From Minisyncoccota bacterium (lineage in GTDB: Bacteria > Patescibacteriota > Minisyncoccia > Phycocordibacterales > UBA2100), in contig JAYWCB010000005.1 in assembly GCA_043780835.1 (NCBI GenBank), forward strand, positions 125,945 through 189,944: a stretch of 64,000 nucleotides of DNA, given 5' to 3'. Of the stretch, positions 1-64,000 are shown in pieces. How positions within the stretch are numbered: position 1 is the first letter of the stretch; each line of letters begins with the position of its first letter. A model generated the notes under the pieces. The model saw only the letters and a list, made by a program, of their open reading frames with translations. It was not told the DNA's origin and did no database searches. The translations under genes and the position numbers were made by a program.

Positions 1-622
1 AATATCCGTCGAAGCTGTCTGTTCGTATGCGGAAGGAATTGATGCCCATATCTTTTAAAAGAGACGAGGTGGTCTTTACCATTTCCGTCGGGCCGGCAAC
101 ATAATAGAGATCAGCATTTTTCCACATTGTCTCCTGATACAGCTTCACTCGATCCTTTCGCTTGAGCTCATCGGTTCGTATGTAGTGGAGATCAAGACGT
201 AATTCATTCTTCCACTCATTGAGTTCGTCTTGAAACAGAAATATATCGCTCTTATTAAAATACAGAAGCTGCACCTGGTTACCGCTTCGTTCGTCATACA
301 TCTCCTTAAGCATGCTTCGAAACGGTGCAATGCCGATACCGCCCGCGATGAATACGCTCGTGCGGTTATCTTTGACATAGAAGTCATAGGAATTGCCGTA
401 CTGACTGACATTGAGTATGTCGTCATTTTTCCGCGATTGAAGGTATTGTTTGAACGGACTCCTGCCAAACCTGAAGCTGATCATGATGCTGTCCTCTGTT
501 GGAGAGGATGCAATGGAGTATGTCTTTCCACCGCGAGGCACGCTCTCTGCTGTCATGAAAAAATCCAGCCAGTCTCCGGCCTTGTAAGAGAAGCCGTTGG
601 GACGCTTGAAATATATATTCAT
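1..622 (-). CDS. FNR-like FAD/NAD(P)-binding oxidoreductase, N-terminal ~207 aa; gene continues beyond window start
   Basis: Manual reverse-complement translation from ATG at ~620-622: MNIYFKRPNGFSYKAGDWLDFFM..GKTYSIASSP (R-x-Y-S FAD motif)..VFIAGGIGIAPF (GGxGxxP NAD(P) motif). Not in ORF track because no stop codon inside window; table ORFs 145..468(-) and 230..658(+) are off-frame/antisense artefacts of it. Confidence 0.6.
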   Translation of the reverse strand, partial: MNIYFKRPNGFSYKAGDWLDFFMTAESVPRGGKTYSIASSPTEDSIMISFRFGRSPFKQYLQSRKNDDILNVSQYGNSYDFYVKDNRTSVFIAGGIGIAPFRSMLKEMYDERSGNQVQLLYFNKSDIFLFQDELNEWKNELRLDLHYIRTDELKRKDRVKLYQETMWKNADLYYVAGPTEMVKTTSSLLKDMGINSFRIRTDSFDGY

Positions 623-870
623 AGAGTCAGAGATGCGCTCGGTGCGGATAACTTTTAACGTACATGGATTTCGTATTACTGACATGTTTGAAAAAGAATT
701 CTACACATAAACGACCTTGTTGCTGCAGGATGTATCTAATTACAGCCTCCGTCAATTTGAACCTGCTTATTGACCGCCAGTTGAACTTTATAGAATTCTG
801 TTGTAACATATTTTTTGGATTGAAATGCCCGTGCTACCAGGTTCGTATCCAGAAAACAGGGAGAATTCCT

Positions 871-1254
871 ATGCGATATTTCGTCTCTCGTATCCAATCC
901 AAGGCATGGAGACACCCGTTAGTCGAACAGGTAGTAAACGCCGCAATGCTCGGCACGGAGACCGAGCTCCAAAAGGAATTGAAGACAGTCGTCTTCGACA
1001 GTGGGTTGTGGACACCTTTCCTCCCCATTCCGTTCACTGCCGATTCCCAACTGGGTCAGCGCATATCGGAGGCACTTGTCCAACTCAAAGCTGAATTTCC
1101 TCAACGGGCTACGGTGGCAGAATTCGACTTTAGGTTCTGGCGGCCCCACTCAGATGCCTTAGACTCCATGCTGGTTGACGATGCGATCGAGATTGATGCT
1201 CAGAGGCGGGGTGTCCAAGTCACTACCACAACGTTAGTTGAAGTTTTCAACTAA
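871..1254 (+). CDS. hypothetical protein (~127 aa)
   Basis: Tail of table ORF 664..1254; likely start MRYFVSRIQS.. preceded by AGGGAG; balanced composition versus Arg/Pro-rich overlapping frames. Confidence 0.4.
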   Translation: MRYFVSRIQSKAWRHPLVEQVVNAAMLGTETELQKELKTVVFDSGLWTPFLPIPFTADSQLGQRISEALVQLKAEFPQRATVAEFDFRFWRPHSDALDSMLVDDAIEIDAQRRGVQVTTTTLVEVFN

Positions 1255-1269
1255 CCAGTTCAACGTTCT

Positions 1270-1310
1270 ATGGCCGGCCCCCTCACGGGTATCCGGCCAT
1301 TTCCTTTTAT
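1270..1310 (+). terminator. rho-independent terminator
   Basis: ATGGCCGG-N13-CCGGCCAT stem followed by TTCCTTTTATT. Confidence 0.5.
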
Positions 1311-1414
1311 TCAGTCATGTTTAACCCTCCATTTACCGTCTGACTGAATTGAACCATAGTGGGGTAGCACATAGCTAAAGTGGAGCCCGTGGTATCGTTT
1401 CAATACAAATTTTT

Positions 1415-2002
1415 ATGGAGAAGATTGAAATACAGCAATTACTGAATTTTTCAGAACTTATATATGCATTCGAGCGTGTAGCCCGCATGGATGTAGTGCC
1501 CGGAACTGATAGACATGAAAATGATGCTGAGCATTCCTACCATCTCGCAATGCTCGCATGGTATATATCCGATGTATATAAACTAGATTTAGATACAGAA
1601 AAGCTTTTAAAATATGCCCTAACCCATGACTTGGTAGAAGCATATGCCGGCGATACACCCGCGTACGGAGGTAATCAAAGTCTTGTTACAAAACATGATC
1701 GTGAAGCGAGTGCACAAATGCAAATACAGAAAGAATTTCCTGATTTCTATGAACTCAATTCTTCTATTGATATGTACGAAAAACGAAATGATCCAGAAAG
1801 TGCATTCATATATGCATTAGATAAAATCATTCCAATACTTGTATGCTATGCCGGCAAAGGAAAGGCATGGAAGAAGTGGGATGTAACATTCGAAAAAGTT
1901 TGTGACGTTAAAAGGTCTAAAGTCGGCGATCACGACTTGAGATTGGTGCTTGAAGACATCCTTTCCATTGTCGAAAAAGAAAGAGTTACACTTTTTAACT
2001 AG
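1415..2002 (+). CDS. HD-domain phosphohydrolase (YfbR-like 5'-deoxynucleotidase family)
   Basis: H..HD..E..GD pattern: AEHSYHLAML...LTHDLVEAYAGD. Confidence 0.65.
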   Translation: MEKIEIQQLLNFSELIYAFERVARMDVVPGTDRHENDAEHSYHLAMLAWYISDVYKLDLDTEKLLKYALTHDLVEAYAGDTPAYGGNQSLVTKHDREASAQMQIQKEFPDFYELNSSIDMYEKRNDPESAFIYALDKIIPILVCYAGKGKAWKKWDVTFEKVCDVKRSKVGDHDLRLVLEDILSIVEKERVTLFN

Positions 2003-2311
2003 AATTTTGTGACCTAATAAGGTTTCACCTCGTACCAAACACCCATCAAGAGGACCAACTTCTTGCGACAATGTCTTGTCACGCTTGCCGCCCTTCTCAT
2101 TCAGTGCACTTTTTCTGGATCAGAAGAATTAGTGACAAAACCATCGACTCTTCATCGAAAACAAGACGCGCCGCCTATACACTAGTCGAGTTCTAACTGC
2201 ACTCTGAATTGCATCAGGTAAGTCTTCCACATCCCAAAGGATCTGATGACTGAAATCGTGCAGCTAAAGCTTTAGTGGCTGTCTGAAAAAATTCATTAAA
2301 TAATAAACTAT

Positions 2312-2536
2312 ATGCAAAAAACGATGCTTCAAAGATTGGCAAGCAAGTCAGCGGATGAGTTTGATATGGCATTCATTGAGATGATGACAAAGCATCACAA
2401 TGAGGCTATAGAGATGGCTGGGCTGGCTAAAAAGAAAGGTGCACACAAGGAGATATTAAAACTTGCGGAAAATATAATCTATGCTCAAACAAAGGAAATT
2501 AAACAAATGAAATTATGGAAATCTGAATGGAAGTAA
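2312..2536 (+). CDS. DUF305-like small protein (single ferritin-like half repeat), paralog of 17754..17981
   Basis: FDMAFIEMMTKHHNEAIEMA..AENIIYAQTKEIKQMKLWKSEWK; second copy has the same C-terminal WKSEWK. Confidence 0.55.
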   Translation: MQKTMLQRLASKSADEFDMAFIEMMTKHHNEAIEMAGLAKKKGAHKEILKLAENIIYAQTKEIKQMKLWKSEWK

Positions 2537-2571
2537 TCCAAGGAGCTAGGTCTTAATGATTGCCTGCTAAA

Positions 2572-3015
2572 TCATTTAAACAACCCCATGGCAATGGCAG
2601 CGATTGCCAAGTATCGGCCAAGCTTAGCTAAAAACACCAGAGCTATAAAAATAGCTAACGGCTCCCTGAGGAATCCGGCAACGAGCGTGATGGGGTCTCC
2701 GATGATTGGAGCCCAACTCAACAGCAGTGACCATTTACCGTATCGCCTATACCACGCCTCAGCTTTTTCGATTGTCGTCCGTTTTTTTATGGGAAACCAC
2801 GTGTACTGCTCAAGATACGCGATATTCCTGCCAATGAACCAATTGATTAATGATCCGAGTGTGTTTCCCGCAGTTGCAACCAGAACGAGAATCCACCATG
2901 AATACTTTCCTGATAGAAGTAGTCCGAAAAGGACCGCCTCTGACTGAAATGGGAATACTGTAGCCGCTAGTAATGCTACCCAGAAGAGGCTTACATAGAC
3001 CAAAAGAGAGCTCAT
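2572..3015 (-). CDS. DedA/YqaA-family (VTT domain) membrane protein
   Basis: Multi-TM 147 aa; typical DedA core ...YGKWSLLLSWAPIIGDPITLVAGFLR... Confidence 0.6.
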   Translation of the reverse strand: MSSLLVYVSLFWVALLAATVFPFQSEAVLFGLLLSGKYSWWILVLVATAGNTLGSLINWFIGRNIAYLEQYTWFPIKKRTTIEKAEAWYRRYGKWSLLLSWAPIIGDPITLVAGFLREPLAIFIALVFLAKLGRYLAIAAIAMGLFK

Positions 3016-3083
3016 AGATGTATCTTAGCTTTGGATTATAAGAACCAATGCCACGAGGGTGGCATTATTTCCTAATCATTCGA

Positions 3084-3980
3084 CTACTCCAGCTGATTAT
3101 TAATATCAACTGCCGCAATAGCGGCCTGGCCCATAGCTACACTTATCTGATTAAGTGCGTTCGTAACGTCTCCAACTGCATAGATGCGCGGGATAGAGGT
3201 GCGGCAATGGTCGTCAACGACAAGCGCACCCTTTGAATCAACGTCGGGTTTGAACTGCTCGACAAGGTCGGCGCGCACCTTTGCACCCAGAGCTGAATAA
3301 ATGGTGTCGAACTCGAGCTCTTGGCCCCGTGCTTCAAACGCACATATTTTGTCTCCGTTCATAACAACTTTCGTCACAGGGTCTTCTACAAAATGTATTC
3401 CTTCAGCAGTTAACACCTCGCGCTCCTCATTTAGAATATGCATCGGTTTGCCGAGTGACAATATGGTTAGGTCTTTTGCGTAGCGTTTTAACAGCAGGCT
3501 CTCCCGCAAATTCGCTTCGCCATAAAATATGACGCCAACTTTTTTATCGATTACCTCGAACCCGTCACAAATGACGCAATGACGGATCAGGCCGCGCGCA
3601 ATCGCTGCCTCGACATTAGGCAAATCCGGTTCGATATCGACGACACCAGTAGCCAGGATTACAGTTCGCGATTCGAATGTTCCTGCCCCAGTGGTTGCCA
3701 AGAATGTGCCATCGACACTCCGTATTAAATCTCTTACAGCATCCGTAATGATCTCAGCGCCGTATTTTTGCGCCTGCCGGCGCATCCGTTTGACGAGGTC
3801 GGGACCAGAAATGCCGTCGGGGAAACCTGCGTGGTTATGTGATGTGGGGATGAGCGATGCGCGACTCTTGCCGTTGTCGATAACGAGGAAGCTCCGACGG
3901 AAGCGCGCGAGATATATGGCCGCGGTCAATCCTCCTGGACCTCCGCCAATAATGAGAGAATCCAGAATTTTCCTTTGCAT
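3084..3980 (-). CDS. thioredoxin-reductase-like NAD(P)/FAD-dependent disulfide oxidoreductase
   Basis: [17 protein letters not shown] motif, redox CxxC (HCVICDG), GxGxxA NAD motif, C-terminal AVGDV. Confidence 0.7.
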
Positions 3981-4091
3981 CCATCAATGATAATTGGCGT
4001 GGGTAAGTTTAATATGAAGCATTTCAACATGGGCAGACAGCGAAATGGAATTCATGCGCCTGAAAAGTTCCCAAAGCTGATCAGAATAAAA

Positions 4092-5252
4092 TCATCCAAA
4101 TGTAAACGTATACGCTTGCAATCCGGGATTGTTTACGATTATCTCGATTGTATGTTCACCATAATCTATGCCTTCGACTAATTTGTAGAGCCGGTTTTCT
4201 TGAATCGTCATCGTGCCGTCCGCAGATACATCCGATCCTCTCCCAACCGTTATCGGTTTACCATCCAACATAACTGTGACGTTCACAGGTTTAGCGGCCG
4301 TACCAACGAGGTACACATTCTTCGATTTGTATTTATAGACAATTTTTGCACCTATGGACGTGTTTTCCGCATATTCATTTTGTAAGTTCCACGTGCCATC
4401 GAGGTACAACTCATTTGAGTGAATAGTGGTGTGCACCGTAAGCTTTTGCGTGCCCACAGTGCCCACAGTGCCCACAGTGCCTCGTGTGCCGTTTCCAAGG
4501 TACTCATTTCGAGAAGCGCCAAAATATGTTTCTGGACTTTGGACTCCGTTATTGCTAACCGTGATCACACCTGCGGGGTTCACTGTGCCGGTGGGCACCG
4601 TATCTGGAAGTCCGAGCACTTGGTCGCGCTCTTTCAATGCTGTCTGAATTTTTTGCTCGGTCTTATCATAATTACCCTCGCCAAAATGGGTATCAGCGAT
4701 ATAGCCGTCAATATCGATCAGGTATTCCGCTGGCCAATACTGGTTTTGGTACGCCTGCCATGTCGCCATTTCATTATCCTGCATAACTGGATACTTGATC
4801 CCATATTGGCCGTTGACGGCTTTGAGTACATTGTTGTAATCCTTCTCGAATTCAAATTCCGGCGAATGGACACCGACTATGACAAGACCCTGATCTTTGT
4901 ATTTCTCGTACCACGCGTTCACATACGGCGCGGAGCGTAAACAATTGATGCACGTATACGTCCAGAAGTCGATAAGTACTACTTTCTTGCCGATTAGATC
5001 TTTCAGTTTGAATGGCTCCGAATTTATGAATTTTCCACCAGGAATAAGTTCGACTGCCGGAGATAAAGTCGAAGCTTTTTGTTTGAGTATCACGGCTCTC
5101 TCTTGAGTTGTCGGTGTTGACGAAGATGTGGCAGTACGAGCGACAGGTGTACCAGCGACCGCAGGTGGCTTCGTTGACTCAATATACCAAATTGCGCCGG
5201 TGATGAATATGACTGCAATCATCAATAAAGTGTTTTTGTTCGACAAATTCAT
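4092..5252 (-). CDS. membrane-anchored TlpA/ResA-like thioredoxin-fold protein with DipZ-C-terminal-like beta domain
   Basis: N-terminal TM, Thr/Ser-rich linker, thioredoxin motif VVLIDFWTYTCINCLRSAPYV..VIVGVHSPEFEFEKD, ~170-aa C-terminal beta-rich domain; start overlaps upstream stop (ATGA). Confidence 0.7.
   Translation of the reverse strand: MNLSNKNTLLMIAVIFITGAIWYIESTKPPAVAGTPVARTATSSSTPTTQERAVILKQKASTLSPAVELIPGGKFINSEPFKLKDLIGKKVVLIDFWTYTCINCLRSAPYVNAWYEKYKDQGLVIVGVHSPEFEFEKDYNNVLKAVNGQYGIKYPVMQDNEMATWQAYQNQYWPAEYLIDIDGYIADTHFGEGNYDKTEQKIQTALKERDQVLGLPDTVPTGTVNPAGVITVSNNGVQSPETYFGASRNEYLGNGTRGTVGTVGTVGTQKLTVHTTIHSNELYLDGTWNLQNEYAENTSIGAKIVYKYKSKNVYLVGTAAKPVNVTVMLDGKPITVGRGSDVSADGTMTIQENRLYKLVEGIDYGEHTIEIIVNNPGLQAYTFTFG
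4450..4487. repeat. 9-bp tandem repeat (gcccacagt x3 plus a degenerate unit) encoding GTVGTVGTVGT inside the TlpA-like CDS
   Basis: Directly visible tandem periodicity in sequence and protein. Confidence 0.6.
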
Positions 5253-6049
5253 ACGTCTTGTTTTTTGATACTCGACTCCGCCAAGTATGAAAGGAATCCT
5301 GGAATGATTGGCAATACACAGGGGCTCAGGAATGATGCAAGGCCAGCGAAGAGAGCGACTGCAAGATTAACAATGCTCAGCGATGAAATACTTCCACCTG
5401 CGCTCGTGCCTAAATGGAGAGCGGTGAGAATGCTCGTCAGAAATTGTACATTTGCTACTTTACTCAACTCGCCGGTGAAGATAAAAATGCCTATGATAAT
5501 GAGTACTACGCCAAAAAAGTACTCGACATACGTGAGCCATGCTCCAGCGCGATTGATGAACTCCTGTGCCTGATTCGTAAATGCGCCGACGATCAAAAAC
5601 GGAATGCCGAGACCAAGAGTATATGCGAAGAGAAGCAGGAATGCGCTGCTGGGGTTTACTGCCGCGAGAGCTAAAATTGCTCCGAGTGCCGCGCTTACGC
5701 AGGGTGTCCATCCGACAGCAAATGCCGCGCCGAAAACAAACGCAGTAATGTACCGCGACTTAAACTTTCTTCGTATAAGAATTTTGTGATCGCGCTGAAG
5801 AAAGCGCGGCGTGAATAGTCCGAGAACGAAGAGTCCGAACAGGATGATGATAATGCCGCCGATCCTACCCAGCCACATCTGTACGTCGTGAGAGGAATGT
5901 ACCAGAACTGTCCGTAGCATCACTCCTACAAGCGAAAACACGACGGAAAATCCGAGCACAAAAAATACACTGGTGAAGAAAACGCCCCAGTCTCTTTTTT
6001 CATGTGCGAGGGCGAATTCGGGCTCCATATGTATGAAGTGTACTACCAA
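5249..6049 (-). CDS. CcdA/DsbD-core-like thiol-disulfide transporter with apparently circularly permuted helix order (TM2-TM6 then TM1)
   Basis: GWTPC motif (FAVGWTPCVSAALG) precedes SFLSPCVLPIIPGFLSY motif, which lies at the extreme C-terminus; N-terminus aligns with CcdA TM2; table start is TTG at 6049 with in-frame stop just upstream; ATG (MEPEF..) at ~6028 more likely. Confidence 0.6.
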   Translation of the reverse strand: MVVHFIHMEPEFALAHEKRDWGVFFTSVFFVLGFSVVFSLVGVMLRTVLVHSSHDVQMWLGRIGGIIIILFGLFVLGLFTPRFLQRDHKILIRRKFKSRYITAFVFGAAFAVGWTPCVSAALGAILALAAVNPSSAFLLLFAYTLGLGIPFLIVGAFTNQAQEFINRAGAWLTYVEYFFGVVLIIIGIFIFTGELSKVANVQFLTSILTALHLGTSAGGSISSLSIVNLAVALFAGLASFLSPCVLPIIPGFLSYLAESSIKKQDV

Positions 6050-6063
6050 ATTTTAGATAGGCT

Positions 6064-6495
6064 ATGTATACTACGATGCATATGAGGCTCGGAACGCATG
6101 CTCAGATCCTCGTGCTTTTCGTGCTCGCGGCACTCATCGTAATGAGTCTTTGCGGAACAGTTCTCAATGTGAGAATGGAAAAAGATGCACAAACATCAAC
6201 ATCTGGATGCATGTTCAGCGCCATTGCCATTTGCACGCTGTCCCCCCTGGCGCATTTTGCTGTGGGGCAGAGTATGTTCACCGGGACAGCTTTCGATGCA
6301 GTTCGTGCACTTGCTCTCCTGTTAGCTGCGGCAGTTTTTGCAGTATATATAACAAGGCGGTTACTGTTTGATGACGTTCTCAATTTTCTAGAGACACGTC
6401 AAAGATTGCGTTTTGAGCACTCGCTCGCGATTGTCCATATAAGTTCGTTCCAGGAAGCTTTTTCACGCGGCATTCTAAATCCGAAGGTTTATTAA
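6064..6495 (+). CDS. hypothetical Cys/His-containing membrane protein
   Basis: ORF divergent from ccdA-like gene; hydrophobic segments; no recognisable domain. Confidence 0.3.
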   Translation: MYTTMHMRLGTHAQILVLFVLAALIVMSLCGTVLNVRMEKDAQTSTSGCMFSAIAICTLSPLAHFAVGQSMFTGTAFDAVRALALLLAAAVFAVYITRRLLFDDVLNFLETRQRLRFEHSLAIVHISSFQEAFSRGILNPKVY

Positions 6496-6563
6496 TTTCT
6501 CTTAACGAAAGACCCTCAATGAAGTTGAGCGGTTTTCTATTTATAAGGTCAAGAGAAATTAAC

Positions 6564-7082
6564 ATGAAAACAAAATACATTATTGGCTTCATTGTTGGAG
6601 CGGCGGTACTGCCGTTGCTCGCAATTGTATTAATCCCCACTCCGAAGCCGCAGGCGGCGAGACCTCTGATGGGCGAGAAAATGACTGATCAGACTGCCAC
6701 ACACATCGAACGTGGGGCGGCACATGCGGCATACAACTCGGATCCGCCGACGTCAGGCGTACATTGGGGAGATGGCGTCGCGGGAGCTGGCATTAAGACT
6801 GAACAGGTCCCTGATGAACTTGTGCTACACAGTATGGAGCACGGTGCGGCAGTTATTTGGTACAAGGCAGACCTTGCAAAAGACGAGATTGCGAAAATTC
6901 AGGGCGCGTTCGATGCAGCAAAGATCGCGAAGAAAATCATGGTGCCCCGTACAAATCTCGACGTACCCGTCGCGCTCGTCTCGTGGGGCTACCTGCTGAA
7001 GCAGAAAACGTTAGATCCTGCACAAATCACTGCATTCTTATTGTCGAACAATGGACGCGGTACGGAAAACTCACCAATCTAG
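6564..7082 (+). CDS. DUF3105-like membrane-anchored protein
   Basis: N-terminal TM then HIERGAAHAAYNSDPPTSGVHW...LHSMEHGAAVIWY; internal Met of table ORF 6519..7082 taken as start. Confidence 0.45.
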   Translation: MKTKYIIGFIVGAAVLPLLAIVLIPTPKPQAARPLMGEKMTDQTATHIERGAAHAAYNSDPPTSGVHWGDGVAGAGIKTEQVPDELVLHSMEHGAAVIWYKADLAKDEIAKIQGAFDAAKIAKKIMVPRTNLDVPVALVSWGYLLKQKTLDPAQITAFLLSNNGRGTENSPI

Positions 7083-7128
7083 ATGTGCGATGCGTGATTA
7101 TTAAATTAGAAGTTAAGATGAAATAACT

Positions 7129-7848
7129 ATGGAGACTGAATCGCAACAAAATAAATTACTCATTCCTGGCGCGATAGTCATTGCTGGATTTTTAATCGCT
7201 GGAGGACTTCTCATTGGACTTCGTGGAAACAGTTCGGCGCAAGTCGGTGCGACGCCTCCAACCGGCCAACAACCAACACAGGCGGCGGATGTTAGCAAGG
7301 TCAAGATCGCTGGTGAACCATATATTGGAAAGGAGGACGCTCCAGTCACGATGGCGTACTGGTTCGATTACCAGTGTCCGTTCTGTCAGCGCAACGAGAT
7401 TGATGTCATGCCGCAGCTCGTTAAAGAATACGTGGACACCGGCAAGGTTAAGATTGTATTCAAAGATTTCGAATTTTTAAGCGAGGATTCGCAACGACTT
7501 GGCAAAGTAGCGCGTGCTGTCTGGGATACTGCTCCGGATAAATTCTATCAATGGCACAAGGCTGTCTTTGAGAATCAGGGTAAGGAAAATACAGGCTGGG
7601 CAACAGACGCGAAGATCCTCTCAATTACGACGAGCGTACTTGGCGCAGCAGATGCGCAAAAAGTAATGGCACTGGCGATTAAGAATTCAGATGCGTATCA
7701 AAAAGAGATGGACGATGACAAAGCCGAAGGAGGGGCAATGGGCGTAAGCGGTACGCCAGGCACGATCATTGGTAAACAGTTTATCAATGGAGCTCAGCCA
7801 TACGCAGCATTTAAGCAAGTCATTGATCTTACCCTTGCGGGAAAGTGA
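7129..7848 (+). CDS. DsbA/BdbD-like thiol:disulfide oxidoreductase, membrane anchored
   Basis: N-terminal TM; thioredoxin-fold active site YWFDYQCPFCQRNE (CPFC); C-terminal GVSGTPGTIIG. Confidence 0.7.
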   Translation: METESQQNKLLIPGAIVIAGFLIAGGLLIGLRGNSSAQVGATPPTGQQPTQAADVSKVKIAGEPYIGKEDAPVTMAYWFDYQCPFCQRNEIDVMPQLVKEYVDTGKVKIVFKDFEFLSEDSQRLGKVARAVWDTAPDKFYQWHKAVFENQGKENTGWATDAKILSITTSVLGAADAQKVMALAIKNSDAYQKEMDDDKAEGGAMGVSGTPGTIIGKQFINGAQPYAAFKQVIDLTLAGK

Positions 7849-8384
7849 TTATGATTGCGAGCGCGTTCACGACAGTATTCAAAAAGTGGCAGTATGTGTT
7901 ACTTGCCGCTGCTGTGGCGCTGTTTATGACTGTGTTTGCAACATGGCTGCCGAATCTGCGACTCCTATTGTCGATTCTTGGAAATCCCGCAGTAGCTCTC
8001 GCCGACAAATTAACTTTGCCGGTTAATCTTGCCACGTCGATCACGACAAACTTCACGGTCCGTGCCGCTCTCTACATCATTGCGAGCGCCGTGCTCGCTG
8101 GTATCAATGTCTCGCTCATTACGTACTACATTAATAGACAGAGACGTGTATCAGGAGCTGGCGCGGCAGCGGGTGGGCTCGGACTCATAAGTGGAGTCCT
8201 TGGAGTCGGATGCGCTGCATGTGGCTCGCTGGTAGTCATGTCCGTATTCGGCACAGCGGCGGGTGCAAGCATCATCACCTTTTTACCGCTCAAAGGTGAA
8301 GAATTCGGAATCGCTGGAGTAACGCTGCTTGGTATTTCGGCGTACATTTCGGCGAAACAAATAACGAAGCCCCTTGTGTGCTAG
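7845..8384 (+). CDS. polytopic membrane protein with intramembrane CAAC motif, translationally coupled to dsbA-like gene
   Basis: ATGA overlap with upstream stop; ~5 TM; GVLGVGCAACGSLVVM; no DsbB/VKOR signatures. Confidence 0.5.
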   Translation: MIMIASAFTTVFKKWQYVLLAAAVALFMTVFATWLPNLRLLLSILGNPAVALADKLTLPVNLATSITTNFTVRAALYIIASAVLAGINVSLITYYINRQRRVSGAGAAAGGLGLISGVLGVGCAACGSLVVMSVFGTAAGASIITFLPLKGEEFGIAGVTLLGISAYISAKQITKPLVC

Positions 8385-8524
8385 TCACAACATTGTCCTA
8401 CCTTTCCATACCCTAAGGGATGACACTAGATGCCCTAGGGCGTCAAGAGCGTCCTGAGTAGCCAAGGTGTTGGTAACTAAAATGTGCCGAAAAGCACTGA
8501 AAGCGGGTTGGATAAATGAGTAGC

Positions 8525-8569
8525 AAACGACGGCCACATTTGGTAAGTGGCCGTCGTTTTATTTTTCTT
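8525..8569 (+). terminator. rho-independent terminator
   Basis: AAACGACGGCCAC..GTGGCCGTCGTTT stem then TATTTTTCTT. Confidence 0.5.
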
Positions 8570-8667
8570 AATAATTCCAATATATAGATCCAATATACTT
8601 AGCTCGACTTCTTAAATACTTGTTGTAATCTTCTATCTAGAAGCAACCATTTTAGAGAGGTCTAAAC

Positions 8668-9426
8668 ATGCGTGGGCAAGCACTGCCAACCGAAGTCGTT
8701 TCGCTACTTCGATCCTCGGAAAGGCTTGAGAAACTTACCGGGGTTAGAAAAGCAGGCCAACTTATGGCCTTCTGCAATTCACTTCAGGAATCTGCCGCGC
8801 TGAAAATGTTTAGCAGTACAGATTGGTTTCAGATCAATACGCTTCCGGAGCGTATTTACGAATTGCTATTCTCTAGTGATCATGACGTTGCACGCGAAGC
8901 CGCATTTGTTTTGGTGGCAAACGCAACGAAATACTCGAACTGTTATCAGAACAGTAAGTGTTTTTTTGAATTGTCGCAGACAGAGCGCTCTGTCTTTGCC
9001 ACTCAGCTCCTTGAGCTTGTGGAAGATTTTGGGCTCGAATATGTAGTCCAAGGCGAGTTACATTATGACGGAGAAACTGAGGAGGATTACAAGATCAAGG
9101 GAACGTTTTGCTTCATGGATAGGCTGCACTTTAAAATTGACGATCTGCCACTTATCTTAAAAGAGCAGAAAGTATTCGATAACCACCTAAGTGTGGGAGT
9201 GCCTCCCGGTTCGGCTGGATGTGTAATTTCTCACGCAAGAATTGAACTGACCGCTCAAGACATCAAGGGCGGAGTCGTGGCCAAAGGTACTGCTAATCTG
9301 TCGACCTCAAAAGAGGATTGGCGAAACTATAACAGTCGGACCTTTCCTGTGGTTTTATACTTCAACAGGTCGGTGGACTGCATTGAACTCCCAATCATAG
9401 GCTTGCCTGAATTGGTAAAAACTTAG
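8668..9426 (+). CDS. hypothetical protein (252 aa)
   Basis: ORF with upstream promoter-like motif shared with 10113..10547. Confidence 0.45.
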   Translation: MRGQALPTEVVSLLRSSERLEKLTGVRKAGQLMAFCNSLQESAALKMFSSTDWFQINTLPERIYELLFSSDHDVAREAAFVLVANATKYSNCYQNSKCFFELSQTERSVFATQLLELVEDFGLEYVVQGELHYDGETEEDYKIKGTFCFMDRLHFKIDDLPLILKEQKVFDNHLSVGVPPGSAGCVISHARIELTAQDIKGGVVAKGTANLSTSKEDWRNYNSRTFPVVLYFNRSVDCIELPIIGLPELVKT

Positions 9427-9430
9427 ACTT

Positions 9431-9465
9431 AAAGCCGCCCTTCAAAAGGCGGTTTTTCTTTTGGT
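9431..9465 (+). terminator. rho-independent terminator
   Basis: AAAGCCGCC-loop-GGCGGTTTTTCTTTT. Confidence 0.5.
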
Positions 9466-9590
9466 TAGAATGTCTTAAACTAAAACCACTCGGATATAGT
9501 CCCACAATCCCAGCCAAGTTGAGCGTGGGTTTTTGGGCTCAGTCGGGTTGATAATAGTTCCAACTTTGTACCAAGCAACCTTCACCCTAT

Positions 9591-10004
9591 ATGTCAAAAG
9601 TAGAAGTAGCACTCATTTTGATAATGAACTCAAAAGGCGAGTTTTTCGTGCATCAACGCTTGGCGTCAAAAAAGAAATTTCCAAACAAATATGGAATAGG
9701 TGCGGGTGGTCATGTCGACGCAGGCGAGGTGCCACAAAACACTGCGGTAAGAGAGTTATTTGAAGAAACAGGATTAAAAACACTGGTGAAGTATTTGTTT
9801 ATGGAAGATTTTGATACTCCAGATTTCCAGCAAATTTCTCACGCATATATTACAGAAACTGATGACGCGCTGCAGACAGATAAGACCGAGTGGCAATGGT
9901 CGGGATGGATGAAGAAAGAAGAAGTTGACCGTCTTTTGATTGAGAATAAACTTTGTACGGACACAGGCGTCATTTATGAAAGGTATCTCCGGTCTCTTTC
10001 ATAG
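9591..10004 (+). CDS. NUDIX hydrolase
   Basis: Nudix box GGHVDAGEVPQNTAVRELFEETGL. Confidence 0.7.
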   Translation: MSKVEVALILIMNSKGEFFVHQRLASKKKFPNKYGIGAGGHVDAGEVPQNTAVRELFEETGLKTLVKYLFMEDFDTPDFQQISHAYITETDDALQTDKTEWQWSGWMKKEEVDRLLIENKLCTDTGVIYERYLRSLS

Positions 10005-10112
10005 TTGGTTCCAACTTCGTACATACACCCAGCTCGACATTCTTAATTTTCTATTGTAATGTACTTTTGTTCGGTTCTTTGAAACCGTTTTCATGTCCCA
10101 AAGGAACTGCTC

Positions 10113-10547
10113 ATGTCTAACCATGATCAGCTGACGGTCCGCGACATTCGTGGCCCGTACATGCAGCTTTTGACTAACCTCCAGGGTGAGAATGGCCGCG
10201 AGTGGCTTGATGCACTCAAGGTGTTCAATTCACGCAAAAACCCCTGGACTGAAAGCACTTCGAGCGAAGACGATTGTTGGCACAAAATCAATACTCTTGT
10301 GACAATAATGAAAGAGGGAAATCAGTTACATCAGGCTCTTCGATCGCTTGCGGGGGTATTGCAGCACTGGTTTTCAATTGCCAGCTCAACAGATGGCATT
10401 GAAAACTCTGCTTCGCTTGATTACATCATGCGCGCTGTTGAGGTTGCTATTGAAGATCTAGGTGTATATGAAAGTCGAAAAGGCTATATCATCGGAAATT
10501 TACAGCAAGGGCTTGATGGCTTAGAAAAGAATCTAAAAGGAACCTAA
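10113..10547 (+). CDS. hypothetical protein (144 aa)
   Basis: ORF; shares upstream AGCTCGACaTTCTTAA..TTGTAAT motif with 8668 gene. Confidence 0.45.
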   Translation: MSNHDQLTVRDIRGPYMQLLTNLQGENGREWLDALKVFNSRKNPWTESTSSEDDCWHKINTLVTIMKEGNQLHQALRSLAGVLQHWFSIASSTDGIENSASLDYIMRAVEVAIEDLGVYESRKGYIIGNLQQGLDGLEKNLKGT

Positions 10548-10552
10548 ATTTA

Positions 10553-10582
10553 GGCCCGCGTTAAGCGGGCCTTTTCCTTTCT
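10553..10582 (+). terminator. rho-independent terminator
   Basis: GGCCCGC-gttaa-GCGGGCC then TTTTCCTTTC. Confidence 0.55.
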
Positions 10583-10670
10583 AAAAAGTCTCTATTAAGT
10601 ACCATGTGTGAGCTAGTGACTTATACTCAATAGTTGTTATCTTTGAATCAGATCGCAACAGGAGGATATT

Positions 10671-11063
10671 GTGACAGAACCTACGGAGCAACGATGGCTC
10701 GTTAACGATAAAACGGTTTGGAAAAAGGCATGCCGACCGGCGATAGCAAAAATCCGCTATTATCTCGAAGGGTTTTTGGGAGGCGTCGGATCAGTTGACT
10801 GGATGGGTACATACTTTCTTATCACTCTACCCGGTACACCGTCGCAACTTCACTACGACCTCGATGAATTTCGACCTGAGCCCAGTAGGTACACCACCCG
10901 AGAAATTCATATCACTTTTCACTCCACGAACGGCCTAGTGGTTAGTTGTGCAGTGCAGGATAACTTTACGTTGCGTACCGCAGAGGCCATTTCACGGATG
11001 TTTTATGGCATTCAAGGATACGCAGATCTAGCTCTCGTCGAAAACCAAGAGAACCGTTCTTAA
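10671..11063 (+). CDS. hypothetical protein (130 aa), GTG start
   Basis: Strong SD (CAGGAGGATATTGTG) then ORF. Confidence 0.45.
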   Translation: MTEPTEQRWLVNDKTVWKKACRPAIAKIRYYLEGFLGGVGSVDWMGTYFLITLPGTPSQLHYDLDEFRPEPSRYTTREIHITFHSTNGLVVSCAVQDNFTLRTAEAISRMFYGIQGYADLALVENQENRS

Positions 11064-11496
11064 AATCCATATCTGCTGACAGCAGTACCGAAACAAAATC
11101 ACTCTTATTGAGTGATTTTGCTTTCGTTCCGTAACGTCATCAGCCTTGCGTGTATGGTTACGCAACAAGACCTGGGTGATTCACGATTGTCTCAACGGGG
11201 CAACCTTGTTTCGGATCAGTCTTGCCAATGCAAATTGCAACATTGGTGCTGATTGTTTTTCTCGCGTTACTTACTCGTTTTACATCCGCAGGAACATGAG
11301 CCATCAGCCTGTGTGTGTTCGTGATTGCAGCTTGAACAAGTACCAGATTTTGTATCCATAGTAGTTTAATTAGGTTGATATAAGCACTTCACATAGTGTC
11401 ATGCCCGTAATGTGATTTACATGAGGAATACTCAGGCACGCGCGGAAGGATTAAATCCCATTTTCCTATCCTCATCGACGTTCATGTGTATCACAT

Positions 11497-11513
11497 ACCC
11501 CTAGGGGGTATAC
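11497..11513. promoter_or_regulatory. CsoR-type operator (perfect palindrome ATACCCCTAGGGGGTAT)
   Basis: 17-bp perfect inverted repeat ~8 bp upstream of csoR start; matches the GC-rich CsoR box type (ATACCC.A.GGGGGTAT) of Bacillus copZA operators; overlaps a TATACT -10-like hexamer. Confidence 0.6.
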
Positions 11514-11520
11514 TGTGTGA

Positions 11521-11793
11521 GTGAGAGCAGATATTAAGCGCAAAACTATACGAAGGCTGAAGTTGATTGAAGGACAGGTGCGTGGCCTTCAGCGTATGGT
11601 TGAAGACGAAAAGTATTGCGTCGACATCATTATCCAAGCCTCTGCCATCAAGGAAGCGCTTTCCGGTGTCAAAGATCTGGTACTGGAGAATCATCTTTCT
11701 ACTCACGTCATCGAGCAGATTAAGGCCGGCAAAGAAAAGAAATCTGTAGACGAGATCCTTAAGATCTATAAGTTGGCGCAAAAGAAAAGATAA
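11521..11793 (+). CDS. csoR: CsoR/RcnR/FrmR-family copper-sensing transcriptional repressor
   Basis: RLKLIEGQVRGLQRMVEDEKYCVDIIIQ..H..C pattern typical of CsoR; GTG start. Confidence 0.75.
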   Translation: MRADIKRKTIRRLKLIEGQVRGLQRMVEDEKYCVDIIIQASAIKEALSGVKDLVLENHLSTHVIEQIKAGKEKKSVDEILKIYKLAQKKR

Positions 11794-11797
11794 ATCT

Positions 11798-13930
11798 ATG
11801 GATCACTCACATCACAACCATGGCGAGCATCATACAGATTCGACTGGAGAATCGTATAGCTGCCCCATGCACCCGGGAGTTGTGCAAGACAAACCAGGTA
11901 TGTGCCCCGAGTGCGGCATGAATCTTGTGCCTATAAAAAAGAAGTCGGCTGCGGAAATGAGTGAAATTAAGCACGTTGGTCACAACACCTTTTCATTTTT
12001 GCAGAAGTTCTGGATTTCACTTGCGCTCACCATACCCATCTTCTTTTACTCAGAAATGGCGCTATCGGTCTTTGGAATTCACGGACCTGAGTTCCCCGGA
12101 TGGCAGTACGTACTACTCTTGCTCGGATCAGCTGTATTTTTTTACTGTGGATGGATCTTTCTTAGTAGTGCATACCGTGAGCTTCGGGCACGGATGCCGG
12201 GAATGATGACGCTGATCGCACTTGCGATCATTGCGGCATATCTGTATAGCTTCTTCTCTATCATCCTTGGAACGGGTCACGATTTGCTTTTTGAACTCTC
12301 AACACTGATAGCCATTATGCTTCTTGGCCACTGGATCGAGATGCGCTCGGTGCAAGGTGCCAAAGGAGCTCTTAAAGAACTAGCTAAACTTCTCCCCGAT
12401 ACCGCAGACGTAATCCGCAACGGTAAAACCGAAACTGTCTCACTGAGCGACCTGCGTGCAGGCGATAAAGTGCTCGTTAAACCGGGTGCAAAAATTCCGG
12501 CTGACGGACGAATTGTTGAAGGACAGTCAGAAATAAACGAGGCAATTATCACCGGAGAATCGAAACCTGTTTCTAGAACGACGGGAGCACAAGTTATAGC
12601 TGGCTCTATTAATGGAGACGGAAGCCTCACGGTTGAAGTAACACATATTGGCGACAAGACTTTTCTGGCAGGAATCATGCGACTTGTCGCTGATGCCGAA
12701 GCGTCTAAATCCAAATTGCAGATGCTCTCGGATCGAGCAGCGTTTTATCTCACCATTATTGCGATTGTCGCAGGAGTCACAACATTTATTGCATGGCTCT
12801 TGGCAAACGCAGGCGTAGGAACTGCTACAGAGCGTCTTGTCGCTGTTCTCGTCATTACGTGTCCTCACGCCCTGGGTCTAGCAATTCCGCTCGTTGCGTC
12901 GATCTCTACGACCATGGCTGCACGAAATGGACTCTTAGTGCGCCGCCGCATGGCTCTGGAAGAAGCCCGAAATATTAATACGGTTTTATTTGATAAGACA
13001 GGCACCCTGACTAAGGGAGAATTTGGCATAGACGCGATTGTTGCAAACGAAGGTGTTACGGAGGAGCAAGTCCTCAAAACGGCCGCCTCAGTCAATAGTC
13101 AATCAGAACATCCATTGGCTAGTGCAATGGTCAAAGAGGCGCAAAAAAGAAACATCGCTTTGATTGGTATAAAAGACTTTGCACGTATTGGAGGCCGCGG
13201 CGCAAAGGCGCAGATGGAAAATAGCGAAGTGTATGTTGGCAACGAATCTTTTCTTGCAGAAAATAATATACAAGTACCATCAGAGTATCAAAACAAAATA
13301 GATATCCTCTCAAAACAAGGAAAAACGGTGATATTTGTTGTCGTTGATAAAAAACTCATCGGTAGCATCGCGCTTGCCGACGTTATTCGAGAAGAGTCAC
13401 GAGAAGCAATTAAAACCCTTAAGGCTCTTGGTATTCGTACCGCTATGGTTACGGGCGATTCCGAAGATGTTGCCGCGTGGGTAGCCAAGGAAATAGGTAT
13501 TGATGAATATTTTGCAAAAGTCATGCCTGACCAAAAGGCAGAAAAAGTAAAACTTCTGCAAAGCAAAGGCCAAAAAGTAGCTATGGTCGGCGACGGGGTG
13601 AATGATGCGCCCGCGCTTACGCAAGCAGACCTTGGTATAGCAATCGGTGCAGGTACAAATGTTGCGATTGAGTCAGCGGGAATTATCCTCGTAAAAAGTG
13701 ATCCTCGCGATATCACGAAAATCTTTAACCTATCGCGCCTTACCTACAACAAGATGATCCAAAATCTTTTCTGGGCTACAGGCTACAACGTCGTGGCGAT
13801 TCCCTTGGCTGCCGGAACGCTCGCGTCGTACGGAATCATTCTGCAACCCGCACTTGCTGCCGTGTTTATGTCAGTAAGTACCGTGATAGTTGCATTCAAC
13901 GCAGTGCTATTGAGACGACAAAAAATCTAG
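11798..13930 (+). CDS. copB: copper-translocating P1B-type ATPase, CPH (CopB/P1B-3-like) subtype with His-rich and CxxC N-terminus
   Basis: N-terminus MDHSHHNHGEHH + YSCPMHPGV..CPECGM; TM CPH motif (ITCPHALGLA); DKTGTLT, TGD, GDGVNDAP motifs. Confidence 0.85.
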   Translation: MDHSHHNHGEHHTDSTGESYSCPMHPGVVQDKPGMCPECGMNLVPIKKKSAAEMSEIKHVGHNTFSFLQKFWISLALTIPIFFYSEMALSVFGIHGPEFPGWQYVLLLLGSAVFFYCGWIFLSSAYRELRARMPGMMTLIALAIIAAYLYSFFSIILGTGHDLLFELSTLIAIMLLGHWIEMRSVQGAKGALKELAKLLPDTADVIRNGKTETVSLSDLRAGDKVLVKPGAKIPADGRIVEGQSEINEAIITGESKPVSRTTGAQVIAGSINGDGSLTVEVTHIGDKTFLAGIMRLVADAEASKSKLQMLSDRAAFYLTIIAIVAGVTTFIAWLLANAGVGTATERLVAVLVITCPHALGLAIPLVASISTTMAARNGLLVRRRMALEEARNINTVLFDKTGTLTKGEFGIDAIVANEGVTEEQVLKTAASVNSQSEHPLASAMVKEAQKRNIALIGIKDFARIGGRGAKAQMENSEVYVGNESFLAENNIQVPSEYQNKIDILSKQGKTVIFVVVDKKLIGSIALADVIREESREAIKTLKALGIRTAMVTGDSEDVAAWVAKEIGIDEYFAKVMPDQKAEKVKLLQSKGQKVAMVGDGVNDAPALTQADLGIAIGAGTNVAIESAGIILVKSDPRDITKIFNLSRLTYNKMIQNLFWATGYNVVAIPLAAGTLASYGIILQPALAAVFMSVSTVIVAFNAVLLRRQKI

Positions 13931-13963
13931 TATGGCAAATTACTCGCAAAGAATTCTTAAAAT

Positions 13964-16543
13964 ATGAATACCGAAAAACTTACAGAACGCTCGCGAGAGG
14001 CACTAGAGAGAGCGCTTGATATCGCACACAGCGCGCGGCATTCGAGCATTGAACCGATGCATCTCCTTGCCGCTCTTCTTGAGCAGAACGATACGGTGGT
14101 TCGCCCTCTTATTGAAAGTCTGAAAATTGATGTTGAGGGACTCCGCGATACGGTAGCAGCAGCACTTAGTCACTTGCCCATTCTCCAACACGACACGTCG
14201 CCGAGGCTCTCGCCCGAATTACAGCAGGTGCTAGAAAAAAGCGTTACAGAAGCTGGGGCACTTTCGGACAGCTATGTAAGCACCGAACATCTGCTCCTTG
14301 CAATTCTCGACGTTGCAAGCAATACAAAGGTGATTTTGAACGAACTTGGTGCGCGATACGCAGATATTAAGAGCAATCTTCCGAAAGTCCGCGGCGCGGG
14401 CAACGTACATGATCCAAATCCTGAAACAAAATATAATGTATTAAAAAAATACGGACAGGATTTTACAGAACTCGCTCGTCAGGGAAAACTCGATCCAGTC
14501 ATCGGGCGAGATGACGAGATCCGTCGCGTGATGCAGGTGCTTTCACGCCGCCGCAAGAACAATCCGGTCCTTATCGGAGAACCCGGCGTTGGTAAGACGG
14601 CAATTGTCGAGGGGCTGGCGCAACGGATAGTTTCGGGAGACGTACCTGATTCGCTCAAGAATAAGCAGCTACTTGGCCTTGAGATCGCATCGCTGCTTGC
14701 TGGCGCAAAGTTTCGTGGAGAGTTTGAGGAGCGTCTACAGGCGGTGCTCAAGGAGGTGGAGAAAGCGGAAGGAAGCATCATCTTGTTTGTCGACGAATTG
14801 CACACGATTGTTGGCGCTGGAAAAGCGGACGGCGCGGTCGATGCAGCAAACATGCTCAAGCCACTTCTTGCACGCGGGAAACTTCATATGATCGGCGCAA
14901 CAACCTTGAACGAATATCGCCAATACATCGAAAAAGACCAGGCGCTTGAGCGAAGGTTCCAGCCAGTATTCGTCGGGGAGCCGTCTATAGAAGACACTAT
15001 CGCAATATTGCGGGGTCTCAAGGAGAAATACGAAGTGCATCACGGCGTAAAGATTACGGACGAGGCCCTCGTAGCCGCCGCACGGCTCTCTGAGCGGTAC
15101 ATCACCGAGCGATTCCTGCCGGACAAAGCGGTAGATCTTATAGACGAAGCAACGTCAACGCTTAAGATGGAAATTGAGACCATGCCTATTGATCTTGATG
15201 CGATGCATCGCAAGATCTTGAAGTTTCAGATAGAAAAGGAGGCGCTCAAGAAGGAAAAGGGCGCCGAGAGCAAAAGCCGACTCCAAGAGGTCGAAAAAGG
15301 CATCGCGTCACTCAAAGAAGAATTCGACGGGAAAAAGGTTCGATGGGAAAAGCAGCGGGAGCTTGTAAGGAAACTTCGAGCACTTTCAAAAGACATCGAC
15401 GAGTTACGAATACAAATGGAGCGGGCGGAACGCTCCGGCGATCTCTCCCGCGCGGCCGAGATCCAATACGCTACGCTTCCCGAAAAGCAGAAGGCGATCA
15501 AGAATGTAGAGAAAGAAATTAGCGCTATTCCGGAAGCAGAGCGCTTGGTCCGCGAAGAAGTAACCGAAGAAGATATTGCTCGCATGGTGGCACGCTGGAC
15601 AGGGATACCTGTTTCGAAACTTTTAGAAACCGAATCGCACAAATTGGCTCACCTCGAGGAAGAGCTCTCGAAGCGCGTGGTGGGACAGGAAAAAGCGCTG
15701 TCCGCAGTGGCGCGCGCGATCCGTCGCGCACGAGCTGGCCTCAAATCGAAAGGTCACCCTATCGGCTCATTCCTATTTCTCGGCCCTACGGGCGTGGGAA
15801 AGACTGAATTATCACGAGCGCTCGCGGAAATTCTTTTTGATAACGAAGACGCGGTCGTTCGGATAGACATGAGTGAATATATGGAACGTCACTCTGTGTC
15901 CCGGCTCATCGGAGCTCCGCCCGGGTATGTCGGATATGAAGAAGGAGGTCAGCTTACCGAGCCGATACGACGACGTCCCTATGCGGTCATACTTATCGAT
16001 GAAATTGAAAAGGCACATCCCGATGTCTTCAACGTCCTCTTGCAGGTATTGGATGCGGGCAGACTCACCGATGGTCAGGGTCGTACCGTCAATTTCACAA
16101 ACACGCTTATTATCATGACCTCCAATCTGGGAAGCGAGTTGCTGCTCGAAGAGAAAAACGGAAAAGACGTTGAACGCGATGTAATGGCCATTGTCCGAAA
16201 AAATTTCAGACCGGAGTTCTTAAATCGCATCGATGAGATCGTTTTCTTCAACGCTCTCGACAAAGCGGTACTGAAAGAAATCGTCACACTTCAAGTCAGC
16301 GAGCTTCTCCGGCTGCTTCTGGAAGAAAAGAGAATCATCCTTGATGCAGATAGCTCCGTGTACGACCTGTTACTCAAAAAAGGATACGACCCGGCATTTG
16401 GGGCTCGTCCGCTCAAGCGAGCCATACAAACGGAACTCATGGACACGCTTGCTATGGCGATCATTGATGGTTCTATCGCCGAAGGTGATCGGGTCAAGGC
16501 GACGGTGGATAAGGGGGGTGAAATTATCTTCAAGAAAAAATAA
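13964..16543 (+). CDS. clpB: ATP-dependent chaperone ClpB
   Basis: 859 aa, two AAA+ modules (GEPGVGKT; GPTGVGKT), coiled-coil middle domain, ClpB N-domain. Confidence 0.9.
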
Positions 16544-16545
16544 TA

Positions 16546-16958
16546 TGGATACGTTTCTAACCCAAAAACAACAGATCGTGGTACGAGGACTTCTTGAAGA
16601 TTCCGGCGAAATTCTGATTACTGTAGACCAAAGATATGCACCATCATATTTAGAGTATTACAACCTACCGGGAGGAGTGGTTCCATTCGGTCGCGAACCT
16701 GCCGAAGTTCTTCAAGATATCTTTTTTGAACAAACGCATGTTCGCGTAAAGGTAGATGCACCGCTGCGCACCATAAACAGGATCCTTGATCGTGGTAGCA
16801 GCCAGATACTTGAGATCATTTACCGTGTGGAGAAACAGGAAATTCAGAGCGTTGCATCGCAAAAGTCGCAATGTCTTTGGGTACAGATTGATGAGAGAGG
16901 ATATTTCTTGTCCAGCTGTATTTCAGAGACGCTCAGTGACTTCAGAAAAGAAAAGTAA
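16546..16958 (+). CDS. NUDIX-fold-like protein with degenerate Nudix box
   Basis: Starts right after clpB stop; LPGGVVPFGREPAEVLQDIFFEQT resembles the Nudix box but lacks REx2EE glutamates; table ORF 16341.. is an over-extended start inside clpB. Confidence 0.4.
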
Positions 16959-16974
16959 GCCGAAATAGTATTCT

Positions 16975-17724
16975 ATGGATCCTTCAATGATAATGACAAA
17001 TACGAATAAAAGCGGTTCGTTTTTGGACACCGCGCTTGTCATTTGGTTTATTCTTACTGCGATCTCGGTGGTCTACGTTGCATGGGATGCGTATCACAAT
17101 AATCCCGAGTTGAAAGTAATGCGTGTTGGATGGATTCTCGTAACCGCATACACAGGAGTCATCGGTGCCGCCTTGTATGTGCTGTCTTGCAAACCGCCTA
17201 AGGTTAGTGAGCACGAGAAATTTATTGCACCTGTATGGAAACAGTCGCTTGGTTCCACAATTCATTGCATGGCAGGAGATGCGACTGGAATCATAGTTGC
17301 GGCAGTCATTACGGTGGCGCTGGGGCTACCAATGTATCTCGATGTAGTCTCAGAGTACTTTTTTGGGTTCGCCTTTGGCCTGCTTATCTTCCAAGCGTTG
17401 TTTATGCAAAAAATGCTTGGTGGCAGTTACGTCGCAGCAGTAAAGAAATCTTTTATGCCCGAATGGCTCTCCATGAATGCAGTCATGGCAGGCATGATAC
17501 CCGTGATGGTTATTCTCATGAGTTCGGACATGAGAGCAATGGAGGCAACGGACATCAGGTTTTGGGGTGTGATGTCTTTGGCGACCTTGGTTGGACTTGT
17601 CATCGCGTACCCCATCAATTGGTGGCTCGTAGCCAATAAGCTAAAGCATGGCATGGGAACAGAAGCAGTGATCGGCAAAGGAGGAGAAAAGCAGAGTGTA
17701 AATCAAAGTGGCATGCAAATGTAA
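16975..17724 (+). CDS. DUF4396-like membrane protein
   Basis: Multi-TM with GSTIHCMAGDATG motif; sits in copper gene array. Confidence 0.45.
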   Translation: MDPSMIMTNTNKSGSFLDTALVIWFILTAISVVYVAWDAYHNNPELKVMRVGWILVTAYTGVIGAALYVLSCKPPKVSEHEKFIAPVWKQSLGSTIHCMAGDATGIIVAAVITVALGLPMYLDVVSEYFFGFAFGLLIFQALFMQKMLGGSYVAAVKKSFMPEWLSMNAVMAGMIPVMVILMSSDMRAMEATDIRFWGVMSLATLVGLVIAYPINWWLVANKLKHGMGTEAVIGKGGEKQSVNQSGMQM

Positions 17725-17753
17725 CTTATAAATTAATAAATATAGATAAGAAT

Positions 17754-17981
17754 ATGAAAAAAAACGAAACAATGAACTCGCTAGCAAGCAAAACTGAAGC
17801 TGCATTCGACAAGGCTTTTATCGTGGCAATGACGGCGCACCACAACGAAGCAATTGCAATGGCTAAAATTGCGGAGAAGAAAAGTAAACGCAAGGAAATA
17901 CTAAAACTTGCAAAAAATATTATTACAGCTCAGTCGAAGGAAAATGCACAAATGAAAGTATGGAAATCTGAGTGGAAATAG
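17754..17981 (+). CDS. DUF305-like small protein (paralog of 2312..2536)
   Basis: FDKAFIVAMTAHHNEAIAMA...MKVWKSEWK; immediately upstream of multicopper oxidase. Confidence 0.55.
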   Translation: MKKNETMNSLASKTEAAFDKAFIVAMTAHHNEAIAMAKIAEKKSKRKEILKLAKNIITAQSKENAQMKVWKSEWK

Positions 17982-17991
17982 TCTGCTAAAG

Positions 17992-19677
17992 ATGGCGAGA
18001 AAAATGAAACGTAATATGAAAAACAAAGCAATGAAAATGAAAAAAGGAAATGTGACGAGGGCGCAGCTCATGGCGGTGACGGTGCTATCTCTCGCAGCGC
18101 TCACTATCGGCGTATTCATCTCTGGAATCTTTGGCAACTTCTCCATGCGTCCAGGTGACATGAGCGGCACTCAACGGGGTCCTTTTTCGCAATCTACTAC
18201 AGGTCTTAGAGAGGCAACCTCTTCTGAAGTGGTTGAGCTAAAAAATGGCTACACCTACAGTCTCACCGCATCTATCGTGAAAAAAGTAATCGGTGAGACA
18301 GCAGTAAAAATGCTCGCATATAACGGCATGATCCCGGGACCGCTGCTAAAGATTCCTCAAGGTGCGGAAATTACGGTGAATTTCAAAAACGAGACTGATG
18401 TTCCAACCACACTTCACTCTCACGGTATCCGCTTGGAAAATGCCAATGATGGTACGCCTCCGATAACGCAAAAGGAGGTACCGCCAGGCGGCTCTTTTAC
18501 GTACAAGATCAAATTCCCCGATGCTGGGATGTACTGGTACCATCCGCATGTACGCGAAGATTATGCACAAGAACTCGGCCTCTACGGAAATTATTTAGTG
18601 ACGCCGGCGAGCCCGAACTATTGGAATCCTGTCAATCGCGAAATGCCCCTCATTCTTGATGATATTTTAATTGAAAATGGTGCAATTGCCGCTTTCGATA
18701 GAAAAACAGCAGATCGCACGCTTATGGGCCGGTATGGAAATACCTTTCTAATCAATGGCGACGATCGCTACAGTCTGCAAGCAAAAACAGGAGAAGTGAT
18801 CCGCTTTTATGTCACGAACACTGCTAATGCCAGGCCATTTAACTTCGCTATATCGGGAGCAAAAATAAAACTCGTCGGAAGCGATAGTGGTGCATATGAA
18901 AAAGACCAGTGGATCGACGCCGTAACGCTGGGACCATCAGAGCGTGCCGTAGTAGAAGTACTATTCGATAAAGCTGGAACATATGCGATTCAAAACAAGA
19001 CACCGGATATAACGAATCAACTTGGCACCGTGATTGTCTCAGGAAGTCCGATCACCCCATCGTATGCACGCTCCTTTGCAACCCTTGCGACTCACATAGA
19101 TGTTGTTAAAAGCATCGACCACTTCCGAGCGGATTTCAGCAAACTGCCGGACAAGCAACTCAAGCTAACTGTGGACTTAAAGGGCGCTATGTCGAGCATG
19201 ATGAACAGCGGAAACAGCATGGCCGGGATGGATATGAGTGGAGGCTCGATGGCGATGGGGGCGCCAAAAGACGGCATCGAATGGGACGACACGAGCGGAG
19301 GTATGGGACAGATGAATCAGATGTCGAATGCAGATACCGTTGCGTGGAAAATAGTTGATACGGGAACTGGTAAGGAAAATATGAACATCGATTGGAACTT
19401 TAAAGTCGGTGACAAAGTAAAAATACGAATCACGAATGACCCGAACTCACCGCATCCGATGCAACACCCCATACACTTCCATGGCCAACGATTTTTGGTA
19501 CTTGATCGCAATGGTGTCGAACAAACGGATCTCGTATGGAAAGACACGGTACTTGTTCCTTCAGGTCAGTATGTCGATATTCTCCTTGATGCGTCCAACC
19601 CTGGCACATGGATGGCGCACTGTCACATCGCAGAGCACCTTGAGGCGGGCATGATGTTTAGCTTTACGGTCAAATAA
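17992..19677 (+). CDS. multicopper oxidase (CueO/laccase-like) with Met-rich segment
   Basis: HSHGIRL, WYHPH, HPIHFHG, HCHIAEHLEAGMM copper-site motifs; Met-rich MSSMMNSGNSMAGMDMSGGSMAMG insert; N-terminal signal/TM. Confidence 0.85.
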   Translation: MARKMKRNMKNKAMKMKKGNVTRAQLMAVTVLSLAALTIGVFISGIFGNFSMRPGDMSGTQRGPFSQSTTGLREATSSEVVELKNGYTYSLTASIVKKVIGETAVKMLAYNGMIPGPLLKIPQGAEITVNFKNETDVPTTLHSHGIRLENANDGTPPITQKEVPPGGSFTYKIKFPDAGMYWYHPHVREDYAQELGLYGNYLVTPASPNYWNPVNREMPLILDDILIENGAIAAFDRKTADRTLMGRYGNTFLINGDDRYSLQAKTGEVIRFYVTNTANARPFNFAISGAKIKLVGSDSGAYEKDQWIDAVTLGPSERAVVEVLFDKAGTYAIQNKTPDITNQLGTVIVSGSPITPSYARSFATLATHIDVVKSIDHFRADFSKLPDKQLKLTVDLKGAMSSMMNSGNSMAGMDMSGGSMAMGAPKDGIEWDDTSGGMGQMNQMSNADTVAWKIVDTGTGKENMNIDWNFKVGDKVKIRITNDPNSPHPMQHPIHFHGQRFLVLDRNGVEQTDLVWKDTVLVPSGQYVDILLDASNPGTWMAHCHIAEHLEAGMMFSFTVK

Positions 19678-19680
19678 TGT

Positions 19681-20328
19681 ATGTGTTTCTCTGCGACAGC
19701 AAGTTTCGTAGCTGGAGGGGCGCTCAGTGCGGCGGGAGTTTTGACGATTGCGCAGGTGAAGAAGAAATCCGAACTACCCTTTGCCAGTATTCCGCTTTTG
19801 TTCGGAATCCAGCAGGCTATTGAAGGAGTGGTGTGGGTTTCTTTTGGTTCCCCAATTTTGAATGCCATAGCCACGTACGGATTCTCTTTGTTTTCACATG
19901 TCCTCTGGCCGATACTTATTCCTGTTTCGGTTTTGTTGATGGAGACAGATGAGACTCGTCGGAAAATTCTGTGGGGCTTTTCAGGCATCGGCATCGCTGT
20001 CGGATTATATCTTCTGTATTTCATCGTCACCGAGCCGATTACATCGCAGATTGTAAATAACAGCATCGCGTATAATTCTCCTCATCTTTTCTTGTATCCG
20101 ATGCTTGCACTGTATCTGGCGGCTACATGTGTCAGCTGTTTCTTTTCCAGCCATAGATTTATAAAAGTATTCGGAGTTTTCGCACTCATATCTGCGTTTA
20201 TTGCAGCATGGTTTTTTAGTGAGACATTTCTATCCGTGTGGTGCTTCTTCGCAGCAATTCTGAGCGTACTAGTCTTCTGGCACATCAAAAGAAAATCTGT
20301 TGCCGTAAGGTTAATCAAAACAGGTTAG
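19681..20328 (+). CDS. hypothetical polytopic membrane protein
   Basis: Starts 4 nt after MCO stop; 6 predicted TM. Confidence 0.4.
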   Translation: MCFSATASFVAGGALSAAGVLTIAQVKKKSELPFASIPLLFGIQQAIEGVVWVSFGSPILNAIATYGFSLFSHVLWPILIPVSVLLMETDETRRKILWGFSGIGIAVGLYLLYFIVTEPITSQIVNNSIAYNSPHLFLYPMLALYLAATCVSCFFSSHRFIKVFGVFALISAFIAAWFFSETFLSVWCFFAAILSVLVFWHIKRKSVAVRLIKTG

Positions 20329-20362
20329 TTATCAGTTCATTTAATAAATAAAAGTAAAAATT

Positions 20363-20584
20363 ATGAAACTATCAAAAGTAATGCACGTAGTTAGTGTTGT
20401 TGTGGGGGTTGTTGGAGTAGGTATGTTTGTTGGTGCAATTCGGATCGGGTCGAACAAAATGGTATATGGGATCACAAAGATGAACGCACTTGCGTGCGTT
20501 GCCATCCTCATTCTAATCGCTACGTGGCTTCAGATTGCGACGATCCATCACATGATGCTTGAGAAGAAAGGAGAGATTGTCTAG
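20363..20584 (+). CDS. small hypothetical membrane protein (73 aa)
   Basis: Two hydrophobic helices; weak. Confidence 0.3.
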   Translation: MKLSKVMHVVSVVVGVVGVGMFVGAIRIGSNKMVYGITKMNALACVAILILIATWLQIATIHHMMLEKKGEIV

Positions 20585-20595
20585 AATTTGTACCC

Positions 20596-20961
20596 ATGGA
20601 CATCGGCAATTTGCTCAAGCTAGCGATTCCTCTTTTTGTCGCCCATGCGATAGAAGAGTATAGTACCGGCCTTCTTGGCCTCGACCCTCTCTTCCGTTCC
20701 ATAACCGCGCACCATTTGCCCACAATTACTCTATACATTGTCGAACAGTTACTATTGGTAGCAATTTTGCTGTGGACAATTTATCAACCGAAGCGATGGC
20801 TTCTGGTTTTTATCGGACTACTCTTTATTTTCGAAGTGAGTCATGTCATTCCTGCGTTAGCCCAAACGTCGTATTACCCAGGGCTTGTAACAGCGATACT
20901 ATTGCTTCTTTTGGGACTTTTTTATTGGAGGGCCGTAATGATACGATTTACCAGGAGGTAA
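20596..20961 (+). CDS. HXXEE-domain membrane protein
   Basis: VAHAIEEY (H-x-x-E-E) motif in first helix, 4 TM. Confidence 0.55.
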   Translation: MDIGNLLKLAIPLFVAHAIEEYSTGLLGLDPLFRSITAHHLPTITLYIVEQLLLVAILLWTIYQPKRWLLVFIGLLFIFEVSHVIPALAQTSYYPGLVTAILLLLLGLFYWRAVMIRFTRR

Positions 20962-20998
20962 GGTAATCTTGTCTTGCGCTTCTTAATACATACAAACC

Positions 20999-21517
20999 AT
21001 GAATACAAAAGTCATTATTGGTCTCGCGGCGGTCGTTCTTATTACGGGTGGTGCGTACTATTTTTCAACGACAAAAACGGGCGACTCTTCGGGCATGAAT
21101 ATGACACCCGAGCAGAGGGCGGCCATGCATCATTCTTCCGGTAATGCTTCCAATACATCGCCGATGCTCGCTGAGCCGAATGCTGTCGTAGTGACTGATC
21201 AGCGACCAGGTAAGGTGGTAACAGGCACCGTGTATCTTGCAGCTCCCGGATATCTCGTTATCCACGACGAGTCAGGCACCGTGCTTGGATCAAGTGCACT
21301 TCTCCCCGCAGGACAAAGTAATAACGTCAAAGTAGTGCTCTCACGTGCAAGCAAAAACGACGAGAAGCTCATGGCCATGCTGCACTCAGATACAGACGGC
21401 AACGGTTCGTTCGACGCATCGAAGGATGTGCCCGTCCAGAGCAAGCTTGGCGGAGCCATTCAGGGCTCTTTCCAGGTGTCATCAAGAGCGGGCGCAAACA
21501 CCCCGGTGAGCATCTAA
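20999..21517 (+). CDS. membrane-anchored periplasmic hypothetical protein with Met/His motif
   Basis: N-terminal TM, MTPEQRAAMHHSSG; beta-rich remainder. Confidence 0.4.
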   Translation: MNTKVIIGLAAVVLITGGAYYFSTTKTGDSSGMNMTPEQRAAMHHSSGNASNTSPMLAEPNAVVVTDQRPGKVVTGTVYLAAPGYLVIHDESGTVLGSSALLPAGQSNNVKVVLSRASKNDEKLMAMLHSDTDGNGSFDASKDVPVQSKLGGAIQGSFQVSSRAGANTPVSI

Positions 21518-21566
21518 CTTCTGGCGAAACACTGCTAAATATTCCATCTTAATTTTAGAACTTGAT

Positions 21567-22292
21567 ATGGTCATCCTCATTGCAATTGCTGCATTCTGTT
21601 CAACACTTTTGGGAGGCTGGTTTGCGCTTCGCCTCAAAGATCGTTTACATCTCATTCTTGGATTCAGTGCGGGAGCTGTGATAGGCGTCGCTTTCTTCGA
21701 CCTTATACCGGAAGCGATTGATCTTGTGGGAAAAAGCAATGGAACGGCATTCGCCACTTCCATTATCGCTTTTGGTTTTGCCCTATATCTGGCGCTCGAC
21801 AGACTCTTTGTTTTGCATCGACATCACGAAGACGACACGCACGAGCACGCACACTCCGAGCGCGGTGTATGGGGTGCGAGTACGCTTTCACTGCATAGTT
21901 TTCTTGATGGAGTTGGTATCGGTCTTGCTTTCAAAATTTCTCCTGCGATCGGTCTCGTCGTTGCTGCGGCTGTTTTAGCACATGATTTCTCCGACGGCAT
22001 CAATACGGTAAATATGATTCTGAAGAATGGTGGCAAACGAAGACGTGCTTTGCGCTGGCTTATTATTGATGCTCTTGCCCCCGTAGCAGGTGTTCTCATC
22101 ACCCTTCTGTTTTCTGTTACAGAAGGAAGTCTGGGCATTCTTATCGCGCTTTTCTCTGGTTTCTTTCTGTATATAGGAGCAAGCGATCTTCTACCAGAAA
22201 GCCACCATGCACATCCTAAGCGCTGGACGACCATCTCAACAATTGCTGGCATGGGATTTATCTACACCATCATTAAATTAGCCGGAGCCTGA
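21567..22292 (+). CDS. zupT: ZIP-family metal (Zn/Fe) transporter (ZupT-like)
   Basis: HEDDTHEHAHSE His-rich loop, HSFLDGVGIG and HDFSDGINT signature helices. Confidence 0.8.
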   Translation: MVILIAIAAFCSTLLGGWFALRLKDRLHLILGFSAGAVIGVAFFDLIPEAIDLVGKSNGTAFATSIIAFGFALYLALDRLFVLHRHHEDDTHEHAHSERGVWGASTLSLHSFLDGVGIGLAFKISPAIGLVVAAAVLAHDFSDGINTVNMILKNGGKRRRALRWLIIDALAPVAGVLITLLFSVTEGSLGILIALFSGFFLYIGASDLLPESHHAHPKRWTTISTIAGMGFIYTIIKLAGA

Positions 22293-22317
22293 TACGTATA
22301 TCTCCTGATACGTCTAC

Positions 22318-23454
22318 CTAATGACGATGGGACGAGTGCCCGCTGCTCGAGGGTTTTGAATTGCCTGAAAGCATATATGTCGCGATCAGCGTTGTGATTG
22401 GAACGCCGAGGACAAGTCCGATCGAACCGATAAGAATACGCACGATCTCGGTTGCGAAGATCTCGTTATTGATCGCATAGCCGACACCGTACGTCGCGTG
22501 TTGTACGAGGAGCAACAAAGGCAGTGCTGCTCCTACATACGCAATGGCAAGTGTATTCACGAGAGCGCCAATGTGTTCTCGACCGATTCGAATTGCGCGT
22601 TCATATACCTGAATACGAGTCATGTGCACACCAGCTCTGAATAATTCTTCTACCGCTATCGCTTGTCCGATCGCGATATCGTACAAAACACCCAGAAGGC
22701 CGATCATGATCCCGCCATAGAGAAGACCGACGAGATCTATTGAACCGTTCGTGCTAAAGGTGAGATATCGCGATTCTTCGTTGTTATATCCGGTCAACTG
22801 CGCCGCATGCACTACGTAATAAGCACCAAGACCTGTTATCAATACGGTACCAATCATGCCCAAAACGGCGGCTGTTGTGGTGCGGTTAAAACCGTGCGTA
22901 ATATATGAACCGGCAACGATAATAAGAGATGAGACGCCAATACTTACAAAGATTGGCGAATAACCGTGGAGCATACCTGGTAGGAGTACGTAGAAAATCA
23001 AAATAAGACTTCCACACAAACTCGCGAATCCTCGGATGCCCTGAGTGCCACCAAAAATGATTATGAGGACAAGGAACGCGGCGGCAAGCCCCCAGAGCAC
23101 ATTGAGTCGGTACGGATCGGATACCGAGTAGTAATCCACTGGATCCACAGAGCTCGTTGTATGGCGAAGATAAAATATATTTCCTACAGACATTTGAATG
23201 TATTCGTTATCGAATGTGACGACCGATCCAGCATCAGGTCCATCAAGAACTTTTACCCTGAGAGTTTGCATCTTCGTAGACTTGTCTGTTCCCAGAAGGG
23301 CCGTTTCCTTTTGATTCGTCACTTCAAGCACCTGTGCCTTTTGAATTGTTACCGTGTCCTGTACAAGTTCCGACTGAGCGTATGCAAAAATGGGACTCAA
23401 TAATTGAAGCGCCAAAATGAGGAATGTAATATTTTTCGCCACTTTCATAACCAC
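22318..23454 (-). CDS. YibE/F-family-like membrane protein
   Basis: Signal peptide + ~120-aa extracytoplasmic domain + 6-7 TM; family call from memory. Confidence 0.45.
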   Translation of the reverse strand: MVMKVAKNITFLILALQLLSPIFAYAQSELVQDTVTIQKAQVLEVTNQKETALLGTDKSTKMQTLRVKVLDGPDAGSVVTFDNEYIQMSVGNIFYLRHTTSSVDPVDYYSVSDPYRLNVLWGLAAAFLVLIIIFGGTQGIRGFASLCGSLILIFYVLLPGMLHGYSPIFVSIGVSSLIIVAGSYITHGFNRTTTAAVLGMIGTVLITGLGAYYVVHAAQLTGYNNEESRYLTFSTNGSIDLVGLLYGGIMIGLLGVLYDIAIGQAIAVEELFRAGVHMTRIQVYERAIRIGREHIGALVNTLAIAYVGAALPLLLLVQHATYGVGYAINNEIFATEIVRILIGSIGLVLGVPITTLIATYMLSGNSKPSSSGHSSHRH

Positions 23455-23645
23455 TAGTATACGCTCAACGTTTGGTTTCCATGGCTCTTATTCTAGTATA
23501 TTTGCCTGTTGGTAAGTCCCTTCGCAAAACCCTGAAATCTGCTAGGGTGCAAATTGATAGCCTAAAGTGCTATCATGTTCTTGCAGACAATTAAATAAAA
23601 GCCGACCTAACCCCTTTGGAATTTCCAGAGGATATGGTTGCAAAC

Positions 23646-23797
23646 CCCGCTAGAGATCAAAGGACTCCTCGTCAGAGTCACTCTAGCGGGTTATATCGGG
23701 AAACCGGTATAGGTGGGAGCCGAAAGGTTCTCATCGCGATGGCGAGGGGCCTTTTGATTACCTGAAGGTTCCCACCACTAAAATCCCGCTAGATTTT
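23646..23797 (+). promoter_or_regulatory. structured 5' leader with mutually exclusive helices (possible cis-regulatory RNA) upstream of 23798 gene
   Basis: CCCGCTAGAG (23646-55) and CCCGCTAGA (23785-93, followed by TTTT and the ATG) can both pair with CTCTAGCGGG (23681-90); internal GAAA-tetraloop hairpin and GGTGGGA..GGTTCCCACC helix. Confidence 0.3.
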
Positions 23798-24394
23798 ATG
23801 GCTACGAAGTTTCTCTACTCCGCTACCGGAGTAGCTGTTCTCGGTTTTGTTTTATTGCTAGTCATCGGCCTGAATACGCCTCAGCCAATTAAACAGGCTC
23901 AGCAAAGCGCACTCATGCAAAATCCTGTAGTTGTCGCAACCTCGTCTGCTCCGGACAATCAGAAAATTGCTGCGATTCTTTCAGCAAGCGTTACATATTA
24001 CACGCAGTTATTTGTCACGGGTAAAGCAGCACTTGGCACCGCGCAGTATGCAGACGCGAACGCGGGACTAAAAGCATTTAATGATCCGAATTCTGCAGCT
24101 GTTCACTTCGGTACGTTCAGAACAAACACGTGCCTCAAAAATGATCCTGGGGCGAATGCGATAAGCGCATACCAAGAGGCCGATAATTTATACACAGACT
24201 CCTCACCAGACGCTCTAAGTAAATGGAACGAAGACATCAACAATACGGCAAGCGATATCTGTCTCTGGGCTGCAGATGCAGTTGGCTGGCAAATCAAGGA
24301 AATATCAAGCGCCAAATTACATACCGATGAACAGAAGGTTTCTGAAGATATTGCCAAAGCAGAGGTAGACATTAAGCAGATACCGGCCAAGTAA
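23798..24394 (+). CDS. hypothetical secreted/membrane-anchored protein
   Basis: N-terminal TM/signal; Ala/Ser-rich; no domain recognised. Confidence 0.45.
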   Translation: MATKFLYSATGVAVLGFVLLLVIGLNTPQPIKQAQQSALMQNPVVVATSSAPDNQKIAAILSASVTYYTQLFVTGKAALGTAQYADANAGLKAFNDPNSAAVHFGTFRTNTCLKNDPGANAISAYQEADNLYTDSSPDALSKWNEDINNTASDICLWAADAVGWQIKEISSAKLHTDEQKVSEDIAKAEVDIKQIPAK

Positions 24395-24445
24395 CTGTCG
24401 ATAACTTGCTTCGCAGACTCCGCTTTTTGAGATAGGAATGAGTCG

Positions 24446-24634
24446 ATGGCAATTCTCTCAAAACAAAGCGCTACAGAACTTCGCCGTATCATCAAGGAGG
24501 CTACAGGTCGCAACATTTCAGTCGGCGAAGCGTATGCCATCTGGCACTATCTTCTGAAACTACTACAGTTACTGTGGAGGATAGAAAAGAGACAAAAAAT
24601 CCAACCGCAATCAGATCAGTTGAGTCTTTTCTAG
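24446..24634 (+). CDS. small hypothetical ORF (62 aa) at edge of phage-derived segment
   Basis: ORF only; contains the ATAGAAAAGAG repeat. Confidence 0.2.
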   Translation: MAILSKQSATELRRIIKEATGRNISVGEAYAIWHYLLKLLQLLWRIEKRQKIQPQSDQLSLF

Positions 24635-26178
24635 AAAATACCAGGAATTCTCGAACGAACAGTAATTTCTGTATCGGGATCAATAATGTCATCCGGAAAC
24701 CGTCTCGGTGTACCGTACGATGTTGGACCACGCCAGGTGTCGCTACTACTGTATCCCATGAATTTTGTAAGATGAATGACGAGCATGGTGAGAGCGTCAC
24801 AGAGATCATCGTGATTCTCTAACCCAAAATTGACGGCTTGGTTAATGATCTCTTCGCATCCTCGATGGAATACTATCTGCCCATTTTGAATCAGTGCACC
24901 AATGCTCATAAGGCGCTGCTCCTTGCTTCCGTATATGTTGGGATAGAACTCAGATACCGGATAGCCTTGGTGATTGAGGTCTTGGAAGATATATACCTGC
25001 GCCTGCACTGCCTCTACAACGATTTGAGTTCTCAGGCCAGCAGCTCCCTTAGTCGATATTTCTTTTATCTTTTTAATAATATCTCCGAAGTCGAGTCGGT
25101 CGTTATAGTAGATGGGCGAGATATAAATCTTCGCCTTGTTGCCTGACCCATAGAGATGGCCATGCACGATCGCAGTAGGGTCAGTGCCTTCTTTGTTCTT
25201 CGTACCCGGATCAACGGCAGTCACAGACATCCGGTATCGGAGAACGGGATCATTTTTATCAGGGAGAACGTCGTAGTACGTAATCCAGTCGCGTTTGATG
25301 ATCTGGTCATCATCAGCGATCACTTGCAGCAGGTACTCGCGGAACCACGTCTTGTCATTACCAATGCGCTTACGTTCGGCTTCAATTTCTGCCATCGTCG
25401 GAAATTTACCTGGCCACATACTCTCGCCGTTGCGACCTATAAGCACATACTCTCGGTAGATGCCTGTAGTCATACCGTCGCCGATCTCTTGCTTGAGTCG
25501 CATGACAAGACAGTGTTCGTGTAAGACGTTCCCAATCACGATGAATCGTGTGCGTTTCGATCCGAGCGGCATAACCTCGCCTTTGAACCAGTTATATATC
25601 TTCTCTCGACCTTCTTTCGTACGTGCCGACTGAAGGTCCTCGGGGTCATCGATAATCACGAGATCTGGGCGATGTTGGAGATGCTTGATGCCTCGAATAG
25701 CCTCACTGACAGAGGCTACTGAGATACGTGCTCCAAGCTTAGTGAAGACTATGGTGGATGCGCCCCATGTGTCTGTTTCCTCCCGAAATGGCCCCAGCGT
25801 GCGCCGCAGAACCTCATTGTGCTCAAGAGCACCACGCAGGTTCATCATGTGCTGTTTTGCCTGGCTCTGGGTTTGAGCGACTATGAGCACGAACTTCTTT
25901 TGCTGGATACCCAAGATCGCCCACAGCACATACGAGAGTGTAAGCAGTGTACTTTTCGCACTGCCACGAAATGCGACAAGGCACAGTAGATTCCAGTCCG
26001 TCCGCTCGGTAAGTGCAAATATCTCATACTGGAACGGAGCTGTTTCGTACTCGACGTATTCTGCAAAGAAGATGTTGAAAAACCATAGGTGAGATCGTCG
26101 AGTCACGTAGCTTCGCACGAGTTTGTTCTTGCAGATCATTTCAAGAACGTCCTGCCGGAGTGTTTTATTGCTTTTCAT
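24631..26178 (-). CDS. phage terminase large subunit (Terminase_6-like ATPase + RNaseH-like nuclease)
   Basis: Deviant Walker A AFRGSAKST, Walker B LVIIDDPED, C-terminal nuclease Asp cluster (AVDPGTKNKEGTDPTAIV). Confidence 0.75.
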   Translation of the reverse strand: MKSNKTLRQDVLEMICKNKLVRSYVTRRSHLWFFNIFFAEYVEYETAPFQYEIFALTERTDWNLLCLVAFRGSAKSTLLTLSYVLWAILGIQQKKFVLIVAQTQSQAKQHMMNLRGALEHNEVLRRTLGPFREETDTWGASTIVFTKLGARISVASVSEAIRGIKHLQHRPDLVIIDDPEDLQSARTKEGREKIYNWFKGEVMPLGSKRTRFIVIGNVLHEHCLVMRLKQEIGDGMTTGIYREYVLIGRNGESMWPGKFPTMAEIEAERKRIGNDKTWFREYLLQVIADDDQIIKRDWITYYDVLPDKNDPVLRYRMSVTAVDPGTKNKEGTDPTAIVHGHLYGSGNKAKIYISPIYYNDRLDFGDIIKKIKEISTKGAAGLRTQIVVEAVQAQVYIFQDLNHQGYPVSEFYPNIYGSKEQRLMSIGALIQNGQIVFHRGCEEIINQAVNFGLENHDDLCDALTMLVIHLTKFMGYSSSDTWRGPTSYGTPRRFPDDIIDPDTEITVRSRIPGIF

Positions 26179-26614
26179 GGTCTTGTTTAAGTTGGCTTAG
26201 GCCTTCTTCCAAAACGAGCGATGAGAGCCGCAATGCTTCTTCTGCCGCAGCTTGCTCCTGTACGGTAAGGTCTTCGCGCGTATGGTGAATGTTTCCGCTT
26301 ATCTCCAGTTTCGATGAATACGCGGGGTGATGCGTCTTGAGCCACAGCGAAATGGCCGACATGTTTTTGTCTCGAATGGCAGATACTAAAAATCCTTCCG
26401 CGACATCATTTACTAGAAGTGACCCGTCGTAGATCGCTTCGTCCGCTGCCTTTGCGAATTCCGGATCTTCTTTGCGCCATCGATAATAGCTGGCGCGTCC
26501 GATGTTTGCTTTCGCGCATGCCATCTCGACGATAGGGGTGGACTTTAGATGTTCGAGTAGAGTTTGCTTGTCCCGGGCGACTCGTTTTTCAACTGCTGTT
26601 TGTTTCTGTTCCAT
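26165..26614 (-). CDS. terminase small-subunit-like HTH protein
   Basis: HTH segment IGRASYYRWRKEDPEFAKAADEAI typical of phage small terminase/HTH_23-like proteins; overlaps terL start by 14 nt. Confidence 0.5.
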   Translation of the reverse strand: MEQKQTAVEKRVARDKQTLLEHLKSTPIVEMACAKANIGRASYYRWRKEDPEFAKAADEAIYDGSLLVNDVAEGFLVSAIRDKNMSAISLWLKTHHPAYSSKLEISGNIHHTREDLTVQEQAAAEEALRLSSLVLEEGLSQLKQDHEKQ

Positions 26615-26615
26615 A

Positions 26616-27890
26616 TTATATTTTCTTCGCTTTGATACCCGTCAGTGCCTCGAAGCGGTTTTTGATGAGATCACAAAAGATCGGCTCTACCTCAACGAGA
26701 TATGCTGAGCGTTTGAGCTGTTCACAGGCCACCAATGTGCTTCCAGAGCCGCCGAACAAGTCCAATACAACATCGTTTACCTTTGAGCAGCGCTTCAGTG
26801 CCTTTTCGTGGAGCGTAGGTGGCTTTTCGGTTGGATGGGTGTATTGCTGTCCCGGCAGGCGTTTGACGAGCCAGATGTCGAGGAGGCTGAGAACATCTTC
26901 AATGAGGTCATTGCCGGTGCCGATTTCTTTATTCATTACTTCGGTAAGATTGTAATGATTCTTGGAAAGATAGGGCGATCCGCGAGTTCCATACACGCAT
27001 GGTTCGTACACCTTGTTGAATGCAACCTGAGGTACAACATTCTGATTATTTTTAATCCATAAACAGGTGCGCTTGTTCTCAATACCGAGCGAGTGATATA
27101 TGTCTTGAATCATTCCGACATAATTCTGGTCACACCAGTAGAAGTAGTGAGCGTCGCTCTTTGAAAAAGTAATAGCGTTTTGTATTGTCTTCTTTAGGAA
27201 TAGTTGGTATTCATCGAACGATTTATTGTCGTCTGTCTTGCCACCGTACTTTCCCTTAGTACCGACTCCCTTGTCGTAGCTGAGGTTTATATTAAAAGGT
27301 GGATCTGAATACGTGACATCCACCTTTGTATTGCCCAGAAGTTTTTTGAGAGACTCTGGATTAGTCGAGTCTGCGCAGATCAGACGGTGTCGCCCAAGCT
27401 GATACATTTCTCCTAGCTTCGTAACTGGTTTCTTTATCGCTGTGAGTGCCTCGTCCACGTCGAATGAGTCATCTTTTATTTCGAGTGCTTCATCCCAAAT
27501 GTTGTCGAGCTCCTCCGTGCTGAACCCGATGTCGGCAAGAAGGCTTGTATCGAACTCCCGTAGCTTCTCAATATCCCAGGCTCCGACATTTTTATTCAAT
27601 CGAATATTGAGTATCTTCTCTTTCTCAATATTAGGTATGTCGAGGAAGATCACAGGCACTTCTGTATACCCGAGGTCTTTTGCGATCTTGAGGCGAAAGT
27701 GACCCCCGATCACCGTGAACTTCCGCTTCGGTGCCTTGTTTACCAGAATCGGATCAACAAAACCATTCTGTGTGATGCTTTCTGTAAGTTGTGATATTGC
27801 CGAGGTATCCCACGTGCGCGGGTTATACGCAGCGGGCTTTAGAAGATTTATAGGTACGTACTCAATTTGGAGATTATGTAGTTTGGTCAT
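26616..27890 (-). CDS. ParB-like nuclease N-terminal domain fused to DNA N6-adenine/N4-cytosine methyltransferase
   Basis: N-terminal ParB/Srx motif (IIGGHFRLKIAKDLG), motif IV SDPPF then C-terminal motif I LDLFGGSGST (beta-class order). Confidence 0.75.
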   Translation of the reverse strand: MTKLHNLQIEYVPINLLKPAAYNPRTWDTSAISQLTESITQNGFVDPILVNKAPKRKFTVIGGHFRLKIAKDLGYTEVPVIFLDIPNIEKEKILNIRLNKNVGAWDIEKLREFDTSLLADIGFSTEELDNIWDEALEIKDDSFDVDEALTAIKKPVTKLGEMYQLGRHRLICADSTNPESLKKLLGNTKVDVTYSDPPFNINLSYDKGVGTKGKYGGKTDDNKSFDEYQLFLKKTIQNAITFSKSDAHYFYWCDQNYVGMIQDIYHSLGIENKRTCLWIKNNQNVVPQVAFNKVYEPCVYGTRGSPYLSKNHYNLTEVMNKEIGTGNDLIEDVLSLLDIWLVKRLPGQQYTHPTEKPPTLHEKALKRCSKVNDVVLDLFGGSGSTLVACEQLKRSAYLVEVEPIFCDLIKNRFEALTGIKAKKI

Positions 27891-28249
27891 GTCTCTTTAG
27901 CTATGTAGTAATAGAAAAGAGCCGAGTGATCTGGCTATTGCTTCCTGATGCGGAGCCTCATCAGTACTCTAATTCGACCTACTTATGATTGGTTAACTGC
28001 TAAACTCCTCGGGCTCTTCTCGATAGAAAAAGTCTAAACGAGCTGACTGTTTATATCCGTACGAAGACCGTACGAAGGGCGAGCTCTTATAAATAACTAT
28101 ATCGGAACGCACTTCAGGCGATAGGGTTCAAAATAAGGAACTGTGGATAACAACACGCTTGTAATTCCTTGTCAATCCTTGTGAACTGGCGCTTATCCCT
28201 TATAGCCAAGTACGGCCTCTTCGTATAAGTAGAGATATACTGCAACTTA

Positions 28250-28747
28250 ATGATTCGTGCGTGGTGGGTAATGTATTACTTTGTTCACTACGACGGTACT
28301 TCTGATGTCAGTGTGCCTCACTGGCATACGGACATAGAACGCGGGGCTTTGCTCCATCACTTGATCGTGCGAAAGTATTTCAGAGAGGATGTTGTAGATA
28401 CATTTGAACGTTGGTGGTACACATTTGTACTACGTCGATCAATCATACAAGAAAGTCCCGCAAGGAAGCGTAGGGTCGAAAAGAGATTTCAAGAAGTGAA
28501 TGATGCAATTGATAAAACAATTGACCTTAAATATATATTTCCAGTGCCCGGTCAAAGTACTCATACTCTTTCATACAGGGTACGACTCGATCATAATTTC
28601 AAAGGTCGCGAGTTCATAAAGCCACACTACTTCCTAAAAGCTTGTCTGCAAGAATTTGACCCGGTTCTGAGGTTCTTTTTAGGTGGTAGTGTCGGTGCGA
28701 TGATAGTCGCAGGTATCTGGTTGTATAATCACTTCAATGTCCGCTGA
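28250..28747 (+). CDS. hypothetical protein (165 aa)
   Basis: ORF only. Confidence 0.3.
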   Translation: MIRAWWVMYYFVHYDGTSDVSVPHWHTDIERGALLHHLIVRKYFREDVVDTFERWWYTFVLRRSIIQESPARKRRVEKRFQEVNDAIDKTIDLKYIFPVPGQSTHTLSYRVRLDHNFKGREFIKPHYFLKACLQEFDPVLRFFLGGSVGAMIVAGIWLYNHFNVR

Positions 28748-28941
28748 GAGGCTAAGATACGCGTAGGGACAAGATGGAAAGTAAGACAGATCAAAAGTAG
28801 CCCTTAAAGTAGCCCTTACTGTGTCTCATTTGTCTCATTAACAAAAGTCGACCCTGCTGTTGACTCCTCGGTAAACAACGGCAAAAATAGCCAGAAAACC
28901 CTTGTGGGGCTTGGAGGCCTGAGTACTAACTGCGGACGGCC

Positions 28942-28970
28942 CGCAATGACTCAAAAAACGCGCCGCAGGG
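28942..28970. terminator. bidirectional rho-independent terminator hairpin
   Basis: AAAAAACGCGCC-gcag-GGCGCTTTTTTG. Confidence 0.5.
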
Positions 28971-29317
28971 CGCTTTTTTGATTCATCATTGCGAGTAAGA
29001 GAGAGGGATTTGAAAGCGAGCCCTGGGGCCCCATCAGTAGATGGGGATGGGCGAGCAGGGCTGAGAGGAAAAACTTTGCGACGGCAAAGTTTTGAGCTCT
29101 TGGCCAAATCTCTCTCAAATAACGCCGAGTTGGGGTCGCACAAAATTGCAGCAGCGATTTATGAGTGACCAAATCCCTCTTCATATATCAAGTTCTTGAG
29201 TTGTCACTCCGGAAGCCGGAGCTGGAAAGTGAGCGGAAAATATCATTCAATCGGTAGATCAATGAATGAGTTGTTGTAATCGTGGAAGCATGGCACTGAT
29301 ATACTCAAGCAAACGCC

Positions 29318-30151
29318 ATGTTCCGTATTTTCCGTAAAACGAGCACATATATGCTCCTGTGCATCGCGATGCTCATAGGACTTTATGTTGTCTTTGCATT
29401 CATCACCCACCCGTCGCTTGACCGTAATTGGACACCTGATCAGAGTGTACTCGCGCGCGCAAAAATCAATGGATCGTTAGTCAATATAAAAAATATCCGA
29501 AACATTAACTATCGGAGTGTGTCTGACTACGACGTTCGCTACTATGACAAAACCTTTAATGTAAATGATATCGAATCTGCATGGTTCGTCGTTGAGCCGT
29601 TTTCAGGTCATGGATTTGGTGCGGCACATACGCTGGTTTCGTTCGGTTTTAAGGGTGGAGAGTATGTGGCGATTTCCGTGGAAATCCGCAAAGAAAAAGG
29701 GGAATCGTTTTCACCGATCTTGGGAGTGCTGCGTCAGTACGAAATCGTGTACGTGATAGCCGACGAGCGCGATGTCATAAAATTGCGAACCAATTACCGC
29801 AAAGACGATGTCTTTTTGTATCCGATACATACCACAAAGGAAAATATGCGTAAAATGTTCCTGTCGATGGTTACGAGGGCTAATACTCTTGCCACGTACC
29901 CCGAGTTTTATAACACGCTCACGAACACGTGTACGACAAACCTCGTCGCCCATGTAAATGAAATCGTGCCGGGACGAATTCCGTTTAGTTATAAAATTTT
30001 GATGCCTGCATATTCAGATGAACTAGCCGAGAAACTCGGTCTGATCGATTCAACGCTGCCGATCACCGCATTGCGCGCGCAGCACCTGATAAATGAGAAA
30101 GCATTGCGCTATGCTGATGACCCGCTTTTTTCTGAAAAGATTCGACAATAG
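29318..30151 (+). CDS. DUF4105-like membrane-anchored protein
   Basis: N-terminal TM; DRNWTPDQ...VEPFSGHGFGAAHTLVSFGF...AISVEIRKEKGESFSPILGVLRQYEIVYVIADERD pattern recalled for DUF4105/Lnb-N. Confidence 0.5.
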   Translation: MFRIFRKTSTYMLLCIAMLIGLYVVFAFITHPSLDRNWTPDQSVLARAKINGSLVNIKNIRNINYRSVSDYDVRYYDKTFNVNDIESAWFVVEPFSGHGFGAAHTLVSFGFKGGEYVAISVEIRKEKGESFSPILGVLRQYEIVYVIADERDVIKLRTNYRKDDVFLYPIHTTKENMRKMFLSMVTRANTLATYPEFYNTLTNTCTTNLVAHVNEIVPGRIPFSYKILMPAYSDELAEKLGLIDSTLPITALRAQHLINEKALRYADDPLFSEKIRQ

Positions 30152-30232
30152 TTTCGCCATTGCGATACAAGCAGTACCTGGCGACGCCATTTTTCATTGC
30201 GACTTTGCATATAGGCAGTACCATTCATATAT

Positions 30233-30625
30233 ATGACAATAGATCTCTGGTACCTCGCCTTCACGGCAATGCTCACCGCGACTCTTTGGATTCCATACAT
30301 CGTCTCACAGGTCATGGCCAATGGACCACTGAAGCCGGCCAATTATATAGACCCGACCCCGCGCCCTACCGCTCTCTGGGGCCAACGTGCACATCGGGCA
30401 TATTTGAATGCAATTGAAGTGTTCGCTCCGTTTGCGGCACTCGTATTAATTGCGCACATTACCGGCACGGCAAACGGTATGACTGCGCTGTGGTCAATGG
30501 TGTTCTTTTGGTCACGCGTGGTACACGCAGCGGTATATTATGCGGCCATTCCATATATTCGGACGCTCTCGTTTACGGTTGGGTTTATCGCCGTTGCAGG
30601 AATATTTTTGCAGGTAATTCGGTAG
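30233..30625 (+). CDS. MAPEG-family membrane protein
   Basis: 130 aa, 3-4 TM, RAHRAYLNAIEVFAPFAALVLIA motif. Confidence 0.6.
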   Translation: MTIDLWYLAFTAMLTATLWIPYIVSQVMANGPLKPANYIDPTPRPTALWGQRAHRAYLNAIEVFAPFAALVLIAHITGTANGMTALWSMVFFWSRVVHAAVYYAAIPYIRTLSFTVGFIAVAGIFLQVIR

Positions 30626-30743
30626 GCTACTCCGACGGTGAAACGGTTGACCGAGGCAACTCGGTGGGCCGCCATCTCTTCCAGCGGCAATTACGTATAA
30701 ATTTGAAACCACTGAACAGTTATACAGTTCGAACTCTAAGCTT

Positions 30744-31973
30744 TTATTGACCAGCTGACTGTTCTATAAATTTAGTTAACGAATCGTTCATTGTAGATAT
30801 TGACGGCTGTATGTGAGCCGTACCCCATTGCGTGAGTGTTACCGAATACAGGGAGTGTGTATCTTTTTCTGCCAGTACTGCTGAAACAGAGGCTGAGCCG
30901 TCTATATCTCTATAGGGTCTTACGGATTTGCAAATAGAAATCCCATAGATCCCTTCATTTTCCGGATAGGTTCCCGTCGACTCCTTAGTGGTCACGCGAC
31001 AATCATCGGTCACGGGATCGTATGCGAGCGCACAGCGACCCGCGTCCATCGCGCATGCGGCAAAGTCCCATTTTAAAAGCTGAATAACAGTGCTCTTGTC
31101 TTGGTTGTTCTCTTTATCGATTCGCCATGCCTTTACTATGTGAGGATTCTGATCCATTGCGTCATTGTCGGGAACAAGGAGATAACCAGTTGGAACAAAT
31201 ACAGGTAAATTTGTAGATACTTGCCCTTCGCGTTCGCGTAAACAGCTTGTACGCACCCGCCCCACAAAAAGGTCCGCGTATTGACCATCAATCCGCTTAC
31301 GTATTGCACACGTTTTTGAATCCAAAATTTCAGTATCAGAGTACGCAATACACTCTATTTTGTTCACTTCACTCACGCGTCTGCATATCGAAGGATCCTT
31401 TTTTAAAAATGCCAATTTAGAGTACAGGGCATCTTTTCGATATTCTTTTGTGGCTAGTTTCAATTGCAGTTCAATAAGCGCCGTGCTACCTGTCGCTTGC
31501 TCAATTGCATCGAACATTTCGTTCATAACGCTACTTCCGTTGAACAAAACAAACATTATGACCGGAATGATAAGCGCAGAAAGTCCTAAAAGAATGTCTT
31601 TAAATCCGGCAGCGCGCAACTGTAGCGGATCAATTTTATCTTTCACTACCCATCCTTTTGCGGCGGAATATTGTAATAAGGCAAGAATAAAAATAACAAC
31701 GGCAGATAGAATGTTGCAGAATACTAACAGCGGTACAATAAACAACGCAAAGCCGGCGGTAACAACGATCGCCACAAGTGACAGTCCGAAGAATATTATC
31801 TGGCTTACCGCGAGAATGCGAAATGCAAACGTCAAACGAGAATCGAGCACGCTACTTTTTTGAAATTGTTTCCGCAAAGCGCGCCATCCAAAAAAGCTGG
31901 ACAAAAGATACAAAATTATAGTTTCTATGCCTACGTAAAGGAATATTGGCGCAAATGACTTTAATATTTCCAT
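30744..31973 (-). CDS. hypothetical membrane protein with Cys-rich C-terminal extracytoplasmic domain
   Basis: 4-5 N-terminal TM then ~220-aa soluble domain with 10 Cys. Confidence 0.45.
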   Translation of the reverse strand: MEILKSFAPIFLYVGIETIILYLLSSFFGWRALRKQFQKSSVLDSRLTFAFRILAVSQIIFFGLSLVAIVVTAGFALFIVPLLVFCNILSAVVIFILALLQYSAAKGWVVKDKIDPLQLRAAGFKDILLGLSALIIPVIMFVLFNGSSVMNEMFDAIEQATGSTALIELQLKLATKEYRKDALYSKLAFLKKDPSICRRVSEVNKIECIAYSDTEILDSKTCAIRKRIDGQYADLFVGRVRTSCLREREGQVSTNLPVFVPTGYLLVPDNDAMDQNPHIVKAWRIDKENNQDKSTVIQLLKWDFAACAMDAGRCALAYDPVTDDCRVTTKESTGTYPENEGIYGISICKSVRPYRDIDGSASVSAVLAEKDTHSLYSVTLTQWGTAHIQPSISTMNDSLTKFIEQSAGQ

Positions 31974-32039
31974 AGGATCATTCCATTCACGTTAGCATGA
32001 CTTTCACCGATTGTTTTCCTGATATGCTTACCCTGACGT

Positions 32040-32444
32040 ATGAAATATGATGGCGGCAAAAAGGTGCTTCTCCTCGACGACGAAAAATTGCTCGTGGATA
32101 TTTATAAACAAAAGCTCGAACAGAGCGGCTACAGCGTAGCTCCATTTTATTCAGGAGATGATGCGCTGACCGCGATGCGCTCAGGGTATACGCCAGATGT
32201 CATACTGTTCGATATAACCATGCCGCAAGGCATGAGCGGATACGAATTTTTGGAACGCGTACAGAGTGAACAGTTGGCCGTACACAGTTATAAAATAGCA
32301 CTGACCAATGATGGCCAAGATGCAGAGATTATCCGATTAATGGAGCTCGGCGCACATGCGCATTGGATGAAATCGGAACTCCTTCCAATCGAGATCGTAG
32401 CCGGTGTCACAAACGTGCTCGCCGAATCACACAGTCGGGAATAG
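32040..32444 (+). CDS. single-domain response regulator (CheY-like receiver)
   Basis: VLLLDDEK.., phospho-acceptor ILFDITMP, downstream T/K positions conserved. Confidence 0.7.
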   Translation: MKYDGGKKVLLLDDEKLLVDIYKQKLEQSGYSVAPFYSGDDALTAMRSGYTPDVILFDITMPQGMSGYEFLERVQSEQLAVHSYKIALTNDGQDAEIIRLMELGAHAHWMKSELLPIEIVAGVTNVLAESHSRE

Positions 32445-32708
32445 TTAAGATCTTTTTAATTCGCACTCATGCGCGAATGGATTTTAAAGTATATTATGGC
32501 GCTTTCTTACACTTGGTATACTTACGCCTATGATTGATTATTTGTTCGCGTCTAAGCCATACTATTTATGGCTTGCGCTCGCACTTCCCGTGCTCTCCTC
32601 CGTATTTCTTATTTCGAAAATCGATGACTTCAGTCGTCATTTTGTTACTTCAACACGCGTGCCCGGGTCCGAACTGACGATCGATCCCAATGGGCTATAA
32701 ACGACGGT

Positions 32709-33425
32709 TTGTATTTAATAATTGAAGCGTATACTGTCGCGATGAATCGGTACCGCTGGTGCCTCGTTGCGCTTTTTTCCGTGTCGTGGATTCTTGCGGC
32801 AGTGAATCCGGTCGATCGCGGTACATGGGCAGTAGAGAATATACTCGTGGTCATTTTCGCGTTCGTACTTATTTCATTAGGACGGTATTTTAAGCTGTCC
32901 GACGTCTCGTACACATTTATAACGCTTTTCCTTATTCTCCATCTGATTGGGGCGCATTGGACGTACGCAAACGTTCCGTTCGGCTATTACTTGCAGGACC
33001 TCATTCATTCACCGCGCAACATGTATGACCGCGTCGTACATTTTTCGTTCGGGTTTCTCATGGTGTATCCGATACGCGAAGTGTTTGTACGCGTGACCGG
33101 TGCGAAGGGCGTATGGGGATACTATTTTCCACTCGATGTGGTGATGTCATTTTCTGCGATATACGAAATCATTGAATGGATCAGCGCTTTTGTGGCAGAT
33201 CCTGTAACGGCGTCATCGTTTATGGGATCGCAAGGGGATATATGGGATACACAAAAGGACATGGCGGCTGCTGGAGTGGGTGCGCTTATCGCGGTCGCGA
33301 TTGTGTTCTCGATCAATTATTTTTATAATCGGAAACTCGGAGAGGAAATGCGCGAAAGCCTTCGGATCAAAGATCCGAACCCCCACGGAGAAGAAAGTTT
33401 CTGGAGCAGATCACCGTTTATATAA
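32709..33425 (+). CDS. DUF2238 (YjdF-like) membrane protein
   Basis: HLIGAHWTYANVPFG...YDRVVHFSFGFL...SAIYEIIEW pattern; a 58-aa ORF (32530..32706) just upstream could be a split N-terminus. Confidence 0.5.
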   Translation: MYLIIEAYTVAMNRYRWCLVALFSVSWILAAVNPVDRGTWAVENILVVIFAFVLISLGRYFKLSDVSYTFITLFLILHLIGAHWTYANVPFGYYLQDLIHSPRNMYDRVVHFSFGFLMVYPIREVFVRVTGAKGVWGYYFPLDVVMSFSAIYEIIEWISAFVADPVTASSFMGSQGDIWDTQKDMAAAGVGALIAVAIVFSINYFYNRKLGEEMRESLRIKDPNPHGEESFWSRSPFI

Positions 33426-33569
33426 GTCGAACGGGGCTTATGACGTTTACGGTTCAGGTTTAGGAGCGGGATTCAGTGTAATAGTGATAGGTCGCCTACA
33501 ATTGAATTCTGCCTTACGTGTGGTAGGCTCGCGGCAGAAGAAAGTAACATATGAGAAAAGGGCTTAACA

Positions 33570-34679
33570 ATGCTTTCCAAGAAGATCATAGCGTACCTCT
33601 TTCGTCGGGCTGGGGTCGTTATTAATGGGTCTCATGATCGGGATCCGCAAATCCATGATGAGCGATTCTATCGTCGGGTACTCTTTCAGGGATCAGTTGG
33701 TCTCGGTGAGTCGTATGTCGACGGCTGGTGGGACTGCAAGCGGATCGATTTGTGTATCGACATGCTGCTGAGAAGCGGTATTGCAGATCTCGTACCTCGT
33801 GGTGATGCGTGGTGGCTTGCCATCCAAAATACGATTACCGATCGACAAAATCGCAGTCGCTCAATTCGTGTCGCGGAAAAACATTACGATACGGATCCGA
33901 ACTTCTTCGTCGACTACATTTTAGGGCCCACGAATAGTTACACCTGTGCGCGCTGGAATGGTGTTCGCGACCTTGATGCAGCGCAGACTCAGAAAATGGA
34001 ACTGCTTTGTCGAAAGGCGAAGTTGAAACCGAATCAAACTGTACTCGATATCGGGTGCGGATGGGGAGGATTCCTTGCCCATGCATCCGCAAACTACGGG
34101 ACACAGGGCATCGGATTAAGCATATCGAAGCCGCAACTCGATTTTGCGCGGGAGCGATATCGAAATTTGCCGGTTGAATACCGTATGCAAGACTATCGGG
34201 ATTTCGATGGGACCGCTGACGCTGCGGTTTCGATCTGCATGGTTGAACACGTGGGCCATACGCACTTGCGTGAGTACTTCGACATGGTTCGCAATGCGCT
34301 TCCTTCTCGCGGGTACTTTGCATTGCAATGCATCGTTGCGCGTGCGGCCAGTTCGGTTCGCGACGCGTGGCTCGATAAGCACATCTTTCCGGGAGGAGAT
34401 CTGCTGACGATTGATAGTCTGAAGAAGGCTACGCGGGGCTTGTTCCATATTCTCGACACTGAAGAATTCGGAGAAGACTACGTGCGAACCCTTCGTGTAT
34501 GGCACGCGAATCTCGTAAAGCATCGCGATGCGATCATAAAAAAATACGGCCTCCGGCATTTCCGCACGTATGAGTACTACTTCCTTATGTGTGCAGGTGC
34601 GTTCCTTTCGGATCGCATTACGGTTATGCAGATCGTACTGTCCCCCGAACGTCGCGAGTACACGATAGAGAGACTCTAA
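33570..34679 (+). CDS. cfa: cyclopropane-fatty-acyl-phospholipid synthase
   Basis: SAM-binding VLDIGCGWGG; full-length Cfa architecture. Confidence 0.85.
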   Translation: MLSKKIIAYLFRRAGVVINGSHDRDPQIHDERFYRRVLFQGSVGLGESYVDGWWDCKRIDLCIDMLLRSGIADLVPRGDAWWLAIQNTITDRQNRSRSIRVAEKHYDTDPNFFVDYILGPTNSYTCARWNGVRDLDAAQTQKMELLCRKAKLKPNQTVLDIGCGWGGFLAHASANYGTQGIGLSISKPQLDFARERYRNLPVEYRMQDYRDFDGTADAAVSICMVEHVGHTHLREYFDMVRNALPSRGYFALQCIVARAASSVRDAWLDKHIFPGGDLLTIDSLKKATRGLFHILDTEEFGEDYVRTLRVWHANLVKHRDAIIKKYGLRHFRTYEYYFLMCAGAFLSDRITVMQIVLSPERREYTIERL

Positions 34680-34698
34680 ATAGCAAGGCGCGGCCCAT

Positions 34699-35214
34699 GT
34701 GGCCGCGCCTTTTGTTTGCCGGCAGTTAGTACATACTAGATGTATGCAGCAGGCGACTATTTGTTATTGCATCAACGATAGCCGGGTGTTACTCGGTATG
34801 AAAAAAGCCGGGTTCGGAAAAGGGAAATGGAACGGCTTCGGCGGCAAAATTGATGCAGGGGAAACCAACGAAGAGGCAGCCGCGCGCGAATTATTCGAAG
34901 AGGCGAGCATTGCGACCGATCCACACACGCTTGAAAAGATTGCGCAAATTAAATTTTATTTCGGTACGAAGCCGAAGTTTGAATGTCATGCCTATATTGC
35001 GCGCTCATGGGAGGGAGATCCTACGGAAAGCGATGAAATGGCACCTCAGTGGTTTGATCTTGAGTCCATGCCGCTCGCGCATATGTGGATTTCAGATTCC
35101 GTGTGGCTCTTGCCTGCACTTCATGGCGAGCACGTGCGAGGAGCAGTCCATTTTGATGACGCAGGTTCTCATGTGGTGCGCATCGAACTTGAGCCCGTGT
35201 CGTTTTCCTCATGA
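34699..35214 (+). CDS. NUDIX hydrolase (MutT-like)
   Basis: Nudix box GGKIDAGETNEEAAARELFEEASI; start may be internal Met (~34744). Confidence 0.65.
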   Translation: MAAPFVCRQLVHTRCMQQATICYCINDSRVLLGMKKAGFGKGKWNGFGGKIDAGETNEEAAARELFEEASIATDPHTLEKIAQIKFYFGTKPKFECHAYIARSWEGDPTESDEMAPQWFDLESMPLAHMWISDSVWLLPALHGEHVRGAVHFDDAGSHVVRIELEPVSFSS

Positions 35215-35225
35215 GCACATGACCT

Positions 35226-36077
35226 GTGATAGGATCACGTCCAATGGTGCGCAATTTCCGCGACATGCTCGAAAAGAACTGGGCGGCGGGTAAATTTCTT
35301 TGTGTTGGACTCGATCCGGACTTTGAGAAAGTTCCTGAACACTTGAAGCGGCACGGCATTCATGACGCGCTGCTCGCTTTCAATCGAGGCATTATTGATG
35401 CGACTGCAGATATTGCCGGCTCATACAAACCCAATACGGCGTTTTATGAGGCATACGGAGATATTGGATGGGAGGTACTCCGAGAGACTATTCAATATAT
35501 ACGTGAGAATGCACCGGATGCACCGGTTATAGCTGACGCAAAGCGCGGCGACATCGGAAATTCAAATAACGGATATGTGGATGCAATCTTTAAGCATTTG
35601 CAGGCGGACGCGATTACCGTGCACCCGTATCTCGGCGCTGAAGCGCTCAAGCCGTTTCTCGAACAATCGGACAAAGGGGTAATCGTGCTCTGTCGTACGT
35701 CCAACCCGGGAGCTCGCGAGGTGCAAGATCTGCTCGTGGGTGACATTCCGCTCTATCAAGCGGTTGCCCGGATGGTTGCGGACTCATGGAATGCAAACGG
35801 CAACTGTGCACTTGTAGTCGGAGCTACGTATCCGAACGAACTCGCGCTCGTGCGCTCGATTGCGCCTGATCTGCCGATTCTGATTCCGGGAGTCGGCGCG
35901 CAAGGTGGTGATGTAAAAAAGACGATTGAAAACGGTCGTGATGCGCGAGGTTGCGGTATGATCATCGCGTCGTCACGCGCTATTATGTACGCTTCGAATG
36001 GTACAGATTTTGAGGAAGCGGCGCATCGCGCTGCATACGCGCTGGATAGCGCTATTCGAGAAGCGGCAGTACGATAG
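35226..36077 (+). CDS. pyrF: orotidine 5'-phosphate decarboxylase (type 2)
   Basis: FLCVGLDPD, ADAKRGDIGNS motifs. Confidence 0.85.
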   Translation: MIGSRPMVRNFRDMLEKNWAAGKFLCVGLDPDFEKVPEHLKRHGIHDALLAFNRGIIDATADIAGSYKPNTAFYEAYGDIGWEVLRETIQYIRENAPDAPVIADAKRGDIGNSNNGYVDAIFKHLQADAITVHPYLGAEALKPFLEQSDKGVIVLCRTSNPGAREVQDLLVGDIPLYQAVARMVADSWNANGNCALVVGATYPNELALVRSIAPDLPILIPGVGAQGGDVKKTIENGRDARGCGMIIASSRAIMYASNGTDFEEAAHRAAYALDSAIREAAVR

Positions 36078-36092
36078 TTAAAATTTAACCGT

Positions 36093-36722
36093 ATGAATGA
36101 GTCAGACATACTCGATATTCTGCAAAAAGTTGGTGCGTTTCGCTCCGGACATTTTGTATTTGTTTCCGGATTACATGCGGATACGTATGTGAACAAAAAC
36201 GCGATGTATCCGTACACTCGCGAAATGTCGAAGCTGTGCCTCGACGTCGCTCGTCGCTTCGTGGGAAAAAATATAGACGCAGTGGTCGGTCCCGCAACTG
36301 GTGGGGTTATTTTATCGCAGTGGGTTGCATACCATCTTTCGGAGCTTGAAGGGCGGGAAGTATACGGCATCTACGCGGATAAAGATGCGGACGGATTTGT
36401 TATAAAGCGCGGGTACAACGATCTGATCAAGGGGAAAAATGTACTCGTGGTTGAGGATCTTGTTACAACCGGCGGCTCTCTTGCCAAAGTAATTGAAGCG
36501 GCTCGATCAGAAGGTGCCACCGTTATCGGCGCGGTCGCGATATGCAACCGTGGCGGTGTCACCGGAGAGATGATCGGAAATCCGCCGGAGTTCGTATCGA
36601 TGCTCAGTGTTGATCTGGATCAGTGGCCCGAGTCAGACTGCGATCTTTGCAAACGCAATATCCCGATTAATACCGATGTGGGTCACGGCAAGGAATTCTT
36701 GGCAAATAAGCACGCCGCATGA
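36093..36722 (+). CDS. pyrE: orotate phosphoribosyltransferase
   Basis: PRPP-binding VLVVEDLVTTGGS. Confidence 0.85.
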   Translation: MNESDILDILQKVGAFRSGHFVFVSGLHADTYVNKNAMYPYTREMSKLCLDVARRFVGKNIDAVVGPATGGVILSQWVAYHLSELEGREVYGIYADKDADGFVIKRGYNDLIKGKNVLVVEDLVTTGGSLAKVIEAARSEGATVIGAVAICNRGGVTGEMIGNPPEFVSMLSVDLDQWPESDCDLCKRNIPINTDVGHGKEFLANKHAA

Positions 36723-37084
36723 GCAAAAAGATAGTATTCGCCATTCTCTCTATTATTATATTGAGTAGTGGTCTGTATCTTTGGGTATCGCACAGCGATA
36801 CGCGCACCGTAGTTGCAAAAACAATGCCTCCGGTAACGGCGTATTCAGGTCCGATCACGCTCGCGATGGTAGCCTCACATAACACGCAGACAAGTTGTTG
36901 GACGGTGATCGATGGCGGCGTATACGATCTGACAGGGTGGATTCCAAATCATCCCGGCGGAGAGCGTGCCATTCTCAGTTTGTGCGGACACGACGGAAGC
37001 GGCGCATTTCATGGTCAACATGATGACGCAAAGCGACAAGCAGATATTCTTGCAACATTTAAAATCGGCACGATAACGCAGTAA
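36719..37084 (+). CDS. membrane-anchored cytochrome b5-like heme-binding domain protein
   Basis: HNTQTSCWTVIDGGVYDLTGWIPNHPGG (cyt-b5 HPGG motif); ATGA overlap with pyrE. Confidence 0.6.
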   Translation: MSKKIVFAILSIIILSSGLYLWVSHSDTRTVVAKTMPPVTAYSGPITLAMVASHNTQTSCWTVIDGGVYDLTGWIPNHPGGERAILSLCGHDGSGAFHGQHDDAKRQADILATFKIGTITQ

Positions 37085-37164
37085 TAAACTCACGCTGTCT
37101 TCATGAATGGTAGTGATATACTGGTTGTAACTCGTTTACGAATATAAAAATATAAAAAATTGTT

Positions 37165-37677
37165 ATGCGAAATCTTCTATGGATTATTGTTGCGATTGTT
37201 ATCATCGGCGGAGGATTTTGGTGGTGGAATATGTCCGGAAATACTTCTTTGAGTAATACCAATACCGCAGTCAATGAAAATGCCGCATCAAACGCACTGG
37301 TGGCGACCACAACTGCAAATACTTCTGTTACCACTCCGGTTGCGACACCGCCGGCACAGCCAACAACCGTCACGATTGCCTACGACGGCAAGGTTTTCTC
37401 GCCGAAAACAGTCACGGTGAAAGTTGGTGATACTGTCATGTTTCAGAATTCGACGAAGAAAAATATGTGGATTGCGTCTGACGAGCATCCAACGCACACG
37501 GAATTCGACGGCACATCTCGCACAACGCACTGCGCAGCCAACTACACTGGTGCTACGCCGTTTGACCAGTGCAAGCCTGCAACGACTGACTACTCCTTCA
37601 CATTCACTAAGGCGGGAGCGTTCTCATTCCATGACCACTTGAATGCAAGTGCGAGCGGTACAGTGACAGTGCAGTAA
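37165..37677 (+). CDS. membrane-anchored cupredoxin-like domain protein (putative)
   Basis: TM, Thr-rich linker, beta domain VKVGDTVMFQN...HPTH...C...FHDH; ligand spacing atypical. Confidence 0.35.
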   Translation: MRNLLWIIVAIVIIGGGFWWWNMSGNTSLSNTNTAVNENAASNALVATTTANTSVTTPVATPPAQPTTVTIAYDGKVFSPKTVTVKVGDTVMFQNSTKKNMWIASDEHPTHTEFDGTSRTTHCAANYTGATPFDQCKPATTDYSFTFTKAGAFSFHDHLNASASGTVTVQ

Positions 37678-37681
37678 GTCT

Positions 37682-38038
37682 ATGAATAGGGAACGGTTCG
37701 CTGACTTTGTGCTCCGTGCAGGACTTGCGTTTGCATTCCTGTATCCGCCGATCAATGCGATATTCGACCCCAACGCATGGATAGGCTATTTTCCCTCGTT
37801 CCTGCGAGGGCGTGTGGAAGATCTCGTGCTCCTGCATACGTTCGGCCTCATAGAAGTCATCATTGCGCTCTGGATACTCAGCGGTAAACGAATTTTCTGG
37901 CCCTCAGCTGCGGCATTCGTTATGCTCATCGCCATCGTGACAATGGACTATACGGAGTTTCAAGTCGTATTTCGCGACCTCTCGATCGCCACCATCGCGC
38001 TCTATCTCGCGATACGAAACTATCCCCGTTCGGCATAA
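37682..38038 (+). CDS. small membrane protein (DoxX-like?)
   Basis: 118 aa, 3-4 TM. Confidence 0.3.
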   Translation: MNRERFADFVLRAGLAFAFLYPPINAIFDPNAWIGYFPSFLRGRVEDLVLLHTFGLIEVIIALWILSGKRIFWPSAAAFVMLIAIVTMDYTEFQVVFRDLSIATIALYLAIRNYPRSA

Positions 38039-38052
38039 CAATTCGAACATAA

Positions 38053-38082
38053 GAAAAACCCGTGGTACCACGGGTTTTTCTT
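38053..38082 (+). terminator. rho-independent terminator
   Basis: AAAAACCCGTGG-TA-CCACGGGTTTTTCTT. Confidence 0.6.
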
Positions 38083-38098
38083 ATGACATAGTGTTCCA

Positions 38099-38644
38099 AT
38101 GATGTTCGAAAATGCAGGTCGCGAATATAAAAAGCGACTCGAAAGTAATCGGGAACGTTTTGAGAAAGCAGGCGAATCAATTAAAACAATACAAGAAATG
38201 GAGAACCTTTTTCATGAGCATGAGGCTCTTTTGCAGAGAGCTTCAACGGGAGAAATTGATACGGAAACCTATATGCTAGAAAAAGAGCGGCTGGATACGG
38301 CGCTCGGCGCCGTCGAAGTCGACTCAATCATGGAGCTGCGTACGCTTTTAATCGAGGCTGGTTATGCGGATGAAGAAGCTGACTATTGGGCTGCACACGA
38401 AAATGCTCACGCGAATAAGGCCCAAGAGCTCGGTCTGCCAGTGCAGTACCAGGTCTTTCGAGCGACACATCGGGACGCAGATGGCACCGTTACACGAAAA
38501 ATACTGCCCGCTGTCTCGGTCGGATATAACGCTGAACAGACGCATGCGGAACGTGCAAAAGACAATCGCGCTGTAACATCCGCGCCAGACGAATTGAGTG
38601 AGGGTGATAAGCGCGTGCTCGGGTCATTCGATAAAGGCAACTAG
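38099..38644 (+). CDS. hypothetical protein (181 aa)
   Basis: ORF; acidic, helical. Confidence 0.4.
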   Translation: MMFENAGREYKKRLESNRERFEKAGESIKTIQEMENLFHEHEALLQRASTGEIDTETYMLEKERLDTALGAVEVDSIMELRTLLIEAGYADEEADYWAAHENAHANKAQELGLPVQYQVFRATHRDADGTVTRKILPAVSVGYNAEQTHAERAKDNRAVTSAPDELSEGDKRVLGSFDKGN

Positions 38645-39585
38645 CTTCCTTTGTGTACGAACAGGTAGATGTCCTCAAGCGCTTTGACGGCGTCGCCAGC
38701 GGCGATGTTGTTCTGGTGATAGACGCCGTCGGTAATATCGCCTGCAGCCCATACGCGCGGGTGTGAGGTGCGTTGTGTGCGTGGATTGACTTTGATTTGT
38801 CTTATTTCATTCATATCGACATTTTCGCCGACCCATCCGGAATTCGGAATGAGTCCGATTTCCACGAAGATTCCCGAGACCGGTAGCAGTGTTTCAGCAC
38901 CCGTTGCGTCTTTGTATTTGATTCCGGAGACGAAACCTGTGCCCACCACTTCGCTTGGCGACACATTGGTAATGACTTTAAAATTCGGCTTTGCTTTAGC
39001 GGCAGCGACAGTAATCTCATCGGCGCGAAAGGAATCAGTGCGGTTCAGGAGTGTTACGGTTTTGCAGTACGCGAGTAGCTGGAGCGCGGTTTCAAATGCC
39101 GCATTACCGCCTCCTATGACCGCCACATCCATACCGCCAAAGAGCGGCCCGTCACAGGACGCGCAGTAGGTGAGGCCTTTATTGTCAAACTCTACCGCAC
39201 CGGTCACATCAAGCTTTCTGCGCTGTGCTCCCGATGCCACAAGAAGGGATTTTGCAGAGTATACCGTGCCATCGTCGAGCGTAACTTCTACATGATCATC
39301 AAAGGTCTTGAGTGATGTTGCGAGCCCGGGTGAGACCACTTCCAGAAAATCGCCCTTGTACGCCTCGACGTGCTTCTTTAGTGCCTCTGCGAGTTCAGTG
39401 CCATGAATGGCCGGTGTGCCGACCCAGTTCTGGATTTCTGTTGAAACAACGCTCTGTCCTCCCCATTCGGAAGTAATTTGAATAGTTTTCAGCTGCTTTC
39501 GCGCTGCATATATTGCAGCCGAAGTTCCCGCAGGTCCGCCTCCGATGATGATGAGATCGTGCATACCCGTCACACGAAACGGCAT
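38641..39585 (-). CDS. trxB: thioredoxin-disulfide reductase
   Basis: IIIGGGPAGTSAAIY, redox CASCDG, GGGNAA, AAGDIT motifs. Confidence 0.8.
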   Translation of the reverse strand: MPFRVTGMHDLIIIGGGPAGTSAAIYAARKQLKTIQITSEWGGQSVVSTEIQNWVGTPAIHGTELAEALKKHVEAYKGDFLEVVSPGLATSLKTFDDHVEVTLDDGTVYSAKSLLVASGAQRRKLDVTGAVEFDNKGLTYCASCDGPLFGGMDVAVIGGGNAAFETALQLLAYCKTVTLLNRTDSFRADEITVAAAKAKPNFKVITNVSPSEVVGTGFVSGIKYKDATGAETLLPVSGIFVEIGLIPNSGWVGENVDMNEIRQIKVNPRTQRTSHPRVWAAGDITDGVYHQNNIAAGDAVKALEDIYLFVHKGS

Positions 39586-39755
39586 CGTCTCTGTATGCCG
39601 TATGAAATTAATAATGAGAACAAGATTTTTTCAGTTTTGATATTCATAGGTGAAATGATTCGACGCATACAATGCCGTTTCGTGTGAACGGGCATAGTGT
39701 AAAGAGAATACCACGCGGTCGAGCGCTCGCCGTGTGGATAATTGTAAAGTCAGCT

Positions 39756-40967
39756 TTACTTACGACGTAGGAACGAAGGAAGACCACCCCAACTGTCATC
39801 CTCGTCGGTAACAGGCTCCACCGACGTGTCCTGGACGCGCACGTCCGGCTTCTGGTCAACCCGCATCTGCGCCTTTTCTGTTGCAAGTGCATCAATGATT
39901 TTTTTCGGTTCAGGTCGAGGAATTTGCTGTACCGGTGGCACATCGGCATCTTTGCCGCGCGACGGAATAACGCGTGTTGCAAAAGTGGCGCCTGCAGGTC
40001 GGGCCGGCGTTTCAGGAAAACCGGTTGCAATAACAGTCACACGCACCTGGCCCTTCTTGAGCGACTCATCGGTGACTGCACCGAAAATAACTTTGGCCTC
40101 AGGATCGATGGCTTCGGTAATCACGTTTGCGGCATCCTGCACTTCGAGCATGCCCAAATCGTCTCCGCCTGCGATTGAGAAAAGTACTCCTTTTGCGCCG
40201 GTAATCGATACTTCGAGCAGCGGGGAATTAATTGCCGCGCGTGCAGCGTTTTCTGCACGCTTTTCGCCGACCGCTGTTCCGATTCCCATGAGCGCACTGC
40301 CAGCATTGGCCATGATCGCGCGCACATCGGCAAAGTCGACGTTGATGATACCTGTTTGTGTGATGAGGTCAGAAATTCCTTCAACAGCCTGCTTGAGGAT
40401 GTCGTCGCACATTGCAAATGCGTTCTTAATACCGGTTTCGCGGGATACGATTGCGAGCAGTTTGTCGTTGGGGATGATGATAGACGCATCGACTGCTTTA
40501 CGGAGCTCGGCAAGTCCTTGTTCGGCCAAACGAATTCGCTGTTGTCCTTCGAATGCAAATGGGCGAGTCACTACGCCGATGGTGAGTGCGCCGAGTTCAC
40601 GGGCAATTTTTGCAACGACCGGTGCTGCGCCGGTACCGGTACCGCCGCCCATACCGCAGGTAACGAACACCATATCCGACCCTTTAATTGCGTCTTGAAT
40701 TTCCTCGCGAGTCTCTTCAGCAGCCTGTTTACCCATATCCGGGTTCATGCCGGTTCCCAAACCGCGCGTCAGCGTCTTTCCGATGTGAATTTTATGTTTT
40801 GCTTTGGACTTGTGCAGATCCTGGGCGTCGGTGTTAACTGCAATGAAATCTACCCCCTGAACGCCGGTTGTAACCATGTGGTTGACCGTATTTCCACCCG
40901 ATCCGCCGACTCCAATAACTCGTATTCGTGCGAATGATTCTACTTCGGGCTTCACTTGCTTTGACAT
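39756..40967 (-). CDS. ftsZ: cell division GTPase FtsZ
   Basis: GVGGSGGN tubulin signature, T7 loop; table ORF starts at upstream TTG (41003) - ATG at ~40967 preferred. Confidence 0.9.
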
Positions 40968-41090
40968 AGTGGGAACATCATAGCATTTCTGCGCCCAGGG
41001 CAACGTTGACTCGCGTAATCAATCATGTCTGAATCGGGCCCGAAAAACACAGGGATTCCGTGGTTTTTTCGACATTATGAAGTTTCTAAA

Positions 41091-42260
41091 TTAGGGAAGC
41101 AGTGATCGGAAGCCCGACTTCAATGTGCTCCAACCCGCCGACAGAACTTCGCCGAGTGTCGAGCCTTTATCCGACGCGTCTTCCGCAAAAGCCCACCGAC
41201 ACAATCCGTATGCAACTGCCCATGTGGCGTCAGTCGATGCAGTACGAGCGACATTTGCCATTTGTCCGATTTGCGACGGTAATTTTAAAACCGCTTTTGC
41301 TATTTCTGCCGCTGAAGTTGATCCCGAACCGCCGCCGGTAATCACGATGCCGGCGGGCAATAATTTCTGACGATTGATGGTTTTTAAATGGCCGTTGATA
41401 AGGGTGAACATATCTTTGAGTCGCGCGCTCACAATCGTGTCTGCTTTTTTTTGCGGAACATCGGCACCGGTTACACCACCGCGTTTTAATTGCTCTGCCT
41501 CTGAGAGCGGAATTTGAAAATTAAGCGCAATCATATTGGTGATATCACCCGAGCCGACAGGAAATACCTTGAGCGAGATAGGCGTATCGTTGTCAAACAC
41601 GATAATGGAAAGTGTTTCAGCTCCGATATTTGCCAAGCACACACCTGCCATTTTTTGCGCCTTGGTGAGTGAAACGAGGCTCGCCGCGAGCGGTGAAGCC
41701 ATGACGCTCTCCACTTCCACTCCTGCGGCCTCCACGGCTTCGATGAGGTCGTCGTGATGCTGAGAAAGCAGTGTGATGAGAAGCGTGTCGACGGAAAGTT
41801 TCGTGCCTTGGAGATGCGCTGGTTTACCGAATACACGATTGCCATCTACGCGGTATTCGAGCGGTATAGTATGAATAACGACGCGGTTAACAAGCTTTGG
41901 AGTCGCACGTTTTTCGCTATCTTGCATCGCGCGCTCAATGTCGCGCTCCGTCACAATGCCGCCTGATTGCGTGAGGGTCACGTCACCGGTGGATCGGATG
42001 TCGTCCAGCCCTACGCCACCTAACGCAAGGCGAGCGCTTTTGACCGTGACCTTTGCCGCACTTTGTGCACGAGAAAGCGCTTCGCGAATTGATCGAGTCG
42101 CCTCCGCGCGATCAACGATGTACCCGTGACGCATGCCTTTGGAAACGGCAGTGCCGGTACCAATAATCTGCATCGGTGCTTCAGGGTTTTCTGCAGGTGC
42201 AGCAATAACAACCTTCACATTGAACGTTCCGATGTCGATACCGGTATAAAAAGTCCGCAT
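41091..42260 (-). CDS. ftsA: cell division protein FtsA
   Basis: Actin-fold DIGT..VKVV N-terminus; upstream of ftsZ. Confidence 0.85.
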   Translation of the reverse strand: MRTFYTGIDIGTFNVKVVIAAPAENPEAPMQIIGTGTAVSKGMRHGYIVDRAEATRSIREALSRAQSAAKVTVKSARLALGGVGLDDIRSTGDVTLTQSGGIVTERDIERAMQDSEKRATPKLVNRVVIHTIPLEYRVDGNRVFGKPAHLQGTKLSVDTLLITLLSQHHDDLIEAVEAAGVEVESVMASPLAASLVSLTKAQKMAGVCLANIGAETLSIIVFDNDTPISLKVFPVGSGDITNMIALNFQIPLSEAEQLKRGGVTGADVPQKKADTIVSARLKDMFTLINGHLKTINRQKLLPAGIVITGGGSGSTSAAEIAKAVLKLPSQIGQMANVARTASTDATWAVAYGLCRWAFAEDASDKGSTLGEVLSAGWSTLKSGFRSLLP

Positions 42261-42388
42261 TGTAAGCCAAGTATACCGCGAAGACGCAGTTTTTATCGCT
42301 TAAAAAGAGGGGATTTCTGTCGGCGACGTAGGGCGAGGGAAATACGAAGGCGCAGCTTTTGAATTTTCGAGCCGTGGAGCTGCGTCGT

Positions 42389-42784
42389 TTACGATTCGGC
42401 GAGATGGAATCGTTGCAGTATGAGTTGCTCTTGCGCTTCCATTCGATCTGAGTGATCCATGCCGCGCAGGTGAAATAATCCGTGTACAAAGAGGAGCGCC
42501 GTGCGTTTGATGACGGGCGTATCCATTTGGCGGGCTTCACGAGCGGCTTTGCGGATATTGAGAAAGATTTCGCCGTCTTTTTTGTCGAGGGGGAATGAAA
42601 GCACGTTTGGAACGTATGTTTTGTTGCGATATTGCTTATTCATGCGTTGCGCCAAATGGTCACCGCAGAGAACGAGCGAGAGCGTGTAGTTTGTGCCAAG
42701 TACGGCGTGGGCCATCTCTACAAACGGAATCCGCGGCACTGAGCCGCGGATTGTCGTTTTGATATCTATGGTGGGCGAACCCAT
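42389..42784 (-). CDS. ybeY: endoribonuclease YbeY
   Basis: HGLFHLRGMDH metal-binding motif; internal Met (MGSPTIDIK) taken as start because upstream part of table ORF overlaps rpsU. Confidence 0.75.
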   Translation of the reverse strand: MGSPTIDIKTTIRGSVPRIPFVEMAHAVLGTNYTLSLVLCGDHLAQRMNKQYRNKTYVPNVLSFPLDKKDGEIFLNIRKAAREARQMDTPVIKRTALLFVHGLFHLRGMDHSDRMEAQEQLILQRFHLAES

Positions 42785-42788
42785 GAGG

Positions 42789-43130
42789 TTAGCGGGCGAT
42801 CGGAGTCGATTCACCAAAGCGTGCCGGTCCGGTGTTTTGTTCTGCCTTATTTGCCTGCGCCTGACTCTGATTCGCGTCGCGGTTGTATCCACGGCGAGTC
42901 GGTGCTTCCGTAACCTTGCCCTCTTTGAGGAGCTGTTTGAAATCAGCACGGCGTTTTATGAGTTTCAGTGCGCGCTTCTTTTGTACTGATTTGGAGGCAT
43001 TGCGTTCGTAGTAGCGCGTTTTGCGAGCGTTCTTAACGAGGCCAGTGCCCTGCACTCTTCGGCTGAACTTACGAATGACCGCAATAGAGGATTCGTTACC
43101 GACTTTCGTGACTTCTGCGTTTAGTGACAT
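42789..43130 (-). CDS. rpsU: 30S ribosomal protein bS21 with basic/Gln-rich C-terminal extension
   Basis: MSLNAEVTKVGNESSIAVIRKFSRRVQ..YYERNASK.. resembles S21 core; ~45-aa extension. Confidence 0.55.
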   Translation of the reverse strand: MSLNAEVTKVGNESSIAVIRKFSRRVQGTGLVKNARKTRYYERNASKSVQKKRALKLIKRRADFKQLLKEGKVTEAPTRRGYNRDANQSQAQANKAEQNTGPARFGESTPIAR

Positions 43131-43579
43131 GTGGGCAGAGATTACCATAGCCCTTGGCAAATGGGAAGGCCGCGTTTCGACTTCACTTGACATTCACTCA
43201 GGACATAGCAATATATTGCTCGGTACTTCAAAGAAAGTACTTTCTTGATAGAGGATGTTCTTATGACGCAGCACACCGATTCCGCCGAGGAAGCACAAAA
43301 GATTGAAGCCTCACTTGAGGTACTCGATCAAAGGCTTGCACTCCTTCGAGGGACTCGTATGCATTCTGCAGGTCGCATGCCGGCAACACCGCATCGCACC
43401 CGGGATACAACCACACGTTCACGACAGTCGGATAGTTAGTTCTGCGTCTACCGAAAGGCCTCCGCGTTTTACGCGGAGGCCGTATTGTTGTCCTACACAC
43501 AAACTTTGTAACACCGTTTGACCTCGTACCTCGATTTGGCTAGGGTGCTGACAGGATCGAACAAGAAGGAGCCAGATCG

Positions 43580-44077
43580 ATGACCGTACCCAAAATCGTG
43601 AACATGGTGAACTCATGCGGTGAATGCCCGAATTACGGGTATTACAGTGGCCGGGTTTATCGATGCAATCTCGTCGAAGAGGCCGTGCTCGAAAAGGATC
43701 GGATCGCCCCCTTTTGTCCACTACCTGATTACCCGTCGCGGGTAATCAAGGAAATGGAGATTACCGTCCTCGGCCTGCAGAAGAGCGTCGACTATTCGTA
43801 CCCGTTTGCACTTTTTACATTCATCGCGGCAAAGCTCAAGCGTACAGTAAGTGCGAATGGTTCCACAATCAGGATCCCGTGTCGCGACGGCGAGGTGTGC
43901 TTGCAGTACGACCACATCCGGGATCTCACATTGAATCCGTTTAGCATCCGGTTTCTTGATGCAGACAAGACATACGTGCTATGCGTCGACGGAATCGCCG
44001 GACCATCTCTCAGTGAAGTTGTTCGCCGGGAGGGAATTGACGAAGAATTGTTCCACCAGATTTATCTCGCTGCATGA
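43580..44077 (+). CDS. hypothetical Cys-motif protein (165 aa)
   Basis: SD AAGGAG; CGECPNY..C..C motifs. Confidence 0.5.
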   Translation: MTVPKIVNMVNSCGECPNYGYYSGRVYRCNLVEEAVLEKDRIAPFCPLPDYPSRVIKEMEITVLGLQKSVDYSYPFALFTFIAAKLKRTVSANGSTIRIPCRDGEVCLQYDHIRDLTLNPFSIRFLDADKTYVLCVDGIAGPSLSEVVRREGIDEELFHQIYLAA

Positions 44078-44089
44078 ATGGGGCGAAGC

Positions 44090-44124
44090 AAAAAAAGACC
44101 CGCTGCGAGGCGGGTCTTTTTCTT
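44090..44124. terminator. bidirectional rho-independent terminator
   Basis: AAAAAAGACCCGC-tgcgag-GCGGGTCTTTTTC. Confidence 0.6.
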
Positions 44125-44132
44125 TGGAATTT

Positions 44133-45344
44133 TTACAAGGTGGGCGAAAGCGCTTTCCACGTGCCCATGCGTCGGCGGCGGAGGTAGTTTGCAAGTTCGT
44201 CCACGGGGACTGCGTCTTGCGAGTTCGTTGCAACTTCGCGCACAAGAATCGTGTTTTCCATAGCCTCCTTGTATCCCATGATAAGGATGTAGGGGACCGC
44301 AAGTTCTTTGGCTCGCAGCATTTGTTCTCCGATTTTGTCGAACAGGAGTGATTGATGCACCGGAATTTCGGCGCGTCGCAGGCTCTCCAGCACCATGAGT
44401 GCCCGGCGTCGAGCCTCAGGACCGAGGTGCGCAAAATATATCGAAGGCATAGCGCGAACTTCTTTTTTGAATGTAGTTTTTCCGCGGACTTCACAAGAAA
44501 TCGAGATCATCGCTGCGGGAATGTGTTTCGCGGCAAAGCGCGTTGCAAGCGGATCGTAGCGCCCACCCAGGGCAAACCCGACGCGCGCACCTGTTTCAGG
44601 ATCATTTGATGAGATTTCATACAGTGAATGTGCCCAGCAGTCGCGCGACCCCAACACGTGTGGAGAAAGTTCGTACGGCAAACCGAAGACCTCGAGGTAT
44701 TCAAGCAAATCCCAAAACTTGCGACGCTCGTCTTCGGTAAGGTATTCCATGGATTGCGGCGCCCTCGGTGCTGCGGGATGACCCTTTTCTATTAACTGCA
44801 CGAGTGTACCCAACGGATCGGTTGCGGCGCGCGGGCGTAGTGTGGGAGAAATGGATTCGATGTGTTTGCGTAAATATGAACCGATGTCGCGCACAAACCG
44901 ATTCGACGACTCATGCGATCCGATGTTGTTGATCGAAAGATAGCGGTCTTTAATGCCACTCTCCTGTGCAATGGTATTTGCAACGACGAGCAGAATCGCT
45001 TCTGCAATGGCGGCTTGCGAACCCAGAACGTGTAGTTCGAGCGACATCGTCGGACCGTCGCTTTGTCCCTGCGCGACACGCCATGCAAGAAGCGTGCCTT
45101 GTTGCGCACGGGCAACAGATACTGCGCGGCGTGCGACAGACGCCAAGGCTCGCTCATCTTTACGGGCGTAGGCAATTTCGGTTTCGCTTTTGGCCACTTG
45201 TACTTTGCGCGCTGCTTCATCGCGCTCTTTTGTCTGACCTTTCATGTCGTCGAGCGGCACAAAACCGTAATATTCTGCGATTCGAATCGCGTTCTGCAGA
45301 AACTCCGCTGTGTTTGCGTGTCCCGTATCTTTCAGCCGTATCAT
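44133..45344 (-). CDS. hisS: histidyl-tRNA synthetase-like class II aaRS (HisS or HisZ-like)
   Basis: Class-II motif 2/3 region with GGRYDPL, C-terminal anticodon-binding-like domain; atypical N-terminus. Confidence 0.55.
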   Translation of the reverse strand: MIRLKDTGHANTAEFLQNAIRIAEYYGFVPLDDMKGQTKERDEAARKVQVAKSETEIAYARKDERALASVARRAVSVARAQQGTLLAWRVAQGQSDGPTMSLELHVLGSQAAIAEAILLVVANTIAQESGIKDRYLSINNIGSHESSNRFVRDIGSYLRKHIESISPTLRPRAATDPLGTLVQLIEKGHPAAPRAPQSMEYLTEDERRKFWDLLEYLEVFGLPYELSPHVLGSRDCWAHSLYEISSNDPETGARVGFALGGRYDPLATRFAAKHIPAAMISISCEVRGKTTFKKEVRAMPSIYFAHLGPEARRRALMVLESLRRAEIPVHQSLLFDKIGEQMLRAKELAVPYILIMGYKEAMENTILVREVATNSQDAVPVDELANYLRRRRMGTWKALSPTL

Positions 45345-45353
45345 AAAGCAGGG

Positions 45354-46019
45354 CTATGACTTAACATTTGTAATGGAGGAGTCGTTGTTGTATCGCACTG
45401 TGCCGGGAAGTATGCCTATTTTATCGAACGGAAAGAGTCGCAGTGCCGCGCGTCCGACAATATCTTGTCGTGGAAGCACGCCCCATGAGCGAGAATCAGC
45501 AGAGACCCGGCGATTATCACCCAGTACATAATACTGATCCGGACCGAGCGTTACTTTCATATCAGTAGGGCCACCAAGATTTTGCGGATCGAGATACGGC
45601 TCATTCAGTACGAAACCATTGGGATGAGCGGCGTTCACGATCGTGACCTCGGTACCTGAGAGGGAGATTGTTTCTCCGGGGAGCCCGATAACGCGTTTAA
45701 TGAGTGCCCGTGAGGTATCTTGCGGCAAATCAAGCACGATCACGTCGCCTCGCTGCGGTGTTTCGAATCCGTAGGATACGCGATCAATAATCAGGTAGTG
45801 ATAGTCGTAAAAGGTCGGAATCATCGACGCGCCCGATACGACATATGGAGCTGCAATGAAGAATCGAATGAAAAATGCGAGTGCGAGCGCGACGATTGTA
45901 TACACAATCAGAGATCGCGCAGATGAGCCGTCGTTTTTCGCGACAGGATGCGGTGCGCCTTCGTGGTGCGTCCCGTCCGAATGAGTGTGGAATGTATCGT
46001 TCATAGCAATACCATTCAC
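45354..46019 (-). CDS. lepB: signal peptidase I
   Basis: GASMIPT (Ser box), KRVIGLPGE (Lys box), GDNRRVSADSR. Confidence 0.8.
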   Translation of the reverse strand: MNGIAMNDTFHTHSDGTHHEGAPHPVAKNDGSSARSLIVYTIVALALAFFIRFFIAAPYVVSGASMIPTFYDYHYLIIDRVSYGFETPQRGDVIVLDLPQDTSRALIKRVIGLPGETISLSGTEVTIVNAAHPNGFVLNEPYLDPQNLGGPTDMKVTLGPDQYYVLGDNRRVSADSRSWGVLPRQDIVGRAALRLFPFDKIGILPGTVRYNNDSSITNVKS

Positions 46020-46235
46020 TCGGTGAGTGAGATTCCATCAGAACTACATCCAACGGATTTCATGTGCGAGCACTATAACCTCGCGATGCCGTTGACACAA
46101 AGTGTTTGTCATCGCGCACCGCTGTTTTTTCTCATTTTCAAATAATTTTTCAAAAAAATTCGAGAAAAAATCCAAATAAAAAAATGTGATCAAAAATTAT
46201 CTCAGACAAATCGCATTTACTATAATTTTTCCTGT

Positions 46236-46264
46236 GGATTACAAAATGAATTGCGGTGGTATGA
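46236..46264 (+). promoter_or_regulatory. putative sigma70-like promoter for pth (TTACAA-N15-TATGAT), ~10-nt leader
   Basis: Hexamers read directly; A/T-rich UP-like region upstream. Confidence 0.3.
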
Positions 46265-46273
46265 TACGGCCCA

Positions 46274-46864
46274 ATGGCATGGGTCATCACAGGGCTTGGA
46301 AATCCCGGACCGGAATACGAAAACACGCGTCACAACGCGGGCCGTATGGCCGTGATGCATTTTGCGAAGTATGCAGACGCTCCTGCGTGGAAAGAAGACA
46401 AGAAATCGCAGTCGCTCACAACTGGTGCGACGGTTAAAACGACACTTCTTGCCCTGCAACTGCCAAACACCTTTATGAACAAGTCCGGTAGTGCCGTTTC
46501 AAAGCTCGTAAAAAGCGCGAAAGCAGCTGAAAAGCTCATTGTGGTCTATGACGACCTGGATCTGCCTATCGGTAAGATTAAATTATCCTTTGATCGTGGT
46601 TCCGGAGGTCACAAGGGCATCGAGTCGATTTCAACGGCACTGCGTACAAAGAAATTCACTCGCATACGCATCGGTATCTCACCGGAAACACCCGGAGGGA
46701 AGATAAAAAAGCCGGAAGGCGACTCGGTGGTCAATGATTTTATCCTCAAGAAATTCAAAGAGTCAGAAATGGATACTCTCAAGAAAGTGTTTAAGCGAGT
46801 CGCAGAGGCGATCGACGTAATCGTGGCCGAAGGCCCGATGATCGCGATGAACCACTTCAATTGA
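46274..46864 (+). CDS. pth: peptidyl-tRNA hydrolase
   Basis: VITGLGNPGPEY N-terminus, catalytic His. Confidence 0.85.
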   Translation: MAWVITGLGNPGPEYENTRHNAGRMAVMHFAKYADAPAWKEDKKSQSLTTGATVKTTLLALQLPNTFMNKSGSAVSKLVKSAKAAEKLIVVYDDLDLPIGKIKLSFDRGSGGHKGIESISTALRTKKFTRIRIGISPETPGGKIKKPEGDSVVNDFILKKFKESEMDTLKKVFKRVAEAIDVIVAEGPMIAMNHFN

Positions 46865-46865
46865 T

Positions 46866-47297
46866 ATGGGGTGCGTATTTTGTGAGCAAGAAGATATTCA
46901 GGCCCGCGTTATTGTCGACACGGGTCTCGCTCGCGCGTTTCCAACCATTGTTCCGATTACACCCGGGCATACGCTTGTTGTACCAAATCGCCACGTCGGA
47001 TCGATCGCAGAATTGACCGTCGATGAGCGGAATGCGGTATTCGATCTCGCCGAGATGGTTAAACAGGCACTCCGCACGAGCGTGCGGGCAGAAGGCTTCA
47101 ATCATGCGTGGAATGAAAACGAAATGGCAGGGCAATCCGTTTCTCATTTTCACCTGCATATCGTCCCTCGTACGACAGGGGATGCGGGCGTACTCACCTA
47201 TGAGCCGCGTGATTTCCTGTACCGACCCGGTTCGCGGGCGGCAACGCCGCAGGCGGAACTACTCGAGGTCGCGTCGCTCATTCGGGACGCGCTCTGA
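46866..47297 (+). CDS. HIT-family (histidine triad) hydrolase
   Basis: HFHLHIVPR. Confidence 0.8.
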   Translation: MGCVFCEQEDIQARVIVDTGLARAFPTIVPITPGHTLVVPNRHVGSIAELTVDERNAVFDLAEMVKQALRTSVRAEGFNHAWNENEMAGQSVSHFHLHIVPRTTGDAGVLTYEPRDFLYRPGSRAATPQAELLEVASLIRDAL

Positions 47298-47317
47298 TTC
47301 GTTTACCTCCAGCAGCC

Positions 47318-47345
47318 TCCGCATCAAGGCGTCGCCTTGATATTC
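47318..47345. repeat. REP-like palindrome (left end of RAYT element)
   Basis: GCATCAAGGCG-T-CGCCTTGATAT. Confidence 0.55.
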
Positions 47346-47995
47346 GAGGCATAGAACTCACGGGCTTCACTCAACATTGCCTCAGGGGCGCGCTGGGTTT
47401 CAATAGAAAATATATCTGCACCCAGCAGTTTTCTGACTGGATGTTTCAAATCAAGAAAAGCTCCATAGCTCGAATAGGGATACATCTGTAATGCCTTTGT
47501 AAGTTTGACCATATTTTCCACGCGGCCAACTTTCCATCCGGGCTCCGTTATTTCAGCTGGATTACAGTGAATATATTGGAGTACCCATTGGAAATATGTA
47601 TCGTCGTGGACATGACGAGATCGAAATGGTTTTACAAACAATCCACCAGTTCGCGAATGCTTGAGATTAAAATACATCGTGTATGCAGTGCCGAGTTTTT
47701 GCATAAATGTCGAAATTCCATTTTCAGTAACTTCTTTTAAAAGGAGATGGAAGTGGTTGGACATAAGACAAAAAGCACCGATAGAAACGAGTTGATCTCC
47801 GCGCTCAAGCGCAAAAATATCACGGAGAGATTTATTCCGTTGATTGCTGATGTGTACGCGTTTGGAACTGTTTGCTAAATAGATCAACGCCACAAAACGC
47901 TCGTAATCCTCTTTTGATTTAAATGTGTTGCGTTTGTCGATGCCTCGGCCATAACAGTGAAACCACTCGTCGACCGCAAAAGGATCCCGTTGCAT
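47324..47995 (-). CDS. IS200-like / REP-associated tyrosine (Y1, HUH) transposase
   Basis: FHCYGRGIDKRNTF, HUH motif SNHFHLLL, catalytic-Tyr region YTMYFN..QYIHCNPA. Confidence 0.75.
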   Translation of the reverse strand: MQRDPFAVDEWFHCYGRGIDKRNTFKSKEDYERFVALIYLANSSKRVHISNQRNKSLRDIFALERGDQLVSIGAFCLMSNHFHLLLKEVTENGISTFMQKLGTAYTMYFNLKHSRTGGLFVKPFRSRHVHDDTYFQWVLQYIHCNPAEITEPGWKVGRVENMVKLTKALQMYPYSSYGAFLDLKHPVRKLLGADIFSIETQRAPEAMLSEAREFYASNIKATP

Positions 47996-48005
47996 GAGTG
48001 CATTA

Positions 48006-48040
48006 TATCACGCATCAAGGCGTCGCCTTGATGCGTGATA
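48006..48040. repeat. REP-like perfect 17-bp-arm palindrome (right end of RAYT element)
   Basis: TATCACGCATCAAGGCG-T-CGCCTTGATGCGTGATA. Confidence 0.6.
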
Positions 48041-48189
48041 TTCGCCGTCGACTACAAGAAATCAGGCGCGTCCTGGTACGCGTCGTTATAAACAAAGACG
48101 GGACCTTGCTGTATTACAGACAGGATGAGCTCGAAAAGGTGGTGTAAAACGGAGGACAGCATGATTTATTCTGTCGCCCAAAAGAAAAA

Positions 48190-48235
48190 AGTCCGGTCAG
48201 CGTGAATGCGAACCGGACTTTTCTGTTTGCGTCAT
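48190..48235 (-). terminator. rho-independent terminator (for 48279..48854)
   Basis: AAAAGTCCGGT..ACCGGACTTTT hairpin, T-run on minus strand. Confidence 0.5.
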
Positions 48236-48259
48236 GTGCAAGGTGTCATCTTGCACACA
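48233..48259. repeat. REP-like palindrome variant (ATGTGCAAG-gtgtcat-CTTGCACAcAT)
   Basis: Shares GTGCAAGGTG core with 60551 and 62342 copies. Confidence 0.45.
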
Positions 48260-48278
48260 TCACATCTCACTTGTTTTT

Positions 48279-48854
48279 TTAGTGAGGAGCAAATCGGTGG
48301 TCGAACAGATGGGGCACGACTGCGCAACGAACTGCCCACGAAAGGAGTTCCGTCCGATCTATAGAGCCGCAGGAGAAGTACGCCATCGGATTTTTGTCAG
48401 GGGCACCTCGTTTCATAACCACGGTACCGAGTTCGCTCTGCCGTGCTTCGTGCGCGGCCCATTTCGGTATCGGGAATCCGGGACCGAAGCCGACGCTTTC
48501 TCGACCGTCGCGTGCAATTATTACGGCGATCGCGGGATCGAAAAAAAGATCCTGAATTTCCACAATGCCGCTCTCGAGCCCAAGACCGAAATCTGCGCGA
48601 ATGGCCAATTGCAGTGCAGTATTCGCTCGAGCACGGGCGCCCGACAGCATTTCATCGAATCCTTCGGGCTGATCTGCGACGCCGCTCTCAACGGTTTGTG
48701 GAAGAACCACGACTTCATAGTTGAAATGTCGGAAGCCCGTAATGACTGCCTTAATTTTGAGCGCACTTGTGCTTCCAAGTGCAACGACGCAACGTTTGCT
48801 GAATGTTTCCGACACAGTACCTCCACGGTTTGGAATGGACCCGCGCCGAATCAT
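48279..48854 (-). CDS. inosine/xanthosine triphosphatase-like (NTPase_I-T / YjjX family)
   Basis: VALGSTSALK..SGVADQPEG..ADFGLGLESG pattern; real start probably internal. Confidence 0.45.
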   Translation of the reverse strand: MIRRGSIPNRGGTVSETFSKRCVVALGSTSALKIKAVITGFRHFNYEVVVLPQTVESGVADQPEGFDEMLSGARARANTALQLAIRADFGLGLESGIVEIQDLFFDPAIAVIIARDGRESVGFGPGFPIPKWAAHEARQSELGTVVMKRGAPDKNPMAYFSCGSIDRTELLSWAVRCAVVPHLFDHRFAPH

Positions 48855-48887
48855 ACGTAGGGGTATCGAGGTGTCAACGATTCAAAT

Positions 48888-48925
48888 AAAAAGACCCGGA
48901 TTGCTTCGGGTCTTTTTATTTTGAG
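48888..48925 (-). terminator. rho-independent terminator downstream of rpsA
   Basis: AAAAAGACCCGG..CGGGTCTTTTTATTTT. Confidence 0.55.
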
Positions 48926-48936
48926 TCGTTTGTTTG

Positions 48937-50052
48937 TTAAACAACCGGCTTGAGTGTCATGCGACGCTCCTTCGGTTCGAAGAAGGTGATCGTAAACGGG
49001 TACACCTTGCCGAGTTCAAGTTTTGCGCGCAATTCGTCTTCGCTGCCGAATTCGGAGATATGCACCAAGCCTGCAACACCTTCCTCGATTGAGGCGAGCG
49101 CGCCGTGCTTGTTGTACTTGATAACCACGGCTTCCACCTGCTGATCCTTCTTGTACTTCGCCGCAGCTGCCTTCCATGGGTCATCCACGAGTGCCTTGAT
49201 AGAAAGTGACACCTTGTCGTCCTTTATTTCAATAACCTTCACTTTGACCGGTTCGCCAACCTTGTAGCGAGTCTTTGGGTTTTCAACGAGCGCCCAGTCC
49301 ATTTCAGAAATGTGCACGAGTCCTTCCAAGCTGTCCTCAAGCTTCACGAAGACGCCGAATTCAGTCGCACCGGTGACGACGCCGTCGAGGACGTCGTTTA
49401 CGTTGTACTTGCCAACGAGCGATGCGCGCTCAGATGTGCCTGCACCCTTTTCGGAGAAAATAAGCTTCTGCTCCTTGGGATTTGCGGTAATAACCATCAC
49501 TTCGAGCTTCGTGCCGATCATTTTCTTCAATTCAACGAAGATCTTGTCCTTATCGCCATCCGGAACACGAGGATAGTGTGCCGGTGAAAGCTGCGATGCG
49601 GGGAGAAAGCCCTGGATTCCATTCCAGCTGATGATGAGACCGCCTTTGTTTGCATCCGTGATAGGAAGCTCAAACACGGTCTTCTTCTGCGATGCCTGTT
49701 CGGCTTCGTTCCAGATAAGTGCCTGACGAGCTTCGCGGAGCGACAATTCAATGTAGCCCTCAACGTTTTCATTGCCGACGACCTTCGCGGTTACGAGATC
49801 GCCGATGTTGACGTTCTTGAGTGTCTCGCGTGCCGAGAGGTATTCGCGACCATAAATAATACCCGTCCCGAACGGGTGGAGATCGACGAATACGCGTGCG
49901 CGACCGATCGCAACGACCGGTCCTTCAACCACGTCGTCCATGACCGGTACCTTTGGTGCCGTCAAAAGCAGTTCCGCCATCGGACCCTTCTTTTCCTGTA
50001 CAACCTCGACGTCGGTATCCTCGACGTCTTTAACTACTTCTTTTTGAGCCAT
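48937..50052 (-). CDS. rpsA: 30S ribosomal protein S1 (short, 4 S1 domains)
   Basis: Repeated S1 OB-fold segments (GDLVTAKVVG.., GKYNVNDVLDGVVTG.., GEPVKVKVIEI..). Confidence 0.8.
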   Translation of the reverse strand: MAQKEVVKDVEDTDVEVVQEKKGPMAELLLTAPKVPVMDDVVEGPVVAIGRARVFVDLHPFGTGIIYGREYLSARETLKNVNIGDLVTAKVVGNENVEGYIELSLREARQALIWNEAEQASQKKTVFELPITDANKGGLIISWNGIQGFLPASQLSPAHYPRVPDGDKDKIFVELKKMIGTKLEVMVITANPKEQKLIFSEKGAGTSERASLVGKYNVNDVLDGVVTGATEFGVFVKLEDSLEGLVHISEMDWALVENPKTRYKVGEPVKVKVIEIKDDKVSLSIKALVDDPWKAAAAKYKKDQQVEAVVIKYNKHGALASIEEGVAGLVHISEFGSEDELRAKLELGKVYPFTITFFEPKERRMTLKPVV

Positions 50053-50219
50053 TGTGTTTGGTGGATACGGCGCTCCGCCCCTTACGCTACCGTGCCTTTC
50101 GGAGGGGGAGTATGAACCGTTTCCATTAACTAATAAATGGTCCGCACACTATATATAGAGCGAGACCGCTGTGCAAGGCTTGATGTAACGGTGACTGAGT
50201 CTGTGATAATATCGTCCTC

Positions 50220-50690
50220 ATGAAACGAGTGGCAGAACTGCAGGAAAAGGTAGGGAAACAAGCAGGGGGATTTTTCAGTGAATTTTGGGCCTTTGCCGCA
50301 AAAGGGAATGTATTTGATCTCGCGGTTGCGGTGATTTTGGGCAATGCATTCGGTGCGGTCGTCAATTCATTTGTGGCGGATGTGGCAATGCCGTTACTTT
50401 CTATCGCAACGGGCAATCTGCAGGATCTGAGCGGGCTCAAATACACCTCGCCCGGCGCACGTGTCGTCATAAGCTACGGACACTTGCTTCAAGTGTTCAT
50501 CAACTTTATCGTGATTGCGCTTTCGATTTTTGCGATGTTTAAACTCATCACCGGCGTTCGAGCGCGTCTTGCCCGAAAAGAAGAGGCAAATCCGGAAACA
50601 AAGCCAGAACCGACAGAAGATCAGAAAATTCTCATAGAGATCCGTGATGCGCTCATGCAGCATCTTGATTCGCATCACCGCGAGTCCTAA
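50220..50690 (+). CDS. mscL: large-conductance mechanosensitive channel
   Basis: EFWAFAAKGNVFDLAVAVILGNAFGAVVNSFVADVAMPLL. Confidence 0.85.
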   Translation: MKRVAELQEKVGKQAGGFFSEFWAFAAKGNVFDLAVAVILGNAFGAVVNSFVADVAMPLLSIATGNLQDLSGLKYTSPGARVVISYGHLLQVFINFIVIALSIFAMFKLITGVRARLARKEEANPETKPEPTEDQKILIEIRDALMQHLDSHHRES

Positions 50691-50743
50691 AAGGAAAATT
50701 CCCGAGAACGAGTCCCGGGAATTTATTTGTGTGCATCGGAACG

Positions 50744-51082
50744 TCAGTTCCGGTTGGTGTGCGCGATCGCGGTCGGTTCGGCGTATTCAGGTATATACAC
50801 GGTGCGTCGTACGACCGTAACACCGTCTTCCGATTTCAGTCGGGATTGCTTCTCGCGAAGCAGCGGTTCGACCGTATCGGGATAAAATGCGATTTCACAG
50901 AGTGAGATTGCTTCTGCTTGATCGTGAGCATCGATCGACGCGCGAAGTGCCATGATCGAGCCTGTGGAAGTTGCGAACAATTTCCAACAGGCGTAGGTCC
51001 GCTCTCCGTCCTCAACAGCGTGTGCCGCCAAGGGAAGAAGTGCGGTAAGCGTTACTCCCAACAGTAGTTTTTTCATTTTCAT
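50744..51082 (-). CDS. small secreted hypothetical protein
   Basis: Signal peptide MKMKKLLLGVTLTALLPLAAHA. Confidence 0.45.
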   Translation of the reverse strand: MKMKKLLLGVTLTALLPLAAHAVEDGERTYACWKLFATSTGSIMALRASIDAHDQAEAISLCEIAFYPDTVEPLLREKQSRLKSEDGVTVVRRTVYIPEYAEPTAIAHTNRN

Positions 51083-51234
51083 TACCCCAAGAGTGCCACC
51101 CATGGGACTTATCCTGTCATCCGGTGGTGGAGAACAGGTACTAGGCTACACGGTAGGACTTAATGGCACGCTTGTCAACTATGTATTGGATGTACAGATA
51201 CGTTGCCACGAAGGTTTCTGTTATACTGCGGCGC

Positions 51235-51855
51235 ATGATTTTGACATTCCACGACGGCGCATGCATTCGCGCGAGCGCAGGAGACACTGCGATTGTATTC
51301 AGTCCTATTTCAAAGCAGTCGAAAAATTACAAGCCGACAAACTTTGGTGCCGATGTTGCATTCATATCGCTCAATCACCCAGACATGAACGGGTCCGAAG
51401 AAGCCGGACGTGGCGAAAAACAGCCGTTTGTCGTTTCGGGTCCGGGCGAATACGAGGTGAAAGAAATTACAGCATCCGGATATCCAGCCGGTTCTATGTA
51501 TAGAGGTGAAGGTCGCATCAATACCGTGTACTCGATTCACTTTGATGGAATTTCAGTTTTGTACTTGGGTGCGCTTGGCGATATGGACCTCCCCTCAGAA
51601 GTGCTGGAAATGGATTCGCCCGATATTTTGATAATTCCAATTGGTGGCGAGGGCACATTGAATGCCGCAGAGGCGGAGAAGCTTGGGGTAAAACTCGAAG
51701 CAAAAATTGTGATTCCTATTTTGTACGACGAAAAAACGCTCAAAACGTTCCTGAAGGAAGCGGGGTCTGAGAGCGTAAAGCCGGTGGATAAATTGACCAT
51801 CAAGCCGCGCGATATCGCAGGTAAACAGGGAGAGGTGGTCGTTCTGTCAGCATAA
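51235..51855 (+). CDS. MBL-fold metal-dependent hydrolase (Lactamase_B_3-like)
   Basis: Internal Met of table ORF 51163..51855; LTFHDGACIRA..AFISLNHPDMNG..ILIIPIGG pattern. Confidence 0.5.
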   Translation: MILTFHDGACIRASAGDTAIVFSPISKQSKNYKPTNFGADVAFISLNHPDMNGSEEAGRGEKQPFVVSGPGEYEVKEITASGYPAGSMYRGEGRINTVYSIHFDGISVLYLGALGDMDLPSEVLEMDSPDILIIPIGGEGTLNAAEAEKLGVKLEAKIVIPILYDEKTLKTFLKEAGSESVKPVDKLTIKPRDIAGKQGEVVVLSA

Positions 51856-51907
51856 TGGCAGCATAACTGCTTAGTTTGTCGCTCAGTTGGGTGCATAATA
51901 GACATAT

Positions 51908-52234
51908 ATGGTTGTTCAGCGGACACTCGCAAAGATTGAAGAGCTCAAAGAGCGACCGCATCACGAACGTCGTACGATCGCGCTGTATTGGGCGGTCGGA
52001 ATCGTCGCAGTGCTCATCGTTTTCTGGGGATTTTTTGCAGTTCGCACAATCGGCCGCACAGCAATTGAATTAACGCGCCAACAAAATATACCGAAGTCGT
52101 ACGCTGAAACCGCCTCCGCAGCTGCTGCGGATAGTGTAATGCTCGGTGCGCCACCCGAACTCACTGCAAGCTCTACAAATGGATATATAGATCTGATTCC
52201 AGCGTCTCAGTCTGCACCCCACGCGGCGAAATAA
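51908..52234 (+). CDS. hypothetical membrane protein
   Basis: One TM, Ala-rich tail. Confidence 0.35.
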   Translation: MVVQRTLAKIEELKERPHHERRTIALYWAVGIVAVLIVFWGFFAVRTIGRTAIELTRQQNIPKSYAETASAAAADSVMLGAPPELTASSTNGYIDLIPASQSAPHAAK

Positions 52235-52376
52235 TTGACCGGACACGGTAAGAGGGCGCTCCATCGCTGAGACCGCGCGCACGCGATTCACACCTGACAC
52301 GTCGCGTTAAATAAGGGTTTTTCAGACATTTCTTTACTGGCACAGAGGCTTCATTCTTGATACACTTCTCCAACTT

Positions 52377-54887
52377 ATGGCGCGCGCAAAAAAAGATGAA
52401 ATCCCTTCAGATGATAAGGGTGCAGTTCCGGCAGTGCATCAAAACGTAATTCCACGATCAATCACGGTAGAAATGCGCGAATCGTATCTCGATTACGCAA
52501 TGACTGTGATCACCGGTCGTGCGCTTCCTGATGTGCGTGACGGATTCAAGCCCGTGCACCGTCGCATTATGTATGCCATGCAAGAAGCCGGACTGACTGC
52601 CAACGCGAAAACCCGTAAGTCTGCAACAGTGGTAGGAGATGTGCTTGGTAAATACCACCCGCACGGCGACGCCTCGGTGTACGATGCGATGGTGAAAATG
52701 GCACAGGATTTTTCTATGCGATATCCGCTGGTGATCGGTCAGGGTAACTTCGGATCAATCGACGGTGATGGCGCGGCAGCTTATCGTTACACTGAAGCAA
52801 AAATGTCGCGCATCGGCGGGGAAATGCTTCGCGATATCGATAAAGATACAGTGGATTTCCGCCCGAACTACGACAACACGAAGCAAGAACCAACCGTGCT
52901 TCCGACAACCATTCCGAACTTGCTGCTCAACGGCACACTCGGCATCGCGGTCGGTATGGCATCAAACATTGCGCCGCATAATTTGCGCGAAGTGGGCGGT
53001 GCGGCAATCCATATGATTGAGCACCCCGATGCAACAACCGAAGACCTGCTGCAATTCGTTCAAGGGCCGGATTTCCCAACCGGATGCATTGCATTCAATA
53101 AGCGCGACATTGTGCAGGCATATACGACGGGTCGCGGGCCGGTTGTGGTGCGTGGTAATGCGGAAATCGTTGAGGGCAAAAAAGGTGATTACCAAATCGT
53201 CGTGACCTCGATTCCGTATCGCGTCGTGAAATCTGATCTCATCATAAAGATCGCTGACTTAGTACAGGAGAAAAAGCTCGAGGGCATCCGCGACATTCGT
53301 GATGAATCCACAAAAGACATTCGCATTGTCATCGAGCTCAAAAACAACGCTAACGCGCAGACTGTGCTCAACTACCTCTACAAGCACACGCAGCTCGAAG
53401 ACACATTCCACTACAATATGGTGGCGCTTGTTGACGGCGTGCCTCAAACGCTCTCGCTCAAGGCGATGCTTGAGTACTACATCGCGCACCGCAAAGAAGT
53501 GGTCACGCGTCGTACGAAGTACGATCTGCGTATTGCAGAGGCGCGCGAACACATACTGCTGGGTCTCAAAAAAGCGCTCGATCACCTCGACGAGATCATT
53601 TCACTGATTCGTAAATCAAAGACAGTGGACGATGCGCGTCTGGGCCTGATGAAAACATTTAAGTTTTCTGAACTGCAGGCACAGGCCATTCTTGATCTGC
53701 GTTTGCAGCGTCTCGCCGCACTCGAACGACAAAAGATTGAAGACGAGCTCAAAGAAGTCCAGGCGCTCATCGAAGAATTGCGCGCGCTCCTCAAGAGCGA
53801 AAAGAAGCTGATGGATCTGATCAAGAAGGAGATTAATGAGGTTGTCGAAAAATACGGTGACGACCGACGCACCAAGATAATGAAAGGCGGAGCAACGATA
53901 CTCTCTGCAGAAGATCTCGTTGCAGACGATGAGTCGGTGCTTGTACTCACCTCCGGCGGGTACATTAAGCGCACGAATCCAAGTGAATACCGTCGACAGA
54001 AGCGCGGCGGTGTGGGGGTGGTTGATTTGGATACAAAAGAAGAGGATTTTGTGACGCAGTTTTTGACCGCGAGCGCGCATTCCGATCTTTTGTTTTTTTC
54101 AGACCGTGGCAAAGCGTATCAACTCAAAATGTATGAACTACCCGAAGGCAAGCGCGCAACAAAAGGGAAATCTATCATGAATTTCTTGTCGCTGGAGCAA
54201 GGTGAGCAGATCACATCCATTTTGGCGATGCCGAAAGAAAAAAAGGCAGCCGACGATCTTTCCCTCATTATGGCCACACAAAACGGTACGGTGAAGCGTG
54301 TAGCCGCGAGCAATTTCAAAGAAGTGCGACGATCCGGCCTCATTGCGATCGGACTCGATAAGGGCGACTCATTGATTACAGCGGAATTTGTACGTAAGGG
54401 CGATGATGCATTGCTTGTAACTGCCAAAGGTCAATCCATTCGCTTTGCGACCGACGACGTGCGAGAAATGGGACGGCAAGCTGCGGGCGTGCGCGGCATG
54501 AAGCTCGCGGCGGGCGACACAATTGTGGGTGCTGGCGTAATTCCACACGGTTCAAAAGACGCAGCGTTGCTCGTGATCTCCTCGTCCGGGTACGGCAAGA
54601 AAACAAAGCTCTCTGAATACAAAACGCAGGGTCGCGGTGGCAGCGGTATCAAGACCATGTCGATCACGGCAAAAACCAAACAGCTCGTCGGCGGGTACGT
54701 GCTTGTTAAAAAAGGCGGTGAACTCGTAGCGATGTCAAAAAAGTCACAAACAATTCGTACCGGACTGGACGAAATTCCTACACTTTCTCGCGCGACACAG
54801 GGAGTGCGTGTTATGAAAATGCGAGATACAGACACGGTGGCATCGTTCGTTGTGTTTGAAGCAGACGACACGGACGTGGCTGAGTAA
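52377..54887 (+). CDS. gyrA: DNA gyrase subunit A
   Basis: [11 protein letters not shown] active-site Tyr region, GyrA box, C-terminal beta-pinwheel repeats. Confidence 0.92.
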
Positions 54888-54973
54888 GTCATCCCCATCA
54901 ACTCCTGTAACTTGAGGATACCGTCATTTTGTGACGGTATACTTATACATAATGACGAATCCGTTCATCGCGT

Positions 54974-55609
54974 TTGAGATATGCGCGGGATGCCAGGAGG
55001 ATTCGTATTTTTGATATGACCCATACCAATACCAACGAGCCCGATGTCCGCTCTCATGGGGCGAGGACGGCTAATTTTGCGCATCCTTTGCGCAACGTCG
55101 CCGCTATGGAAATAGAACCTGGCATGATTGTTGCTGACTTTGGATCCGGTTCGGGTGCATACGTGCTCGCCATTGCTGAGCGGCTTGCGCACGCGGGTCA
55201 TGTGTACGCAATTGATGTGCAGCAAGATTTGCTTCGACGAATCAAGAATGACTCGCACAAACGCGGATACAAAAACGTGGAAATTGTGTGGTCCGATTTA
55301 GATCGGCCCTATGGTTCAAAACTTGCCGATGCGCACGTGGATCGCGTACTGATTTCCAATCTTCTTTTTCAATTGGACGATAAAAACGTGATTATGAGCG
55401 AAGCGTATCGAATTCTCAAACCGCACGGCCTGCTTGTAATCGTAGATTGGAGCGAATCATTTGGTGGACTCGGTCCGCAGAAAAAAAGCGTTGTGAACAA
55501 AGATGCGGCGAGTGTGCTTGTGCACAAGGCAGGGTTTGAATCGTTGCGCGATTTCGATGCCGGTGCGCACCATTACGGATTAATTGCGCTTAAACCCGCG
55601 CACGTATGA
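54974..55609 (+). CDS. class I SAM-dependent methyltransferase
   Basis: Motif I VADFGSGSGAY; start uncertain (Met1 or Met15). Confidence 0.65.
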   Translation: MRYARDARRIRIFDMTHTNTNEPDVRSHGARTANFAHPLRNVAAMEIEPGMIVADFGSGSGAYVLAIAERLAHAGHVYAIDVQQDLLRRIKNDSHKRGYKNVEIVWSDLDRPYGSKLADAHVDRVLISNLLFQLDDKNVIMSEAYRILKPHGLLVIVDWSESFGGLGPQKKSVVNKDAASVLVHKAGFESLRDFDAGAHHYGLIALKPAHV

Positions 55610-56940
55610 AAGGCGGCGTATCGATGTTTCAGGTCATCTTGCTCTGCGTATTCGGGGCATGCGCAATCGCGGGAGTGCTTATCTTTGCGCTCGCCGTTGG
55701 AAAAGGAAATGCAAACACCATAGGCAGTGTAGTGATTTGGGGGACACTTGATGAAAACACTTTTACCGATATTTTGCGCTCCGCGAGCGACGAGAACCCA
55801 TCTCTCTTGGGGGTCACGTACATTCAAAAAGATGGGGACTCCTACCTCTCGGATATCACCAATGCACTCGCGAGCGGAAAAGGTCCGGATCTTTTAATAC
55901 TGCGGCAAGACGACGCGCTGACGCAAGAATCGCGTCTGGTTAAAATTCCGTATACGGAACTCACCTTACAGGATTTTAAATCACGTTTTGTCGAAGCAGC
56001 ATCTCCATTTCTTACCACCGACGGTATTCTTGGAATTCCGATCCTCGTTGATCCACTGATATTGTATTGGAACAAAGATATGCTCAATACCGCGGGCTAC
56101 GCTGACGCGCCCCAGTACTGGGACGAAGTGCAGGACATGGCTCAAAAAATAACAAAACGCACGGAAAGCGGCGTCATCACGAAAGAGACCATTCCGTTCG
56201 GACAATACAAAAACGTAAATAACGCAAAAGAAATTCTCTCGATGCTCGTCATGCAGGCGGGCGGTGAGATTACAACGCGTGATTCGGACGGTGTATTACA
56301 GGCGGCACTCGCGCCATCGCAAGCTAATGTGGCTCAGGCATCGCTGGCGGCACTTCGTTTTTACACGGAATTCGCTGATCCGGCAAAGCCCGGCTACTCA
56401 TGGAATGCCTCACTCCCTGAGGCGCGCAAGGCATTTATTGCAGGGGACCTTGCGCTCTATGTCGGACTGGTCAGTGAGCGACCTCTGATTGCCGCCGCGA
56501 ATCCCAACCTCAATTTTGGCGTCGCGCGCGTTCCACAACGGCGAAGCGTACAGGCAGCGATTGATTCCGGATATACCTACGCTTTTGCGATTCCGCGCAC
56601 GAGTAAAAATGCGGGTGGCGCCAGAGCCGTCGCCTACTTACTTGCTGCACCCAATATTGCATTCTCCATCTCAAAGCGCTTTCAAATCCCAACTGCACGA
56701 ATAGACGTGATTAAACTCGCAACGACCACCGATTTGGGATTTTATAACAAACAGGCGATCCTCGTACGTTCATGGACTGATCCCAATCCTGCCCAGACCA
56801 GCGAAATTTTTCGAGCTATGATTGAAGACACGGTCTCCGGATCGTTCTTGCTCGGCGAAGCCGTGCAGCGTGCTGATCGGCAAATCGCAGCCCTCCTCGA
56901 GGCATATAACCAAGCTAAAAATCAAGAGCAAATACAATGA
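55606..56940 (+). CDS. membrane-anchored extracellular solute-binding-protein-like protein (family 1)
   Basis: N-terminal TM, ~400-aa periplasmic alpha/beta domain; no adjacent ABC permease/ATPase. Confidence 0.4.
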   Translation: MKGGVSMFQVILLCVFGACAIAGVLIFALAVGKGNANTIGSVVIWGTLDENTFTDILRSASDENPSLLGVTYIQKDGDSYLSDITNALASGKGPDLLILRQDDALTQESRLVKIPYTELTLQDFKSRFVEAASPFLTTDGILGIPILVDPLILYWNKDMLNTAGYADAPQYWDEVQDMAQKITKRTESGVITKETIPFGQYKNVNNAKEILSMLVMQAGGEITTRDSDGVLQAALAPSQANVAQASLAALRFYTEFADPAKPGYSWNASLPEARKAFIAGDLALYVGLVSERPLIAAANPNLNFGVARVPQRRSVQAAIDSGYTYAFAIPRTSKNAGGARAVAYLLAAPNIAFSISKRFQIPTARIDVIKLATTTDLGFYNKQAILVRSWTDPNPAQTSEIFRAMIEDTVSGSFLLGEAVQRADRQIAALLEAYNQAKNQEQIQ

Positions 56941-57308
56941 TCAACTTTCGACGATTTCTCTCATACGTACTCCCTGGGGTCGTACTTTGGTTCGCTGTCT
57001 TTGATGTCGCCTTTGCGGCATGCCCAGGCGGAGGCGGCGGTTTGTGCAATCCGCTGAGTGATAGCGTCAGTACCATTCCGCAGTTTATTTCCGGTGCGTT
57101 AAAGGTGATGGTGATGGTGGCGCTTCCGATCATTACACTGTTTATGGTGTATTCGGGTTTTCTTTTTGTGTTTGCGCAGGGGAATCAGGAACAGCTCGCA
57201 AAAGCAAAAACAAATTTCGTTTACGTGGTTATCGGCTCGATTTTGATTCTTGGCGCATGGGTCTTTGCCTCGCTCATTGGAGGCACTATTTCGCAATTGA
57301 CGGCTTAA
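56937..57308 (+). CDS. TrbC/VirB2-like pilin-family small membrane protein, paralog 1
   Basis: Signal peptide, Cys pair (CPGGGGGLCNPL), two TM helices. Confidence 0.4.
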   Translation: MINFRRFLSYVLPGVVLWFAVFDVAFAACPGGGGGLCNPLSDSVSTIPQFISGALKVMVMVALPIITLFMVYSGFLFVFAQGNQEQLAKAKTNFVYVVIGSILILGAWVFASLIGGTISQLTA

Positions 57309-57309
57309 T

Positions 57310-57687
57310 ATGAAACACGCTCTGCGAATTGCGCCATTCATAGTGCTTATGCTCCCGTTCGTAGCGCTTGCTGCTGTGCCGACAACATTGAAAGATCTTG
57401 TAGGATCAATAGTCAATCTCCTCAATCAAGCGACAACGGCGCTTGTTGCAACCGCCCTCGTCGCCTTTTTATACGGCGCGGCATACAATATGCTGAAAGC
57501 AGGCGAGCGTGGCTCGGGTGCGCTTCGACAATTCCTTGTGTGGGGCGTCATTATTCTCTTCGTCATGGTTTCGATTTGGGGAATTCTCAATGTGCTGCAG
57601 CAAACGTTATTTGGAGCCGGCGGTAGCGGCGCCTCGGGTGGTTCATCGTCGCGTTCATCTGACTCGTCAAACATTCAAATTAATTAA
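57310..57687 (+). CDS. pilin-like small membrane protein, paralog 2
   Basis: Signal peptide + 2 TM; VMVSIWGILNVLQQTLFG; Gly/Ser-rich tail. Confidence 0.4.
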   Translation: MKHALRIAPFIVLMLPFVALAAVPTTLKDLVGSIVNLLNQATTALVATALVAFLYGAAYNMLKAGERGSGALRQFLVWGVIILFVMVSIWGILNVLQQTLFGAGGSGASGGSSSRSSDSSNIQIN

Positions 57688-57694
57688 TGCACGT

Positions 57695-58021
57695 ATGGGA
57701 CTCACCACTGTCGTTGCGTTGTTCAATATCATCGTCGGATTGATGCTCGTTTTCTCGATACTACTTGTCGGCGGAGGACTGATGCAGTGGTATGTTCGTC
57801 TCGGGACCTATCCCACCTATCGCGACGAATCCATCGACATGATGCAGTGGGGAGTCGCCGTCTTGTTTGTGCTTACGGTGCTGCTTGGTATTGCGCAATT
57901 TGTGCAAACACACATGGCGGCGTCGATGTTTGCTATCGGCGCAGTTATCGCCGCCGTGGTTGTATATTTTGTCGCTACGACCCTGCTTGCAGGCGGAGGC
58001 CGCGAAGAAGAGGAGCATTAA
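57695..58021 (+). CDS. pilin-like small membrane protein, paralog 3
   Basis: Internal Met of table ORF 57509..58021; 2-3 TM; acidic REEEEH tail. Confidence 0.35.
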   Translation: MGLTTVVALFNIIVGLMLVFSILLVGGGLMQWYVRLGTYPTYRDESIDMMQWGVAVLFVLTVLLGIAQFVQTHMAASMFAIGAVIAAVVVYFVATTLLAGGGREEEEH

Positions 58022-58114
58022 AAGCTATCCACATTCGTGCTGTAGAGGCCTTGTACTCGGCCGCACAGAAGATACGATTGATGAACTAGTACTAAACGTC
58101 ATTTTCATTATTTT

Positions 58115-58498
58115 ATGCGCGCAAAGCTTACTCGGATTTCATTGCAACTCGGCACAACAGCAGCAACCATCGCGTTTGTGGGCCTACCATCTATCGTAGC
58201 GGCGCAGCAAACTGCGGCACAAGGACTTTTGGGTACGCTCGCGCTCGCCAACCGTATCCTCAATGGCATGGTCGGTCTCCTCATTCTCGTGGCGATCCTC
58301 GCGTTCTTCTGGGGCTTGGTCAAATACTTGTTCTCCGGCGGTGGTGAAGACAAGTCAGAGGGTCTCAAACTGATGTTCTACGGCGTTATCGCCATCTTCG
58401 TGATGGTTTCGATTTGGGGCATCATACGTCTGCTTCAGAACACGTTCGGCGTCACACAAAACACCTCAATCACGCCAGACGGCATTCGATCGTTCTAA
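58115..58498 (+). CDS. pilin-like small membrane protein, paralog 4
   Basis: Signal peptide + 2 TM; VMVSIWGIIRLLQNTFG. Confidence 0.4.
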   Translation: MRAKLTRISLQLGTTAATIAFVGLPSIVAAQQTAAQGLLGTLALANRILNGMVGLLILVAILAFFWGLVKYLFSGGGEDKSEGLKLMFYGVIAIFVMVSIWGIIRLLQNTFGVTQNTSITPDGIRSF

Positions 58499-58521
58499 GC
58501 TCGCGCTAATCTTGCGAGTGT

Positions 58522-58827
58522 ATGCAAACTGCATCCGTCATTGTGAATCGGCTGGTTGATCTCATCATCAACCCGCTGATTCTTTTGGTGTTTGCAGGGG
58601 GTTTCTTCTTCTTTATGTACGGACTGGTCAATTTTCTATGGAATTCGCGCGAAGGGGAAATCGCAACTGAGGGAAAACAACACATGCTGTGGGGAGTGGT
58701 GGGCATGTTCATTATGGTCTCTGTGTACGGGATCATTACCATCATTACCGGCACATTCGGGATCAATGGTCAGAATGCTACCGACACGAGCAATGCCGGG
58801 AGTTACAGCAACATTCAGTTTAAGTAA
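58522..58827 (+). CDS. pilin-like small membrane protein, paralog 5
   Basis: 2 TM; IMVSVYGIITIITGTFG. Confidence 0.4.
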   Translation: MQTASVIVNRLVDLIINPLILLVFAGGFFFFMYGLVNFLWNSREGEIATEGKQHMLWGVVGMFIMVSVYGIITIITGTFGINGQNATDTSNAGSYSNIQFK

Positions 58828-58989
58828 AGACTCGGTCATGCGCTCAAAAGTTTTTAATGTACCGCGCAGGGAAAGACTCGGTCACAGATAATTTCTTCGC
58901 CGCCGCTCGGAAATTTCCGCGACCCCGACTCGCGGTTCGGCCTGCTAGCCTCACATCCGCTCCGTCCTTCGAGTCTCCCTCCGCCCTCC

Positions 58990-59030
58990 AAAAAGCAAAA
59001 ACCGACGCTGCGCGTCGGCCTCTGCTTTTT
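58990..59030. terminator. bidirectional terminator (pilin array on + / tRNA-Leu on -)
   Basis: CCGACGC-tgc-GCGTCGG flanked by A-run and T-run. Confidence 0.55.
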
Positions 59031-59033
59031 CTG

Positions 59034-64000: not shown

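Follow-up and report, generated by a model that had tools for sequence, protein, structure and literature searches.

We find that a Minisyncoccota bacterium encodes a circularly permuted CcdA coupled to a TlpA/DipZ-C-like thioredoxin protein, and we propose, with a probability of roughly 0.75, that these two genes make up the functional unit of their locus, an envelope thiol-reducing module to which a TrxR-like flavoprotein and a DedA protein are accessory. The window, meaning the whole stretch of DNA analysed, spans 64,000 nt (GCA_043780835.1 JAYWCB010000005.1:125945-189944), and the locus under study occupies positions 2572–6049. All four minus-strand genes named in a preliminary description of this DNA (CcdA-like, TlpA/DipZ-C-like, TrxR-like with a CVIC motif, and DedA) are present as open reading frames, with coordinates and identities that agree with ours.

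A circularly permuted CcdA

The ccdA gene (5249–6028, minus strand) encodes 259 residues from an ATG at 6028, with an in-frame TTG upstream at 6049. Its product is homologous to the CcdA/DsbD family but circularly permuted, in that a TM2–TM6 core is followed by a linker of ~30 residues and a TM1-like helix at the C-terminus. The protein matches the Pfam profile DsbD_TM (PF02683) at 79 bits (cut-off 27.1) in two out-of-order stretches, profile positions 45–215 coming first and the TM1 part last, in place of the collinear TM1–TM6 order; when the protein was de-permuted in silico, the match became a single collinear stretch covering profile positions 3–215. Alignment to the solved CcdA of T. thermophilus (5vkv, E 1.1e-34) pairs the core with chain residues 40–209 and the C-terminal helix with residues 4–33. 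This helix (residues 221–250, NLAVALFAGLASFLSPCVLPIIPGFLSYLA; 5279–5368, minus strand) thus aligns to TM1 of 5vkv, and there is no room for a TM1 upstream of the core because a divergent gene begins at 6064.

The only cysteines of the protein are Cys110, within WTPC of the TM4-equivalent helix (5699–5701, minus strand), and Cys237, within SPC of the C-terminal helix (5318–5320, minus strand), the two positions at which the family carries its xPC cysteines, in TM4 and TM1. We aligned 23 close permuted homologues and, separately, 14 distant ones (32–45% identity). Residues S235, P236 and C237 are invariant in both alignments, as are W107, P109 and C110, whereas T108 is invariant in the close set only; the permuted layout is kept throughout. 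Such strong conservation implies that purifying selection is acting.

Relatives of the permuted protein occur in at least 431 species genomes, from which 80 loci were kept for comparison. All 80 match the full permuted length, at 55–82% identity over residues ~9–258, and they come from CPR bacteria of many lineages and from DPANN archaea (Woese-, Nano- and Micrarchaeota). Among the best 150 representatives of clusters formed at 50% identity, 19 are permuted, including Chloroflexota and archaeal sequences, and the Chloroflexota forms are divergent. The closest relative of the core in canonical order is a fused DipZ-type protein of 577 residues. We found no description of a circularly permuted CcdA in the searchable literature.

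Helix order together with the positive-inside rule predicts an N-in/C-in topology, the TM3–TM4 loop carrying eight Lys/Arg residues and the linker one, with helix boundaries taken from a low-confidence structure model. Since TM1 has moved behind TM6 by way of a linker predicted to be extracellular, the predicted topology shifts from N-out/C-out to N-in/C-in.

A coupled TlpA/DipZ-C partner

Immediately downstream, tlpA (4092–5252, minus strand) encodes a membrane-anchored TlpA/ResA-like thioredoxin-fold protein of 386 residues with a DipZ C-terminal domain and a CINC active site (4941–4952). It matches Thioredoxin_10 (PF17991) at 116 bits, in addition to Thioredoxin_8, Redoxin and AhpC-TSA, and residues 77–386 align with M. 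tuberculosis DipZ (2hyx/5cyy, E 8.6e-53) across both the thioredoxin and the C-terminal domain, WTYTCINC here standing opposite WAYSCINC in DipZ. Scores against the named ResA/TlpA families (NF002854, NF047696) fall below their cut-offs (ResA, 70 bits against 170; TlpA, 20.7 against 230); judged by these profiles, the protein shares the ResA/TlpA fold class and is not a named orthologue.

The stop codon of ccdA and the start codon of tlpA overlap by 4 bp (ATGA, read directly as gtATGAat). The preliminary description had taken all the pieces to be translationally coupled; coupling holds for this pair, while gaps of 111 bp and then 68 bp separate tlpA from the TrxR-like gene and the latter from dedA. 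Of the 68 related loci with enough downstream sequence to score it, 64 have a tlpA/dipZ-C gene directly after ccdA, at a distance below 400 bp. The suggestion of a split DipZ is therefore borne out, both by the end-to-end alignment of the TlpA-like protein with soluble M. tuberculosis DipZ and by retention of the gene pair. The three DipZ domains are here divided between two overlapping reading frames, and fused DipZ forms exist elsewhere (P0246, L002). With its transporter half permuted, this split DipZ is more unusual than had been recognised.

Redox genes recur downstream of tlpA in related loci, with MsrA beside the module in 17/81, MsrB in 11/81 and an NrdH-like redoxin in 11/81, so that the module may be loosely linked in function to cytoplasmic thiol-redox genes. 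The Msr proteins of these loci have no obvious signal peptide and so may not be direct substrates.

The TrxR-like and DedA neighbours

The third gene (3084–3980, minus strand) encodes a TrxR-like flavoprotein disulfide oxidoreductase of 298 residues, with a GGGPGG FAD motif (residues 12–17; 3930–3947) and, in its second domain, a CVIC pair (residues 135–138; 3567–3578) whose CxxC is invariant across 27 family members. At the second Rossmann motif, family alignment shows a degenerate VIFYGEAN (3510–3533) in place of V(I/V)GGGDSA, and LSLGKPM is likewise among the replacements of canonical motifs; neither GGGDSA nor HRR is present. Under published definitions of the NADPH-site and thioredoxin-binding motifs (GxGxxA/G, HRRxxxR and FF after CxxC-DG; PMC9025218), the protein lacks both the NADPH site and the FF. 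It scores 169.4 bits against TIGR01292, under the cut-off of 343.45, and given this score, the degenerate NAD(P)H motif and the missing FF, we rejected its assignment as a canonical NADPH thioredoxin reductase.

The best PDB matches are the diflavin-linked disulfide oxidoreductases (DDORs) Gll2934 (5n0j) and Slr0600 (5jri), with E 2e-34. As in cyanobacterial DDOR, an FAD GxGxxG and a CxxC are present, the NADPH GxGxxA/G is absent, and the thioredoxin-binding FF is replaced by an aromatic residue and Glu (CVICDGFE here, CLICDGYE in DDOR). The match is moderate (HMMER, 122 bits) and differs from DDOR in several respects. The protein ends at residue 298, equivalent to residue 311 of 351 in 5n0j and ~35 residues early, so it lacks the DDOR C-terminal tail (the solved DDORs have 351 and 330 residues); about half of its large family retains the GxGxxG of the second Rossmann fold; and its relatives are mostly alphaproteobacterial (~55% identity to the query), not cyanobacterial. 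With TrxB (TIGR01292) and the ferredoxin-dependent flavin thioredoxin reductases (FFTR/DTR) it shares the two-Rossmann-domain fold family and a CxxC in the second domain, whereas the thioredoxin-binding motifs that FFTRs retain (PMC9025218) are absent from it. Its most probable function is a general one in thiol metabolism or oxidative stress.

The fourth gene (2572–3015, minus strand) encodes a small DedA/VTT-domain membrane protein of 147 residues (VTT_dom, PF09335, 50.1 bits, cut-off 33.9) that matches the UptA equivalog only weakly (31 bits against 300). Between the TrxR-like gene and dedA lies a terminator-like hairpin with a 9-bp stem (3046–3067, minus strand; consensus match, fold z-score −2.06), followed by GTTCTTATAA, which contains TATAAT. 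No terminator-like site was found in the 111-bp gap between tlpA and the TrxR-like gene, and given this, their shared strand and the short distance, co-transcription of these two genes is possible in this genome.

The preliminary description went further and cast the locus as a self-contained operon, its own TrxR and DedA providing a dedicated electron route; the neighbourhood survey it called for did not recover the four-gene order. The TrxR-like subfamily stands next to the module in 0/80 related loci, the sole TrxR-type match (locus L003) being of a different, canonical GGGDAS type 1.4 kb away, and an adjacent DedA is likewise found in 0/80, one DedA lying 6 kb off on the opposite strand at 25% identity. 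Each of the three closest relatives has other genes after tlpA, near a serine recombinase. The two nearest, whose CcdA proteins are 91% and 85% identical to ours, differ in the gene that follows tlpA; one has tlpA directly against the serine recombinase found 4.1 kb further on in the present locus, which suggests that the TrxR-like gene, dedA and four further ORFs were inserted into a variable spot. By these comparisons the two genes look like lineage-specific neighbours beside a serine recombinase, unrelated passengers of the module. A sequence of ~75 bp (8403–8478) marks the surroundings as variable and recombinase-associated. A further copy of it, 78% identical and oriented alike, is found immediately beyond the window's left edge, where a large serine recombinase gene starts.

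A single operon could nonetheless be envisaged in which the TrxR-like flavoprotein feeds CcdA and the TlpA/DipZ-C protein directly or through a redoxin, bypassing the housekeeping thioredoxin, and DedA has an envelope role. The uninterrupted 111 bp between tlpA and the TrxR-like gene would allow it, no gene for a thioredoxin-fold donor was found in the window, an FNR-like NAD(P)H flavin reductase ORF in the inserted segment could supply electrons, and the L003 locus places an NrdH-like redoxin together with its canonical TrxR downstream of tlpA. The missing FF motif, as defined in PMC9025218, also makes thioredoxin a probable non-substrate of the flavoprotein. Against this arrangement stand the adjacency unique to this genome, the apparent insertion between tlpA and the recombinase, the hairpin ahead of dedA, and the homologues at 52–66% identity, which in the four homologous loci examined occupy unrelated contexts with no CcdA adjacent. 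We further know of no flavoprotein that reduces the membrane domain of CcdA or DsbD directly, and on balance we consider the four-gene operon unlikely.

Somewhat less probable still is a role for the TrxR-like protein as an FAD-dependent dithiol oxidase akin to GliT, HlmI and DepH. It would then close a disulfide in some small molecule or peptide with the help of O2 and have nothing to do with envelope reduction. Such oxidases work without NAD(P)H, which would fit the degenerate site here; the CxxC is kept throughout the family, and HlmI (4ntd, E 5.8e-32) scores near the best PDB match, ahead of DepH (4nte/4jn9, E ~3.5e-26) and GliT (4ntc, E 6.9e-18). Ordinary TrxRs match equally well, however, no biosynthetic gene cluster was seen here or around the four homologous loci, and the GxGxxG kept in half of the family hints at nucleotide binding in relatives.

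Least credible is that the permuted order reflects a fault of annotation or assembly, or a gene in decay, the true transporter being a CcdA of canonical order encoded at another site. CPR genomes do contain canonical and DsbD_2-type CcdA genes (with a fused DipZ in L002 and a second CcdA match in L068) and the structure model is weak, but the permuted gene has an unbroken reading frame coupled with that of tlpA, and the layout and both cysteines recur in every aligned permuted homologue, from independent assemblies and two domains at 55–91% full-length identity, conservation data that effectively refute this explanation.

The divergent cluster and copper genes

Outside the module, a cluster identified by Pfam matches runs divergently on the plus strand (6064–8384). 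It encodes a TM protein (6064–6495), a DUF3105 protein (6519–7082), a DsbA-like protein with CPFC (7129–7848) and a 179-residue membrane protein with an invariant CAAC and a C-terminal Cys (7845–8384); the DsbA-like and TM143 genes are syntenic in the closest relatives. The copper genes reported nearby are confirmed as CsoR (11521) and CopA (11798).

ScsB/ScsC are copper-linked envelope thiol systems, in which a DsbD-family reductant is found near copper resistance genes and DsbA-like proteins, and the present locus resembles them in having CsoR–CopA 5.5 kb away. It differs in that no more than 6/81 loci have CopA within ~7 kb of the module, and in a distant CPR genome it is the DsbA–TM179–DUF3105 genes, not the CcdA module, that travel with CsoR–CopA.

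Discussion

The two-gene module combines features of several known systems. M. tuberculosis DipZ (Rv2874) is built from the same parts, namely a membrane domain of CcdA type, a TlpA-like thioredoxin domain with C-I-N-C and a Thioredoxin_10 C-terminal domain. What differs here is the division into two coupled genes, a separate N-terminal anchor on the thioredoxin protein, and a CcdA in which TM1 comes last. Canonical CcdA (5vkv) shares the two conserved xPC cysteines in TM1 and TM4 and a membrane-anchored thioredoxin partner encoded separately and adjacently, but differs from the TM2-3-4-5-6-1 helix order and in having external termini, which are predicted to be cytoplasmic here. Known partners of CcdA include ResA in B. 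subtilis (CcdA–ResA) and Etrx in S. pneumoniae (CcdA–Etrx–MsrAB); the recurrence of MsrA and MsrB genes in related loci recalls CcdA systems with Msr partners, and the extra DipZ C-terminal domain sets the present protein apart from ResA- and Etrx-type partners. To our knowledge CPR bacteria generally lack c-type cytochromes, and since the host belongs to this group, a role of the module in cytochrome maturation is unlikely.

If the module works as CcdA, DsbD and DipZ do, a thioredoxin-fold protein of the cytoplasm, encoded elsewhere, would reduce the cysteine pair of the permuted CcdA, which would pass electrons to the extracytoplasmic CINC site of the TlpA-like protein, and this site would in turn reduce oxidised cysteines of surface proteins. 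We infer the transporter role from homology, with the partner gene present and coupled. A search of the 64-kb window for WCGPC-type thioredoxin and for Trx, Grx and NrdH homologues revealed no donor, in agreement with the earlier remark that no thioredoxin gene accompanies the TrxR-like gene. A reductase of NAD(P)H type, the one encoded at 38641–39585 or an equivalent, would keep the donor in its reduced state; the gene at 38641–39585, previously labelled a canonical trxB, does encode CASC and, as an intact NAD(P)H motif, GGGNAA, but its scores (AhpF 287 bits, above TRX_reduct at 251) fall below both curated cut-offs.

The permutation would also explain why DipZ is split. With the C-terminus of CcdA predicted to be cytoplasmic, direct fusion of the thioredoxin domain would be precluded, and that domain would need an anchor of its own.

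We regard it as a long shot that the permuted proteins are a functionally distinct transporter class, in which the two termini, both predicted to be cytoplasmic, could form a new docking surface and a classical thioredoxin would no longer be needed. In this genome the permuted CcdA would then be reduced directly by the DDOR-like flavoprotein acquired beside it, possibly fed by the FNR-like reductase of the inserted segment; if true, electrons would reach the surface of this ultra-small symbiont without thioredoxin.

The CcdA-like protein is circularly permuted

The preliminary description of this region had read four minus-strand genes as one self-contained redox operon, and its observation is partly confirmed. 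All four open reading frames are present, and profile searches bear out each assigned identity: a CcdA-like protein (6049/6028 to 5249, DsbD_TM profile match), a 386-aa thioredoxin-fold protein of the TlpA/DipZ-C kind (5252 to 4092, Redoxin/Thioredoxin_8 and Thioredoxin_10), a 298-aa thioredoxin-reductase-like (TrxR-like) flavoprotein (3980 to 3084, Pyr_redox_2, with TRX_reduct as the best NCBIfam match) and a 147-aa DedA protein (3015 to 2572, VTT_dom). The translational coupling proposed for the whole set holds at the ccdA–tlpA junction, where an ATGA is common to the stop of one gene and the start of the next, but not at the other two junctions, since tlpA and the TrxR-like gene are separated by 111 bp and the TrxR-like gene and dedA by 68 bp, the latter spacer holding a hairpin with a 9-bp stem and then GTTCTTATAA. 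As had been noted, the proposed operon lacks a thioredoxin gene, and no classical thioredoxin, Trx, Grx or NrdH homologue was detectable across the 64-kb window. A promoter scan found no sigma-70-like sites upstream of the genes and fewer of them than in shuffled sequences, and is uninformative for this organism.

Alignment of the 266-aa CcdA open reading frame to Thermus thermophilus CcdA (5vkv) places residues 24–202 on chain residues 40–209, corresponding to TM2–TM6, and residues 228–257 on chain residues 4–33, corresponding to TM1 with its SPC motif. The Pfam profile matches the native protein in two stretches, the main one covering profile positions 45–215; with the C-terminal 46 residues placed in silico ahead of the rest, the match becomes one collinear stretch covering positions 3–215. 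A hidden N-terminal TM1 would not fit, since 36 bases separate the ATG at 6028 from the start of the divergent gene at 6064. These comparisons indicate that the CcdA of the window is circularly permuted. Exactly two cysteines are present, Cys110 in a WTPC motif and Cys237 in the SPC motif. The predicted order, TM2-3-4-5-6-linker-1, would give an N-in/C-in topology provided that no helix changes its canonical orientation, and this prediction fits the distribution of Lys and Arg over the loops, counted on the sequence within the helix limits of the structure model (two at the N-terminus, eight in the TM3–TM4 loop, one in the TM6–TM1 linker and two in the C-terminal tail).

The permutation is shared by a conserved family

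The same layout, with both cysteine motifs invariant, was found in 23 CPR homologues of 67–91% identity. Labels carried by homologues of the CcdA are Kaiserbacteria, Sungbacteria, Nomurabacteria, Paceibacterota and 'Patescibacteria group', which places the window in a CPR (Parcubacteria-type) genome. A scan with one genome per species revealed a relative encoded in at least 431 genomes; in the best 80 loci, residues about 9–258 were matched at 55–82% identity, and about 26 of these best 80 loci carry Woese-, Nano- or Micrarchaeota labels. Further afield, 1.84 billion cluster representatives were searched exhaustively with HMMER, yielding 6,625 CcdA-type matches, of which the best 150, sorted by the match order of core and TM1, comprised 110 canonical proteins, 19 permuted proteins and 21 fragments. 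Distant full-length permuted representatives (32–45% identity) keep the layout, with W-x-P-C and S-P-C invariant. CcdA is the plain annotation given to all of them, and the organism labels of some read Dehalococcoidia, Bellilinea or 'archaeon'. By these sequence comparisons, the permutation is a conserved family trait rather than an accident.

Identity between CPR and DPANN proteins (window versus loci L026, L043–L049 and L052–L082) is 55–69% for the permuted CcdA and 34–47% for its TlpA/DipZ-C partner, which is high for a cross-domain comparison and therefore suggests that the ccdA–tlpA pair has been laterally transferred between the two groups. In a neighbour-joining tree of 112 TM2–TM6 cores, permuted sequences were scattered among canonical ones; we do not take this scatter as a sign of multiple rather than single origin, the tree being star-like with very short internal branches.

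The permuted CcdA appears to have gone unremarked until now. A search of the mostly open-access literature for permuted CcdA or DsbD, or for either protein in CPR or DPANN organisms, yielded nothing relevant, an absence that is no proof, and a paper on the LysE superfamily makes no mention of a permuted CcdA. In databases the permuted proteins go under the plain names CcdA or TauE/SafE, while their matches to domain models fall into two pieces that are out of order.

The permuted CcdA and a TlpA/DipZ-C protein form a split DipZ

To examine gene order, the window's proteins were run by tblastn against the 80 related loci encoding a permuted CcdA. In 64 of the 68 with at least 1 kb of downstream sequence, tlpA/DipZ-C has the same orientation as the permuted ccdA and starts less than 400 bp downstream of it, and in two further loci it lies within about 1.1 kb. 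DipZ-type proteins are the most similar to both halves of this pair. The TlpA/DipZ-C protein aligned over both domains to the M. tuberculosis DipZ crystal structure, which covers the soluble part (E = 8.6e-53), its WTYTCINC pairing with WAYSCINC. The canonical core nearest to the permuted CcdA belongs to a 577-aa fused DipZ-type protein, and in its clade a member of a neighbouring cluster carries an Omnitrophota label. Because both halves are closest to DipZ-type proteins, 'split DipZ' is a fair name, and this part of the preliminary description stands as a real and conserved module.

What is conserved is the pair of permuted CcdA and anchored TlpA/DipZ-C protein. By analogy with CcdA, DsbD and DipZ, a cytoplasmic thioredoxin-fold donor may reduce Cys237/Cys110 of the permuted CcdA, which in turn would pass reducing power to the extracytoplasmic CINC site and from there to oxidised surface proteins. 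Since the C-terminus of the permuted CcdA is now predicted to be cytoplasmic, the thioredoxin domain would need an anchor of its own, and the permutation would thereby explain, in simple structural terms, why DipZ comes in two pieces in these lineages.

Clustering of open reading frames in 81 loci identified MsrA (17), MsrB (11), an NrdH/Grx-like redoxin (11) and CopA (6) as recurrent neighbours. Cytoplasmic thiol or oxidative-stress genes therefore often lie 3' of tlpA, their kind depending on the lineage. In other CPR and DPANN genomes, MsrA, MsrB and the redoxin, an 80-aa NrdH/glutaredoxin-like protein, occur just downstream of the pair (among loci L003–L082; example neighbour ORFs: L013 4740–5306, L012 9936–10331, L017 756–1001 and L003 3414–3656). 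No signal peptide is obvious in the Msr proteins of these loci. We consider the NrdH-like redoxin a candidate for the cytoplasmic donor that would reduce the permuted CcdA.

The TrxR-like and DedA genes lie in a variable region

The other two genes of the proposed operon have no such conserved adjacency. With tblastn, no member of the TrxR-like subfamily was recovered from the 80 loci; the one match of TrxR type, in L003, is a different, canonical enzyme (28% identity, with GRG, CVTC and GGGDAS) located 1.4 kb away behind an NrdH-like redoxin. DedA occurs at one of the 80, 6 kb away on the opposite strand, at 25% identity.

The two closest relatives point in the same direction. Contigs L083 and L084, with CcdA identities of 91% and 85%, are syntenic with the window in the divergent DsbA-like and TM genes upstream, and in both the TrxR-like gene downstream of tlpA is absent. 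In L084, a 75-bp sequence, S, comes directly after tlpA together with a serine recombinase N-terminus that is nearly identical to the one in the window's genome, where the same S'–recombinase junction lies 4.1 kb further from tlpA, as seen after extending the left edge of the window with a Logan contig of the same genome (L001). Between the two here are the TrxR-like gene and dedA, followed in turn by a DUF305 fragment, an HD-domain gene, a 127-aa ORF and an FNR-like flavin reductase, with the 440-aa large serine recombinase beyond. In L083, the first coding-like ORF 3' of tlpA is an XRE-type HTH gene on the opposite strand, a 90-aa ORF also being called on the tlpA strand. Three close relatives thus show three different arrangements 3' of tlpA.

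Sequence S (L084 2809–2883) has two copies in the window's genome, at window 8403–8478 and, just left of the window, at L001 4510–4584; they form a direct repeat, 78% identical, flanking an 8.5-kb block that holds the whole redox cluster, and one copy coincides with the upstream region and first codons of the 440-aa recombinase; it could be a recombination site or the remnant of an element border. The 74-aa DUF305/CopM ORF (2312–2536, plus strand) covers only profile positions 82–150 of 151 and resembles the truncated remains of a copper-associated gene. The FNR-like NAD(P)H flavin reductase ORF (about 1–685, minus strand, running off the left edge; L001 3795–4481) matches NAD_binding_1 and, weakly, BenC, Fre and others, and shares its inserted segment and strand with the TrxR-like gene. 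Base composition was uninformative as to a foreign origin of the TrxR-like gene (GC 0.508, window 0.485).

The most plausible view of the TrxR-like and DedA genes is that they are cargo of this variable, recombinase-associated region. The evidence points to chance adjacency with the module, and the self-contained redox operon with its own TrxR is not supported. A narrower reading, in which the TrxR-like protein directly feeds CcdA in this one genome, draws on the same-strand proximity of the genes and is a less likely possibility without comparative support.

The TrxR-like flavoprotein is not a canonical TrxR

On TIGR01292 the flavoprotein reaches 169 bits, below the cut-off of 343, and it is not a canonical TrxR. 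Its closest solved structures are the cyanobacterial DDORs Gll2934 and Slr0600, followed by ordinary TrxRs and the dithiol oxidases HlmI and DepH. The FAD-binding GxGxxG is retained and the CxxC is invariant; the second Rossmann motif reads F-Y-G-E-A-N with no HRR motif after it, and the CxxC is followed by DGFE instead of DGFF. By the motif definitions of a published review (PMC9025218), these features match the DDOR pattern, in which the NADPH site and the Trx-binding site are both missing; however, the protein stops about 35 residues short of the DDOR C-terminus. An assignment as DDOR was rejected for want of the C-terminal extension, and one as FFTR for want of the FF motif. About half of the family retains GxGxxG at the second Rossmann position, so the donor may differ within the family.

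One CPR homologue shares 66% identity, and its contig carries a canonical-order fused DipZ 6.5 kb away. The remaining relatives share 52–59%, and those with organism names are all alphaproteobacterial (Methylobacterium, Azospirillum, Geminicoccaceae, Stellaceae). The homologue contexts examined are unrelated (DUF347; transposases; a small TM ORF with cytochrome oxidase), and none has an adjacent CcdA. In Azospirillum (L086), a 112-aa ORF (4658–4996) for which a membrane segment is predicted lies 4 bp upstream of the homologue, with cytochrome oxidase subunits II and I downstream, a context that is possibly informative for the family. For the flavoprotein, we consider a cytoplasmic role connected with thiols or oxidative stress probable.

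Elsewhere in the window, the gene previously taken for canonical trxB (38641–39585, minus strand) does have CASC and an intact GGGNAA, but its AhpF score (287 bits) exceeds its TRX_reduct score (251 bits), and neither reaches the cut-off. It is better described as an NAD(P)H-type reductase of the TrxR/AhpF-C kind than as a textbook TrxB.

A divergent cluster upstream of ccdA

Upstream of ccdA, a divergent cluster encodes a TM protein, a DUF3105 protein (6519–7082, plus strand), a DsbA-like protein (7129–7848, plus) and a 179-aa membrane protein (7845–8384, plus), the last without a Pfam domain and translationally coupled to the DsbA-like gene. CsoR-CopA-ClpB follow, in agreement with the copper genes reported nearby. 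The 179-aa family is small (223 matches at E ≤ 0.001, Patescibacteria being the sole organism label among the matches listed), with Cys123 and Cys126 invariant (GCAACG within a TM helix) and a C-terminal Cys179. A distant CPR genome (L088, 2781–8534) keeps the order DsbA-like, 179-aa protein, DUF3105, cupredoxin, two ORFs, CsoR and CopA. We regard the 179-aa protein as a candidate uncharacterised copper-linked thiol-oxidoreductase partner, possibly substituting for DsbB/VKOR.

Separately, a LOOT RNA (RF03000) was matched at full length at 23604–23732 (plus strand), with 73 bits against a gathering score of 46.4.

Discussion

To our knowledge, CcdA and DsbD are the only proteins known to move reducing power across the cytoplasmic membrane via cysteine chemistry, and their mechanism is discussed as that of an inverted 3+3 helix repeat with one cysteine per half. 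A natural, strongly conserved permutation, which retains both cysteines, puts TM1 after TM6 and is predicted to flip the side of both termini, would reveal which helix connections of CcdA matter. A redox operon with its own reductase would have mattered had the evidence supported one. As a structural surprise, the permutation is clean and testable, and it concerns a small, mechanistically important protein family. The cross-domain spread of the permuted protein points to gene exchange, and to a common need for reduced surface proteins, in CPR bacteria and DPANN archaea, both of which are ultra-small cells that depend on hosts.

Follow-up and report, generated by a model that had tools for sequence, protein, structure and literature searches.

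Evidence for a natural circular permutation in a CcdA-type membrane protein

In canonical CcdA (Thermus thermophilus CcdA, PDB 5VKV; PF02683) the chain runs from TM1 to TM6, with one cysteine in an SPCxLP motif on TM1 and the other in a GWTPC motif on TM4. One gene on the minus strand of the stretch of DNA analysed here (64 kb in all; the window) encodes a protein with the same six helices, the same two motifs and the same helix orientations, which the original prediction described as a CcdA/DsbD-core protein with its cysteine helices in swapped order. The question raised by this locus is whether that order is genuine and, if so, how such a protein arose and what it may do. The mechanically called open reading frame (5249..6049) starts at a TTG at 6049 and would give 266 amino acids. 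This frame, taken at first as the gene, does exist, but database protein P0001, which is 100% identical over 259 residues, and all of its homologues begin at a methionine matching an ATG at 6028. The true start is probably this ATG, giving a gene at 5249..6028 and a protein of 259 amino acids, identified by its Pfam DsbD_TM match and its identity to P0001; residue numbers refer to this shorter form. The in-frame stop that had been placed immediately upstream of the TTG is present, but lies two codons upstream of it.

The helices of the encoded protein are arranged in the order TM2-TM3-TM4-TM5-TM6-linker-TM1 (all coordinates that follow for its parts are on the minus strand). A short N-terminal tail (residues 1-14; 5987..6028), predicted to be cytoplasmic, represents the distal stretch of the loop that joins TM1 to TM2 in canonical CcdA, as judged by alignment to a doubled copy of the canonical protein P0329. 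The TM2-TM6 core (residues 15-186; 5471..5986), delimited by alignment to the Thermus chain 5vkv_A, by Pfam and by the helices of an AF2 model, is collinear with canonical CcdA residues about 40-209, so that the protein does begin at the equivalent of TM2. The GWTPC motif of TM4, with the predicted catalytic Cys110, was read from the DNA at residues 106-110 (5699..5713), close to the position of about 105 first given for it. TM6 is joined to TM1 by a predicted extracytoplasmic linker (residues 187-221; 5366..5470). By the doubled-P0329 alignment, this linker combines what were once the C-terminal tail helix and the N-terminal tail with an insertion of about 12 residues; in the AF2 model, residues 195-209 of it are helical and residues 210-216 form a coil of low confidence. 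The relocated TM1 (residues 222-250; 5279..5365), delimited by its HMM scores and its match to 5vkv_A, is now the final helix and carries the SPCVLP motif, read from the DNA at residues 235-240 (5309..5326), with the predicted catalytic Cys237. The chain ends in a tail, ESSIKKQDV (residues 251-259; 5252..5278), which from its lysine and arginine (K+R) content and the doubled-P0329 alignment is predicted to be cytoplasmic and matches the proximal stretch of the same loop between canonical TM1 and TM2.

Both profile and pairwise comparisons matched the protein in two pieces that were out of order, as the swapped arrangement requires. Pfam DsbD_TM (PF02683) scored 78.6 bits against a cut-off of 27.1, the better of its two stretches pairing residues 24-191 with profile positions 45-215 of 219. 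With phmmer, the match to 5vkv_A (123.6 bits in total) was divided into residues 17-195 on chain positions 40-209 (107 bits) and residues 221-250 on chain positions 4-33 (22.5 bits). A collinear DsbD_TM alignment of the native protein was looked for and not found; the canonical TM1-to-TM6 order was recovered only after the sequence had been un-permuted in silico by moving the tail to the front, when a single collinear DsbD_TM match was obtained (residues 10-233 on profile positions 3-215 of 219). Since TM1 and TM4 are homologous inverted repeats, each with a P-C motif, the last helix could in principle be a TM4-like helix, arisen by duplication or convergence, on a CcdA that had been truncated at its N-terminus. 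This we consider exceedingly improbable, as the final helix gave 62.4 bits with an HMM of canonical TM1 but -0.8 bits with one of canonical TM4, in line with the TM1-like segment that had been noticed as the last helix before the stop. It is also 59% identical to the TM1 of P0121, and P0001 aligned with doubled P0329 in one collinear alignment, flanks included, that crosses the C-to-N junction with a gap of 12 residues. A Foldseek search against the PDB gave no match with an E value below 0.7 and did not recover 5VKV; this result carries no information, the probable reason being that the query was a model of medium confidence and 5VKV is an NMR structure. Taken as comparisons of sequence, the data support a natural circular permutation of CcdA.

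Because the window derives from a metagenome-type assembly, we also considered that the gene might be a canonical ccdA whose TM1 had been displaced by an error of assembly, frameshift or gene calling. In apparent agreement with this, a tblastn alignment with canonical P0125 extended weakly upstream into 6029..6097, where AFRASYAS*YT*PI*NLV (stops as asterisks) was paired with AFLAGLASFLSPCVLPLVP. However, this upstream stretch contains three stops, lies in part inside a divergent gene (6064..6495) and was not reproduced with P0121 as the query, and we rejected it as a chance match rather than a relic of TM1. Upstream on the gene's own strand, none of the three frames contained a TM1, so that no missing N-terminal helix is encoded there, as had been proposed. 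TM1 is contiguous and in frame with TM6 in the DNA, an independent Logan assembly is identical and has the same gene order, and neither a mis-assembly nor a frameshift hiding an upstream C-x-x-L-P helix came to light. Homologues with the same order, finally, proved to be abundant. For their classification, regular expressions for the motifs were ambiguous because TM4 too carries a TPCxxP-like string, and they were dropped in favour of HMMs for TM1 and the core. The permuted order was found in all of the 120 closest database proteins, with WxPC at about residue 105 and PCxxP at about residue 235. Species-representative genomes matching the family-specific patterns numbered 414; among the best 80 of these every locus (80/80) was permuted, with matches that reached at least residue 251 and so included the relocated TM1. 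With the same arrangement recurring in data from numerous independent projects, among them an archaeal chromosome of 1.84 Mb, the probability of an artefact is in our view negligible.

The best 80 of the 414 genome loci were all labelled as CPR bacteria (Patescibacteria) or DPANN archaea. That the family is large and common to these two groups of tiny, uncultured organisms, that further permuted lineages exist and that permutation has apparently recurred are observations that go beyond the original prediction. The other permuted lineages are 36-40% identical to the window protein, and in every one of them the break falls in the TM1-TM2 loop. Neither Cys110 nor Cys237 varies among the 120 homologues or among 14 divergent permuted sequences. 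Around Cys110, W107 and P109 are likewise invariant in all permuted alignments, whereas G106 and T108 are so only inside the window's own family of 120; around Cys237, S235, P236, L239 and P240 are all invariant within that family, and all but P240 across all permuted lineages. Our search of the literature on circular permutation in CcdA/DsbD, also in Patescibacteria or DPANN, found no published report of a permuted form.

The alternating topology that was proposed for the order TM2-6 then TM1 agrees with the positive-inside rule. Counted per sequence, K+R residues averaged 12.2 over the segments predicted to lie inside (N-tail, loops 3-4 and 5-6 and C-tail) compared to 1.2 over those predicted to lie outside (loops 2-3 and 4-5 and linker), the means for single segments being 2.5 for the N-tail, 5.6 for loop 3-4, 0.9 for the linker and 1.8 for the C-tail. 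Together with the AF2 helices this describes six transmembrane helices of alternating orientation with a positively charged TM3-TM4 loop inside. Canonical relatives had a matching K+R pattern with their termini outside. From the charge distribution, both termini of the permuted protein are predicted to be cytoplasmic, in place of the extracytoplasmic termini of canonical CcdA, and the linker is predicted to lie outside. Thus, unlike canonical CcdA, the permuted form would have TM1 tethered to TM6 by a linker on the outer face, and not to TM2 by a cytoplasmic loop, and TM1 would be the helix synthesised last.

The stop codon of the permuted ccdA (TGA, 5249-5251) overlaps the ATG of the next gene (5250-5252), as predicted, to form an ATGA at 5249..5252 (minus strand, read from the DNA), which we read as translational coupling of the two genes. 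By its Pfam matches (PF17991 at 115.9 bits, plus Thioredoxin_8, Redoxin and AhpC-TSA), the product of this partner gene (4092..5252, minus strand) has an N-terminal membrane anchor, a TlpA/ResA-like thioredoxin domain with CINC as its putative active site and a C-terminal Thioredoxin_10 domain. A TlpA/Thioredoxin_10 partner lay directly downstream in 73 of the 80 related loci (the best 80 of 414), and the permuted ccdA is thus genetically associated with an extracytoplasmic thioredoxin-like acceptor. A gene for a thioredoxin-reductase-like flavoprotein (3084..3980, minus strand; Pyr_redox_2 in Pfam, motif CVIC) is probably the last of the transcription unit; its adjacency is not conserved among the 80 related loci and was seen only in L001. 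The three-gene unit is followed by a terminator-like hairpin (3046..3067, minus strand) picked out by a consensus scan, and is preceded by an intergenic gap of 35 bp and then the divergent open reading frame (6064..6495, plus strand). Searches of the 64 kb window for a second ccdA and for a thioredoxin gene found neither.

Some database records for such proteins carry the NCBI name 'sulfite exporter TauE/SafE family protein', and c-type cytochromes are generally absent in CPR and DPANN organisms, so that the classical client of CcdA is missing there. Both points would suit a protein that had lost the role in transferring reductant and taken on another activity, for example as an exporter. We think this very unlikely, as Pfam TauE/SafE gave no match even at E values up to 1, both cysteines and their motifs are conserved throughout the permuted lineages, the gene is coupled in translation to a conserved thioredoxin-like partner, and a canonical relative is found in the same operon type. 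That relative, P0347, lies in a CcdA-TlpA/Thioredoxin_10 operon.

It is highly likely, in our judgement, that the gene encodes a functional CcdA-type transporter with a permuted chain, derived from a canonical ccdA by duplication, fusion and trimming, and that similar changes have recurred or been reverted elsewhere. The chain would start in the cytoplasm at the usual TM1-TM2 loop, run through TM2-TM6, cross the outer face in a linker of 35 residues that joins the former C-tail to the former N-tail, and end with TM1 and a short cytoplasmic tail, each helix keeping its canonical orientation. With that orientation kept and both cysteines invariant, the fold and chemistry of CcdA are to be expected, and we infer thiol-disulfide electron transport along the following path. 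Thioredoxin reductase would keep cytoplasmic thioredoxin reduced, and thioredoxin would reduce the Cys110-Cys237 disulfide; the reduced pair would then be exposed outside, where it could reduce the CINC site of the membrane-anchored TlpA/Thioredoxin_10 partner, which in turn may reduce or isomerise extracytoplasmic proteins.

Comparison with canonical relatives bears on the origin of the permutation. The closest, P0329, is 60% identical to the window protein after re-ordering, and P0347 is 61-67% identical. In two other lineages the permuted P0159 is 65% identical to the canonical P0368 and the permuted P0174 is 64% identical to the canonical P0358 (P0159, P0368 and P0358 being singletons from short metagenome contigs). 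Each permuted protein aligned in one piece to its own doubled canonical relative, crossing the C-to-N junction, with a junction gap of only 1 residue for P0159/P0368. This collinearity indicates repeated duplication, fusion and trimming: a canonical ccdA would have been duplicated in tandem, the copies fused in frame and both ends trimmed away. Intermediates of a 7-TM or tandem-fused form were looked for and not found: none of 388 proteins had two strong TM1 matches, and when 5.8 billion proteins were searched with a doubled canonical sequence, the best 120 matches included no tandem fusion of two CcdA units. One protein with two core-HMM matches, P0188 (195 aa), was found to contain a single core split in two and not a duplication.

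The permutation could alternatively have happened once, long ago, with all permuted CcdAs forming one clade and their similarity to canonical proteins reflecting uneven rates. The TM1-TM2 loop is the site of the break in every permuted lineage, and the lack of intermediates among the proteins scanned also fits a single event. Neighbour-joining (NJ) trees of the whole family (a midpoint-rooted Biopython tree and our own NJ with 200 bootstraps) had support of 0-0.3 at their deep nodes, which on the tree alone leaves room for such a clade, and we therefore counted origins from identities, doubled alignments and quartets instead. These speak for separate events, since permuted proteins are 60-65% identical to specific canonical ones but only 36-40% to each other, and the linkers are unrelated between permuted lineages, each matching the termini of its own canonical relative. 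In quartets, permuted proteins paired with their own canonical relative in 1000/1000 bootstraps in all three comparisons among the three best pairs, although the choice of the nearest canonical partner biases this test. A single origin would still require reversions to the canonical order, and we regard it as unlikely. From these sequence relationships the permutation seems to have arisen more than once; the window family is common to CPR and DPANN, and the similar permutations of other CcdA lineages would be independent or have reverted.

The permuted protein shares its catalytic core with the DsbD beta domain and ScsB (8-TM), but unlike them it has six rather than eight helices in permuted order and no alpha or gamma periplasmic domains. 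Its NCBIfam scores were below the cut-offs for DsbD (NF001419, 59 against 330 bits), TsoB (53 against 805) and ArsG (43 against 200). Mycobacterium tuberculosis DipZ is a canonical CcdA fused to thioredoxin and Thioredoxin_10 domains, the same three modules as in the window operon, and DipZ-type fusions of 562-577 aa (P0126, P0396, P0406 and P0417) are among the closest canonical relatives; precomputed Pfam annotation gives DsbD_TM, Redoxin and Thioredoxin_10 for P0396, P0406 and P0417. Unlike in these fusions, the thioredoxin/Thioredoxin_10 module of the window operon is made as a protein apart and carries a membrane anchor of its own. Were it fused directly to the permuted C-terminus, which is predicted to be inside, the module would end up in the cytoplasm.

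Natural circular permutations are well documented in soluble proteins and rarely reported in polytopic alpha-helical membrane proteins. The relationship between VKOR and DsbB, also membrane thiol oxidoreductases, has been proposed to be a circular permutation via gene duplication and deletion (PMC4555120). That case is ancient, inferred from structure and part of an oxidative pathway, whereas the one described here belongs to a reductive pathway and offers forms that are 60-65% identical, with readable junctions. Such identity, the shared operon type and the readable junctions make these proteins matched natural pairs, and a concrete, repeated example of the route by duplication, fusion and trimming. 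For canonical CcdA an elevator mechanism has been proposed, in which TM1 and TM4 move within an O-shaped scaffold (PMC7329351). The matched pairs would allow two questions to be addressed, namely whether the order of co-translational helix insertion affects folding and whether it matters on which side the proposed elevator helix TM1 is tethered. It is conceivable, although we lean against it, that the permutation is not neutral but alters biogenesis or elevator mechanics and has repeatedly been favoured by selection: an ordinary N-in signal-anchor (TM2) would be inserted first and the broken, catalytic TM1 last, on an outer-face tether. In an extreme variant the linker would let TM1 enter the neighbouring protomer, giving a domain-swapped dimer. 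Such selection, if true, would account for the several origins of the TM1-last form and for its having become the usual CcdA in CPR and DPANN. The permutation also accounts for the inconsistent names, CcdA or TauE/SafE, under which these proteins are annotated, and it points to a reductive envelope pathway that would be widespread in CPR and DPANN, organisms that mostly lack c-type cytochromes.

The open reading frame originally proposed to encode a naturally permuted CcdA/DsbD-core protein is present at 5249..6049 (-) and comprises 266 aa when counted from its TTG codon, but the TTG is probably not the start. Since a database protein 100% identical to the window protein (P0001, 259 aa) begins with the Met of an ATG at 6028, and all close homologues start at the matching Met, the permuted ccdA gene most likely extends over 5249..6028 (-). 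In the 259-aa numbering, and as read from the DNA, GWTPC occupies residues 106-110 (5699..5713 (-)), close to the predicted position of about 105, and SPCVLP residues 235-240 (5309..5326 (-)) within the final hydrophobic helix, which is followed by 9 residues and the stop. As predicted, the stop and the ATG of the gene that follows, encoding the TlpA-like partner, overlap to form ATGA (5249..5252 (-), read from the DNA). On the other side, 35 bp separate the ccdA ATG from a divergently transcribed ORF (6064..6495 (+)). The claim that no N-terminal helix had been missed was borne out, as a C-x-x-L-P helix is absent from all three upstream frames on the strand of the gene; no second ccdA was found in the 64-kb window.

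The out-of-order domain matches expected of a permutation were seen with both references used. Pfam DsbD_TM matched the protein at 78.6 bits (cut-off 27.1) in two separate stretches, the better of which aligned residues 24-191 to profile positions 45-215 of 219 and lacked the profile's first fifth. Sequence comparison with the Thermus thermophilus CcdA of solved structure (5vkv_A) placed residues 17-195 on chain residues 40-209 (TM2-TM6) and residues 221-250 on 4-33 (TM1). No collinear full-length HMM match was obtained in the native order, and in silico transfer of residues 212-259 to the start of the chain produced a single collinear Pfam match (10-233 to profile 3-215). The last helix might instead have been a copy of the homologous TM4; because HMMs built from canonical relatives gave it 62.4 bits for TM1 and -0.8 bits for TM4, this was ruled out and the helix is, judged by these profiles, a relocated TM1, as the original prediction held.

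The alternating topology suggested for TM2-6 followed by TM1 was supported by the distribution of Lys and Arg residues (K+R per sequence, mean over 120 sequences). Segments predicted to lie inside were rich in positive charge (N-tail, 2.5; loop 3-4, 5.6; loop 5-6, 2.3; C-tail, 1.8) and those predicted outside were poor (loop 2-3, 0.2; loop 4-5, 0.0; TM6-TM1 linker, 0.9), giving totals of 12.2 and 1.2 respectively. The pattern in canonical relatives was complementary, placing loop 1-2 inside and the two tails outside. From these matching charge patterns, every helix is predicted to keep its canonical orientation, the connectivity of the chain being the sole difference. An AF2 model (pLDDT 73, pTM 0.67) contained the expected helices, with TM1 broken at SPCVLPII, as it was in a control model of a canonical relative, P0347.

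Apart from its helix order, which is not collinear, and the location of its termini, the window protein has every tested defining feature of CcdA. It did not match TauE/SafE, the name carried by some database records, and no NCBIfam model reached its cut-off. By homology, cytoplasmic thioredoxin would pass electrons to the Cys110-Cys237 pair, which would hand them on, outside the cell, to the anchored partner at its CINC site. In canonical CcdA, an O-shaped scaffold is proposed to surround TM1 and TM4, which would move inside it as an elevator (PMC7329351). TM1 is terminal with one free end in both forms, but in the permuted form it is tethered from the other side and is synthesised last. Among membrane thiol oxidoreductases, the closest precedent for permutation is the VKOR/DsbB relationship, a proposed ancient permutation inferred from structure (PMC4555120); a search of literature outside most subscription journals turned up no permuted CcdA or DsbD.

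The best 150 matches among 1.84 billion cluster representatives comprised 19 permuted and 111 canonical proteins and 20 fragments; further permuted lineages include proteins labelled Dehalococcoidia and 'archaeon'. After re-ordering of the sequences, the window protein was 60% identical to the canonical P0329, as against 36-40% to other permuted lineages, and the permuted proteins P0159 and P0174 were 65% and 64% identical to the canonical P0368 and P0358 respectively. When its own canonical relative was written twice, each permuted protein aligned to it in a single piece spanning the point where C-terminus meets N-terminus. P0159 and P0368 differ by one residue at this junction, with the new termini meeting inside the old TM1-TM2 loop, and the window protein had a 12-residue insertion at the junction. 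In quartet bootstraps each permuted protein of the three best pairs grouped with its own canonical relative (1000/1000), a test biased by the choice of nearest canonical relatives; full trees left deep nodes without resolution. The canonical P0347 is 61-67% identical to most window-family members and shares the CcdA-TlpA/Thioredoxin_10 operon type of the window gene. Its operon (locus L082, 3322..5832; Redoxin, CcdA, TlpA/Thioredoxin_10, the last two genes overlapping by 16 nt) is the canonical counterpart of the window operon. Evolutionary intermediates were not found, nor was a tandem fusion among the best 120 matches to the doubled query. The comparisons fit a permutation that may have arisen by tandem duplication, in-frame fusion and trimming, either more than once or with reversion. 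In a distant second permuted lineage, the P0232 group, P0342 has a heavy-metal-associated (HMA) domain fused at its N-terminus, and P0297 (locus L083, 4001..4795) has a two-component system and a protein with a PCYCGC domain as neighbours. This group may therefore have a function connected with metal or copper rather than one in the TlpA/Thioredoxin_10 pathway.

The product of the partner gene (4092..5252 (-)) combines a membrane anchor with a TlpA/ResA-like thioredoxin domain (CINC active site) and a Thioredoxin_10 domain; a homologue of this gene is the next same-strand gene in 73 of the 80 best related loci, and in at least four of the other seven the contig ends just past ccdA. After it comes a thioredoxin-reductase-like flavoprotein gene (3084..3980 (-)) with a terminator-like hairpin 3' of it, an adjacency not kept in related loci. 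On the plus strand, a DUF3105 protein gene (6519..7082 (+)) lies between ccdA and a DsbA-like gene (7129..7848 (+)), which overlaps by 4 nt an ORF for an uncharacterised 179-aa membrane protein (7845..8384 (+)). The latter has a CxxC (GCAACG) inside a Gly/Ala-rich hydrophobic stretch, as well as a C-terminal Cys. Neither Pfam nor the PDB sequences yielded a match to this protein, which might serve to re-oxidise DsbA as a partner related to neither DsbB nor VKOR. About 6 kb away (11798..13930 (+)) lies a P-type ATPase for heavy metals (E1-E2 ATPase with HMBD domain), and the ccdA-dsbA-ATPase region has the look of a cluster for envelope redox and metal homeostasis. Elsewhere in the window, 23604..23732 (+) matches the Rfam LOOT RNA motif (RF03000) at 73 bits, where the gathering score is 46.4.

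Mis-assembly had been a concern, and a separate Logan assembly of one sequencing run showed this protein unchanged and flanked by the same genes. Homologues with the same helix order were abundant: in each of the closest 120 proteins (66-100% identity, 244-291 aa), WxPC lies around residue 105 and PCxxP around residue 235, and the two cysteines are invariant in the window family, as are the motifs that hold them. One genome per species was scanned, and relatives turned up in 414 genomes; every one of the best 80 matches as far as residue 251 or beyond, thus covering the relocated TM1. These sequences indicate that the permuted architecture is no artefact and defines a large family. The best 80 carry Patescibacteria labels (Kaiser-, Nomura-, Taylor-, Lipton- and Sungbacteria, Paceibacterota) or DPANN labels (Woese-, Nano- and Micrarchaeota), and include a Woesearchaeota chromosome of 1.84 Mb. 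One Liptonbacteria MAG (JACQBP01) has two permuted ccdA paralogues (loci L016 and L064), each followed by a TlpA/Thioredoxin_10 gene. CPR bacteria and DPANN archaea have the permuted family and its partner in common, with identities of 56-69% (loci L017, L026, L043-L049, L053, L056, L062 and others), and this sharing implies that the ccdA-partner pair has probably moved across domains by gene transfer.

Follow-up and report, generated by a model that had tools for sequence, protein, structure and literature searches.

Few classes of membrane protein couple thioredoxin-fold enzymes on the outside of the membrane to an electron source or sink, these being DsbB, VKOR, MauE and DsbD/CcdA/ScsB. DsbB carries two Cys pairs in two extracytoplasmic loops, VKOR (PF07884) a loop Cys pair and a CxxC at the outer end of TM4, and MauE (PF07291) a CXC in an outer loop. 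The proteins CcdA, DsbD and ScsB, the latter a DsbD-family membrane component, have 6-8 TM helices and membrane-embedded redox Cys that touch an extracytoplasmic thioredoxin-fold partner directly and are connected to the cytoplasmic side; CcdA itself is a 3+3 TM pseudo-repeat with a single Cys on TM1 and another on TM4. With the thioredoxin pool at about -270 mV and a DsbA-type site at about -120 mV, a relay from the cytoplasm runs downhill only toward the DsbA-type site. In MerP/MerT/MerF, a membrane Cys pair and a cytoplasmic tail Cys are combined with an extracytoplasmic CxxC partner. Recent work reported MauE, in 2026, as the third DsbB-type class, and found that roughly one fifth of the surveyed bacterial species were without any known oxidase (bioRxiv 10.64898/2026.03.05.709764). 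Earlier work showed that reductive Dsb-type systems, namely ScsB/ScsC and DsbD/DsbC, are induced by copper and that copper tolerance depends on them (PMC10907172). A further copper-induced reductive system, dsbDEG, is needed for copper tolerance as well (bioRxiv 10.1101/2020.08.17.255257).

The gene pair described here consists of a DsbA-like gene and, directly downstream, a gene for a small membrane protein that we call X. We think it plausible, though short of probable, that X is a membrane partner dedicated to the CPFC-containing DsbA-like protein and serves as a transmembrane thiol relay in a copper-stress island.

The DsbA-like/X operon and its copper neighbourhood

The window, which is the whole 64-kb stretch of DNA that was analysed, contains an operon in the order Up140, DUF3105, DsbA-like and X, closed by an intrinsic terminator (8525..8568, +) with a 13-bp stem followed by a U run (-23.2 kcal/mol, z-score -6.5). 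The first gene, Up140 (6064..6495, +), encodes a 143-aa two-TM protein of no known family, which is homologous across loci and has the motif C..C.M.P..H...WQSMF and the tail LQEAFSxGILNPK. It is followed by a gene for an anchored DUF3105 protein (6519..7082, +; Pfam DUF3105 E 2.2e-22), an accessory member of the module. The third gene (7129..7848, +) encodes a membrane-anchored DsbA-like thiol-disulfide oxidoreductase of 239 aa, the presumed extracytoplasmic partner of X, and the fourth, X (7851..8384, +), a 177-aa protein predicted to have four TM helices and belonging to an undescribed three-Cys family.

The DsbA-like identity proposed for 7129-7848 in a sequence-only reading of this DNA is borne out by Pfam matches to Thioredoxin_4 (E 4.5e-27) and DSBA (E 4.8e-14), with 95.7 bits against a curated Pfam cut-off of 23.2, and by a CPFC active site at codons 7375-7386. 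CPFC is present in 82 of 87 X-linked DsbA-like homologues, and this CP(aromatic)C site is as in Scs-type DsbA/DsbG-like partners. The single TM anchor of the protein is N-terminal, as it is in the X-linked partners, which show a mild positive-inside bias. The closest solved structure to the protein is BdbD (E 4.6e-23), with the ScsC structures 4gxz, 4xvw, 6nen and 6mhh ranking below at E ~3e-12. Like BdbD, it is a membrane-associated DsbA-type protein of single-membrane cells. The partner of BdbD, however, is BdbC, a DsbB homologue, whereas the DsbA-like protein is here paired with X, which is unrelated to DsbB.

The dsbA-like stop codon occupies 7846-7848, and the junction with X reads GGA AAG TGA TT ATG. 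This sequence rules out the ATGA overlap that the earlier reading had placed at the junction: X starts at the ATG at 7851, 2 nt past the stop, in agreement with an identical database protein, the gene call in a second assembly, and homologues. A GTG at 7845 shares bases with the TGA stop (GTGA), and X residues are numbered from this GTG throughout (179 aa). The two genes are tightly coupled without an ATGA overlap.

The operon lies in a metal island at 2 to 24 kb of the window, with a GC content below that of the rest of the window; mobile-element-type genes are found at 24.6-27.9 kb. The island includes TrxB, a split DipZ (TlpA-like plus CcdA), the X operon and CsoR-CopA, along with ClpB, DUF4396, a multicopper oxidase, DUF6629, HXXEE, DUF7282, ZIP and YibE/F. 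The divergent neighbours of the X operon are TrxB (3084-3980, -), a TlpA/DipZ-C-like thioredoxin protein (4092-5252, -) and CcdA (5249-6049, -; Pfam E 5.5e-22). Together these three (3084..6049, -) form a canonical reductive pathway, which accompanies X here without belonging to the conserved module. The genes csoR (11521-11793, +) and copA (11798-13930, +) form a transcription unit separate from the X operon, and ahead of them is a CsoR-type operator, TACCCCTAGGGGGTA (11496..11510, +). This is the sole CsoR box in the window; none was found before the window's X operon.

Neighbours within 8 kb of X were recorded for 80 species-representative GTDB loci (37-57% identity) and for six metagenome contexts. 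A DsbA-like gene was immediately upstream of X in 74/80 species loci and 6/6 metagenome contexts, mostly with a gap of 2-8 nt; X is thus translationally coupled to the DsbA-like gene in nearly every species that carries it. Some copper gene was present in 58/80 loci. By individual family, the counts were 44/80 for CopA, 22/80 for CsoR, 16/80 for cupredoxin, 14/80 for DUF305 and 12/80 for multicopper oxidase; Up140, upstream of the DsbA-like gene, was found in 36/80 loci and DUF3105 in 11/80. Only two of the 80 had CcdA near X, and genes for Trx, TrxB or Grx were not over-represented around it. Other neighbours carry a His-rich domain, HWHP. Matches to a 'Rhodanese' HMM near X turned out to be mostly a small His-rich domain distinct from rhodanese, and an argument built on rhodanese was dropped.

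CsoR-type palindromes (TACCC-N-GGGTA) precede csoR in 20 loci, and boxes of this type also start co-directional, closely packed gene strings that contain X. In L048 the order is CsoR box, copA, dsbA-like and X, and no gap exceeds 7 nt; in L059 and L060 the box is followed by Up140, DsbA-like and X; in L056 it heads an X-containing operon; and in L022, L046 and L065 it stands more loosely ahead of the X string. These operator motifs, seen in some loci only, suggest that X operons are regulated by copper. Thus the Cu-handling role that the sequence-only reading had offered as an alternative fits the context, given the copper genes in 58/80 loci and the CsoR operators heading X operons.

The X family, its topology and its three Cys

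Neither X nor 35 to 45 of its relatives matched any Pfam or NCBIfam model at E up to 10. In permissive Pfam and NCBIfam scans of the family, scattered noise alone was seen (DUF3180, DUF7502 and SLATT_1). A search of PDB sequences with the family profile returned nothing, nothing in the PDB resembled X by fold, and no homology to any known transporter family was found. A profile search of 1.84 billion representatives gave a family size of about 1750 clusters at E <=1e-3, and 1110 at <=1e-10, with clusters counted at 50% identity; in nearly all of them the length is 170-190 aa. Named sources, together with the 80 GTDB species loci, place the family almost exclusively in Patescibacteria, among them Saccharibacteria, Paceibacterota/Parcubacteria, Kaiserbacteria and Zambryskibacteria. 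No description of X was found in the literature on the family itself, on Patescibacteria Dsb systems or on DUF3105 and copper. On this sequence evidence, X is a genuine, large and conserved family that no paper known to us describes.

X has exactly three Cys, namely C123 (8211-8213), C126 (8220-8222) and C179 (8379..8381, +). The first two lie in the GCAACG motif (8208..8225, +), within the sequence GVGCAACGS, and C179, in the PxVC tail, is the final residue, directly ahead of TAG. The earlier claim that GCAACG is the only Cys pair, accompanied by a C-terminal Cys, is therefore correct, with the pair placed by the structural model in a broken helix. These Cys are kept in orthologues: among 262 full-length members, C123 and C126 are each present in 262/262, and C179 in 251/251 of those reaching the end. 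Exactly these three Cys and no others are found in 202/262 members; the motif is GCAACG in 186/262 and GCASCG in 32/262. Other strongly conserved residues are G151 (261/262), E153 (260/262), P148 (259/262) and N37 (248/262).

The AF2 model of X (pLDDT 81) has long helices at 15-45, 72-102 and 152-174, and a broken helix, TM3, made of half-helices 107-119 and 127-145 with the CxxC in the break at 120-126. Model confidence is lowest at the CxxC, with pLDDT <50 for residues 121-124. The distribution of charge across the family obeys the positive-inside rule: family-wide, the mean K+R is 2.9 for the N-terminus, 3.6 for loop 2 and 2.7 for the C-terminal tail, as compared with 2.1 for loop 1, which has 35 residues, and 0.44 for loop 3, which is net negative.

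Domain fusions also bear on the topology. A paralogous family, X2, aligns with X at an hhalign probability of 98.7% (E 2e-16) with all three Cys positions matched, and often begins with an N-terminal zinc-ribbon domain; X2 is also found with an outer CC..C..H domain. Three clusters, of 69-82% identity and each represented on several contigs, have X itself joined at its C-terminus to a class I SAM-dependent methyltransferase, a domain without Cys. Because the zinc ribbon of X2 and the methyltransferase of X are both expected to be cytoplasmic, X would be N-in and C-in. The two kinds of fusion are independent of each other, and agree with the topology based on charge.

Together, charge bias, fusions and AF2 secondary structure indicate that X has four TM helices with both termini inside. 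The earlier description of a protein with about five TM helices holds as to a membrane protein but not as to the helix count, four TM helices plus short surface helices being found. A re-entrant-hairpin topology, with C179 outside, was considered; charge bias and the fusions to cytoplasmic domains speak against it. In the favoured model, the CxxC would lie inside the membrane, in its middle to outer half, and C179 is predicted to be cytoplasmic because charge bias and the conserved fusions put both ends of X inside. The outward-facing loops, 1 and 3, have no Cys. The outer face does have conserved polar residues, namely N37, K55, S65-N69 and LPLxGxE.

A possible reductive relay and its alternatives

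A thiol relay feeding the DsbA-like protein would most likely carry reducing equivalents, by analogy with the role of CcdA/ScsB in copper stress. In such a relay, a cytoplasmic reductant, thioredoxin or glutaredoxin, would reduce the tail Cys, or a mixed disulfide between the tail Cys and the CxxC, and reducing equivalents would go from the tail Cys to the intramembrane C123-C126. This pair would in turn reduce the CPFC site of the DsbA-like protein docked at the polar outer face of X, i.e., at N37, K55, SITTNF and LPLxGxE, and the reduced DsbA-like protein would then repair copper-catalysed wrong disulfides or hold Cu(I). Gene pairing, Cys invariance, the indicators of topology and the copper setting are observations; what we infer is that X and the DsbA-like protein touch directly, which way the flow runs and that C179 acts as a shuttle.

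We favour X as a minimal functional analogue of CcdA/ScsB, one that would hold the CPFC protein in its reduced state, because of its cysteine layout, the redox thermodynamics and the known copper-induced reductive systems. The reductive relay is also supported by the operon of the lineage in which X is fused to the methyltransferase, which encodes an ArsR-type regulator, a CPYC glutaredoxin-like protein, a YgaP-like TM protein, a DsbA-like protein (CPFC) and the X::methyltransferase fusion; by its sequence, the cytoplasmic CPYC protein is a possible electron donor in that lineage.

The architecture of X, in which a Cys predicted to be cytoplasmic and a CxxC in the membrane are combined with a CPFC partner outside, is compatible with electron transfer of the CcdA/DsbD type, from cytoplasmic thioredoxin to an outer thioredoxin-fold protein. 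X would share with CcdA, DsbD and ScsB the membrane-embedded redox Cys contacted directly by an extracytoplasmic thioredoxin-fold partner, and the connection to the cytoplasmic side. ScsB/ScsC and dsbDEG are induced by copper; X is found in copper islands, and its partner resembles ScsC. X is, however, unrelated to these proteins by sequence or fold (no match to PF02683 or PF13386), and lacks the DsbD similarity that ScsB has. It has four predicted TM helices rather than 6-8, both CxxC Cys on one helix rather than single Cys on TM1 and TM4, and an additional Cys in the tail, and it lacks periplasmic alpha and gamma domains. In sum, X would act most like CcdA/ScsB with ScsC, yet is no member of that family.

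Some observations run against the reductive relay. The DsbA-like protein is nearest in sequence to the oxidase BdbD and not to ScsC, and the surroundings of X show no excess of genes for Trx, TrxB and glutaredoxin. Confidence in the AF2 model reaches its minimum just at the CxxC. The C179 tail is about seven residues long, and its reach to the intramembrane Cys pair is presumed; a lone tail Cys is unusual among known electron transporters. In the window, moreover, a second reductive route may be redundant because the CcdA/TlpA-like pair already adjoins.

The main rival to the reductive thiol relay is a Mer-like relay of Cu(I) or another soft metal(loid), which we consider unlikely but worth weighing. 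In this scheme the thiophilic metal would pass from the CPFC protein to the CxxC of X, then to the tail Cys and a cytoplasmic acceptor, or would follow the reverse route to load extracytoplasmic cuproproteins; ATP would not be needed either way. The layout of X resembles that of MerP/MerT/MerF, and MerT/MerF/MerC with MerP likewise have a TM-helix Cys pair, a cytoplasmic Cys, an extracytoplasmic CxxC partner and a place in a metal-resistance island. However, TM1 of MerT/MerF/MerC has a vicinal CC where X has a CxxC, their cytoplasmic Cys come as a pair where X has a single tail Cys, the Mer partner has the HMA fold while that of X has the thioredoxin fold, and X has no sequence similarity to MerT/F/C. 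Beside the paired Cys of MerT and MerF, a lone tail Cys would also offer a poor site for a metal.

The neighbourhood, with CopA, CsoR, multicopper oxidase, cupredoxin, DUF305, the Cys/Met/His-bearing Up140 and HWHP, consists mostly of metal proteins, as a metal relay would lead one to expect, but import of copper inside a resistance island would need a special rationale. The Cys-rich cytoplasmic zinc ribbon and the outer CC..C..H domain of X2 point in the same direction as the neighbourhood, as does the joining of X to a cytoplasmic methyltransferase under an ArsR-type regulator, although the Cys-free methyltransferase domain counts on the other side. To our knowledge, all characterised membrane proteins encoded next to a DsbA-type gene are redox partners and none are metal carriers, which argues against the metal relay. 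In its favour, ScsC-type proteins are reported to bind Cu(I) very tightly (PMC8900818; PMC10907172).

The sequence-only reading had put forward X as the re-oxidation partner of the DsbA-like protein in DNA with no visible DsbB or VKOR. As to the window this absence stands: neither was found in the 64 kb by searches that included a DsbB HMM built from Patescibacteria, and DUF6629 is the only other multi-TM ORF of the window with a CxxC. It does not extend to the X family: 11/80 loci have a canonical DsbB (PF02600), accompanied by a DsbA of its own (active site CEAC or CPAC), directly next to the DsbA-like/X pair, and such a DsbB-DsbA pair also adjoins the X pair in two of the six metagenome contexts. 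Because of this co-location X is not simply a DsbB substitute, and the coexistence argues, from gene content, for a role distinct from oxidation. The side-by-side occurrence of X and DsbB-DsbA parallels that of DsbA/DsbB and DsbC/DsbD in E. coli, and of Dsb and Scs in Salmonella.

An oxidase of DsbB/VKOR/MauE type, with X re-oxidising the DsbA-like protein and delivering electrons to a membrane or other acceptor, is thus improbable, and is the least supported of the ideas when set against the reductive relay and the Cu(I) relay. It does have attractions. The gene order, DsbA-like and then a membrane CxxC protein, mimics dsbA-dsbB or VKOR pairs, and X, like DsbB, VKOR and MauE, is a small membrane protein, of four helices by prediction, that is encoded beside a DsbA-type gene and carries its CxxC close to the membrane's outer half. 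The nearest relative of the DsbA-like protein among solved structures is an oxidase, BdbD, and the window, which is without DsbB or VKOR, has a separate CcdA reductive pair, to which X could be the oxidative half. Further, DsbB-type classes are still emerging, MauE being an example (bioRxiv 10.64898/2026.03.05.709764).

The cysteines of X tell against an oxidase. Unlike DsbB, with its two loop pairs, X has no Cys in loop 1 or loop 3. The invariant Cys predicted to be cytoplasmic, which DsbB does not share, would be left unexplained: an oxidase could do without it, but a relay that exchanges with the reducing cytoplasm, in either direction, could not, so C179 disfavours the oxidase. The loci in which DsbB and its own DsbA adjoin the X pair also count against this idea, as does the lack of an evident electron acceptor. 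Nor does X resemble DsbB, VKOR or MauE in sequence or fold. Aligned with 11 Patescibacteria DsbB sequences, X gave an hhalign probability of 0.2%, and PF02600 and other Pfam models gave no match to 35 X members even at E up to 10. X is likewise without similarity to VKOR, and differs from MauE in having no Pfam match and in its intramembrane CxxC motif. The proposal of a membrane partner that is neither DsbB nor VKOR survives this comparison, given the DsbA-like gene upstream of X in most loci and the unrelatedness of X to both; what fails is the replacement of DsbB, given DsbB beside X in 11/80 loci, outward loops free of Cys and a third Cys placed in the cytoplasm.

Least likely of all is a non-catalytic X, i.e., a client whose Cys the DsbA-like enzyme oxidises or protects, an anchor, or a copper- or redox-sensing subunit: tight gene coupling shows co-function only, and the polar outer face could serve docking or sensing, but DsbA clients have their Cys in exported regions rather than in the membrane core or cytoplasm, the X family has no output or signalling domain, and strict 1:1 pairing with an invariant CxxC is typical of redox partners.

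Significance for Patescibacteria

By sequence, Cys pattern and fold, X stands outside DsbB, VKOR, MauE, CcdA/DsbD and MerT/F/C. We tentatively suggest, with slightly less than an even chance of being right, that X represents a new class of membrane thiol relay, the smallest known, with three Cys, one on a flexible cytoplasmic tail and two forming a CxxC in a broken TM helix, that links the cytoplasm to a thioredoxin-fold protein outside, takes part in copper defence across the CPR and may move electrons or Cu(I). If so, X would be a fifth solution beside DsbB, VKOR, MauE and DsbD/CcdA, one that uses no ATP, and, being compact and unrelated to the rest, would bring in a new mechanism built on three Cys. 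Names would also become available for the large uncharacterised families of the copper islands, i.e., X, X2, Up140 and the HWHP domain, and such a relay would help explain how thiols and copper are managed in the envelope of the ultra-small, mostly fermentative Patescibacteria.

Genes around the DsbA-like/X operon

In 36 of the 80 species-level loci, the operon encoding the DsbA-like oxidoreductase and X, the three-Cys, 4-TM membrane protein, opens with the gene for Up140, a conserved protein, some 140 aa long and with two TM segments, that falls in no Pfam family (window 6064-6495, + strand; in other X-bearing loci, L001 4781-5203, L003 4775-5197, L005 4816-5190, L007 4444-4854 and L009 4715-5224). 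The Cys, Met and His residues of its outer motif, C..C.M.P..H...WQSMF, look from the sequence like a candidate Cu(I) site, and its C-terminal sequence is LQEAFSxGILNPK. Divergent from the X operon, with start codons only ~15-35 bp apart, are the genes of a reductive pathway of the split DipZ type (window 3084-6049, - strand). Here the CcdA gene (5249-6049, -) overlaps the start of the gene for a TlpA/Redoxin plus Thioredoxin_10 protein (4092-5252, -), and the thioredoxin reductase gene (3084-3980, -) lies just 3' of the latter.

On the other side, the X gene lies directly 5' of a gene for a small, anchored, His-rich domain, here called HWHP, in ~23 of the 80 loci. The HWHP domain has no Pfam family and carries the motif HWHP...H.P.HTH...IH.EF...WGKD. 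It is found unfused (L010 7231-7686, L011 9080-9502, L091 4467-4994) and, in three loci, joined to a CEAC-type DsbA (L028 2493-3686, L030 8576-9769, L037 8563-9768). The protein is probably a metal-binding envelope protein.

Other redox proteins in X-bearing loci

Patescibacteria copper islands contain canonical DsbB genes, and every one of these has its own DsbA of the CEAC or CPAC type (L005 6581-7762, L007 6551-7634 and 11 of loci L010-L089). The Patescibacteria with these DsbB-DsbA islands are generally considered to lack quinone biosynthesis. X also shares a copper island with a MauE fusion protein that carries a heavy-metal-binding domain (HMBD) (L009 10150-10761); MauE was recently proposed to be a DsbB-type oxidase (bioRxiv 10.64898/2026.03.05.709764).

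In a further lineage (proteins P0244, P0329 and P0330), X is fused to a class I SAM methyltransferase that is without Cys. Alongside the fusion, the operon (L093 4140-7155; also L094) encodes an ArsR-type regulator, a protein that combines DUF302 with a CPYC glutaredoxin, a YgaP-like TM protein and a DsbA-like protein with a CPFC site. The L093 contig is GC-rich and apparently comes from a source other than Patescibacteria.

The metal-resistance region and the distribution of X

The window holds a perfect CsoR-type operator, TACCCCTAGGGGGTA, at 11496-11510, with csoR 11 nt downstream, and a second palindrome, TACCCGTCGCGGGTA, at 43730-43744, in or near an ORF (43580-44077) that has a CxxC motif at its start. 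GC content is ~0.45-0.48 in the metal-resistance region versus 0.50-0.53 elsewhere in the window (1-33000 compared with 34000-64000), and genes at the region's border (24631-27890, -) encode a ParB-N6/N4 DNA methylase and a transposase-HTH-similar protein. The lower GC and these bordering genes suggest that the region is a horizontally acquired island. In L003 and L009, the corresponding islands are flanked by serine recombinases.

X also occurs in sequences with other taxon labels. A 5.5-Mb chromosome labelled Alphaproteobacteria (L025; OZ245842.1, 4263315-4279857) carries an X gene of 48% identity, accompanied by a DsbA-like gene, CcdA, a multicopper oxidase and a DsbB/DsbA pair. A few further X loci bear the labels Gammaproteobacteria, Pseudomonadales or Bdellovibrionales. 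The presence of X in L025 and in these loci could reflect mis-binning, or horizontal transfer outward from Patescibacteria.

Follow-up and report, generated by a model that had tools for sequence, protein, structure and literature searches.

An operon-like metal-stress array carrying clpB in a Patescibacteria genome, probably assembled from three modules

Introduction

In the CsoR-controlled cop operons of Gram-positive bacteria (B. subtilis csoR-copZA, the C. glutamicum CsoR regulon and M. tuberculosis cso), csoR is located directly before a P1B-type ATPase gene, and an inverted repeat with GC tracts overlaps the promoter in an autoregulatory layout. The CsoR consensus of C. glutamicum is ATACCCCnnnGGGGTAT (PMC5057107). 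In Thermus thermophilus HB8, CsoR regulates a copper ATPase operon and exhibits a broad metal response, according to the summary of Sakamoto et al. (2010) in PMC5057107. Copper also leads to protein aggregation in E. coli, which is counteracted by chaperones (PMC9040851).

Here, we describe an array in a 64-kb stretch of DNA (the window) that has the same layout at its front and carries the disaggregase gene clpB behind it. The host is an uncultivated, ultra-small Patescibacteria (CPR) bacterium, Paceibacteria/Kaiserbacteria-like, and the array is chromosomal. It is fairly likely an operon-like metal-stress locus that forms a mosaic of modules A (~11280-13930), B (13964-16958) and C (16975-22292).

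Results

Twelve genes are tightly packed on one strand

The array comprises twelve + strand genes (11495-22292). These genes and the associated sites are as follows.

11280..13930, + strand: module A, mobile csoR-copB cassette, defined by homology to L172/L173
11495..11511, no strand: CsoR operator, 7-3-7 inverted repeat (arms ATACCCC and GGGGTAT around TAG), unique in the window and conserved in CPR loci
11521-11793, + strand: csoR, 90-aa CsoR/RcnR-family repressor (PF02583, 89.7 bits)
11798-13930, + strand: copB, P1B-type copper ATPase (HMBD, E1-E2 and HAD domains; TIGR01511 583 bits, cutoff 397)
13931..13963, + strand: copB-clpB junction, 33 nt, no hairpin and no Shine-Dalgarno (MFE -6.2 kcal/mol, z = +0.75)
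13964-16543, + strand: clpB, ClpB disaggregase of the CPR lineage type (TIGR03346 1252.7 bits, cutoff 1232.1)
16545-16958, + strand: nudL, 137-aa Nudix-fold protein, 1 nt past the clpB stop (family profile against PDB)
16975-17724, + strand: DUF4396 membrane protein with an HCMAGD motif (PF14342, 131.6 bits)
17754-17981, + strand: DUF305/CopM-like protein, 75 aa (PF03713)
17992-19677, + strand: MCO, membrane-anchored three-domain multicopper oxidase, CueO-like (three Pfam Cu-oxidase domains)
19681-20328, + strand: DUF6629 membrane protein (PF20334)
20363-20584, + strand: two-TM protein, 73 aa (from its translation)
20559..20587, + strand: candidate internal promoter TTGAGA-17-TAGAAT (10 of 12 consensus positions)
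20596-20961, + strand: HXXEE-family membrane protein (PF13787)
20999-21517, + strand: DUF7282 protein with an N-terminal anchor and a Met/His-rich linker (PF23951)
21567-22292, + strand: ZIP-family metal transporter (PF02535)

Every gene named by the first-pass annotation is present, the Pfam and NCBIfam calls agree with the assigned identities, and the array genes are real. The eleven gaps measure 4, 33, 1, 16, 29, 10, 3, 34, 11, 37 and 49 nt in order; the tight packing described earlier through to ZIP stands, with a range of 1-49 nt in place of 3-50 nt. All 11 gaps are ≤50 nt; elsewhere in the window, 17 of 42 co-directional pairs are spaced as closely (Fisher p = 2.8e-4). In agreement with the earlier claim, the terminator scan detected no + strand terminator-like site or hairpin in any of the 11 gaps, and shuffled sequence folds as well as the larger gaps do (z -1.4 to +0.75). 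A Shine-Dalgarno sequence was found before none of the genes. ZIP ends the run, and the next gene, YibE/F, is convergent.

In the left 33 kb of the window, accessory DNA forms a patchwork that includes a terminase/ParB-methylase remnant as well as thiol-redox and metal genes, and the right half is core. Co-directional runs of 10 genes also occur elsewhere in the window.

The operator, csoR and copB form a mobile cassette

The perfect CsoR-type operator reported directly before csoR was recovered, with its start corrected from 11497 to 11495. The sequence ATACCCCTAGGGGGTAT is a perfect 17-bp 7-3-7 palindrome located 9 nt upstream of csoR, and matches the C. glutamicum consensus in form. A -10-like TATACT (11509-11514), located 6 nt upstream of the csoR GTG, shares positions with the right arm. 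The proposed search for further CsoR boxes was run over the 64-kb window; no second box was found, and about 0.02 chance matches are expected at ≤3 mismatches. Among CPR loci with a CsoR at least 54% identical, 21/22 carry the box upstream of csoR, at a distance of 26-39 nt (87 nt in two). Second boxes in two loci (L010 and L017) exhibit the same layout, with a -35, 17 nt and a box overlapping TATAAT or TATACT.

The CsoR ligand set is C33-H58-H62 (C-H-H) rather than C-H-C, without an N-terminal His, and 28 of 32 CPR CsoR homologues also have C-H-H. In alignments to PDB structures, LENHLSTHV of the window protein corresponds to LERHANHCV in Geobacillus and to LRAHLKDHV in T. thermophilus HB8 CsoR (3AAI), which likewise has His for the second Cys. 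CopB contains the CPH transmembrane motif that had been noted (ITCPHALG). Its N-terminus is His-rich (MDHSHHNHGEHH), as described; the two CxxC motifs were not found, and the metal site of the HMBD (PF19335), CPMH...CPEC, combines a CxxH with a single CxxC. The protein probably exports copper, as Cu+ or Cu2+.

CopB homologues (n=80, 59-78% identity) are spread over many CPR classes with varied neighbours, and the closest matches reach 91-94% identity (P0125-P0127 at 92-94%). Module A aligns by blastn with L172/L173 at 77-82% identity over 11280-11367, 11481-11820 and 11855-13905. The closest csoR-copB copy (87% CsoR, 91% CopB and 82% nucleotide identity) is similar at the protein level through the final residue of CopB and not beyond it; the genes that follow copB in L172 encode a truncated resolvase and an IS256-like transposase. 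The varied neighbours across classes and this abrupt end at the copB stop argue that module A is mobile, and operator-csoR-copB is an ordinary cassette, widespread among CPR.

clpB and nudL are a resident pair

The nearest homologues of the window ClpB are from Candidatus Paceibacterota and Kaiserbacteria (74-81% identity). ClpK and ClpG identities were rejected (scores 782 and 769, cutoff 1900). The nudL frame starts at 16545, not 16341. The earlier label 'Nudix-like' applies at the level of the fold: the family profile matches PDB Nudix structures (3EES, E = 2.5e-6), whereas the Pfam search of the window protein gave no match and the catalytic box is degenerate (QDxxFEQ in place of REx2EE). 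nudL directly follows clpB in all ten loci, with gaps of 1-5 nt or 4-nt overlaps. This conservation, together with the CPR origin of the best ClpB matches, suggests that module B is resident in the lineage. The GC content is 0.51 for clpB, 0.44-0.48 for its neighbours and 0.435 for nudL, which lends the modules weak support.

The statement that clpB lies 33 nt downstream of copB with no hairpin between them was confirmed by the coordinates and by folding. In this junction, TAAAAT adjoins the clpB ATG and is too close to it to serve as its promoter. ClpB relatives carry a -10-like GGTAAAAT 6-8 nt upstream of the clpB ATG. The gap and the final 120 nt of copB yielded no convincing promoter of its own for clpB, so that clpB could depend on upstream transcription, which counts against the three-module reading.

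The downstream genes are variably linked to copB

The MCO translation contains HSHG, WYHPH, HPIHFHG and HCHIAEH motifs and a Met-rich insert, and MCO is linked to copB in 12 of the 80 CopB loci, often directly downstream. The DUF305/CopM-like protein spans the C-terminal half of the domain, lacks a signal peptide and scores 56.4 against the NCBIfam CopM domain (cutoff 90); a paralogue is located at 2312-2536 of the window, and homologues lie near copB in 8/80 loci. DUF6629 is downstream of copB in five of the 80 loci, immediately so in L032 and at a distance of ~400-1,200 nt in four. Four of the 80 loci contain a homologue of the 73-aa protein (62-67% identity) close to copB or MCO, HXXEE is near copB in three, and ZIP, which scores below the ZupT equivalog cutoff, in four. 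Neither DUF4396 nor DUF7282 was found in the 80 loci. The candidate internal promoter ends 8 nt upstream of the HXXEE ATG, a geometry that suggests a short-leader or leaderless transcript as for the csoR promoter.

The two joins differ in conservation

Two relatives whose ClpB is 87-89% identical to that of the window preserve the downstream join: L170 reads clpB (partial, 89% ClpB)-nudL-DUF4396-MCO and L171 reads clpB-nudL-DUF4396, with gaps of 1-22 nt. DUF4396 is 75-78% identical, and nucleotide identity to the two loci is 76-77%. The sub-clade thus conserves a link between the disaggregase and one or more bona fide copper genes. The upstream join was seen in none of the other genomes compared. 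copB lies directly upstream of clpB in 0/80 CopB loci, 0/80 generic clpB loci and 0/7 ClpB relatives (distinct, 76-81% identity; the L170 and L171 contigs begin inside clpB, and the upstream counts rest on these other relatives); the junction is also missing from the closest csoR-copB copy. clpB does not occur within 10 kb of copB in the 80 CPR CopB loci, and no copper genes were found in the 80 generic clpB loci. Linkage of clpB to copper genes is conserved on the DUF4396/MCO side and not on the csoR-copB side.

Discussion

In the three-module reading, module A is an autoregulated cassette: CsoR, as a tetramer with C-H-H ligands of the Thermus type, would bind the 7-3-7 palindrome over the -10 (TATACT) of a probably leaderless csoR-copB transcript. 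Cu(I), possibly with other metals, would release CsoR, and CopB would then export copper. In this lineage, clpB is probably translationally coupled to the catalytically degenerate nudL, and module C, predicted to handle copper at the membrane and outside the cytoplasm, already lay directly after clpB-nudL in the closest relatives. A rearrangement probably brought the csoR-copB cassette to its place 33 nt upstream of clpB. clpB would not be a regular CsoR regulon member and presumably keeps CsoR-independent expression, and part of the downstream array may have its own promoter(s). Sigma-70-like sites number 10, below the 18.9 of shuffled sequence, and promoter inference in CPR is weak, which also counts against the three-module reading.

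The first-pass annotation had suggested that clpB is co-transcribed with the copper-resistance genes. A single CsoR-gated unit of ~10.8 kb from csoR to ZIP, in which the copper response deliberately includes ClpB and the Nudix-like protein, would raise disaggregase capacity whenever copper rises. It is favoured by the 33-nt copB-clpB gap, the terminator-free gaps significantly tighter than elsewhere in the window, the lack of a clear clpB promoter and the closely spaced clpB-nudL-DUF4396-MCO order kept in the sub-clade. Copper-caused aggregation supplies a rationale, but ClpB is not mentioned in that work (PMC9040851). We consider such a unit unlikely: the junction is missing from all CopB loci and ClpB relatives counted above, the window contains one CsoR box only, and a strong promoter-like site lies upstream of HXXEE. 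ClpB is also probably the sole disaggregase of a small genome and must answer non-metal stress, and the clpB neighbourhoods of relatives include an ECF sigma factor, an HtrA-like protease and HSP20. An operon that puts clpB under dedicated copper control is not favoured on this evidence.

At the other extreme, clpB could be juxtaposed neutrally, with no transcriptional coupling, and the array genes would share a location in an accessory region prone to rearrangement but no function; the clpB promoter would lie inside the copB 3' end, and the csoR transcript would end before clpB through Rho or an unrecognised signal. CPR genomes, in this account, pack genes co-directionally, as the other 10-gene runs illustrate. 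The accessory left 33 kb beside a core right half is in keeping with it, as are the highly variable clpB neighbourhoods of relatives, with R-M or defence genes, and L169, where an unrelated csoR..copB set lies 4-7 kb from clpB on the opposite strand. The array gaps, however, are significantly shorter than those of other co-directional pairs, the junction lacks a terminator-like structure, and clpB-nudL-DUF4396(-MCO) is kept in three genomes despite divergence, which points to some constraint, at least in the downstream half. This account also appears improbable. For the three-module mosaic, transcripts that start at the CsoR promoter could run on into clpB-nudL and further; with no terminator detected between copB and clpB, some metal-induced read-through into clpB would be the default expectation.

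Compared with the Gram-positive cop operons, the locus belongs to a CPR host, its CsoR is C-H-H rather than C-H-C, CopZ is absent, a CPH ATPase of the CopB type, whose N-terminus is His-rich and carries an HMBD, takes the place of a CPC CopA, and clpB follows without a terminator. Thermus CsoR has an additional N-terminal His5 (H-C-H-H), whereas the window CsoR starts ~7 residues later (x-C-H-H). CopB shares the CPH motif and His-rich N-terminus with P1B-3 ATPases of the Archaeoglobus fulgidus CopB type and differs by an additional HMBD after the His-rich stretch. The three cupredoxin domains, HxH and HCH motifs and Met-rich segment of the MCO are common to CueO/CopA-type oxidases, which are soluble Tat substrates; the window protein is anchored by an N-terminal TM helix and scores 168.8 against the CueO equivalog (cutoff 525). 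As in the tLST/LHR (ClpK) and ClpG stress islands, a Clp/Hsp100 ATPase gene lies beside stress genes in an accessory, mobile-element-rich region. In contrast to those islands, the window protein is a canonical ClpB of the host lineage with a lineage-specific partner gene, and its gene is not island cargo.

Organization of the copper array

The copper-resistance genes form a real, tightly packed metal-stress array, as the first-pass annotation had described. Twelve plus-strand ORFs, most of which were identified by profile searches, occupy positions 11521–22292:

11521–11793, plus strand: csoR, a CsoR/RcnR-family repressor (PF02583)
11798–13930, plus strand: copB, a P1B copper ATPase with the N-terminus MDHSHHNHGEHH, an HMBD (CPMH...CPEC) and ITCPHALG
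13964–16543, plus strand: clpB, encoding a ClpB that passes the TIGR03346 equivalog cutoff
16545–16958, plus strand: nudL, a 137-aa ORF with a Nudix fold by family profile
16975–17724, plus strand: DUF4396 gene, identified by profile search
17754–17981, plus strand: DUF305/CopM-like protein of 75 aa (PF03713)
17992–19677, plus strand: multicopper oxidase (MCO), three-domain and membrane-anchored, with a Met-rich insert and the full set of copper-ligand motifs
After the MCO to 22292, plus strand, in this order: DUF6629, a 73-aa two-TM ORF, HXXEE, DUF7282 and ZIP

The gaps between these genes measure 4, 33, 1, 16, 29, 10, 3, 34, 11, 37 and 49 nt. All 11 are at most 50 nt, compared with 17 of the 42 other co-directional gene pairs in the window (Fisher p = 2.8e-4), and none contains a plus-strand terminator-like site. 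Predicted folding of the larger gaps does not exceed that of shuffled sequence, and the same applies to the 33 nt between copB and clpB, where the reported absence of a hairpin holds. The tight gaps without terminators therefore confirm the packed array with small corrections: the coordinates shift slightly, and the spacing once given as 3–50 nt keeps its upper bound with a minimum of 1 nt. Terminator-like hairpins at 10552–10572 and 11094–11120 insulate the array upstream, and YibE/F, the next gene past ZIP, is convergent to it. No credible direct or inverted repeats flank the array as insertion borders. As evidence of a foreign origin, GC composition was rejected, as the signal was weak and inconsistent.

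The host chromosome and the surroundings of the array

The array is located on a chromosome of the CPR (ultra-small Patescibacteria), which is neither a plasmid nor a virus. The top matches of ClpB are Candidatus Paceibacterota and Kaiserbacteria proteins (74–81% identity), and the best 80 CopB loci from GTDB representative genomes all belong to Patescibacteria/CPR assemblies or CPR-like contigs. Core genes are found in the right half of the window, namely pyrF, ftsZ, ftsA, gyrA, pth, an S1-domain protein gene and tRNA-Leu. A plasmid origin was rejected after a megablast search of 11400–22400 against PLSDB returned no match; scans of IMG/VR with CopB and DUF4396 found no relatives, and a viral or proviral origin of the copper genes was discarded.

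A thiol/disulfide gene set at 3084–8384 comprises TrxR-like, Thioredoxin_10, DsbD/CcdA, DUF3105 and DsbA-like (7129–7848) genes and an unassigned 179-aa ORF (7845–8384). Among the best 80 CPR CopB loci, the DsbA-like gene occurs near copB in 12 and the 179-aa ORF in nine; therefore, the copper neighbourhood probably extends upstream of the array. The 9-nt unit GTGCCCACA is repeated in three tandem copies at 4450–4485, within the thioredoxin-like gene on the opposite strand. A second DUF305/CopM-like paralogue of 74 aa (2312–2536) was found as a 200-nt direct repeat that is 71% identical to 17784–17983.

Three phage-type genes are located on the minus strand at 24631–27890, 2.3 kb past the array, and encode a terminase large subunit (phrog_38, 1e-78), a terminase small subunit and a ParB-DNA methyltransferase fusion (phrog_498, 1.6e-100). 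No further phage genes were recognised near this trio, and homologues of all three are found near copB in two other genomes (loci L007 and L044). An IS200-like Y1 transposase gene (47324–47995, minus strand) with a low GC of 0.43 lies amid core genes.

CsoR and its operator

The perfect CsoR-type operator reported before csoR is present. The palindrome ATACCCCTAGGGGGTAT (ATACCCC-N3-GGGGTAT) at 11495–11511 ends 9 nt 5´ of the csoR GTG and occurs once in 64 kb, where approximately 0.02 chance matches are expected. Additional CsoR boxes, which the first-pass annotation had thought worth seeking, were not found in the 64-kb window at three or fewer mismatches; the single looser match, TACCCGTCGCGGGTA at 43730, was dismissed because it lies inside an ORF distant from any metal gene. 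The box is kept 5´ of csoR in 21 of the 22 CPR loci with a CsoR of at least 54% identity, and its start is 26–39 nt from the csoR start (87 nt in two loci). This conservation constitutes a strong phylogenetic footprint. The right arm of the operator continues into TATACT (11509–11514), 6 nt 5´ of the csoR GTG, and the operator would overlap the -10 element of a transcript that is probably leaderless. A second CsoR box with the same promoter/operator layout precedes a different two-gene unit in loci L010 (3771) and L017 (3283) from other genomes, where TTGCCT or TTGCGC is followed by 17 nt containing the box and then by TATAAT or TATACT.

The repressor itself scores 89.7 bits against PF02583 (cutoff 22.8), and it matches the CsoR structures 4M1P, 4ADZ, 3AAI and 2HH7. 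Its operator and gene order agree with those of Cu(I)-sensing CsoRs: a GC-tract inverted repeat is located at the predicted csoR promoter, and a copper efflux gene follows (copB starts 4 nt after csoR). Cu(I)-sensing CsoRs in the strict sense carry a C-H-C fingerprint (Cys36/His61/Cys65 in M. tuberculosis numbering), which the window protein lacks: its predicted ligands are C33/H58/H62, with His in the third position. The same C-H-H set is found in 28 of 32 CPR CsoR homologues.

CopB and the mobility of the csoR-copB cassette

ITCPHALG, FDKTGTLT and a His-rich N-terminus in the translation assign CopB to the P1B-3 (CopB-type) ATPases, and its TIGR01511 score is 583.1 against a cutoff of 397. 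The His-rich region and the CPH transmembrane motif were correctly recognised at first pass, and the proposed CxxC..CxxC N-terminus proved to be a CxxH and a CxxC (CPMH...CPEC).

The csoR-copB cassette is mobile among CPR. The neighbours of CopB are highly varied across the best 80 CPR loci, where csoR is found near copB in 32, an MCO in 12, DUF305 in eight, DUF6629 in five and ZIP in four; the MCO often follows copB immediately (e.g. L068, L050 and L075). The closest csoR-copB copies with context, L172 and L173 (CsoR 87%, CopB 91%, nucleotide identity 82%), match window positions 11280–13905, and the similarity is lost at the copB stop codon, past which a truncated resolvase and an IS256-like transposase are located. 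The spacer between these two L172 genes (5738–5825) is 78% identical to the 91 nt between two ORFs at 8403–8493 in the window, which may be a remnant of a mobile-element end.

ClpB and its possible Nudix-fold partner

ClpB scores 1252.7 bits against TIGR03346 (cutoff 1232.1) over model positions 1–848 of 853, and its Pfam domains, namely Clp_N, two AAA+ modules and the middle region, are those of the ClpB disaggregase. Island cargo of the ClpK/ClpG type was rejected by scores of 781.9 and 769.3 bits for NF033606 and NF033607, against a cutoff of 1900.

A nudL-type gene with a degenerate catalytic box follows clpB in all 10 loci of this CPR clade that were compared (the window, L001, L002, L004, L006, L167, L168, L169, L170 and L171), encoding 133–163 aa and separated from clpB by 1–5 nt or overlapping it by 4 nt. 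In seven distinct relatives (ClpB 76–81% identical), its product is 42–46% identical to that of the window. No such gene follows clpB in any of 80 generic bacterial loci, which come from a metagenome scan that was swamped by universal motifs and returned only 52–58% identical generic ClpBs; they serve as background only. The clpB neighbours of the seven relatives vary, with recurrent genes for an ECF sigma factor, an HtrA-like protease, HSP20 and restriction/defence; none of these is found in the window. In L004 (6164–8913), ftsZ and a thioredoxin-reductase gene are just upstream of clpB; the same genes (38641–41003) lie inverted, 22–25 kb downstream of clpB, in the window. Such a displacement would fit a large insertion or rearrangement in the clpB region.

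The 'Nudix-like' label given to nudL at first pass is right for the fold, which is settled by the match of a profile of 10 nudL sequences to the Nudix structures 3EES (E = 2.5e-6), 5ZRC, 1JRK and 3HHJ. A Pfam search with the single window sequence gave no match, an hhalign comparison of the profile with the NUDIX protein encoded elsewhere in the window showed no significant similarity, and an AF2 model from a three-sequence alignment was unusable (pLDDT 32). The label does not extend to catalysis. In the alignment to 3EES, GGKIENGETPEEALARELNEELGI corresponds to GGVVPFGREPAEVLQDIFFEQTHV, and measured against the catalytic box GX5EX7REUXEEXGU, RE is replaced by QD, EE by EQ, the upstream E by R and the final G by H. 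nudL may encode a lineage-specific partner or regulator of ClpB.

Downstream copper-handling genes

The MCO has the three cupredoxin domains of CueO-like oxidases (PF07732, PF00394 and PF07731) and, in the motifs HSHG, WYHPH, HPIHFHG and HCHIAEH, the T1 and trinuclear copper ligands; it scores below the CueO equivalog cutoff (168.8 against 525). The DUF305 protein matches PF03713 (60.7 against 27) over only profile positions 81–150 of 151 and falls below the NCBIfam CopM cutoff (56.4 against 90).

The array as a probable mosaic

The best-supported reading of the array is a mosaic of three parts: the csoR-copB cassette, the clpB-nudL pair and the copper-handling genes. The junction between copB and clpB is not a conserved neighbourhood. 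clpB is absent within 10 kb of copB in all of the best 80 CPR CopB loci, copB is directly upstream of clpB in none of the seven ClpB relatives, and neither of the two closest CopB contigs (L172 and L173) shows the adjacency, which is also missing, together with any copper gene, from the 80 generic clpB loci. One relative, L169 (ClpB 77%), carries a csoR-(198 aa)-DUF302-copB set (65–3397) 4–7 kb upstream of clpB on the opposite strand; its csoR and copB are 41% and 62% identical to the window genes, i.e. an unrelated set. Copper genes have therefore come to lie close to clpB on more than one occasion, and the L169 arrangement resembles a neighbourhood prone to rearrangement more than it does an operon.

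The junction downstream of nudL is conserved in two closer relatives. L170 (GCA_009712145.1, VFSW01123775.1) has the order clpB(89%)-nudL(68%)-DUF4396(75.5%)-MCO N-terminus(51%), and L171 (SRR24974072) has clpB(87.5%)-nudL(77%)-DUF4396(78%), with gaps of 1–22 nt and 76–77% nucleotide identity to window positions 15122–17690; both are short contigs cut inside clpB, and the comparison covers the 3´ part of clpB onward. At least three genomes therefore share a clpB-nudL-DUF4396(-MCO) linkage that is older than their divergence. The clpB-nudL-DUF4396-MCO adjacency is absent in the relatives at 76–81% ClpB identity. In the proposed course of events, copper-handling genes would already have trailed the clpB-nudL pair in the sub-clade, and a mobile CPR csoR(C-H-H)-copB cassette of the standard type would have been juxtaposed to this resident pair.

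Transcription and possible copper control of clpB

Because no terminator intervenes, transcription from the CsoR promoter would by default be expected to continue into clpB, and inspection by eye of the copB 3´ end and the gap revealed nothing convincing as an independent clpB promoter. Relatives carry GGTAAAAT 6–8 nt before the clpB ATG, and the window has TAAAAT abutting it. No Shine-Dalgarno sequence precedes any array gene. -10-like hexamers are found 6–8 nt before the csoR (11509–11523) and HXXEE (20582–20598) starts, and before clpB in relatives. At the level of sequence, these features suggest that mRNAs of this organism lack a leader or have a very short one.

The first-pass annotation had suggested that clpB is co-transcribed with the copper-resistance genes. 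A single transcription unit from csoR to ZIP, which would make a dedicated copper-controlled operon of clpB, agrees with the terminator-free gaps and is unsupported by comparative evidence. Against it stand the only CsoR box of the window, a candidate internal promoter, TTGAGA-17-TAGAAT (20559–20587, 10/12 positions), that ends 8 nt 5´ of the HXXEE start, and the general stress role of ClpB, which is natively encoded within a proteostasis cluster. We consider such a unit improbable. Some copper-inducible read-through into clpB, which would be compatible with the mosaic reading, is plausible, with the chances roughly balanced.

A bolder reading would have ClpB and a catalytically dead Nudix-fold partner recruited into a metal-stress transcription unit of a reduced-genome CPR lineage, where copper sensed by the C-H-H CsoR would directly raise the disaggregase by read-through, together with DUF4396, the CueO-like oxidase and other membrane proteins. 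Judged from sequence, this recruitment is unlikely. If true, it would hard-wire metal intoxication to disaggregation and replace the separate heat-shock regulators of other bacteria. CsoR control of clpB would likewise provide a direct regulatory link from copper stress to protein disaggregation and show an economy of stress control in organisms with very few regulators.

Comparison with known systems

In E. coli, copper induces protein aggregation, which chaperones counter (PMC9040851); ClpB is not mentioned in that paper. The literature search gave no instance of a CsoR regulon that includes clpB and, with the terms used, no paper on CPR copper clusters; one mention of DUF4396 was found, beside a metal-resistance island (PMC7760498). 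The locus documents a mobile csoR(C-H-H)-copB cassette common to CPR bacteria with a strictly conserved operator, the landing of such cassettes in accessory regions beside core stress genes, and a degenerate Nudix protein coupled to ClpB in this CPR clade. It is useful for the annotation of CPR genomes and is unlikely to surprise a specialist.

The window box equals the C. glutamicum CsoR consensus (quoted in PMC5057107). The window CsoR (LENHLSTHV) shares the third-ligand His with Thermus CsoR (LRAHLKDHV, 3AAI), in contrast to the Cys of Geobacillus CsoR (LERHANHCV). Several metals elicit a response of Thermus CsoR, as PMC5057107 states with reference to Sakamoto et al. (2010); with the C-H-H set, strict Cu(I) specificity is therefore not to be assumed for the window CsoR. 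All parts of the array come from known families, and the way they are arranged is a curiosity that does not amount to a novel type of system.
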